Counted from the stretch's first letter, positions 1-44,728 are shown. The stretch is DNA of 44,728 nt from Macrostomum lignano (GCA_002269645.1 NIVC01004478.1:1-44728), one strand, 5' to 3'. A program made the numbers and translations. The notes: generated by a model from the letters alone, not told the origin.

Positions 1-150
1 TATAGTACGAGCGCAATAAAGCTGAAAAGGCTATGCTGGCAGAACTATCTACTATACCTGCTATGATTTCTTCAAGTTGACAAATATTTTAGCATTTTTC
101 TCGCACGTATCCCAACAGCAGTAGATTACAGACTGTGCCAGGAGCTCTAA

Positions 151-1587
151 TTAAAAGTGCTCAGCTAAGCTTTGAGCTACGCACGCCTTCATGCTGAGTC
201 TCCATGACAGGCACGCATCATACAGTGATGACCGCGCATCCTTGGGAAAGCTGATGACTCCAGCGCCTACGAACTCGAGCACCTTGTTGATGGATACCTG
301 GTCAAAGAGGCATTTGTCCCGGTGGAAAAAGTGCAGCAGGCGGCCAGGACCAGCCACCAGACAGCCACCGTTTTGGTACATATCGGCCGAGAAATCCTGG
401 TACCACATTGCGCGGTAGGTGCTCTGCAGGACACCAGACACCCAGCCTGACTTCACGTGCTTGCTGCTTGCAAGGGTCTCTGTGGAGAGAAGGCACCAAA
501 TATCAGCAAAGCATTTAGCCCCAAGAGCAACTAAAAGAGAATGAATTCTATTTTATGAGAACTTCCCATGGTAATTCTCAGGGAAACACTTACCTCCAGT
601 GCTGGTCACCAGAGTGAAGCCCAGCTCCTTGTACAATGCCATCTCAGGGTCACAGTAGACAGAGTGGCCAAGCATGAACTCGGTGCGAAATGTCTACAGT
701 TATTTGTGGTAGTTCAATAATTTTCATTCATATTATTGAAATTTTTTACCTCCAAAAGCTTTTAGTGGGCCATCAAAAGAGTACTCCCTGAGATCAGCAA
801 ACTATATATGGTTTTATTTTAGTTGAATTTACATTTGACATTATCTACGAGCATAAATATACATTAACACAAGAAACTCTCGGGTACTAACAAGCAGCAG
901 GAATTTTAACAGCAGCCAATAGGTCGTTATTATTGTGGCACAAACTTACAAATGCTGTTTCCGATTTGGATGGCAGAATTATAGCCAACTGAACATTTAC
1001 TTCCTCCAGCATTTCGGTAGAAACACGACACAAATCATCCATGTACTCCTTCACAGTGAAGCACTGCGGATGCTAAAATGAAGTTCAAAGCATGATAAAT
1101 ATATAAAAATCCTACATCTTATTTTCATATACCAAAACCTATTATTAACTTGCTAACTAACTAATTATAAAATTCCCCACATTATTGACTTAAAATCTTC
1201 ACTAACAAAAATATGATACAAATACAAATCCTCACAGATAGCAAGCATGATAAAGTAAACATTTTAGTATTCTCAATGTAGTATTTACAGAGTAGTTTGT
1301 AAGTCAATTGAAATGTTGCGCCATCTTTTATATATTAGTGTTAGATGCTAGAGAGCACAAACAGTTTAAAAAACACTTTAAAATATTCAGAAAGTTGAAA
1401 TACTTACACGAAGAAAAATAATAATTGTTTTCTTCATCTTATATATTTCACCAAAGCGGATTGCATTCTCACGCTCATCAAATAAAACATAATCCTCAAC
1501 TCTCTCTAAATCAATGTCAGAGTCGTCAGTTTCTCCCCGAGACATGCGAATCTTAAAAACCTTTTTAACCGGAGCAGGCGTGGCCAT
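151..1587 (-). CDS. PRXL2C: Peroxiredoxin-like 2C / AAED1-like thioredoxin-fold protein, 4 exons (1587-1408, 1072-950, 693-594, 479-151), about 243 aa
   Basis: GT-AG junctions with compatible phases join the exons into an open frame: IIIFLR-HPQCFTVKEYMDDL...HSVYCDPEMALYKELG...KHVKSGWVSGVLQS...QNGGCLVAGPGRLLHFFHRDK...INKVL. This matches the AAED1 family pattern (RHFLCYICKEY, YVDPE, QQGGTLILGPG, IHFIHRD) as recalled. Confidence 0.85.
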
Positions 1588-3676
1588 TTTTAGGATTTTA
1601 AACTCGAAAGTTGATTTTACTTGAAATAGTTAACAAGGTTTTGAATTAATGGAGAATTAAGAAAGAATTTCGCCCTTGTATTTTTTTCGATTAAAAAGAA
1701 CCAAACTCGCAAAATTGAAAGTTTGCAACTACGGACTCTTGTGTTCAAGAAGTAAAATAAATAAAAACGTAAAAATGCTCCAAAAGGATGTTAAATTCAT
1801 TGATAAATGCAAAAGACGAAAAAAGCCTATAAATGATATCTCGAGTGCTAGAGTAAATAATGAAATTTAATTATCATTATGAATCTAACCACCATTTCGC
1901 ATTCAAGGGTTTAATTAAACTTTTTTAATTCAACTACAAAAATATGATAATATCATATCATTGACATAGGTCACATAGTTAACACATAATTTAACATGTG
2001 ACGAAAAAGATTAGATAGAACAGCTCTAACATTAATGTATATTTTCGTTATGTGTAGGCCTGCGTAGATGTAACATGACCGGGCAGCCTTACATGTTAAT
2101 TGGATAATCAACAGAACTTGGAATATTTTTTCTTGACTTTATCTAATCTGTGGAGTGTGGTCGTGGACTCGAGGATAGATCATTTACATTTTCTGTCCTA
2201 AAGGCGCGCCCTGTCAGGATTCTAAGCACCCTGACACCATATTTTGTTGTTGTTTTTGTTCTGTTGTTGTTTTGTTGTTATCTAATGCAAAGTAGTATAG
2301 AAAGATTGGCAATCTTCAATCTTCAAGTCAACAAAGCTGCTACTTTCTCAGCTAGGAAAGGGCTCAGTACACTGGAGAGCTCGAAAATAATCATCTCAGA
2401 GCAAGATAGTTCAGAAATCGTCGAAAAAATAATTTAACGAACGAAACTTGAAGATTGCCAAAAGATTATATGCTTTAATCTTTAAAGATAGGGGCCTAGT
2501 ATTACTTTCAATTTTCTAATATCTTTTAAGATAGAAAATATAGTATTACTAGGACACAATGCAAAAAGACGAGTTTTGTTGCTAGAGTTTTAAAATTTAT
2601 TTGATTTTTAGAAATAGCCTAATATTAGTATATAGAAATAACTGTTAGTCTTAGATTAGAACTATTAGTCTTAGAAAATATATATTGAAATCTTTATTCT
2701 TTATAGACCCAACTTATTTAAAAGCTTTTTTGTATAATTGTTGCATAATTCTTTTTTAATTTCTTTTTAATGTCAATGCCTATTTTAGAACCCTTTTTTA
2801 TTTAAATAAAAGCTTTGATACTAAGCATCAAAGGATAAAGGGGATGCTATTATCTTCTTAGGCTAGATAACTAGCTTTTATTTAAGGCTTTTTGCTTTAA
2901 TTATATATCATTTCCTTAAGCAATAACAAAATTACTATATAATGCCAAAAACTATATATAGTTCATTCAAAGAGTTTTTTCCTTTCTTTAATCTTTGATT
3001 TCTCTCAAACATTAAATGTATCCCATTTTATAGATTCATTATTCATTGATTTAAAAGGGAAAATAATAACAAATAAAAACAAGAGGCATTAGAAATAACA
3101 AGAAAATAAAATAATAAAATATGCATAATTAGAAATTATTTATTCTAATTAGAAATATGCATATAAATATGCAAATAAATAAAATATGCATAATTAAATT
3201 ATAAAGACTTGTATTTGCTAAAAAGATTGCAAGTTTAATTGTAAAATATATTTTTTAAAATAGCTTATTGTATTTTATAGCCAATAAGTTATATCACACA
3301 ATATATAATGCTTTTTAAAGCCATTGGTGAGTCATCCTTGGCATAAACTATTCATAAATATCAAATAGACTTAGAATCTAGACATTAGCCATTGTTTTTT
3401 GCTGCCTTTGTCATAGGAATACCATTTTCATTATTCAAACTGTTTAATCACTTTGTAGTAGACCATATACTATTGCTAAATCTCTATATACTTAAGCTAT
3501 TCATAACTAGCAACAAGGTCTATCAGTTGCTCTTAAGACAAATATTTGCACTTATCAAAAGCAGCCCTATCTTCTTGTCCTCTATTGTCCATATTGTACT
3601 ATCTAGACTAAACTTACACTTAGATTTCAATATTTTCAACAATTCACTGCATGGTGTATTTTGTTGGGGCCAGACA

Positions 3677-6600
3677 ATGACTAGCTGGATTTGGTGGCTG
3701 CTGGCACTGCTTGTCGTCTCTACATGTCCTGGAAGCCAAGCAGAAGACATGCATGATCACATGCAACATAATATGCATGTTCCTGCTGACCCAGGTGTCC
3801 AGCATGACGGCCACTCCATGCACCATGACCATTCCATGGAGCACGAAAGCGGTTCAACATCGCCCCTAATCGTGCTCATTTTCAATGGACTCCGCTATGA
3901 CCTCCCCGATGTGTATAAGTCTCGCGGCCTCAATTTGTCTAGTTTTGAAATGCTGCTCAAGCAGGGAGTTCGAGCCAGCAAAATGCGCAGCGTGAACCCA
4001 ACTGACTCCATGCCAAACTACTGGAGCATGCTGACTGGCTTGTATCCGGAGAGCCACTGCATCCCCTTCGACTCCTTTCTGGACAGCGACAGGCCTGGCG
4101 TGGTCTTTCACAAGACAAACCTCACCAGCCTCAGCGATGCCGCTTGGTTCTACAAGGGCTTCCCGGAGCCTCTGTGGCTCGCCAACCAGCGGCAAGGCGG
4201 CAAGTCGCTTTTGCTGTTGCCCGGCAAAGCCCTGCTGTTCGGCGGCTCCTCTGGCTCCCCGCAACAGGTGGGCCCAAACAGATAATCAATGTCTGATTGC
4301 AGACTGGGCAGTGCTGTGAGTGTCTGATTGCAGACTGGGCAGTGCTGTGAGTGTCTGATTGCAAACTGGGCAGTGCTGTGAGTGTCTGATTGCAGACTGG
4401 GCAGTGCTGTGAGTGTCTGATTGCAGACTGGGCAGTGCTGTGAGTGTCTGATTGCAGACTGGGCAGTGCTGTGAGTGTCTGATTGCAGACTGGGCAGTGC
4501 TGTGAGTGTCTGATTGCAGACTGGGCAGTGCTGTGAGTGTCTGATTGCAGACTGGACAGTGCTGTGAGTGTCTGATTGCAGACTGGGCAGTGCTGTGAGT
4601 GTCTGATTGCAGACTGGGCAGTGCTGTGAGTGTCTGATTGCAGACTGGACAGTGCTGTGAGTGTCTGATTGCAGACTGGGCAGTGCTGTGAGTGTCTGAT
4701 TGCAGACTGGGCAGTGCTGTGAGTGTCTGATTGCAGACTGGACAGTGCCAGTACAGAATATTCGAAGAATGATGGATTATCTCTGTGCGAGTTATGTTTA
4801 AATGCTCATAGACTACTAGTGATAGGAACTGAATAATTAGTTTGAATAAAGGCTAATTTTGAAACAGCCTAAAGGATCCATCTGAACAATTTGGAAGAAT
4901 ACGATAAACATAACGCTAAAATTGTAGTTTTTATTCACAGTTTGGGTAGGGTAATTTAGTTATATATATATACAGTGGATTTCATTGCACTGCAAATTAT
5001 TTTCGTAAGAGGGATGACTCACCAATCTGAGAAAGTTCTGTGATGCTTGTCATTGTTTTATTGGTCTGTCACTGCCGGTACATGTATAATTGGTTGGCCT
5101 AAGATTCAAGCAGCCTTCGATCGCAAAGCAAAACTGTTTCCCGGCTCTGCAGCTTCTTAGACTTCTGAAAGAAGCGCACAGATGCTGGTATAGATTTGAG
5201 TACTGAGTCATTCCCGATCCCCGCCGGCCTCCAGATCGGCACATCAAGCAACCCGGCCGCCCAGGTGCAGCTTCTGATTGACCTGATGGCGAAGCCGGGC
5301 ACGCATGGCAAGATCAGCTTCGTCCTGATGTACTTTACCGAGCCCGGAGACACCGCGAGAGCTCACGGGCCAGTCAGCAAGGAAGTAGGCGAGAAACTGG
5401 TGGAGCTGGACGGGCATCTGGGCCGGCTGCTTGGCGGCCTTCGACAGCTCGGGATGCTGGACTCCGTCAATCTGGTGGTCACGACTGATCACGGCATGGC
5501 CGCTGTGGACTCCTCCAAGGTGAGCACCTGCATCGAGCGCATCCCGACTGGCTTCATTTTTGGCACTGTTCGGTATCTCACACATTGAAACTTCACAGTC
5601 TCTGGGATCCTCGAAATCAGCCTCCCAGTCCATGCAATGTCTGAGCTGAGTGCCATTACAGCCGTGCCCCTGACTTCACCAATATCCAAGTCAGTGTCTG
5701 AGCTGAGTGCCATTATAGCACCATTCCCCTCAGCATCATTCCCCCAGCATCATTCCCCCAGCATCATTCCCCCAGCATCATTCCCCCAGCATCATTCCCC
5801 CAGCATCATTCTCCCAGCATCATTCCCCCAGCATCATTCCCCCAGCATCATTCCCCAGCATCATTCCCCCAGCATCATTCCCCCAGCATCATTCCCCCAG
5901 CATCATTCCCCTAGCATCACCCCCAGCATCATTCCCCCTAGCATCATTCCCCTCAGCATCATTCCCCTCAGCATCATTCCCCCAGCATCACCCCTAGCAT
6001 CACCCCCAGCATCATTCCCTCAGCATCATTCCCCTCAGCATCATTCCCCAGCATCACCCCTAGCATCACCCCAGCATCACCCCCTAGCATCACCCCCAGC
6101 ATCACCCCCTAGCATCACCCCAGCATCATCCCTAGCATCACCCCCAGCATCATTCCCCAGCATCATTCTCCTCAGAATCATTCCCCCAGCATCATCCCCT
6201 AGCATCACCCCTAGCATCACCCCAGCATCATTCCCCCAGCATCATTCCCTCAGCATCATTCCCCTCAGCATCATTCCCCAGCATCATTCCCCTCAGCATC
6301 ATTCCCCTCAGCATCATTCCCCCAGCATCACCCTAGCATCATTCCCCTCAGCATCATTCCCCTCAGCATCATTCCCCTCAGCATCATTCCCCTCAGCATC
6401 ATTCCCCTCAGCATCATTCTCCCAGCATCACCCCTAGCATCACCCCCAGCATCATTCCCCCAGCATCACCCCCTAGCATCACCCCCAGCATCATTCCCCC
6501 AGCATCACCCCAGCATCATTCCCCCAGCATCACCCCTAGCATCACCCCCAGCATCATTCCCCCAGCATCATTCCCCTCAGCATCATTCCCCTCAGCATCA

Positions 6601-8611
6601 TTCCCCCAGCATCATTCCCCTCAGCATCATTCCCCTCAGCATCATTCCCCCAGCATCACCCCTAGCATCATTCCCCTCAGCATCATTCCCCTCAGCATCA
6701 TTCTCCCAGCATCACCCCCTAGCATCACCCCCAGCATCATTCCCCCAGCATCACCCCCTAGCATCACCCCCAGCATCATTCCCCCAGCATCACCCCCTAG
6801 CATCACCCCAGCATCATTCCCCAGCATCACCCCCTAGCATCACCCCCAGCATCATTCCCCCAGCATCACCCCCTAGCATCACCCCCAGCATCATTCCCCC
6901 AGCATCATTCCCCTCAGAATCATTCCCCCAGCATCACCCCCTAGCATCACCCCCTAGCATCACCCCCAGCATCATTCCCCCAGCATCATTCCCTCAGCAT
7001 CATTTCCCTCAGCATCATTGCCCCAGCATCATTCCCAGCATCACCCCTAGCATCACCCCAGCATCATTCCCCTCAGCATCATTCCCCCAGCATCATTCCC
7101 CTCAGCATCATTCCCCAGCATCACCCCTAGCATCACCCCCTAGCATCACCCCCAGCATCATTCCCCCAGCATCATTCCCCTCAGCATCATTTCCCTCAGC
7201 ATCATTGCCCCAGCATCATTCCCCCAGCATCACCCCCTAGCATCACCCCCAGCATCATTCCCCCAGCATCACCCCCAGCATCATTCCCCCAGCATCACCC
7301 CCTAGCATCACCCCAGCATCATTCCCCCAGCATCATTCCCCTCAGCATCATTCCCCTCAGCATCATTCCCCAGCATCATTCCCCTCAGCATCATTCCCCT
7401 CAGCATCATTCCCCCAGCATCACCCCTAGCATCATTCCCCTCAGCATCATTCCCCTCAGCATCATTCTCCCAGCATCACCCCCTAGCATCACCCCAGCAT
7501 CATTCCCCCAGCATCACCCCCTAGCATCACCCCCAGCATCATTCCCCCAGCATCACCCCCTAGCATCACCCCCAGCATCATTCCCCCAGCATCACCCCCT
7601 AGCATCACCCCCAGCATCATTCCCCAGCATCACCCCTAGCATCACCCCCAGCATCATTCCCCCAGCATCATTCCCCTCAGAATCATTCCCCCAGCATCAC
7701 CCCCTAGCATCACCCCCTAGCATCACCCCCAGCATCATTCCCCCAGCATCATTCCCCTCAGCATCATTTCCCTCAGCATCATTGCCCCAGCATCATTCCC
7801 CAGCATCACCCCCTAGCATCACCCCCAGCATCATTCCCCCAGCATCATTCCCCTCAGCATCATTCCCCATCAGCATCTTTCCTCGGGGAATGATAATCGG
7901 GAACGGGGTACACTGCCTATGCACATTTAAGGCCGAATTGCCTTGAGTTTACTTAGTTTTTATACTCGCTTTGCTGAAATCTTATCTCAGGTGCTCGAGC
8001 TTAACTCGCTGCTCCCAGCTGACTGGTTCAAGAACCGGCTGAACTTGCCCCCTGGTGCGCAGGCACAGCTGTGGCCAAAGGCTGGTCACCAGCCAGCCGA
8101 CCTGATAAACCGCCTGGCCAAATCCAAGACCGAACTCAGCGTTTGGGACGTCACCCACCTGCCTTCAGAGCTGCGCCTTTCCGGCTGCCGCAGGCGCCTC
8201 CCACCTGTCTATGCGCGCGCCAATCCGCCCTGGCTGCTGCGGCTCAGCGCCGGCGCCCCGCTGCCCCTGGGCGTCAGCGGCTACTCGGCCGATACCGAAG
8301 ACATGCGGCCGCTCTGGGTGGCCAGGGGCCCCGACTTTAAGGCCGCCGGAGCTGTGGTGGACCTGCCTCTGGAGTCGGTGGACTTTTACCCGCTGGCCTG
8401 CCAGCTGCTGGGCCTGCAGCCGAAGCCCAACAACGGCTCGCTGGCGCGCATCTCCCCGCTGCTAACTCGCTACATCGGCGGCGAGGGATTCCTGGCCACC
8501 TTCGCCGGCGTGCTGCTGCTGTTCTCCTTCTTCGGCGCCATTCTGATCGTCACCGCCGTCATCACTTCGCGACAGCCCGTCAAGACTGTCAGGGGAGAGC
8601 TTGGGTCCTGA
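3677..8611 (+). CDS. ENPP4/5/6-like nucleotide pyrophosphatase/phosphodiesterase family protein, type I membrane, probably catalytically impaired; 3 exons (3677-4267, 5235-5519, 7991-8611), about 498 aa
   Basis: Signal peptide MTSWIWWLLALLVVSTC. NPP-family motifs: LIFNGLRYD, PTDSMPNYWSMLTGLYPESH, EPLWLANQRQGGKS, YFTEPG, VVTTDHGM, MRPLWVARGPDF, VDFYPLACQLLGLQPKPNNGS. C-terminal hydrophobic helix. All junctions are phase-0 GT-AG. Confidence 0.85.
4291..4748. repeat. 31-bp minisatellite (gtctgattgcagactgggcagtgctgtgagt), about 15 copies, ENPP intron 1
   Basis: Direct tandem copies visible in the sequence. Confidence 0.95.
5718..7880. repeat. C-rich variable 12-14-bp minisatellite (cagcatcattcccc / tagcatcacccc), about 2.2 kb, ENPP intron 2
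   Basis: Interleaved variant units visible in the sequence. Confidence 0.95.
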
Positions 8612-8742
8612 CTAACTGGCTCGGAGATTGAGCCAGATTTTTAGTAGTTATTTTCCATTTGACCGCTTGATTGACACCTGCCACCTAGAAATATGCTGCT
8701 TGCATGAAGCGCAACTGTATGCTGGTCTCTGAGCCACTTGTT

Positions 8743-9838
8743 GAGCGAGTAGCTGAGGTGTCCCATGGTGAGGTGCCTGCAATCAAATTAGCTGAGTGAG
8801 TAGCTGAGGTGTCCCATGGTGAGGTACCTGCAATCAAATTGGCTGAGTGAGTAGCTGAGGTGTCCCATGGTGAGGTGCCTGCAATCAAATTAGCTGAGTG
8901 AGTAGCTGAGGTGTCCCATGGTGAGGTACCTGCAATCAAATTGGCTGAGTGAGTAGCTGAGGTGTGTCCAATGATGAGGTGCCTGCAATCAAATTGGCTG
9001 AGTGAGTAGCTGAGGTGTCCCATGTTGAGGTGCCTGCAATCAAATTGGCTGAGTGAGTAGCTGAGGTGTGTCCCATGATGAGGTGCCTGCAATCAAATTG
9101 GCTGAGTGAGTAGCTGAGGTGTGTCCCATGATGAGGTGCCTGCAATCAAATTGGCTGAGTGAGTAGCTGAGGTGTGTCCCATGATGAGGTGCCTGCAATC
9201 AAATTGGCTGAGTGAGTAGCTGAGGTGTGTCCCATGATGAGGTGCCTGCAATCAAATTGGCTGAGTGAGTAGCTGAGGTGTGTCCCATGATGAGGTGCCT
9301 GCAATCAAATTGGCTGAGTGAGTAGCTGAGGTGTGTCCCATGATGAGGTGCCTGCAATCAAATTGGCTGAGTGAGTAGCTGAGGTGTGTCCCATGATGAG
9401 GTGCCTGCAATCAAATTGGCTGAGTGAGTAGCTGAGGTGTGTCCCATGATGAGGTGCCTGCAATCAAATTGGCTGAGTGAGTAGCTGAGGTGTGTCCCAT
9501 GATGAGGTGCCTGCAATCAAATTGGCTGAGTGAGTAGCTGAGGTGTGTCCCATGATGAGGTGCCTGCAATCAAATTGGCTGAGTGAGTAGCTGAGGTGTG
9601 TCCCATGATGAGGTGCCTGCAATCAAATTGGCTGAGTGAGTAGCTGAGGTGTGTCCCATGATGAGGTGCCTGCAATCAAATTGGCTGAGTGAGTAGCTGA
9701 GGTGTGTCCCATGATGAGGTGCCTGCAATCAAATTGGCTGAGTGAGTAGCTGAGGTGTGTCCCATGATGAGGTGCCTGCAATCAAATTGGCTGAGTGAGT
9801 AGCTGAGGTGTGTCCCATGATGAGGTGCCTGCAATCAA
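8743..9838. repeat. 51-53-bp minisatellite (tgagtgagtagctgaggtgtgtcccatgatgaggtgcctgcaatcaaattggc), about 21 copies, downstream of the ENPP stop
   Basis: Tandem copies; the first units are more variable and the later ones are homogeneous. Confidence 0.95.
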
Positions 9839-10852
9839 GAGTAAGTAGCAATCGAATCGGCTCAATCAAGGGTTGGGTGCATGCATTCCTGTTTGCCCTC
9901 CGGTAGAAACCCATTCGCCGCAGTCATTTTGATTTTTTTTTCTATTAGAAAGCCACTGTTTTTTCCTTATGCTCTCAATCGATCTTGATCTTGAATCTCT
10001 TTTCGGGGATTCTTTAGGACAACATTATCAATACGCTCGAATGTTAGTGCGTAAAAGTAGCGAGGAAGCAATGTCAATGATTTAAATTTCGTGTTACATC
10101 CAACTCAAATTTGAAAATCTTGAATCTTGAATTTGAAGCTCAAGACAATTTACCGTATTCAGTCTGTGCCTGCTTCCACCATGCCATGTGCACCACATTG
10201 GCGCCCGCGCTCTCGATCAGTTCAAGGCCAGCTAGGCGCAAGCAGCCCCTCCCAGCCAGGCGAGCGCTCAGTTTATGCCTGCTGTACAGATATTTGACCT
10301 ACTCGACTTTCCATTGACTCAACCTGTACCTTCCGGTTTTCGGTGTCTTTTTAACACAGTAAATTTTATCGCGTCTTCTGCCACCTCTGGCCAGTCATAA
10401 CCCAGACATTTCGCGTGGAACAATAATGACGATTTCGATTTTTATTGAAGCCCGCTAATCATGCCAATTTACTTCTTAAATAAACAGCCTGAAGCTGGCA
10501 CTTTGAACTGGACTTTGTTATACTTTTTTCGATGAGCTGGACCCCAATGCAGGGTGTGTGACGCCTTCGGCCGATGCTTTTCTCCTTATTCCACTGACTC
10601 TTCTCGGCACACCGGATGTGCAGCTGTCATGACTCCCATTTTCATGTAGGTATTTGCGCTTCTATGCTGTGTCCTTTGACACTGGCCATCATTCGTACCA
10701 GATTCACAAGCTCTCCCCACATTGATGCCGAATCGAAACCCGGGACCCCCGGCCAATGCAGTCATTTAGACTGAAACAGAGTCAAGTCTTTCAAATCCCT
10801 TTTCTTTGTTTCTTTCTTCTGGCGGCGCGTTGATCCGTTCAGACAGGTTGCC

Positions 10853-13800
10853 ATGACAACCCACTGCCACTGGCTCCGCTGTTTCTGGCATCGGCCGAAG
10901 CGCAGGGGATCAGTCGTGGCCTGTCTGAGCGGCCTGTGCGCCTTGACCATGTACTGGCTGGGCTGGGGACCCTTTGCCCCCTGCCAGCCCAGTCTCTCCA
11001 TCACCGAGCAGCTGCAAGACGCCAACCAGACTGTGAGACTCTTCTATAATTGTTGCGATTCACACTATTGTTGTGTAGGCTGAGCTGTGTCCCTGCTGAC
11101 CAAGCTGTGTACCTGCTGACTGAGCTGTGTCCCTGCTGACCAAGCTGTGTACCTGCTGACCAAGCTGTGTCCCTGCTGACCAAGCTGTGTACCTGCTGAC
11201 TGAGCTGTGTCCCTGCTGACCAAGCTGTGTACCTGCTGACCAAGCTGTGTACCTGCTGACCAAGCTGTGTCCCTGCTGACTGAGCTGTGTCCCTGCTGAC
11301 CAAGCTGTGTACCTGCTGACCAAGCTGTGTCCCTGCTGACCAAGCTGTGTACCTGCTGACCAAGCTGTGTCCCTGCTGACCAAGCTGTGTCCCTGCTGAC
11401 TGAGCTGTGTACCTGCTGACCAAGCTGTGTCCCTGCTGACCAAGCTGTGTCCCTGCTGACTGAGCTGTGTCCCTGCTGACTGAGCTGTGTACCTGCTGAC
11501 TGAGCTGTGTACCTGCTGACCAAGCTGTGTCCCTGCTGACTGAGCTGTGTCCCTGCTGCCTGAGCTGTGTCCCTGCTGACTGAGCTGTGTCCCTGCTGAC
11601 TGAGCTGTGTCCCTACTGACCGAGCTGTGTCCTGCTGACTGAGCTGTGTCCCTGCTGACTGAGCTGTGTCCCTGCTGACTGAGCTGTGTCCCTACTGACC
11701 GAGCTGTGTCCCTACTGACCGAGCTGTGTACCTGCTGACTGAGCTGTGTACCTGCTGACTGAGCTGTGTACCTGCTGACTGAGCTGTGTACCTGCTGACC
11801 AAGCTGTGTCCCTGCTGACTGAGCTGTGTCCCTGCTGCCTGAGCTGTGTCCCTGCTGACTGAGCTGTGTCCCTGCTGACTGAGCTGTGTCCCTACTGACC
11901 GAGCTGTGTCCCTGCTGACTGAGCTGTGTCCCTGCTGACTGAGCTGTGTCCCTACTGACCGAGCTGTGTCCCTGCTGACTGAGCTGTGCCATATTTTGAT
12001 ACATTTGCTCATTTGCCAGCATGCAGTGACTGTCAGCGCTCCCCCATGCCAGGTGGTTTACTCGGTGACCGCGGATCACCCGTTCGTCTTCATAGGCGGC
12101 ATGCCCCGCAGCGGGACCACCCTCATGCGGACCATCCTTGACGCGCACTCCGCTGTGCGCTGCGGCGTGGAGACTCGCGTTGTGCCGCGCCTGCTGCAAC
12201 TGCTGACCCGGTGGGAGACCGAGAAGCTCGAGTCGCAGCGGCTGAGGGCGGCCGGCATTTTGGGCCGCCCTCTGGAGGCCGCCACTGCCGCCTTCATCAT
12301 GCAGGTGAGGCTGCGGCGGGAACAGACTAAGTAAGGCACCTTTCCAATGGCAAAAATTCAGCTGGCGGGGTGCCAGGGACTACTTTAATACTGGGTCATG
12401 AAACGACAAAAGCTGGAGGCTTTACCACAGAGTTTTTGTCTGTGGTAAAAAGCAAACCTATTTATCCAATTCATGCTTTTCAAGAATTCGAGATCGGCCT
12501 CTAACACTTGCTGCTTCCCGTCCCTTAGGAGGGCACAGAGCCAGAATTTAGAGGACTTTTCAAGGTTTTTTGGCTGAATTGACTTGTGAATTCGCTTTGG
12601 ATAGAGGTGCCAAACACGTAGTAGGGGAGGGGGGTGTTCTTATCTCGCTTGTGCATTGTTATGAAAACGGGTCTTCGACCACCAAAACTCGCCGTGCAGA
12701 TTCTCATGCGCAATGGGCCGCCGTCACGCCGCCTCTGCGCCAAGGACCCCTACATCATGGCCCACTCGCGCCTGCTCGGCCGACTGTTTCCCAGCGCTAA
12801 GTTCATCCTCATGCTGCGGGATGGACGCGCCTTCGTTCACTCGGCTATCAGCAGGAAGATCCGCATCACCGGGTTTGATCTCAACCGGCCCATGGACTGC
12901 CTGGCCAGGTGGAATGCCCAGGTTTGTTGAAGTGCCCGATGGGGTGCTGAGCCAAAACTGTAGGGTATTAGCTCGCAATGTATGATCGTGTCAATTGTGT
13001 CAGTAGCTGTAGGGTATTAGCTCGCAATGTATGATCGTGTCAATTGTGTCAGTAGCTGTAGGGTATTAGCTCGCAATGTATGATCGTGTCAATTGTGTCA
13101 GTAGCTGTAGGGTATTAGCTCGCAATGTATGATCGTGTCAATTGTGTCAGTAGCTGTAGGGTATTAGCTCGCAATGTATGATCGTGTCAATTGTGTCAGT
13201 AGCTGTAGGGTATTAGCTCGCAATGTATGATCGTGTCAATTGTGTCAGTAGCTGTAGGGTATTAGCTCGCAATGTATGATCGTGTCAATTGTGTCAGTAG
13301 CTGTAGGGTATTAGCTCGCAATGTATGATCGTGTCAATTGTGTCAGTAGCTGTAGGGTATTAGCTCGCAATGTATGATCGTGTCAATTGTGTCAGTAGCT
13401 GTAGGGTATTAGCTCGCAATGTATGATCGTGTCAATTGTGTCAGTAGCTGTAGGGTATTAGCTCGCAATGTATGATCGTGTCAATTGTGTCAGTAGCTGT
13501 AGGGTATTAGCTCGCAATGTATGATCGTGTCAATTGTGTCAGTAGCTGTAGGGTATTAGCTCGCAATGTATGATCGTGTCAATTGTGTCAGTAGCTGTAG
13601 GGTATTAGCTCGCAATGTATGATCGTGTCAATTGTGTCAGTAGCTGTAGGGTATTAGCTCGCAATGTATGATCGTGTCAATTGTGTCAGTAGCTGTAGGG
13701 TATTAGCTCGCAATGTATGATCGTGTCAATTGTGTCAGTAGCTGTAGGGTATTAGCTCGCAATGTATGATCGTGTCAATTGTGTCAGTAGCTGTAGGGTA

Positions 13801-16800
13801 TTAGCTCGCAATGTATGATCGTGTCAATTGTGTCAGTAGCTGTAGGGTATTAGCTCGCAATGTATGATCGTGTCAATTGTGTCAGTAGCTGTAGGGTATT
13901 AGCTCGCAATGTATGATCGTGTCAATTGTGTCAGTAGCTGTAGGGTATTAGCTCGCAATGTATGATCGTGTCAATTGTGTCAGTAGCTGTAGGGTATTAG
14001 CTCGCAATGTATGATCGTGTCAATTGTGTCAGTAGCTGTAGGGTATTAGCTCGCAATGTATGATCGTGTCAATTGTGTCAGTAGCTGTAGGGTATTAGCT
14101 CGCAATGTATGATCGTGTCAATTGTGTCAGTAGCTGTAGGGTATTCGCTCGCAATGTATGATCGTGTCAATTGTGTCAGTAGCTGTAGGGTATTAGCTCG
14201 CAATGTATGATCGTGTCAATTGTGTCAGTAGCTGTAGGGTATTAGCTCGCAATGTATGATCGTGTCAATTGTGTCAGTAGCTGTAGGGTATTAGCTCGCA
14301 ATGTATGATCGTGTCAATTGTGTCAGTAGCTGTAGGGTATTAGCTCGCAATGTATGATCGTGTCAATTGTGTCAGTAGCTGTAGGGTATTAGCTCGCAAT
14401 GTATGATCGTGTCAATTGTGTCAGTAGCTGTAGGGTATTCGCTCGCAATGTATGATCGTGTCAATTGTGTCAGTAGCTGTAGGGTATTAGCTCGCAATGT
14501 ATTATCGTGTCAATTGTGTCAGTAGCTGTAGGGTATTAGCTCGCAATGTATGATCGTGTCAATTGTGTCAGTAGCTGTAGGGTATTAGCTCGCAATGTAT
14601 GATCGTGTCAATTGTGTCAGTAGCTGTAGGGTATTAGCTCGCAATGTATGATCGTGTCAATTGTGTCAGTAGCTGTAGGGTATTCGCTCGCAATGTATGA
14701 TCGTGTCAATTGTGTCAGTAGCTGTAGGGTATTAGCTCGCAATGTATGATCGTGTCAATTGTGTCAGTAGCTGTAGGGTATTAGCTCGCAATGTATGATC
14801 GTGTCAATTGTGTCAGTAGCTGTAGGGTATTCGCTCGCAATGTATGATCGTGTCAATTGTGTCAGTAGCTGTAGGGTATTCGCTCGCAATGTATGATCGT
14901 GTCAATTGTGTCAGTAGCTGTAGGGTATTCGCTCGCAATGTATGATCGTGTCAATTGTGTCAGTAGCTGTAGGGTATTAGCTCGCAATGTATGATCGTGT
15001 CAATTGTGTCAGTAGCTGTAGGGTATTAGCTCGCAATGTATGATCGTGTCAATTGTGTCAGTAGCTGTAGGGTATTAGCTCGCAATGTATGATCGTGTCA
15101 ATTGTGTCAGTAGCTGTAGGGTATTAGCTCGCAATGTATGATCGTGTCAATTGTGTCAGTACACTGTAATTCCTAAAGGTCCGAAGAAGGGTCCGGGAAA
15201 GGTCCATTGTGGAGGGTCCGGAGCGTCGAAATAACGGACCATGAAAGGTCCGTATTTTGATGGGTCCGTATTGTAAAGTCCGTATTGCAAGGTCCGTATT
15301 TTGAAAGGTCCGTATTTTGAAAGGTCCCTATTGCAAAGTCCATATTTTTCAGATGTCCGCATTATGGGTCCGAAATATAAAAACGATTACACCCCAAAAT
15401 GTATTCACTTGATCTGCAAGACACAAAATACCCACTATTATAGGTATGAATTTTATGAATTTCCTTACCTGTAAAATTGTTCCCAATTACATTATGTGAG
15501 GCATACAATGTTGTCAGTCATTGCGCTCAATTTAAGAAAAGTAAGAAGTGAAGCATTCGTAATCAACAATTGCATGTTTATGAAGGATGTTAACCAATTT
15601 AAAGTATTTTTTATGGTATATAAAGATTGATCCTAAAATATTTATTGTTGTAGTACAAAAACAGTGGTAATAATAATATTTAGTAATTATTTGTTGCACA
15701 TTACACATTGCGAATAAGTGTTTGCTTTGGTCACTCAAAGAGTGAAGTTGAATATACAGACTAAAAAGCACAAACTAAATACACAGGGCAATAAATAAGC
15801 AGCCAACATCGCCGTGACCCTCTGATGACAGATAACACTCTATGATTATGATTGTGAATATGAAAATAAATATTGTGATTGTGATTAGGCTTGTGATTAC
15901 GATTAATTCACAGTCATATTCAATCGTACTAACATGAAAATGAATATAATTATTATAAAAATGAAAATGATTACAATAGTCATGTCTAGGCGTTATAAAA
16001 TCATCTAACGAAGTGCATCCAAAATAGCTACTGCAGCCTTGCGGACGGCTTTCTTGCGAAGGCCCGACAGCACTTCGATTACCTCCAGAAACGCCTCTAG
16101 GGCAGGGAGGTGCTGGAGGTTGAACGCGATGAAGACAATTACAAATGCAATTATCGAGTCAGTAACACTGTCGAATGGGATGCTCGCACCGTTGACGAAA
16201 ACGCCGCACCATTTTCCATCCTCTGTCAGAATTCTGACTGGTAGTGCGTCGCGAAGAATAATAGACGGGTCGACTCGCAACCGACCGAGAAGAAGAAAGA
16301 CAGCCACAGGCAGCTTGTCCTCCTCTGAAACAACTGGCAATTCCACATAATCCTTGCACAGCTTGAAATTTTTTAGCAACTGCCTTTTACTGTACACAAG
16401 CAACAAGGCGTTAATAATCCTGCTTCTCATTTCCGATGGACTTGGTGGAAGTACATAGTCAGTTTTGCTTCTGTTGTATGTCTGGATCATGAGATACGCC
16501 TCCTGCTGCAGTACTGCGATGTTTACCAGTGGCGCAATTTCGTCACTAACCGTCAAATCTTGGCACCGCAATATTCGAATCGGAAACAGAGCCTGCATTT
16601 CGTTGAGAACGTCTGATATTGAAGAGTCATGATGAGTCTCGTTCAATCTCGTTCGACGAGCTTCGTGTGACGGTGGTACATCGGTATCGAACTCGCCGAA
16701 GTCAACGCTCTTCGCCATTGCACTGCCAGCATCGTATGCATCACTATCATCATCGCCTTCTTCTTCGATCAGATCTTCGTCGTCGTTGATACGCTGCTTG

Positions 16801-19800
16801 TTGGCTCTTTTAGCACGTGAAGCTATAATTTCATTGTCGTCATCATCTTCCTGGCCTTCAACTTCCTTGTACTGCCGTTTATGCCTTTGGCTCACAGTAA
16901 CCGCACTTGGGCCTGCAGCAGCTGCAGCAGCATTTGGTAGAATTATACGCCGATGACCAAGTCGACCATGCTTCCGTCGCATCTCCTGAACCGTTGGGCT
17001 GCTCTTGTCGACAAAGTCGCCAACGAACCGGAGCTCTTTGAAACGCCGAATAAGCTTTTGGCGCCAAAAGCTTGAGCTCCCACTTAATGAGGTGTCCTTC
17101 AGTCCAGGATACGAAGTTACTATGGAAGTGCACACATCTGTTATCTGGCTAGATGACAGGTATGGTTCATTTGGCGACAGATAGTTCAAACAGATGTGAT
17201 CGACGATGAATTTAAGGAACTTGTTGACAAACGTCGCGTTCATTTTTAAATCGGAACCCTTTTCGGGGTGCATTCGTAGATCACGAAGGGCGTTGGCGAG
17301 ATCGTCCATTCGTGGAAGCGAGTACACTTCGGGCCATGGAAGTGTAGTTGCAGCCGTAGCTGCTACAGCTGGATTTGGACTCAGAGCCTGTGTGCCTCGA
17401 CTCGGTGTTGTGGCAATCTCGACATTGCGTATTTCGCTTTGCTGCTTTGGTGTAGTTGAAGGTTCTACAGGGCATGCACCGCAGCTTGGAAGCAACTCTC
17501 CAGAAAGAAGGAAGTACACAGTTCTACATTCCTTTGCCACCTCCGATATTAAATCATCGTCGTCGATTTCGAAACCGTCAGAAGTGACAATGCGAACATT
17601 TTCAACATCTGCAATGTCCAATTTTAAACAACCTTTGATGCGAAGGTCCGCCAAGGTCAGGCCAGAAGCTGGAAGGAGCTTCTTGCGCTCCTCTGAGCCG
17701 TTGCAGATTCGAAGCTGAAATGAGGTATGATGTGCACAACCTCAATCAGAATACATCTGGTAAGACACAGATAAAATGAATTTATAAAGCCAAGGAATTC
17801 TTGTTCATTATGATTTTTCGGCTTTTGTCCTTGGCTTGACTTAATGTAGTAGTAGTAGTAGTAGTAGTAGTTAATTGGCTTGGGCAAGTAGTGCCCGTTA
17901 TGTTAATAGAGTGTATTTAATTAGATATGAATAACTTAGTGTTAACAAAAGTTGTCAATAATGGACAATACAATTTAAACAGTAGAAGTTTTTGCATTAG
18001 ATCAATGCCTTTAAGTTGCTGTGAGATGGCTTTCTTCCAAGGATCAATTGGATTGTCATTGTTGTTAAAGAGACTAGTGGTAGTAGAGTTAGCTTTAAAT
18101 AAGTTTTAACCAGAAAAGGAGGTACCTTTTCTTAATGATTTCAGAAATAGGAAGAATGTTGAGTTCATTGAGTATGACTTTATTGCTTGTATGTATGCTC
18201 TGGTAGATTAAGAATTTAAGGAGAGACTTATAGAATTTCAATTGAATATTATCCAGATCCTTAATTTTTGATTGCCTGGCCAGTGGACCCCATACCTTGC
18301 AGCCATAAGTAATGACTGTGACAACAAAATGTTTAGTGTTTTTATGATGTTTTTGTTTTTTTGTTGCTTTTTTCTGAACAATCTTCACTCTTCAATACTA
18401 AAAGCTGAAGCTTCAACAAGCTTAGACAGAGGATGAACCCATTTTAGGCAAGAAATGGTTCGAAAACCTGCACCATCTACATAGAACTAGCCTAGTCAAG
18501 GAAGGGCAAGCCGACCTATCATAAAAAGGTTAGACACCTATAGGCCAGAAATCTATGTAAGGTGGAGAGCACAGTTCCTTGTGCTAGAGGCAAGGTGGCC
18601 CTTGTAATAATTTGTTATTTTATGAAGTGCAAGTGTATGCCATATTGTTATATGCTTAAATTTATCTAAAATGATACCCACTAAGATTGTAGATTATTGA
18701 TCAATGTTTTGGCAATGTAGCATTGGATAATATTTTAAAGAAAGAAAAAGTTTCCCTTGATACATTAAAAATGGAATTGGCTGATGAAAAAAGTGCTGAG
18801 TAGGTTCAATAAATACTAAATGGTCATTATTCACAGTGCATATAAAACTGCTATAATGACAAGAAAATTTAGCATTCACTTTTTTACAAATAATTATCCA
18901 CTTGTTGGAAAGTTGAATAATATGGCTAATTAATGCTAAAGCAATTCCAGTTGGTTCTAAAATTGGCAAACAATAACGGTAATTTAATGTTGGAGTCCGA
19001 TATACAAACCCCTGATATTTTAGTTCATTAGTAGAAAGACAAATAGTGCCAATAATTGAGTCTGTATCTAAATTCATGTTGTTGCATAACTCAGTTTGTT
19101 CATCTATTGTCAATAGCATATTTAAGCTAATAGGATTTATATTATGGCTCTTAATTGTACCTGGTTCATAGTGCTTAATGATAAGTGCCTTTTGAATTTG
19201 ATATTGTTTTGCACATGTATAGGCAGGATTTTTGAAATTTCTTGCATGCCTGTTTATATTCTTAAGCAATTGATGATGAGCTTCACCTCGCATACACCAT
19301 AAGTATTTAAGACCACTATAATAATGATAAAATTCAGGATAGTGACATATATAATGCAATTTACATTTATATTTAGGATTGAAGCCCGTGTTTCTATATA
19401 TTAATTCTAATTGGCCAGAAATAAGAGATTGAAAATATTCTAAGTTTATGCTACTATCATATGGGGACAAAATTATGTCAAGAAACTGCCTGTGACAATT
19501 AAATAATATCCAAATATCATCATCCAACTCAAACAAATGTCCAAATAAAAGTCCAAAGTATTGTAGAATAACAATTATTTGATTAGAAGTACATGGTAGA
19601 TGATAATTTTGTAAGTGATATTTATTTATTGTAGGAATACTGACTTCTTTAATCAAATTTAGTTGTTTGTTTATATAGTCTATACTAATATTATGATTTT
19701 GAATAATACTTAATAGAATAATACATATAACAACATGAGAAAACCCTTCAAACACATCATGCATTATATCAGGGGGGAAAAATATTGAAAGTTAATATAT

Positions 19801-22800
19801 GCTACACTTCTAAACACAGATGGTGAAATTAAACCATTACTTAAGGATTTAAAATCTTCAATATATGATGAATTATCTCGATATTCAAATAGGAATAATG
19901 TACTTAATTCTTCTAATCTAATGCTACAAAGCTGTTTATAACCTATAAAACAAAATCTACAAATATAACCACTTGAAAACCAAGTTTGCATACCTAACAT
20001 TCTATGTATTGATAAATTATCCCCAGTCATGAAAGCAGCAATAACAGGCATTTTTATCAAATTACTTATTTGAAATTCTTCAAAGTAAAGCTCATTCAGC
20101 TCTCTAATTAATGGAAATAAACAAAACTGTAAACCTTTCTTTTTAACATTTGAATCATTAAATACTGTTAAAAGAAAATATAAGTCTGAAGATGAACTAA
20201 GATATTCAGGGAAATTAAGAATAGTAAAGTATACTACACATAATTTATGTTTTGTTTTGGCAGACCCAATAGGATTACATATTTCAATTTCATCTGAATA
20301 AAGTTTTATGAATATACCATTCTTATTTGTTAACAATGGACTAATATGTTCTTCAAAATAAGTAGACTTGAAAAAAAAATTTTCTTTGTTGGTTGCATTT
20401 AAATAAGAATTTGTAATAATATACTTAAGCAATGTCTCATTTTTTATAATAGAACTAAGTGTTTCTTTTATTGGAATATATAGAATTTTTAATTTTGATT
20501 CTTCATCTATGATTTCAATGGGCTCAACAAAATTAAACTTGTTTTGTAAAATTTCAAATATTTTTTTATTACTTAATAGATGCTCTAATGAAAGGTCAAT
20601 CATTTCTTGCAAATTTAATTTATTTTTATAAGAATTATAGCTGTTAACTATTGAAGGACATTCTTCTTTTAAAAATTGCTCAAATAACAAAAAATAGTCA
20701 TCAGCAAACTTCAATACTATTTCCTTAACAAGTTCACATAATTGATTAGATTTGCTTTTAGGAATTAAAAAGAAATGTCTAGACTTTAGATAAAAGTAAA
20801 CAAAATTTTCAGCAAGATGTTTTCTTGTATTTTCACATAAAAAATCACTAGACATTTCAAATTCAGGGTCTTTTTTTTCATTTTCAACTTGGTTACAAAT
20901 AGTAGATAATATGGCTATATCTATAGGCACAGCTTGCAATTCATTTTCTAAAGGGTTTCCTAATAAGTCTAGAGTAGGGTTATTATGAACACAATTTGGC
21001 TGTAGAACTTGGTCTTGGGAAAAATTATCAACAACACTGTTTTTGTGCATACGATAGGCATGTGCTTGTAATCCTTCAATTGTAACACTAATATGGTAAC
21101 ATCCCCTAACTGGACATAAAAAATTGCTATTCCCAAAAGAATGGTATAGTTTTATATGACTTATAAGCTTAAATAAATCCTTGTGTGTATGAAGACATAT
21201 ACTACATTGAAATAGTTTTGAAATTACATTTTCATCTCCATTTAACATATCCTGGACAGTGGATAAGCCTACTAAATTCGTCGTTGTGGAATGGACAACG
21301 CGTAAAAACGTTTAAAAAGCACTAATTTTTAGGTTTGATCAGAACGAATTGCACGCAACAATCTAAATGTTCGAAGTTAGTAGAGTGAAACAAAAGTTCC
21401 CAACATATTTTTGATCTGTGTTAGAAATGCGCTTGTACCTTTTAAAAGGAATACAATATATAATTCCTTTAATTTAAGGCATTTAGAGCTTTCGATTGAT
21501 GCAATTACATTTGACGGATAATTTTATTTGTGTTTTTATGCGGCAAAAAATACGGTGGTATAAAACCTAAATTTATTTCCAGTCCGATTTTCTCTATAAA
21601 ATCTCGCGTGTGCTTAAAAAAATATCATTTGAGGGCACTTGAAAAAATTTCATTCGTTTTCTCTGACCAAAAAAATCGGACCTTCAGACATGAAGGTCCG
21701 CCTTCAGGCATGAAGGTCCGCATTATGCAATTCGGACCTTATCCGGACCCATAAGATTTACAGTGTAGCTGTAGGGTATTAGCTCGCAATGTATGATCGT
21801 GTCAATTGTGTCAGTAGCTGTAGGGTATTAGCTCGCAATGTATGATCGTGTCAATTGTGTCAGTAGCTGTAGGGTATTAGCTCGCAATGTATGATCGTGT
21901 CAATTGTGTCAGTAGCTGTAGGGTATTAGCTCGCAATGTATGATCGTGTCAATTGTGTCAGTAGCTGTAGGGTATTAGCTCGCAATGTATGATCGTGTCA
22001 ATTGTGTCAGTAGCTGTAGGGTATTCGCTCGCAATGTATGATCGTGTCAATTGTGTCAGTAGCTGTAGGGTATTAGCTCGCAATGTATTATCGTGTCAAT
22101 TGTGTCAGTAGCTGTAGGGTATTAGCTCGCAATGTATGATCGTGTCAATTGTGTCAGTAGCTGTAGGGTATTAGCTCGCAATGTATGATCGTGTCAATTG
22201 TGTCAGTAGCTGTAGGGTATTAGCTCGCAATGTATGATCGTGTCAATTGTGTCAGTAGCTGTAGGGTATTAGCTCGCAATGTATGATCGTGTCAATTGTG
22301 TCAGTAGCTGTAGGGTATTAGCTCGCAATGTATGATCGTGTCAATTGTGTCAGTAGCTGTAGGGTATTAGCTCGCAATGTATGATCGTGTCAATTGTGTC
22401 AGTAGCTGTAGGGTATTAGCTCGCAATGTATGATCGTGTCAATTGTGTCAGTAGCTGTAGGGTATTAGCTCGCAATGTATGATCGTGTCAATTGTGTCAG
22501 TAGCTGTAGGGTATTAGCTCGCAATGTATGATCGTGTCAATTGTGTCAGTAGCTGTAGGGTATTAGCTCGCAATGTATGATCGTGTCAATTGTGTCAGTA
22601 GCTGTAGGGTATTAGCTCGCAATGTATGATCGTGTCAATTGTGTCAGTAGCTGTAGGGTATTAGCTCGCAATGTATGATCGTGTCAATTGTGTCAGTAGC
22701 TGTAGGGTATTCGCTCGCAATGTATGATCGTGTCAATTGTGTCAGTAGCTGTAGGGTATTAGCTCGCAATGTATGATCGTGTCAATTGTGTCAGTAGCTG

Positions 22801-25398
22801 TAGGGTATTAGCTCGCAATGTATGATCGTGTCAATTGTGTCAGTAGCTGTAGGGTATTAGCTCGCAATGTATTATCGTGTCAATTGTGTCAGTAGCTGTA
22901 GGGTATTAGCTCGCAATGTATGATCGTGTCAATTGTGTCAGTAGCTGTAGGGTATTAGCTCGCAATGTATGATCGTGTCAATTGTGTCAGTAGCTGTAGG
23001 GTATTAGCTCGCAATGTATTATCGTGTCAATTGTGTCAGTAGCTGTAGGGTATTAGCTCGCAATGTATGATCGTGTCAATTGTGTCAGTAGCTGTAGGGT
23101 ATTAGCTCGCAATGTATGATCGTGTCAATTGTGTCAGTAGCTGTAGGGTATTAGCTCGCAATGTATGATCGTGTCAATTGTGTCAGTAGCTGTAGGGTAT
23201 TAGCTCGCAATGTATGATCGTGTCAATTGTGTCAGTAGCTGTAGGGTATTAGCTCGCAATGTATGATCGTGTCAATTGTGTCAGTAGCTGTAGGGTATTC
23301 GCTCGCAATGTATGATCGTGTCAATTGTGTCAGTAGCTGTAGGGTATTAGCTCGCAATGTATGATCGTGTCAATTGTGTCAGTAGCTGTAGGGTATTAGC
23401 TCGCAATGTATGATCGTGTCAATTGTGTCAGTAGCTGTAGGGTATTCGCTCGCAATGTATGATCGTGTCAATTGTGTCAGTAGCTGTAGGGTATTAGCTC
23501 GCAATGTATGATCGTGTCAATTGTGTCAGTAGCTGTAGGGTATTAGCTCGCAATGTATGATCGTGTCAATTGTGTCAGTAGCTGTAGGGTATTAGCTCGC
23601 AATGTATGATCGTGTCAATTGTGTCAGTAGCTGTAGGGTATTAGCTCGCAATGTATGATCGTGTCAATTGTGTCAGTAGCTGTAGGGTATTAGCTCGCAA
23701 TGTATGATCGTGTCAATTGTGTCAGTAGCTGTAGGGTATTAGCTCGCAATGTATGATCGTGTCAATTGTGTCAGTAGCTGTAGGGTATTAGCTCGCAATG
23801 TATGATCGTGTCAATTGTGTCAGTAGCTGTAGGGTATTAGCTCGCAATGTATTATCGTGTCAATTGTGTCAGTAGCTGTAGGGTATTAGCTCGCAATGTA
23901 TGATCGTGTCAATTGTGTCAGTAGCTGTAGGGTATTAGCTCGCAATGTATTATCGTGTCAATTGTGTCAGTAGCTGTAGGGTATTAGCTCGCAATGTATG
24001 ATCGTGTCAATTGTGTCAGTAGCTGTAGGGTATTAGCTCGCAATGTATGATCGTGTCAATTGTGTCAGTAGCTGTAGGGTATTAGCTCGCAATGTATGAT
24101 CGTGTCAATTGTGTCAGTAGCTGTAGGGTATTAGCTCGCAATGTATGATCGTGTCAATTGTGTCAGTAGCTGTAGGGTATTAGCTCGCAATGTATGATCG
24201 TGTCAATTGTGTCAGTAGCTGTAGGGTATTAGCTCGCAATGTATGATCGTGTCAATTGTGTCAGTAGCTGTAGGGTATTAGCTCGCAATGTATGATCGTG
24301 TCAATTGTGTCAGTAGCTGTAGGGTATTAGCTCGCAATGTATGATCGTGTCAATTGTGTCAGTAGCTGTAGGGTATTAGCTCGCAATGTATGATCGTGTC
24401 AATTGTGTCAGTAGCTGTAGGGTATTAGCTCGCAATGTATGATCGTGTCAATTGTGTCAGTAGCTGTAGGGTATTAGCTCGCAATGTATGATCGTGTCAA
24501 TTGTGTCAGTAGCTGTAGGGTATTAGCTCGCAATGTATGATCGTGTCAATTGTGTCAGTAGCTGTAGGGTATTAGCTCGCAATGTATGATCGTGTCAATT
24601 GTGTCAGTAGCTGTAGGGTATTAGCTCGCAATGTATGATCGTGTCAATTGTGTCAGTAGCTGTAGGGTATTAGCTCGCAATGTATGATCGTGTCAATTGT
24701 GTCAGTAGCTGTAGGGTATTAGCTCGCAATGTATGATCGTGTCAATTGTGTCAGTAGCTGTAGGGTATTAGCTCGCAATGTATGATCGTGTCAATTGTGT
24801 CAGTAGCTGTAGGGTATTAGCTCGCAATGTATGATCGTGTCAATTGTGTCAGTAGCTGTAGGGTATTAGCTCGCAATGTATGATCGTGTCAATTGTGTCA
24901 GTAGCTGTAGGGTATTAGCTCGCAATGTATGATCGTGTCAATTGTGTCAGTAGTTGCCGACAATGCAAATTGGCTGTCAAAACGTTTCTGACATTTTTCT
25001 CTGACCCTCAGGTGTCGGTGATGTACCGGCAGTGTCAGGAGCTGGGGTCCCGCTGTCTGGCGGTCCGCTACGAGGACCTGGTCTTGGACCCGCCGCTCTG
25101 GGTCGGCCGGGTGTCCGAATTCCTCGGCCTGCCATCGGAGCCGGCGATGCTGTCGCCCTGGCTGGAGGTCGGACGCCAGGTGCGCCTCTCAGACACCGAG
25201 CGCAGCTCCGATCAGGTGCGCCAGCCGCTGTACCTGGCCAGCCTGGCGGCCTGGGCGCGTGGCATGTCGCCAGAGTTCGCCCTGGCCGCGCCCCGCCTGG
25301 CGCCAATGCTGGAGGGCCTCGGCTACGACACGGAGCGGCTGCCGCCCCGCTACGGCCGGCCCAACCCCGCCTACTGGCGCAACGCCTCCTACTATTAG
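10853..25398 (+). CDS. TPST: Protein-tyrosine sulfotransferase, 4 exons (10853-11032, 12053-12304, 12700-12921, 25012-25398), about 346 aa
   Basis: N-terminal type II anchor, PAPS-binding GGMPRSGTTLMR, RCGVETR (catalytic Glu position kept), LCAKDP, AKFILMLRDGRA, VRYEDLVL, ERSSDQV, LGYD...YGRP. All junctions are phase-0 GT-AG. Confidence 0.93.
11081..11989. repeat. 20-bp minisatellite (tgagctgtgtccctgctgac and variants), about 45 copies, TPST intron 1
   Basis: Tandem copies with caag/tgag and acct/ccct variants. Confidence 0.95.
12958..15161. repeat. 49-bp minisatellite, left arm (45 units), TPST intron 3
   Basis: Unit ctgtagggtattagctcgcaatgtatgatcgtgtcaattgtgtcagtag, nearly invariant. Confidence 0.97.
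15162..15372. repeat. Left TIR and subterminal GGTCCG(TATT) repeats of the EnSpm element
   Basis: Repeated ggtccg motifs, many followed by tatt. Confidence 0.85.
16005..17714 (-). CDS. EnSpm accessory ORF2; N-terminal CIDE-N/PB1-like ubiquitin-fold segment; start exon not identified
   Basis: Uninterrupted frame of more than 560 codons inside the element, entered from a tttcag acceptor at 17716-17715 (LRICNGSEERKKLLPASGLTLADLRIKGCLKLDI...SDGFEIDDDD). Co-oriented with the transposase. Confidence 0.7.
   Translation of the reverse strand, partial: LRICNGSEERKKLLPASGLTLADLRIKGCLKLDIADVENVRIVTSDGFEIDDDDLISEVAKECRTVYFLLSGELLPSCGACPVEPSTTPKQQSEIRNVEIATTPSRGTQALSPNPAVAATAATTLPWPEVYSLPRMDDLANALRDLRMHPEKGSDLKMNATFVNKFLKFIVDHICLNYLSPNEPYLSSSQITDVCTSIVTSYPGLKDTSLSGSSSFWRQKLIRRFKELRFVGDFVDKSSPTVQEMRRKHGRLGHRRIILPNAAAAAAGPSAVTVSQRHKRQYKEVEGQEDDDDNEIIASRAKRANKQRINDDEDLIEEEGDDDSDAYDAGSAMAKSVDFGEFDTDVPPSHEARRTRLNETHHDSSISDVLNEMQALFPIRILRCQDLTVSDEIAPLVNIAVLQQEAYLMIQTYNRSKTDYVLPPSPSEMRSRIINALLLVYSKRQLLKNFKLCKDYVELPVVSEEDKLPVAVFLLLGRLRVDPSIILRDALPVRILTEDGKWCGVFVNGASIPFDSVTDSIIAFVIVFIAFNLQHLPALEAFLEVIEVLSGLRKKAVRKAAVAILDALR
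17846..18390 (-). mobile_element. 5'-truncated, decayed non-LTR retrotransposon (CR1/L2-like) fragment with a (TAC)n tail, nested in the EnSpm element
   Basis: VITYGCKVWG...LDNIQLKFYKSLL...TSNKVILNELNILPI...FWLKL resembles the post-RT segment of LINE ORF2 (ILxYGCEVWG...VQLKFCKxIL...TSNxAVLGELG). Trinucleotide run at 17846-17870. Confidence 0.62.
18694..21248 (-). CDS. EnSpm/CMC DDE transposase with two N-terminal C2H2 fingers, split by a -1 frameshift at about 19770-19785
   Basis: C2H2 fingers CSIC...HIKLYH and CPVRGC...HAYRMH. Core motifs LYSDEIEICNPIGSAKTKHKL, GDNLSIHRMLG, CRFC, (P)PDIMHDVFEG and WCMRGEAHH match animal EnSpm transposases. Confidence 0.9.
21676..21765. repeat. Right subterminal repeats (cggacc/ggtccg in both orientations) and TIR
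   Basis: cggacc and ggtccg motifs followed by ...TTACAGTG. Confidence 0.85.
21766..24953. repeat. 49-bp minisatellite, right arm (65 units), TPST intron 3
   Basis: Same unit as the left arm, resuming in exact register after the TSD. Confidence 0.97.
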
Positions 25399-27190
25399 TA
25401 GCAGCGGTGGCAAATGCTGGGGAGGTTGCGGAGGCTACTGGGTTCTGGAGTCTGGCGGCCTCTTGCCGCTCCTGTTGTCGCTGTGATTCGCTTATTATCT
25501 GCGTATGCTCTGCTTGATTCTGACGGTCACTGCAATGCTCTGCTACCTGAGCCACCTTATCTAGTCACAATTTCACTTGAAGCTCATTTTTTAACGCTTG
25601 TCCACACGCGAATTCTTTTTCGATTTAAAAATTTCTGGGCATCATTCGTTCACCGTTTTACCTTTTTGCTTTTTTGCTGCCAATCATATCTGATTAATAT
25701 AGTATAATATCTTATCATTTCACTGGAACCTTTGTCATCGAATCTCATTTTAGTTTTAGATGACTTTGCTTTTGGCTTAATTTGCCAGCAATCACAGTTT
25801 GTGTTTGAAATTTGCTTTTTTCTCTCGCAGGTTTTTACCATTTGCCTTTTTGAGTTTTTATTGAAATACACGTAATTGGAAATGTCTGCATTGAAATAGT
25901 CAGTTTGATCTGCTTTGCGGGCCTGCGCCATCATATCGAGTGCGGCTTGATGCGAAATGCCCGCCACTGTTTGTCTCTGAATTGCTATTGACACTGCGGA
26001 GAGGGCGTTGTTGGTTATCATTATTAGTATTATTTATTATTATTTTTTTTGTTTTTGTTTTTGTTATTATAAACTATGTTGATTAATTACGATTTGAAAG
26101 AATGCCGATTCTCCCTCTCCGACTCGCGCTGCCCCAGTGAGAAAATAAGGATATTGTGTTAACTCTGCCTCTTAATGAGAGCGGATTATCAGAGGGACGG
26201 ATTACCTGCCGAATCCCACAATTGGACCGGCAATGAGCGTGGCAAACCGTTTATCAAATACCTGCTCACTGAGAACAGTCCTCAAATACCATGGAGAAAT
26301 TTCAAGCTGCAGTCGATTTTGAAGTCTTTGCGTAATACATGTAGGCTCTTTGACTTGGCTGCTTTCTGCAAAATGCACCCAATTGCAGAAACTCCCAACG
26401 TTTTAATGAATTTTTTTGTCTCGCAAGCCCCCGTCTTGAGTCATATCGGGACATGGATGTGCATGAGTTTGCGGGCGAAATCAGCCCGGATTAAATCGTG
26501 TATTTGAAAAAATATGCGCAGGTAGCAGCCTGGAAAATGCAGCAATTCTAAAGAACAACGAGGGATCCCGGATGCTCTCATATTGCGTCGCAAACAATGC
26601 TGCAACTTAAGGCCTTTGTAGCAGTAGCAGTTTTTCAGTTTATCCGCATCTGCAGTCGGCATAGCAGAAACCCTCTTTCTCTCTGCTTGAATCTCTAATG
26701 CTGATGACTGACCATGTATCGTATGAGCAAAGCCGTTTAAGTACGTCTAGATAAAGCCTCTGCTGTGTCCTACAGTATCTTTTCAAAACTTAAAATCAGC
26801 AATTTTGTGAAGCGACTCCGATCAAAGCGAACAGGCCAAATTTCTTGCATGTTGGAAGATCAGACGAGTTGCAATTGAGCGCTAAAAACTAAACAATCTT
26901 GCTAACGCGTTTCGAACCGTAACATGGCCTTCAAAATGTTTGTTTATAAATTCGAAGAGTTCCGACATGAATGTGGCATCAGTGGTCCATGATCCGACCA
27001 GTTGAAGCACTACGGAAATTTTGTTGTTTTGTGAGAATTTGACAGGAGGTAATCGCTAAAGTAGTAAAACTTTAGAGTATTACAGCATCGCATGCTGGCA
27101 TAGTAAATTCAACAATGCGTTCACAATAACGATCCGAAACAGTTTGTACAGTAGCAAAGTTCCAGCTAGACTTCCTGATGTACATGTAGC

Positions 27191-30100
27191 TCAGTGGAAT
27201 TCCTCACCAGAGGCCGCGAAATCCGCGCAGCTGTCCATGGCCTGCCTGACCTCCGCTTTGAGGGAGAAAGGTCGGAACATGTAGCCGGCCCCCGAGTAGA
27301 ACTTGGACTGGAACTCAATCCTGTGAAGGGCAGGGTGCAAGGCAGTGAGCAGCCTATTCTCTGTAGAGTTCAGCCAAACTGAGCCACACACTACAGCCAG
27401 ACCGCTGAGTTTGGCTGAGCTGGGTTCCCCTGTCGCTTGCGGTCATCTCACATGAGCTTTAATTAGGGCTCTCACAGGGGCTTCTGGGCGCTCACAGGGG
27501 CTTTTGACCGCTCACATGGGCTTTAGGGCGCTCACATGGACTTTAGGGCACTCACAAGGGCTTTGCATGGGGCGCTCACATGGATGGGCTTACATGGATG
27601 GGCTTTAGGGCTCTCACAGGGGCTTTGGGGCGCTCACATGGCCTTTAGGGCTCTCACATAAGCTTTAGGGCGGTCACATGGGCTTTATTTAGGGCTCTCA
27701 CATGGGCTTTAGGGCGCTCACACGGGCTTTGGAGCTCTCACAGGGGCTTTCGGGCGCTCACAGGGGCTTTTGCAGGCGTTGCCGCAAGGCGACCCCGCAG
27801 CCAGCGAGGAGCCAATTGCAGTCACACTCCTGCAGATTACTTTAGCCGCACACCTATACGGAATGGCACTCGGCTACGTACGCAGGCACACACTCTCCGT
27901 GAATGAAGGGAATGTGGCTGCGAGCGGAATCGAACCCAAAGACTTTAGTGAAAGTCAGACGCAATGCAGCTCGCTAGAAGCCCCTCCACCAGACTCACCA
28001 GTGCAACCGCAGCGAGTGCAGCAGGGCCGTCATGCCCTCCATGCCAACCAGGATGCACACTGTGATGCAGGCCCACAGGCAGAAGCTGGCCGCCAGGGTA
28101 AGGCCACCCAGCAGCAGGGCGGCTGTGGGACTGGCAGCCAGCAGATCCGCCAGGCGGGTGGGCGGCATCAGCAGCATCGGCCACATGATCGCCGTCAGCT
28201 CTGCCGGCGGGTGAAGAGGACTTGAGAGATAAGTGCTTGAGGCGGAATCACAGGGCACGGCATGGCACAAACACAAACTCCAGTGCACATCATGGCATAA
28301 ACACAAACTCCAGTGCACAGCATGGCATAAACACAAACTCCAGTGCACAGTATGGCATAAACACAAACTCCAGTGCACATCATGGCATAAACACAAACTC
28401 CAGTGCACAGCATGGCATAAACACAAACTCCAGTGCACAGTATGGCATAAACACAAACTCCAATGCACAGTATGGCATAAACACAAACTCCAGTGCACAG
28501 CATGGCATAAACACAAACTCCAGTGCACAGTATGGCATAAACACAAACTCCAGTGCACATCATGGCATAAACACAAACTCCAGTGCACAGTATGGCATAA
28601 ACACAAACTCCAATGCACAGTATGGCATAAACACAAACTCCAGTGCACAGTATGGCATAGAAACAGAAGCTTTCCTGCTTCTATTTATTCCAAAGCTGTT
28701 AGTCTGGCAGCCGTCACCTCCGTGCGCAAGTCCGATGGCCCACAGTCGCAGGTAGGAGGCCGAATGCGACAGCGAGCTGAGCAAGAACTCAAAGCAGGCC
28801 AGGCAGTGCTCAAGCAGGTCGAACTGCTTCTCCCCGTGAGCACAGTCCAGCGGCTCCGGCTCGAGCTTCGGCAGCGACTTTCCTCGACTGCCGGAGTTGC
28901 TGGACGATGACAGGGGCGTCAGCGGCATCGCCGAGTCAGACTTGCCCCTGCCAATCTCCTCTTCTTCGCGGTCTCCGGGGACGTCGGTGGCTGCAGCCGT
29001 CAGTTTCTGTTCCGCCTTCGCCTTGGAGCTGCTACTGCCTCTACTGGTCAGCGCATGGTGGATCGGCAACCCGAAGATGGCGAGCAGAGCGCTGGCCGCT
29101 ACGCCGGCTACAATGGCGTGCTCCACGTAGCGCTGCGGGCGGGCGGGCATTGGGTTGGGAGGGCTCGTGGCTTCTGAATGCAGACTGGTCGCTTAGAGTG
29201 ACCGTGGGATCTGTGTACCCAAAAGACCATGATGGGGCTAGCATCCCCCCCATGGACCATGATGGGACCAGCATCCCCAATAGACCATGATGGGATCAGC
29301 ATCCCCAATAGACCATGATGGGACCAGCATCCCCAATAGACCATGATGGGACCAGCATCCCCAATAGACCATGTGGGATCAGCATTCCTCAATAGACCAT
29401 GATGGGATCAGCATCCCCAACAGACCATGATGGGACCAGCATCCCCAATAGACCATGTGGAATCAGCATTCCTCAATAGACCATGATGGGATCAGCATCC
29501 CCAACAGACCATGATGGGACCAGCATCCCCAATAGACCATGTGGAATCAGCATTCCTCAATAGACCATGATGGGATCAGCATCCCCAACAGACCATGATG
29601 GGACCAGCATCCCCAATAGACCATGTGGGATCAGCATCCCCAATAGACCATGATGGGACCAGCATCCCCAACAGACCATGATGGGACCAGCATCCCCAAC
29701 AGACCATGATGGGATCAGCATCCCCAACAGACCATGATGGGATCAGCATCCCCAACAGACCATGATGGGATCAGCATCCTCAATAGACCATGATGGGACC
29801 AGCATCCCCAATAGACCATGATGGGATCAGCATCCCCAACAGACCATGATGGGATCAGCATCCCCAATAGACCATTATGGGATCAGCGTCCCCAATATTA
29901 GTGCAGAGCTCACCCACCTGTCCGGAATAGTAGGTGGCCAGGTAGCAAGGTGTCTCCGTGTACTCCAGGCGGTACATGGCGATCAGCATGGGCAGCAGGG
30001 CGGGAGCGCAGGCGGCATCGCGGGGCAGCACGGCCAGCCACTTGCGCAGGATGAGGGCCACGGGGTAGCCCGTCAGCAGGCAGTGGAAGGCCATCTTGGC

Positions 30101-33100
30101 GGAGCTGAACAGCCACACGCGGGCGGTCCGGCCAGCTCGGATGTCGTTGACGAGTTGGAGGGCGAGGCCGAGGCCCAAATGCAGGGTGCCGAAAATGATG
30201 CTCAGCTTCATGCGCGCGGAGTTGAGAAATTTCACCTGCAGTTGGGTCACGTGCTGAATATATAATAATTTTGTAGCGGCAGCCCTGCATATTTCTGGAT
30301 TTTAAATTGTGAATCTTTTTGTAATTTTGCAGAAACTTCTGGCGATCCAGTCGACCTGCAGCCAGCGAAGAGGCGATTTCCGCTACGCCTTGTGCCTTGG
30401 CTCTCGTCAGCGAAAACCAGTACGTGAGCACCAAATGAACGTGGAATTTATCAGTGCACTATCTGAGCGCTACCCTTGTGCCACCCTAACCAAATCTAGC
30501 AATTTTTACACGGCGGGATTTAAAATACACAAAATCTCACCTGATTAGCCGCGCTGCCCCACATGCTGTCGGTTACCCAGCTCATCACGTGACCATCCTC
30601 CTTTGGTGCGAGCTGCAGCTGTGATATCGACCTATAAGGTTGTGCGAATAAGAAAATATTAATAGTCCGTCACTGTCAACGAAAAAGTCTCTGGAAGATT
30701 CCTCGTTCATAAGTGAGGTTGCCAGCACAGTCCCGCACCCACTCACTGGTTAACGAAAGTCCCATAGGTGAGGTTGCCAGCACAGTCCCGCACCCACTCA
30801 CTGGTTAACGAAAGTCCCATAGGTGAGGTTGCCAGCACAGTCCCGCACCCACTCACTGGTTAACGAAAGTCCCATAGGTGAGGTTGCCAGCACAGTCCCG
30901 CACCCACTCACTGGTTAACGAAAGTCCCATAGGTGAGGTTGCCAGCACAGTCCCGCACCCACTCACTGGTTAACGAAAGTCCCATAGGTGAGGTTGCCCA
31001 TGGAGAACTGTGAGTGTCGGCGCCAGCCGCCGGTCAGCCCGAAGCCGTCGTTGAGGACGGCGCCGCAGTACACCGCAAAAACGGCGCACATGAGAAGGAG
31101 GTGGCGCCCCGGCCGCAGCGGCGCCAGGCTGCGGGCCACGTCCGGGTGGAGGAAGCGTCCGGGCGGCAGGAACAGCGCCAGCGCCAGCGCCATGAGCAGC
31201 AAGCCGTGGCCCCAGTCAGCGAACATGATGGCAAACAGGAAGGGAAAGGTGACGGCGGTGAAGGGCGTAGGATCGATTTCCCAGTGGGCCGGCACCCCAA
31301 ACTGGTAGGTGAGGTCCCGCACCGCGGCGGTCAGTTCGTGCCGCGGCATCCGTGTCGGCGGCCTGCGCCGGCTGTTCTCAACCAGGCGGACGGTGGCGTG
31401 CAGGCCGGAGGCCCTGCTGGACCCCACAGCCAGTGCCTGCCGCACCGAGTCCACGGCCTCGCGCGAGCACCAGACCTCGCCAACGTAGAACTGCTTGCCG
31501 TAGCCGCGGCTGAAGCCGTCCAGCGCCCGGTGCACCGCCTGCATGGCCGTCAGCTGCGCGAACCAGCGACGCCACTTCGTCCAACCATTCAGCGCCAGTC
31601 GCTTCCGGTGCTCCTCGCCCTCCAGGAACACCTGGCGCATCTCGCTTAGCCTCTCCTTTGTTTCCATTAAGTGGTTTCGGCGGTCCTCCTGGCTGATCGG
31701 CACCGAAAACACCTGTGCGCCCAGCATGCCGCAGAGACGTTCGGCCGTGCGACTCTGCGATTCCGACAGGGACACGATGAGGAACACGTTGTGTGGCTCC
31801 ACGGGCTCGTCCCGCTGCGAGTTTGGGGGTGGAAGAGATGGATATCGGGTGGAAACCATTTGAGATCGGGTGGAAAACCACTGAGATCGGGTGGAAAACC
31901 ACTGAGATCGGGTGGAGACCATTGAGATCGGGTGGAAACCATTTGAAATAAGATGGAAACCATTGAGATCGGGTGGAGACCATTGAAATCGGGTGGAAAC
32001 CACTTGAGATCGGGTGAAAACCGTTGAGATCAGGCGGAAAGTCTTGAGATCGGGTGGAGGTGACGGAGAGTGTTCGCAAAATACAAGCGTATTGCTTTGT
32101 ATGTGACACAGGATGGCAAACACAAAGAAAAGATAAGATAGGAACTTAATGATGTCTCAGAATGAGCCAGCAATTAGCAAAATGCTGACCAGGTCTCGCT
32201 GATCCCTGACCGGGATGTCCGTATACAGAGCTGTCAGATGGAATCGGCGCCACACGCCCAGGCGCAAACAGTGAGCCTTTGATGTGGGCACCACGCCGAC
32301 TATGAATCTGAAATTTTAATGGCGTAGGGCCTGTAGTATCTGCATGGTAACTAGCCACCCCACACAGCTCCAGCCGGGCACTCACAACAGAGACCACACG
32401 TCACCCCACACAGCTCCAGCCGGGCACTCACGGATCTATGGCATTGCCCCCCCCCAACGCTACACAGCTCCAGCCAGGCCTCTACGGCATTGTCCCCCCC
32501 CCAACGCTACACAGCTCCAGCCAGGCCTCTACGGCATTGTCCCCCCCCCCAACGCTACACAGCTCCAGCCAGGCCTCTACGGCATTGTCCCCCCCCCCCA
32601 ACGCTACACAGCTCCAGCCAGGCACTCACGGCAGAGTCCTGTCAGTGGATTCCGCACTCGTGTCCAGCTCAGTGGAGCTGCCTCCATGCAGAAGAATGCC
32701 AGCAGCCTCTTTGTCCGCCATTGCCGGTACCGACCTGGGGGTCGCGTCCCTCGAATTCGTCTGCGATCATGGTTAGCTTTACAAATTTGAAGGCACAAGC
32801 AAGAGCATCACATTTAAGTCTAGTATCCACTTACAGCCCAGAATACATTGTCCAGACAGTCCAGAATGTTCACCAAGTGCACCAGTCTGACGTACTCTGA
32901 GTTCATGTCGGCCTCAAGTTTGGCGAGCTCCGTCAGGTCTTTGTGCAGGCTACAGATGCTGGCCTAGGGGGTCAATTAGTTGTAATGGTTTCTAGTCATA
33001 GATGGGGGCTGTGGCCGTGGGCACCAAGGTAAAATATTATCACACAGAAAGAGACAATTCTGCCCGTCGACTCCCCGAGCAGTGCAAGTGCGCAGTACAC

Positions 33101-33601
33101 ATGCATGAATGAATGCACTCAAGCAGGCTCCTGACAATTTTAATGCGCTTTTGGTGTTCGCCCTTTTGGGCATCAGTTGCGAACGCTGCACTTCAAGAAT
33201 GGCCAAGTCAGGCACAACAGGAGCTTTGCACCAAAACACATGCTGCCTCCTACCTCAAGGTCGAACAACATCTTGGGTTTCAGCGTGGCAGCCAACGAGT
33301 CGATCTCAGACTCGTCCGGCCGCCAGTCGCTGCCGCAGTGCAAGCGGATGAACTCCCCGTAGGCGGTCAGGTGACTCCGCACGGAACCCAGCGTCATCAG
33401 TAGGTCTCGGCAGTGCTTGGATGGCCCCGAGATCGAACTCACGACTATCGGGGTGGAGCGGGAGCCGTCGCTGCCGATGTGAACGGGTGCGTCCAAGTTT
33501 CCCAGGGCCACCAGGCACTCGAAGGCCACTTCGGCCGGAACGAGGAGCTCACACAGGACGAGCGATTCAGGAAACAGAAAGGACTCTGAATCTCCAGACA
33601 T
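27191..33601 (-). CDS. ATP6V0A: V-type proton ATPase V0 subunit a, divergent; 10 exons (33601-33254, 32963-32835, 32760-32630, 32307-32190, 31814-30967, 30631-30541, 30235-29918, 29132-28718, 28200-27999, 27320-27191), about 909 aa
   Basis: Motifs [90 protein letters not shown]. All nine introns are GT-AG with matching phases. Confidence 0.92.
27448..27771. repeat. Degenerate ~20-bp repeat (gggctttagggcgctcacat), last V-ATPase intron
   Basis: Imperfect tandem units. Confidence 0.8.
28256..28659. repeat. 30-bp minisatellite (catggcataaacacaaactccagtgcacag), about 13 copies
   Basis: Tandem copies in V-ATPase intron 8. Confidence 0.95.
29226..29895. repeat. 28-bp minisatellite (gaccatgatgggatcagcatccccaata), about 24 copies
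   Basis: Tandem copies in V-ATPase intron 7. Confidence 0.95.
30713..30998. repeat. 55-bp tandem repeat, about 5 copies, spanning a V-ATPase exon end and splice donor
   Basis: On the minus strand the unit is 32 nt of exon plus GTGAGT and 17 further intron bases. Confidence 0.95.
31850..32062. repeat. 21-22-bp degenerate repeat (gagatcgggtggaaaccatt), V-ATPase intron 4
   Basis: About 9 imperfect units. Confidence 0.85.
32352..32629. repeat. ~48-bp repeat (cacagctccagccaggcctctacggcattgtccccccccaacgcta), V-ATPase intron 3
   Basis: Imperfect tandem units with a variable poly-C run. Confidence 0.85.
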
Positions 33602-34665
33602 TCTCTTATGAAGCAGAATTCTAGAATCTAGCCGGTTTTGTGGACGTGGAGTTCAAATATAGCCTACTTTATTAAATTCCATGAAGGGAACTCCAGGTCA
33701 CAAGCGTAAGTTACACGCAACTTTTCCCGCCTTCTTCCCGCTTTGCATTCCCTGAGCGTACGAGTATTCGGTAACTTTAGTCTATGGCCCAACTGGCTCA
33801 GATTCAATAAGGGTTGCAGCTTGGCCATAGACAGCAGTAAAACTCACTTCCATGCTTCCCCAGTGCTACACTCATTTCAGTATTCTTTCATCATTTGTGT
33901 CATTCCTTCCTCCATGGCTCGGAGCCGGAGCTGGAGCTGGAGCCTATGTGGCTTATTGCAGCTTGTATTTAACCTTCAACAGTCAGTGCGTTCAGTGGCC
34001 CGCAGTGCATCCTGCTCTTTCGAACAGCAATCGCATAGAACTTGCTTGCCAGTATGCGCAGCGAACTGACTAGCAAAGTACTGCACGACTGTCGTTCCGC
34101 AAGCCAGAGGCCAGCGTTCTATATAGTTATTGGGTGATGGCTGAGGAACTGGGTGTGGGCCTGCGTTCCGTCCCTGGGTGTGCGCCTCACCCCCCCCCCC
34201 CCCCCCAGCTGTCGTCCAAAGCGCTGCCTATCCCTTTGTAGCCGGGAATTTCTGGAAAAAGAACCCGAACACCCTCCGCTAAAAGTGGGGGAACGCAGGG
34301 TGAAATAAGGTGGAAGGATGGAGCTTCCAGCTGCCCTTTCTGCCAGTCAATGCAGAGATTTTCGACCTAGGGCTGGGGGAACATCAGCTGGGCGACGTGA
34401 TGCAAAGTTCTTCGCGGTCCATCCCCAGCCTCCCCTTCCTACATCATCGATCCGCTTTCCAAATTTCCGTTGCCTTCCGGTCCCGCACCCTCAAAGCGGC
34501 TGAACCCAGCCAGGGCTCGAGTCCCAACCAGAATCGGCAAGCTTCTGCGGAGTTCTCTCCTTTACCTGTTGAACGCAGGGTTCAGCGTTTCGTACAAGAC
34601 GCTTGATCAGCGGTGACTCAGCTTGCTTTGTCAGCGAGCCTCGGGCAGCTGCAGAATCTGCAACA

Positions 34666-37600
34666 ATGAGGCATCAACTGCGCAGCATCCTGATAATTCT
34701 CATGATGCTGCTACCCACAGCTGTTCTTTCAGTTGGTGAGGCCGCTGAAAACCAATTGTCTTCCTTAGAAGTCTCTCCTGCTGCTGTGACTGCTTCTCAG
34801 CTCTCTTACCCGCCAGCTCTCCGCCCCTGTTCCCTCTGCTGATCTCCGAGTTCCACCATTTGATCTTGTCATTAAAGCCAAATCTAATTCCTGAGATTTG
34901 CCGCATGTAGCTCGAAGATAATCGATAGCAGCATCAAGCACCGTTTAAATGCAGCCACCTCCATCTCATCGCAGCCGTGGAGCCGCCGACCCAAACCCGC
35001 GTCCGCCGCCAGGCCGGTTCCGTAGTGGCCGGTCCAGCCGGCCCGCCAGGACCTCGAGGTGACCCCGGGCCGCCAGGCCAGCCAGGACCTGCCGGACGGC
35101 CTGGTCAGCCGGGCAGCCCCGGGCCGCACGGGCTACCGGGCGACAAGGGCGACACCGGACCTCCGGGGGAGAAGGGCGACGTGGGGCCTCAGGGCGACGC
35201 CGGGCCGCGCGGTCCAAAAGGCGACAGGGGCCGCGACGGCGACAAAGGATTCAGCGGCTCGCCGGGATCGCGGGGTCCAGAGGGGCCAGCGGGAGAGAAG
35301 GGCGAGAAGGGATTCAAGTAAGTCGCCCAATACTTCTACTTTCTTGAAAGGGTTTTGGCGAGATAATCGGGGCCAGAAGTCTCTACTTCCATTTATGAGT
35401 CAGTAGCGAAACTTCGATGGTTCCAATTAAAACACATGCTGATGCGAATTCTTAATCCTATGCTGAGCCTTGGGTGACACAAAAGTGTCAAGCAGTTTTG
35501 CCTGCATGGGCTCAATTGAATCTCTCGTTCGATCGGTCTTTTCGGCGCTAATTCCGATGTATTCCACTACTCTACACTATTACTTCACTAATAGCTATAT
35601 AACCCTAAAACTTCCCTTTACCCCAGAGGTGAAATCGGAAATCCGGGTTCAGGCGGCCCCGACGGCGCTCCGGGCGAGCGCGGTTTGCGCGGCGCCCCGG
35701 GTGATCCTGGCGCCAAGGGTCAGTTGGGCGAGCCGGGAGACGCAGGCCGGTCGGGCGACCGCGGCGCCGAGGGCCCAACAGGCCCGCCGGGCCCGCGTGG
35801 ATTTGACGGCTCACCCGGATTCCCGGGCCTGCACGGACACAAAGGCGAACCGGGTGAGACCGGCTTTCCCGGACGAGATGGACCAGCCGGTGCACCCGGA
35901 CTGCCCGGACAGCCCGGCGAGCGCGGCGTAGCGGGACAGGCCGGTGCCGCGGGCGCGGCTGGTCAAAGGGGTGACAAAGGCAGCAAAGGCAAGGTGGGGC
36001 CCGCGGGGCCGACCGGACTTGTCGGCCCGGTGGGCAGCCCGGGCGGCCCGGGCGGCCCCGGACCGCGCGGCTACCCGGGCGTGCCGGGTCCAACCGGAGG
36101 CGCGGGGGCGCCAGGCCAGCCGGGAACTCCCGGAGCCGCCGGCGCTAAAGGCGAGCGAGGAGACAAAGGCGACAAGGGCTCTAAGGTTCGAAAATGCTTT
36201 TCAGTGTCGATGATTTACAATAGCCCCGGGGGTTCCTGAAATTCAACTTTGCAGACAACCTACGTCACAGCATTCTCAGACCATCCACAGTCACAGAACT
36301 TACTGGTAAAACATGGCTATCCAGCATCTCCGACCGCATTATTCCGCCCAGGGTCGGGACGGTTCGTCGGGCGCGCGTGGGTCCCGCGGCGATGACGGCC
36401 CGCCAGGCATTTCCGGCCAGCCCGGCCTTCGAGGTCCCGACGGCTCCGCCGGCATCCGCGGTGCACCCGGGGCAACTGGACCGAAGGGCGAGCGTGGCTC
36501 CCCGGGCCGTTCGGCAAGCCGGGCTCTGAGGGTCTCCCTGGCTCCATGGGGCCACCGGGACTGGCCGGTGAGCCGGGGACGGACGGCGCTCCCGGGCCAC
36601 AGGGCGAGCGCGGCGAGCAGGGCGTCGAAGGCAAGCCAGGCGAGCGTGGCAGTCCCGGCCTGCAGGGGCCGCAGGGTCCGCAAGGTCAGACCGGACCGGA
36701 AGGCGTATCGGGCGAGACCGGAGCTGTGGGCAGGCCAGGCGAGCCGGGAAAGCAGGGAGCTGCGGGCTCCCCCGGCGAGTCCGGACCACCCGGACCTCAC
36801 GGGCCGAACGGGCCGCCTGGGCCCGCAGGCAAGCGCGGCGATCCGGGCCCACCAGGTCCGGAGGGCCGGCCCGGCCTGACGGGGCCCGCTGGACCGATGG
36901 GCGGCCGCGGAGTGGCGGGTCCGGCGGGATCGCAGGGGCCGCAGGGACTGGCTGGCGACCCCGGGCCGAAGGGCGAGCAAGGAATCGCAGGTGGCCTCGG
37001 ACCGAAGGGCGAGCAGGGCGACAAAGGGCCTGCAGGAGCGACCGGACAGCAGGGCGACAAGGGAGACCAAGGACCGCCCGGAAGCACCGGGGCTGAGGGC
37101 AAGGAGGGAGCGCCTGGCAGAACGGTGCGTCGTCGCATGTCGTGGGCCTCTTGATTTGAAATGGAGATGTGCGCTCTGCTAAAGAATGTGTTTGAAAGTG
37201 GCAAGGAAAACCGGGAAAAATAGAAATAGGGACTGTTGAGTCAGATAAGACAGATACGACTGACGTGCCGGGCTGAGAAAGTGACCAGGGCCCGATTCCG
37301 GTTGCAGGGGCCTACCGGACCTGTCGGACTTCCCGGAGCCAAGGGCTCTCCTGGCGCTGCAGGTGAACGAGGCGACAAGGGCATCAAAGGAGCGCAAGGC
37401 GAAGACGGCGAGAAGGCGAGTGCTAATTTTTTGTTAATCTGGTTAAAACAACTTCTTGCATTAAAGTGCAAATTTTCGCAATGAATATCGCACGAATGGA
37501 GCAAATAACCGCAACTCTAGTAGACTACTAAATAACCACCAACAAAACAGGGAGATCGCGGCACTCCAGGCCAGGACTTCCGGGTACCCTCGACCACGCG

Positions 37601-40600
37601 GTTCCGCCGTCAGGCCACAGGGCAGGCCCTCCACCTCGTGGGCCACCAGGCGACCCGGGACCCCGAGGACCACCAGGCCGCGACGGCAAAGATGGAGCCC
37701 GTGGCAAGGACGGCGAGCCGGGACCACCAGGTCAGCCGGGGCCGCAGGGCCCGGACGGCTCTCAGGGCCCGATGGGCCTCAAGGGCGAGCCGGGAGACCC
37801 CGGCACCGGAGGAGACGCGGGACCTGACGGAGCGACTGGCAGCCCCGGTAGCCCCGGAGCGCAAGGCGAACGTGGACCGCAAGGCGCCAAGGGAAAGCCC
37901 GGCAAAGACGGCGCCCCCGGTCTCGCTGGCGCGGCTGGTGAACGCGGCCCAGTTGGTGAGCGAGGCTTCCCCGGTGCGGCAGGCAGCCCCGGCTCGCCAG
38001 GCCGCCAAGGGCCACCGGGCAAGCAGGGCGCCGTGGGCGAGCCCGGATCGAAAGGCCGCGATGGAGCCACGGGGCCGCGGGGTGACCAGGGCGAGCGCGG
38101 CACGCCGGGACCAAAAGGCGATCCGGGCAAGGCGGGCGACACCGGCGCCCCCGGACCGGTCGGTCTCATGGGCCGCCGAGGCACCACTGGCAGCCCTGGC
38201 GAGCCCGGGCCGCAGGGCACCAAGGGCGAGGCGGGTCCCGTGGGCGAACGCGGCCAACCCGGCGGAAACGGCGACAGTGGTGCAAAGGGCGAGAAGGGCG
38301 AGCCGGTGAGGCGATAGAAACGTTTTACTCTCCCAGCACCAGACAGACTCAGCAAACCGAACTGCAATCCAATTGCAGGGTCCACAAGGCCAAGCTGGAC
38401 TGCGGGGCTACCAGGGCCTGACCGGCGATCGTGGCCTCCAAGGAGTTTCGGGCGACAAGGGCGACAAGGGACCCGAGGGTCCTGATGGTCCTCCAGGCAG
38501 CCAGGGTCCGACAGGACAGCTGGGATCGCCCGGGCCTGCGGGCGCGCCGGGAGAGAAAGGCCAGGCGGGACACGAGGGCCTGCCGGGCCAGCTGGGCGAC
38601 AAGGGGCCGGACGGGCCGAAGGGAGAAAAGGGCGACCAGGGTGCCATAGGCCAGCAGGGACCGAAGGGCAGCGCCGGCGACAAGGGCGACCCGGGAGCGA
38701 CGGGGTTCCCCGGCCCGGCGGGAGTGGCCGGCATCAAGGGCCACAAGGGAGAGCAGGGACCTCGTGGAAAACGCGGCGACCCCGGCGCCACGGGGCCGGC
38801 TGGCAATGCGGGACCGACGGGTCCTGTGGGGCCGCCGGTCCGCCAGGGTACCCAGGCAGCCCAGGACCGGCCGGAGAGCGTGGCGAGACTGGCTTTCTGG
38901 GCGCGGCTGGTGAAGTGGGACCGCCTGGGCCGCCAGGACCCATCCGGGTGGTCCAGGTGGGCGGTGGAGGCCAGATGGCAGCGGACCAGGCACCCGACGC
39001 GCGATTCGGAAGCGAGGTGAGTTTGGAGGCCTTGGCCCTGCGCGGGTTACTGAAGCCATCCCGATGAGGTGTCGCCAGTTTGGCATGCCACTCTACGCGG
39101 GCTTTACGGTGCGGTGCGTCCATCCAGCTTCCGACCACATCCACCCCTGACCCCATCAGCCACTGACCCCATCCACCCCTGACCCCATCCACCCCTGTCA
39201 TCCCCATCAGCCCCTGACCCCATCAGCCGCTGACCCCATCAGTCGCTGACCCCATGCATTTGGCCGACCCCATCAGCCGCTGAGCATGCATTCGGCCCTC
39301 ATCTGTCCATCCATCCGGCCTATCCACTCGCCTGGCCCTTAATCTCTACCACCCATCCTCCCGCCTCTCACCCATCCTCCAATCCACTCGTTCAACCCCG
39401 CAGGCAATCGGGGAACCGGATGGAAGCCGAGGGAAGCCCGCACTCACCTGCCGGCACCTGTTCGAGAGCCAGCCCAGCCTTCCAGACGGTGAGCCGGTGC
39501 CAAAAACATTTGATGACTATCCAATATCTACTAGAAAGTAAGTCAGACCAGCTAGATAGTCAGGTCAGAACAGCTAGATAGTCAGGTCAGACCAGCTAGA
39601 TATTCAGGTCAGACCAGCTAGATAGTCAGGTCAGACCAGCTAGATAGTCAGGTCAGACCAGCTAGATATTCAGGTCAGACCAGCTAGATATTCAGACCAG
39701 CCAGAGACCAGCTAGATAGTCAGGTCAGACCAGCTAGATAGTTAGGTTGAAGAGTTTAAGAGTGGTGATCAGTCACTCAAAAACTCCCACTTCTAGACAC
39801 TGGGGAACAAGTGCCTAGGTATTTACCAGTTCAAATAACTTACTGCGGCGGATCCTCTTGTGGTTGGTAGACTTCTGGTTCTTGTGGTGTGTGTGACTCT
39901 AACTTGGCTGAGCAGTAGTGACGGCCGATTTGGAGTAGTCTTCTTGAGTCCTTGACTTTTATCTGTGGGTCGACCAAACGAGAGCGAATCAGAACTTCTT
40001 AACGGTCCTCGAGCTCGGAATTCACAATAGAACGTGCACGTGCGCCCTTATGAACAATTTAATTCTCTAACTGTCTGTGATAGGTCCTCCTGAAGGGCGT
40101 CTTCTTCGTTACGTCCGAAACGTAACGGATAACTCAATTAACTCAATAAATAAATCTTCTAGGAATATCCTAGGAAACAAGGAGGCCTTTCTCAAATGTA
40201 TCGACAATGAACTGCTCTCGTATAACTCAATTATCCAACTTATTAGCGCTAGTAACAAATAACTAAATCGGGTAAACGCTTACCAATTGGACAGGTGTGG
40301 TCCCTCAGAGATTGGTCTTCTTGTTTCTTCAGAGTCTTCTTAGAGACCGCTCTGAGTCTGAATTTTTACTCAAATTTTCACTTATATTTATAGCAAAATT
40401 TTGGAGAAAAACCGGTTTGGGATTGGGTATTTACTTAGGTCAAAAATGTTTGATTAAGCTGTCATGCATGTTTGAGCATTACCATATATGGGGTTAAGCA
40501 AATACAGCTGTTGGAACCCGGTTCCTTGATCAAACAATGTAGGGTTCTAAATCATTCTGTTTGCGCGTGATTCCTAAAAATAGATATGACTCATTCTAGA

Positions 40601-41996
40601 ATAAATTGACTTTGCTAGAATATTACTTTAAGTAGAGCATTACGGTATGGTTTAATAACTCTCTACAAGGTCAGACCAGCTAGATAGTCAGGTCAGACCA
40701 GCTAGATAGTCAGGTCAGACCAGCTAGATATTCAGGTCAGACCAGCTAGATAGTCAGGTCAGACCAGCTAGATAGTCAGGTCAGACCAGCTAGATAGTCA
40801 GGTCAGGCCTCCAAACGCTCCGCAGGCACCTACTGGATCGACCCTAACGGAGGTCGAGTATCGGATGCTGTCCGGGCGCGCTGCGTGCGCTCTCGCAAGC
40901 AGACTTGCGTTTCGGCCAGGCCGGTGTCCGGGCGGCGGCAGTGGCTGGCCAGGCGCACCGATCGGCACAGCTGGTTCTCCGATACCAACAAAGAGGTGGG
41001 TGTCGGGCTCGACTTTTATTTTAAACTGTGCTTTCGAGATTATGAGATTTGTAGAATGAGCAATGAGTTATTTATTGTCTAAAAATCCTTATTTTTGCAT
41101 ACCTATTTCTATCCAACATTTAAGCCCAAATATATAATTACTCGTATATAACTAACGTTTTTAGTTGGGCTATAAGTCGAGTTGGCTAAGCATATACCGG
41201 ATACCCCCACGCTAAGAGCCCCGGCCCCACACTGCTCACAATCGAGAGCCTCTGCCCCACACTGCTCACAACCGAGAGCCTCTGCCCCACACTGATCACA
41301 ATCGAGAGCCTCTGCCCCACACGGCTCACAATCGAGAGCCTCTGCCCCACACTGATCACAATCGAGAGCTCGGGCCCCACACTGATCACAATCGAGAGCT
41401 CGGGCCCCACACTGCTCACAATCGAGAGCCCCGGCCCCACACTGCTCACAATCGAGAGCCTCTGCACCACACTGCTCACAATCGAGAGCCTCTGCCCCAC
41501 ACTGATCACAATCGAGAACTCGGGCCCCACACTGATCACAATCGAGAACTCGGGCCCCACACTGATCACAATCGAGAGCTCGGCCCCACACTGATCACAA
41601 TCGAGAGCTCGGGCCCCACACTGCTCACAATCGAGAGCTCCCGGCCCCGCCGCTCCGCAGTTCGGCTACTCGGTGGAGGGCAGCCAGTTGCAGGCGCTGC
41701 AGCTGTGGTCGGTGCGCGCCAGTCAGCAGCTGACGATCACCTGCAGCGGAATGCCGGTGGTTTCAGGCGTGGCCAACCCCGTCCGCTTCTTCACGGACTC
41801 GGGGCGGGTGCTGAGCCGCTTTAACAGAAAGCTGGGCTACTCGGTGGTGCAGGACGACTGCCGCTACGGCAAGAGCAGCTGGGCGGAGACCACCGTGGCC
41901 TTCAACACGCGACCGGCGCGACTGCCCATCCGCGACCTCGGCCTTGTCAGCGCCTCCGAATTCGGCATCGAGCTGGGCGACGCCTGCTTTTACTAA
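34666..41996 (+). CDS. Fibrillar collagen alpha chain with C-terminal COLFI; 10 exons (34666-34735, 34975-35317, 35627-36185, 36352-37124, 37308-37415, 37551-38305, 38379-39016, 39404-39488, 40826-40995, 41661-41996); three apparent -1 frameshifts in this sequence
   Basis: Signal peptide, RVRR site, about 339 Gly-X-Y triplets by hand count, then COLFI motifs [46 protein letters not shown]. Confidence 0.9.
39130..39275. repeat. Short degenerate repeat (ctgaccccatc...), collagen intron 7
   Basis: About 7 imperfect units. Confidence 0.7.
39543..40806. repeat. 22-bp minisatellite (gtcagaccagctagatagtcag), collagen intron 8, interrupted at 39748-40667
   Basis: The same unit occurs on both sides of a unique insert. 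Confidence 0.9.
39748..40667. mobile_element. Probable solo LTR, 920 bp
   Basis: Insert starts TG(AAGAG) and ends (CTCTA)CA, flanked by a 4-bp AGGT duplication (39744-39747, 40668-40671) from the array unit. No long ORF. Confidence 0.65.
41219..41645. repeat. 30-bp minisatellite (gagagcctctgccccacactgctcacaatc), about 14 copies, collagen intron 9
   Basis: Tandem copies ending about 15 nt before the acceptor. Confidence 0.95.
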
Positions 41997-42246
41997 GGGG
42001 CGCCAGACCCGCACAGACTTCTTATGAGCATGTGTTGCGACTAGTAATCAAATAGAATTTATCATGACTCCAAGTTTTTTCACTGTTTATTGTAGCAGTT
42101 TTAATCACAAGGCATTGGTCTACATAACAAAGTATATATACGATTAAATCTAGGTCTTATCAATTATTAAACTACCATCTGCCATAGTTGTCAAAACTAC
42201 CTGTTTTCCTGGATTGATTCTAGTGGGACAAGCAAAACTTATTGGT

Positions 42247-44321
42247 TGCTCCTCGCTGCACTAATGACGGGTGCTCCTCGCTGCACTAATGACGGGTGCT
42301 CCTCGCTGCACTAATGACGGGTGCTCCTCGCTGCACTAATTATGACGGGTGCTCCTCGCTGCACTATTGACGGGTGCTCCTCGCTGCACTAATTATGACG
42401 GGTGCTCCTCGCTGCACTAATTATGACGGGTGCTCCTCGCTGCACTAATGACGGGTGCTCCTCGCTGCACTAATGACGGGTGCTCCTCGCTGCACTAATG
42501 ACGGGTGCTCCTCGCTGCACTAATTATGACGGGTGCTCCTCGCTGCACTAATTATGACGGGTGCTCCTCGCTGCACTAATGACGGGTGCTCCTCGCTGCA
42601 CTAATGACGGGTGCTCCTCGCTGCACTAATGACGGGTGCTCCTCGCTGCACTAATGACGGGTGCTCCTCACTGCACTAATGACGGGTGCTCCTCGCTGCA
42701 CTAATTATGACGGGTGCTCCTCGCTGCACTAATGACGGGTGCTCCTCGCTGCACTAATGACGGGTGCTCCTCGCTGCACTAATGACGGGTGCTCCTCGCT
42801 GCACTAATGACGGGTGCTCCTCGCTGCACTAATGACGGGTGCTCCTCGCTGCACTAATTATGACGGGTGCTCCTCGCTGCACTAATGACGGGTGCTCCTC
42901 GCTGCACTAATGACGGGTGCTCCTCGCTGCACTAATGACGGGTGCTCCTCGCTGCACTAATGACGGGTGCTCCTCGCTGCACTAATGACGGGTGCTCCTC
43001 GCTGCACTAATGACGGGTGCTCCTCGCTGCACTAATGACGGGTGCTCCTCGCTGCACTAATGACGGGTGCTCCTCGCTGCACTAATGACGGGTGCTCCTC
43101 GCTGCACTAATGACGGGTGCTCCTCGCTGCACTAATTATGACGGGTGATCCTCGCTGCACTAATGACGGGTGCTCCTCGCTGCACTAATTATGACGGGTG
43201 ATCCTCGCTGCACTAATGACGGGTGCTCCTCGCTGCACTAATTATGACGGTGATCCTCGCTGCACTAATGACGGGTGCTCCTCGCTGCACTAATTATGAC
43301 GGGTGATCCTCGCTGCACTAATGACGGGTGCTCCTCGCTGCACTAATTATGACGGGTGCTCCTCGCTGCACTAATGACGGGTGCTCCTCGCTGCACTAAT
43401 GACGGGTGCTCCTCACTGCACAGGCAGAAGCAGCTTTATTAAAATTTGAGAATTCCGCAAAGCTTTACGCTCGTAATGGCAGAAAACCATTTTCAGTTTG
43501 AGTTGGATTTACGTAAAAAGCGCATCGATGGATCACTACTGGATTGATGAAATATTGCTTAAGCATAACTTTGTCTTTGCTTGAAAATCAATGGAGCCTT
43601 AATTTGTTGTTCTGAACAAAATGACGGGTGCTCCTCGCTGCACTAATGACGGGTGCTCCTCGCTGCACTAATGACGGGTGCTCCTCGCTGCACTAATGAC
43701 GGGTGCTCCTCGCTGCACTAATGACGGGTGCTCCTCGCTGCACTAATTATGACGGGTGCTCCTCGCTGCACTAATGACGGGTGCTCCTCGCTGCACTAAT
43801 TATGACGGGTGCTCCTCGCTGCACTAATGACGGGTGCTCCTCGCTGCACTAATTATGACGGGTGCTCCTCGCTGCACTAATGACGGGTGCTCCTCGCTGC
43901 ACTAATTATAGACGGGTGCTCCTCGCTGCACTAATGACGGGTGCTCCTCGCTGCACTAATGACGGGTGCTCCTCGCTGCACTAATGACGGGTGCTCCTCG
44001 CTGCACTAATTATGACGGGTGCTCCTCGCTGCACTAATGACGGGTGCTCCTCGCTGCACTAATGACGGGTGCTCCTCGCTGCACTAATGACGGGTGCTCC
44101 TCGCTGCACTAATGACGGGTGCTCCTCGCTGCACTAATGACGGGTGCTCCTCGCTGCACTAATTATGACGGGTGCTCCTCGCTGCACTAATGACGGGTGC
44201 TCCTCGCTGCACTAATGACGGGTGCTCCTCGCTGCACTAATGACGGGTGCTCCTCGCTGCACTAATGACGGGTGCTCCTCGCTGCACTAATGACGGGTGC
44301 TCCTCGCTGCACTAATGACGG
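42247..44321. repeat. 25/28-bp minisatellite (atgacgggtgctcctcgctgcacta[att]), interrupted by 200 bp of unique sequence at 43421-43620
   Basis: Tandem copies downstream of the collagen stop. Confidence 0.95.
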
Positions 44322-44620
44322 CCATTCGGACTCAATACAGCGACAGCACAACCCTGTGTTTGTCAGGTACGAGTTCCGGCACTGCACGCAGCAAACTGGC
44401 GAGTCACTGAACGCCTGGACCCAGCGCCACGTCAGCAGCAGCGAGGGGTGCGAAGTTCGGTCGCAGCGCGACTTGCTCATCCGAGACCAAATAGTGGCCG
44501 GCTGCAGATCCGCCAGCTCCGGCGGACACTCCTGCAAAACTCGCAACATCAGCCTCGAGGACGCACTGCAGCAAGCAAGAGCCTTCGAGGCGGCGAACTT
44601 CAGTCAGCAGCCATCGAAGC
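44322..44620 (+). pseudogene. Ty3/Gypsy gag fragment, decayed
   Basis: NPVFVRYEFRHCTQQTGES...CEVRSQRDLLIRDQIVAG...LEDALQQARAFEAA fits the retrotransposon gag pattern. The expected RQLRRTLLQ segment lies in another frame, implying compensating frameshifts. Confidence 0.72.
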
Positions 44621-44633
44621 GCGGAACAACGAG

Positions 44634-44728
44634 ACGATAAACTCGATCTAGCGAAAGCGCCACGGCCAGGAGCCTCAACGATAAACTCGATCCAGCGAAA
44701 GCGCCACGGCCAGGAGCCTCAACGATAA
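44634..44728. repeat. 44-bp tandem repeat running off the window end
   Basis: acgataaactcgatc(t/c)agcgaaagcgccacggccaggagcctca, 2 copies plus the start of a third. Confidence 0.85.

What the first reader, a model, noticed from the sequence alone, without database searches (positions are those of the whole stretch)
3677..8611. Intact ENPP gene that appears to have lost most catalytic zinc ligands (candidate pseudoenzyme)
Known: NPP enzymes bind two Zn through Asp (xDG), Asp and His (EPDxxGH), Asp-His (xDHG) and a late His (HGY), with a Thr or Ser nucleophile. Seen: FNG (D to N, codon 3884-3886), EPGDTARAHGP (D to G, H to R by direct alignment) and VSGYS (H to S); only DHG, a Ser nucleophile position and the PN motif remain. 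The frame, signal peptide and TM helix are intact. Inference: a surface protein repurposed as a non-catalytic nucleotide or lipid binder, receptor or scaffold. Caveat: a shifted Asp and His in EPGDTARAH might partly compensate.
Basis: partly seen in the sequence, partly recalled or inferred. Interest (0 to 1): 0.7.

Follow-up and report, generated by a model that had tools for sequence, protein, structure and literature searches.

The report
Flatworm ENPP-like protein lacking one zinc site
This is an intact, selectively maintained Macrostomum lignano gene for a membrane-anchored relative of ENPP5-type phosphodiesterases that has lost one of its two catalytic zinc sites and its nucleotide clamp, so it is very probably no longer a normal phosphodiesterase, which is moderately interesting rather than startling.

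Summary
Window 3677-8611 (+) is a three-exon gene of the flatworm Macrostomum lignano. It encodes a 498/507-aa type I membrane protein with a confident NPP/ENPP5-like fold.

In 118 homologues every zinc-ligand column is 97-100% conserved. This protein has N70, G235, R239 and S388 in place of Asp, Asp, His and His. It also has Thr->Ser at the nucleophile, Asn->Asp at the phosphate-binding Asn, and neither aromatic residue of the base clamp.

The same residues occur in a second genomic copy and in a 69%-identical orthologue mRNA from another sample (dN/dS 0.26). They are therefore neither sequencing errors nor decay. The "shifted Asp/His" compensation is not supported.

The pattern is specific. 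All three Zn1 ligands are gone, while the nucleophile-side site (N, S, D-H) largely remains. New conserved D110, C128 and D132 sit beside it.

- **Best reading (about 0.55):** a lineage-specific pseudoenzyme, or binding module, derived from a flatworm ENPP5-like ectoenzyme. It carries a new His/Met-rich N-terminal tail.
- **Main rival (about 0.25):** a remodelled single-metal enzyme.

Nucleotide binding in the canonical mode is unlikely. Similar independent losses occur in coral, sea-urchin, tick, hemichordate and fluke ENPP-like genes. My searches found no paper describing them.

The parts
3677..4267 (+). Exon 1 (aa 1-197): signal peptide, His/Met-rich tail, and the first half of the NPP domain
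   Evidence: ORF plus GT donor at 4268. Matches NCBI model P0001.
3677..3742 (+). Predicted signal peptide (aa 1-22, MTSWIWWLLALLVVSTCPGSQA)
   Evidence: Read from the sequence. The AF2 model has helix 3-15 followed by a disordered stretch. The cleavage site is inferred.
3743..3850 (+). His/Met-rich acidic tail (aa 23-58; 10 His and 5 Met in 36 aa), predicted disordered
   Evidence: Composition. pLDDT is below 50 for residues 18-54. The last ~15 aa are conserved in the orthologue mRNA L001 (GHSMHEGHSMEHE). The tail is absent from the intact paralogue P0135.
3884..3886 (+). N70, at the Zn2 Asp position (xDG -> FNG)
   Evidence: AAT codon. The column is D in 115/118 homologues.
4004..4012 (+). 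D110-S111-M112: Ser at the Thr nucleophile position, flanked by a new Asp (usually Lys or an aliphatic residue) and by Met in place of the base-stacking Phe
   Evidence: Identical in P0002.
4058..4072 (+). C128 to D132 (HCIPFD): Gly->Cys, plus Asn->Asp at the phosphate-binding Asn
   Evidence: G in 116/118 and N in 114/118 homologues. Both changes are shared with P0002.
4268..5234 (+). Intron 1, holding a 31-bp x14.8 tandem array (4290-4748)
   Evidence: The array length differs in the second copy, L002.
5235..5519 (+). Exon 2 (aa 198-292); an alternative in-frame acceptor at 5208 would add 9 aa
   Evidence: The first codon, I198, occupies the aromatic-clamp Tyr/Phe column (Y 81, F 33 of 118).
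5346..5360 (+). G235 to R239 (EPGDTAR): the Zn1 Asp and Zn1 His are replaced
   Evidence: D in 116/118 and H in 117/118 homologues. P0002 has EPGAAAR.
5487..5492 (+). D282-H283 (DHG): Zn2 ligands retained
   Evidence: Invariant in all 121 aligned sequences.
5520..7990 (+). Intron 2, almost filled by a 14-bp x161 C-rich tandem array (5717-7882)
   Evidence: The exon 2/3 junction is continuous in the orthologue mRNA L001.
7991..8611 (+). Exon 3 (aa 293-498 plus stop)
   Evidence: AG acceptor at 7989-7990.
8276..8278 (+). S388, at the late Zn1 His position (HGY -> SGY)
   Evidence: AGC codon. H in 117/118 homologues.
8489..8566 (+). Predicted transmembrane helix (aa 459-484)
   Evidence: Hydrophobic stretch lying within AF2 helix 456-485. 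Conserved in P0002.
8567..8608 (+). Short cytoplasmic tail SRQPVKTVRGELGS, conserved in the orthologue (SRRPAKTVRGELGP)

Best explanation
The gene is a duplicate of a flatworm ENPP5-like ecto-phosphodiesterase gene that arose in the Macrostomum lineage. It encodes a type I membrane protein that keeps the NPP fold but cannot carry out the canonical two-zinc nucleotide phosphodiester hydrolysis.

**What has changed in the active site.**
- All three ligands of the leaving-group zinc (Zn1) are gone: D->G235, H->R239, H->S388.
- The Asp of the other site is Asn (N70).
- The phosphate-binding Asn is Asp (D132).
- Both aromatic residues that clamp the nucleobase are aliphatic (M112, I198).

**What maintains it.** The protein is held by purifying selection, and the remodelled pocket is its most conserved part. 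That pocket comprises N70, D110, S111, C128, D132, R239 and D282-H283.

**Most likely role.** It works as a non-hydrolytic, or at most feebly hydrolytic, surface binding or receptor module. Its pocket would recognise a ligand other than a nucleotide. R239 occupies the place of the lost zinc-binding His.

**Added element.** A lineage-specific His/Met-rich N-terminal tail probably binds divalent metal.

**Shown versus inferred.** Shown: gene structure, fold, residue replacements, their conservation, selection, and origin by duplication. Inferred: loss of activity, topology, ligand binding, and metal binding by the tail.
For: - **Family and fold.** Pfam PF01663 at E 2.7e-43. AF2 model with pLDDT 87.4 and pTM 0.82. 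Best Foldseek matches are ENPP5 structures 5veo/5ven, with TM-score 0.88 normalised to the target.
- **Ligand columns.** They are 97-100% conserved in 118 homologues but replaced here, in paralogue P0123 and in orthologue P0002.
- **Targeted change.** Of the 12 columns that are at least 90% conserved and changed in both orthologues, 8 are active-site positions. 38 of the 52 such columns are kept overall.
- **Aromatic clamp.** Both clamp residues are lost.
- **Experimental yardstick.** In mouse ENPP1, D200A, D358A and H517A are each inactive on ATP and cGAMP (PMC9173814). These correspond to N70, G235 and S388.
- **Selection.** dN/dS is 0.26 over 442 codons against the orthologue mRNA L001, with dS 0.875. 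Residues within 6 positions of the former active-site residues are 80% identical, against 63% for the rest of the domain (p = 0.006).
- **Origin.** In an NJ tree the gene is sister to the M. lignano paralogue P0135, whose ligand columns are intact as far as that 251-aa fragment reaches, in 180/200 bootstraps. The trematode ENPP5-like proteins branch next. Relative-rate tests suggest faster evolution on this lineage, for example 42 versus 14 unique changes (p = 2e-4) with outgroup P0131.
- **His-rich tail.** Its C-terminal part is conserved in the orthologue, and the tail is absent from the paralogue.
Against: - No activity or metal-content measurement exists.
- Only two species carry the gene in the databases searched, so site-wise selection cannot be tested.
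- The nucleophile (Ser) and the D-H pair are conserved, and new D110, C128 and D132 sit beside them. That is also what a remodelled catalytic site would look like.
- In ENPP1 the His equivalent to R239 is dispensable for ATP hydrolysis, so that single change is not diagnostic.
- Active-site motifs lie in the protein core, so their higher conservation is weak evidence for function.
- Relative-rate tests were significant with only some outgroups.
- dN/dS between the two genomic copies is uninformative (7 synonymous and 9 non-synonymous differences).
Confidence: 0.55

Rival explanations
1. It is a remodelled single-metal enzyme. The protein would keep a functional nucleophile-activating site (N70, S111, D282, H283, perhaps with D110, C128 and D132 and a Ca/Mg/Zn ion). 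R239 would take the place of Zn1 in stabilising the phosphoryl or leaving group. Single-metal members of the alkaline-phosphatase superfamily work this way (arylsulfatases, phosphonate monoester hydrolases, LtaS/EptA-type transferases; from established knowledge). On this reading it acts on a non-nucleotide phospho- or sulfo-ester.
For: - The losses are selective: all three Zn1 ligands are gone, while the Ser nucleophile and D-H are strictly kept in both orthologues.
- New acidic and Cys residues conserved in both orthologues lie next to the nucleophile.
- SVNPTDSMPNYWSMLTGLYP is 100% identical between the orthologues.
- H->R at the same column recurs independently in the Diadema P0130 and tick P0078 proteins.
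Against: - The acidic ligand of the retained site is itself changed to Asn. No natural precedent for that in an active member is known to me.
- D200A, at the equivalent position in ENPP1, is dead.
- H->R, D->G and D->N are each single transitions, so recurrence may reflect mutational ease.
- There is no Pfam hit to the sulfatase or metalloenzyme families at E <= 0.01.
- Nothing has been tested biochemically.
Confidence: 0.25
2. It is still a canonical two-zinc NPP, with neighbouring residues standing in as ligands (D236 and H241 in EPGDTARAH).
For: D236 and H241 lie one and two residues downstream of the lost ligands (alignment).
Against: - D236 is Ala in the orthologue.
- At the columns of H241 and D236, His occurs in 16/118 and Asp in 28/118 homologues as ordinary non-ligand residues.
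- Nothing replaces H388 or D70.
- The aromatic clamp and the phosphate-binding Asn are also lost.
Confidence: 0.05
3. It is a decaying pseudogene, or the substitutions are assembly or sequencing errors.
For: - One annotated copy (P0124, Mlig026797g4) has a frameshifted C-terminus.
- The introns are full of unstable tandem arrays.
Against: - The window copy has an intact ORF with canonical splice sites.
- Identical ligand residues occur in an independently assembled copy (L002, GCA_002269645.1) and in a spliced mRNA contig from another sample at 69% identity.
- dN/dS is 0.26.
- 38 of 52 family-conserved columns are kept.
Confidence: 0.03

Closest known systems
Vertebrate ENPP5 and ENPP4 (structures 5VEN/5VEM and 4LQY)
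   Same: - Best sequence and fold matches: E 1e-35 and 2.6e-35; TM-score 0.87-0.88 normalised to the target.
- A single NPP domain without the somatomedin or nuclease-like domains.
- N-terminal signal peptide and C-terminal membrane anchor.
   Different: - About 25-28% identity.
- Four of the six Asp/His zinc ligands are replaced.
- Thr->Ser at the nucleophile.
- The phosphate-binding Asn is Asp.
- The aromatic base clamp is lost.
- An extra His/Met-rich N-terminal tail is present.
Flatworm ENPP5-like ectoenzymes: the M. lignano paralogue A0A1I8INJ6 (P0135), Paragonimus ENPP5-like proteins, and the Schistosoma mansoni tegumental SmNPP5 (PMC7549896, as listed)
   Same: - The closest intact relative is P0135: 42% identity over the stretches matched by phmmer, and sister in 180/200 bootstraps.
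- The overall ENPP5-like architecture matches that of the full-length trematode relatives P0129 and P0131, each with a C-terminal hydrophobic stretch.
- SmNPP5 is described as a surface ectoenzyme.
   Different: - P0135 has the ligands intact in every column that its 251-aa fragment covers.
- SmNPP5 is described in the abstracts listed as an active nucleotide pyrophosphatase/phosphodiesterase. Its sequence was not compared here.
- The window protein lacks the Zn1 site.
Other ligand-degenerate ENPP4/5/6-like proteins of invertebrates: Acropora P0157, Diadema P0130, tick P0078, Saccoglossus P0192, Paragonimus P0129
   Same: - Same family.
- Partial loss of zinc ligands.
- Acropora shares N, S, M and D at columns 70/111/112/132.
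- Diadema shares G and R at columns 235/239.
   Different: - They do not group with the window gene in the tree, so the losses look independent.
- Each has a different set of losses.
- All are database-annotated as active enzymes, and none is characterised as far as my literature searches show.
Single-metal members of the alkaline-phosphatase superfamily (arylsulfatases, PMH, LtaS/EptA)
   Same: They work with only the nucleophile-side metal site, with basic side chains in place of the second metal (established knowledge). The retained N/S/D-H set plus R239 resembles this arrangement.
   Different: - A different subfamily.
- No sequence-family match here.
- Their first ligand is acidic, not Asn.
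- The resemblance is a lead, not a tested result.

Membership tests
NPP/ENPP family (Pfam PF01663, type I phosphodiesterase / nucleotide pyrophosphatase) | Sequence match to the family profile above the curated threshold | tested here: met
   149.3 bits against a cut-off of 23; E 2.7e-43; covers profile positions 1-340 of 342.
NPP/ENPP family | NPP catalytic-domain fold | tested here: met
   AF2 pLDDT 87.4 and pTM 0.82. Foldseek against ENPP5/3/1/4 and Xac NPP gives E about 1e-33 to 1e-31, with target TM-scores of 0.84-0.88 for the single-domain members.
NPP/ENPP family (as active enzymes) | Complete bimetal site: Asp (xDG), Asp and His (D-x3-H), Asp-His (DHG), and a late His (HGY) | tested here: not met
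   N70, G235, R239 and S388 replace four of the six ligands; only D282-H283 are kept.
NPP/ENPP family (as active enzymes) | Thr/Ser nucleophile followed by the F-P-N motif | tested here: inconclusive
   S111 is present (T in 115/118 homologues, S in 1/118). P113-N114 are kept, but Phe is Met.
NPP/ENPP family (as active enzymes) | Phosphate-binding Asn (N111 in Xac NPP, N277 in human ENPP1) | tested here: not met
   D132 here and in P0002; N in 114/118 homologues.
Nucleotide-specific NPPs (ENPP1, 3, 4, 5) | Aromatic clamp for the nucleobase (Phe after the nucleophile plus a Tyr about 36 residues before the Zn1 Asp) | tested here: not met
   M112 (F in 113/118 homologues). I198 here and L in P0002 (Y or F in 114/118).
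ENPP4/5-type architecture | A single NPP domain with a signal peptide and a C-terminal transmembrane anchor (type I) | tested here: met
   Hydrophobic N-terminus and C-terminal helix 456-485 in the model. No other Pfam domain. The topology itself is predicted, not measured.
Pseudoenzyme (operational definition) | Homologue of an active enzyme family that lacks residues required for catalysis | tested here: met
   In ENPP1, alanine mutants at three of the equivalent positions are inactive.
Pseudoenzyme | Maintained by selection rather than decaying | tested here: met
   dN/dS 0.26 against the orthologue, and an intact ORF in two genomic copies. Only one orthologue is available.
Pseudoenzyme | Demonstrated absence of catalytic activity | not testable with these tools
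   Needs a recombinant protein assay.
Single-metal alkaline-phosphatase-superfamily enzymes (sulfatase / LtaS / EptA type) | One metal held by an acidic residue, the nucleophile and an Asp-His/Asn pair, with basic residues in place of the second metal | tested here: inconclusive
   S111, D282, H283 and R239 fit. The acidic residue is Asn70. There is no Pfam match to PF00884 or PF01676 at E <= 0.01.

The most novel reading that the evidence does not exclude
ENPP4/5-like ectodomains that have lost the Zn1 site, often with Arg at the former His, would form a recurrent and so far unrecognised functional class in invertebrates. Candidates come from Macrostomum, sea urchin, ticks, coral and hemichordate. 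On this reading they are single-metal or metal-free phosphate- or cation-recognising surface receptors. In Macrostomum the class would be coupled to a His/Met-rich metal-capturing tail, making the protein a surface metal or phospho-ligand sensor rather than a hydrolase.
Probability: 0.15. Interest if true: 0.6.

Novelty: new variant of a known kind. Interest (0 to 1): 0.4.

Why it matters
**Enzymology.** ENPP enzymes control extracellular nucleotide, lipid and cGAMP signalling, and in parasitic flatworms an ENPP5 homologue is a surface virulence enzyme. A naturally occurring, selectively maintained ENPP that has lost one whole metal site but kept the other is a ready-made natural experiment. 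It bears on how two-metal alkaline-phosphatase-superfamily enzymes turn into single-metal enzymes or binding proteins.

**Annotation.** Genome annotation currently labels such proteins as active enzymes. Examples are the "bis(5'-adenosyl)-triphosphatase enpp4-like" proteins of Acropora and Diadema and the "ENPP6-like" proteins of ticks.

**Tractability.** M. lignano is an established laboratory flatworm. To my knowledge RNAi and transgenesis are available for it, so the function is experimentally accessible.

**Limit.** Pseudoenzymes exist in most enzyme families, so the finding is useful rather than startling.

Tried and rejected
- **More orthologues.** I ran a word-indexed search with the protein, an exhaustive HMMER search of 1.84 billion representatives, and a profile search with the two orthologues. 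Only the M. lignano cluster and one Logan mRNA contig (P0002/L001, SRR28338165) were found, so site-wise codon tests are not possible.
- **Literature.** I searched for ENPP or alkaline-phosphatase-superfamily pseudoenzymes, for the M. lignano gene identifiers and for the SRA run. Nothing relevant turned up. The species of SRR28338165 could not be established.
- **dN/dS between the two genomic copies.** With 7 synonymous and 9 non-synonymous differences, there are too few changes to be informative.
- **Shifted-ligand compensation.** Rejected.
- **Orthology with the Acropora protein.** That protein shares N/S/M/D at four columns, but orthology is rejected by the tree, in which the window gene groups with M. 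lignano's own paralogue P0135 (ligands intact in the columns its fragment covers).
- **First NJ attempt.** The Biopython run timed out and was redone in numpy.
- **Model coordinates.** Distances between R239, C128, D110, D132 and S111 could not be measured.
- **Fusion with the downstream sulfotransferase.** The UniProt model P0125 makes this fusion. I rejected it as a gene-model artefact or read-through, because the orthologue mRNA ends at the same stop codon and is followed by about 90 nt with no open frame.


Full report
**What is there.**

The interval 3677-8611 holds a three-exon gene on the + strand with GT-AG introns.
- Exon 1 is 3677-4267.
- Exon 2 is 5235-5519. An in-frame alternative acceptor at 5208 would add nine residues.
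- Exon 3 is 7991-8611, including the stop.

The product is 498 aa, or 507 aa with the alternative acceptor. The window is Macrostomum lignano DNA. The NCBI protein PAA47351.1 (P0001, "hypothetical protein BOX15_Mlig026797g6") is 98% identical, and five further models fall in the same 90% cluster. Both introns are largely tandem arrays: 31 bp x15 and 14 bp x161.

**Family and fold.**

Pfam gives a single hit, PF01663 Phosphodiest (E 2.7e-43, full length). The closest solved structures by sequence are ENPP5 (1e-35) and ENPP4 (2.6e-35), ahead of ENPP3, ENPP1, ENPP7, bacterial NPP and ENPP6. An AlphaFold2 model built on 121 sequences is confident (pLDDT 87.4, pTM 0.82). Residues 18-54 are disordered, and the model has a C-terminal helix at 456-485. 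Foldseek places it on ENPP5 (5veo/5ven) with a TM-score of 0.88 normalised to the target. The predicted architecture is:
- signal peptide
- His/Met-rich tail
- NPP domain
- transmembrane helix
- 14-residue cytoplasmic tail

I aligned the protein with 118 homologues at 23-31% identity, drawn from bacteria, fungi and animals. The ligand columns are almost invariant in those homologues:

| Position | Role | Homologues (of 118) | This protein |
|---|---|---|---|
| 70 | Zn2 Asp | D in 115 | N |
| 111 | nucleophile | T in 115 | S |
| 132 | phosphate-binding Asn | N in 114 | D |
| 235 | Zn1 Asp | D in 116 | G |
| 239 | Zn1 His | H in 117 | R |
| 282-283 | Zn2 Asp-His | D-H in 118 | D-H |
| 388 | late Zn1 His | H in 117 | S |

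- Neither residue of the nucleobase clamp is aromatic. The Phe after the nucleophile is M112, and the Tyr/Phe about 36 residues before the Zn1 Asp is I198 (L in the orthologue).
- The invariant Gly before the Asn loop is C128.

Of the 52 columns that are at least 90% conserved in the family, the protein keeps 38. Of the 12 changed in both orthologues, eight are active-site positions. The change is thus targeted at the active site while the scaffold is preserved.

**Not an error and not decay.**

A second genomic copy (L002, GCA_002269645.1) differs at 16 coding positions, 7 synonymous and 9 non-synonymous. It has all the same active-site residues, and its intron arrays differ greatly in length.

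A spliced mRNA contig from another sample (L001, Logan SRR28338165) encodes a 69%-identical orthologue, P0002. It carries FNG, PTDSMPN, HCVPFD, EPGAAARAHGP, DHG and GVSGY. Nei-Gojobori dN/dS between the two is 0.26 (dS 0.875, 442 codons).

D236 is Ala in the orthologue. At the columns of H241 and D236, His (16/118) and Asp (28/118) are ordinary residues at non-ligand positions.

**Origin.**

An exhaustive profile-free search found the nearest relative beyond the orthologue to be M. lignano's own paralogue A0A1I8INJ6 (P0135). It is a 251-aa fragment, 42% identical over the matched stretches, with the ligands intact in every column it covers. In an NJ tree of 91 sequences the window protein plus P0002 are sister to P0135 in 180 of 200 bootstraps. 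The trematode ENPP5-like proteins branch next.

Relative-rate tests show more unique changes on the window lineage than on P0135 with every outgroup (1.3- to 3-fold). The difference is significant with some outgroups (p = 2e-4 with P0131) and not with others. The gene is therefore a lineage-specific duplicate, apparently faster-evolving, of a flatworm ENPP5-like gene.

**How it most likely works.**

The pattern of loss is specific. By established NPP and alkaline-phosphatase structural knowledge, D-x3-H plus the late His hold Zn1 (leaving-group side). The first Asp, the nucleophile and the D-H pair hold Zn2 (nucleophile side).
- All three Zn1 ligands are gone here.
- Zn2 keeps S111, D282 and H283, with Asn in place of Asp.

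In mouse ENPP1, alanine substitution of D200, D358, D405, H406 or H517 abolishes activity on ATP and cGAMP. H362A keeps ATP activity (PMC9173814). The window protein is therefore changed at three individually essential positions (70, 235, 388). Together with the lost Asn and aromatic clamp, canonical two-metal nucleotide hydrolysis is very unlikely.

The pocket is nevertheless the best-conserved part of the protein. Identity is 80% within 6 residues of the sites against 63% elsewhere (p = 0.006), and residues 105-124 are identical between the orthologues. The pocket has also gained conserved D110, C128 and D132.

My best reading (0.55) is a retained, non-hydrolytic surface binding or receptor module with a remodelled pocket. 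R239 occupies the place of the lost zinc-binding His. The main rival (0.25) is a remodelled single-metal enzyme of the kind known elsewhere in the alkaline-phosphatase superfamily. The two can be separated only by assay and metal analysis.

The N-terminal tail has 10 His and 5 Met in 36 residues. Its C-terminal part is conserved in the orthologue, and it is absent from the paralogue. It probably binds divalent metal; this is an inference.

**Comparison with what is known.**

The protein passes the sequence, fold and architecture tests for the ENPP family. It fails the tests that define an active NPP: the bimetal site, the Asn and the nucleotide clamp.

Ligand-degenerate ENPP-like proteins also exist elsewhere. 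The letters below give the residues at the columns of 70, 111, 112, 132, 235, 239, 282, 283 and 388.
- Acropora: N S M D Y Q D H H
- Diadema: D T F N G R D H D
- ticks: Q P Y D A R D H H
- Saccoglossus
- Paragonimus

They do not group with the Macrostomum gene, so the losses look independent. All are annotated as active enzymes. Full-text searches found no paper describing ENPP or alkaline-phosphatase-superfamily pseudoenzymes.

**Verdict.**

This is a new variant of a known family and an instance of a well-known phenomenon, the pseudoenzyme. It has two interesting twists: selective deletion of one metal site, and recurrence across phyla. Interest is 0.4.

Noticed in passing
window 4290-4748, 5717-7882, 8742-9838; L002 introns: The ENPP-like gene is embedded in tandem arrays. 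Intron 1 holds 31 bp x15, and each unit contains GTGAGT and TTGCAG splice-like words. Intron 2 holds 14 bp x161 and is strongly C-skewed. A 53 bp x21 array lies just 3' of the stop. Array lengths differ greatly in the second genomic copy (intron 1: 967 vs 2524 bp; intron 2: 2471 vs 391 bp).
   Followed up: partly
window 11966-12334 and 24925-25398 (+), with 12958-15161 and 21765-24953: A downstream tyrosylprotein-sulfotransferase-like gene (Pfam PF13469/PF00685) has exons separated by about 12.6 kb. That interval holds two arrays of the same 49-bp satellite, which flank an AT-rich insert.
   Followed up: partly
window 16005-21248 (-): An AT-rich segment (GC about 0.30) carries three long ORFs (549, 356 and 494 aa) with no Pfam hit. 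It sits between the two halves of the 49-bp satellite and is probably a transposable element inserted into the array.
   Followed up: partly
P0125 (UniProt A0A1I8FTX6) vs window 3677-25398; L002 8942-10412: One public gene model fuses the ENPP-like protein and the sulfotransferase into an 883-aa protein. The NCBI models keep them separate. The same gene order recurs at the second copy, so read-through or co-transcription is possible.
   Followed up: partly
window ~28560-32123 (-): Exons of a V-type ATPase subunit a gene (Pfam PF01496, E 3.4e-51), interrupted by several short-period tandem arrays.
   Followed up: no
window ~34977-41996 (+): A fibrillar collagen gene: long Gly-X-Y ORFs in a GC-rich (0.6-0.68) region, and a COLFI C-terminal domain at 41673-41996.
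   Followed up: no
window 42247-44321: A 25-bp x81 tandem array. It is followed by a 122-aa ORF (44272-44640) with no Pfam hit.
   Followed up: no
P0157 (Acropora), P0130 (Diadema), P0078 (ticks), P0192 (Saccoglossus), P0129 (Paragonimus), P0010: Independent ENPP4/5/6-like proteins with partly lost zinc ligands, all annotated as active enzymes. H->R at the Zn1 His column recurs in Macrostomum, Diadema and ticks.
   Followed up: partly
P0124 (PAA60000.1, Mlig026797g4): One annotated M. lignano copy has a frameshifted C-terminus after residue ~425 and so loses the transmembrane helix. It could be a degenerate copy, an isoform or an assembly error.
   Followed up: no
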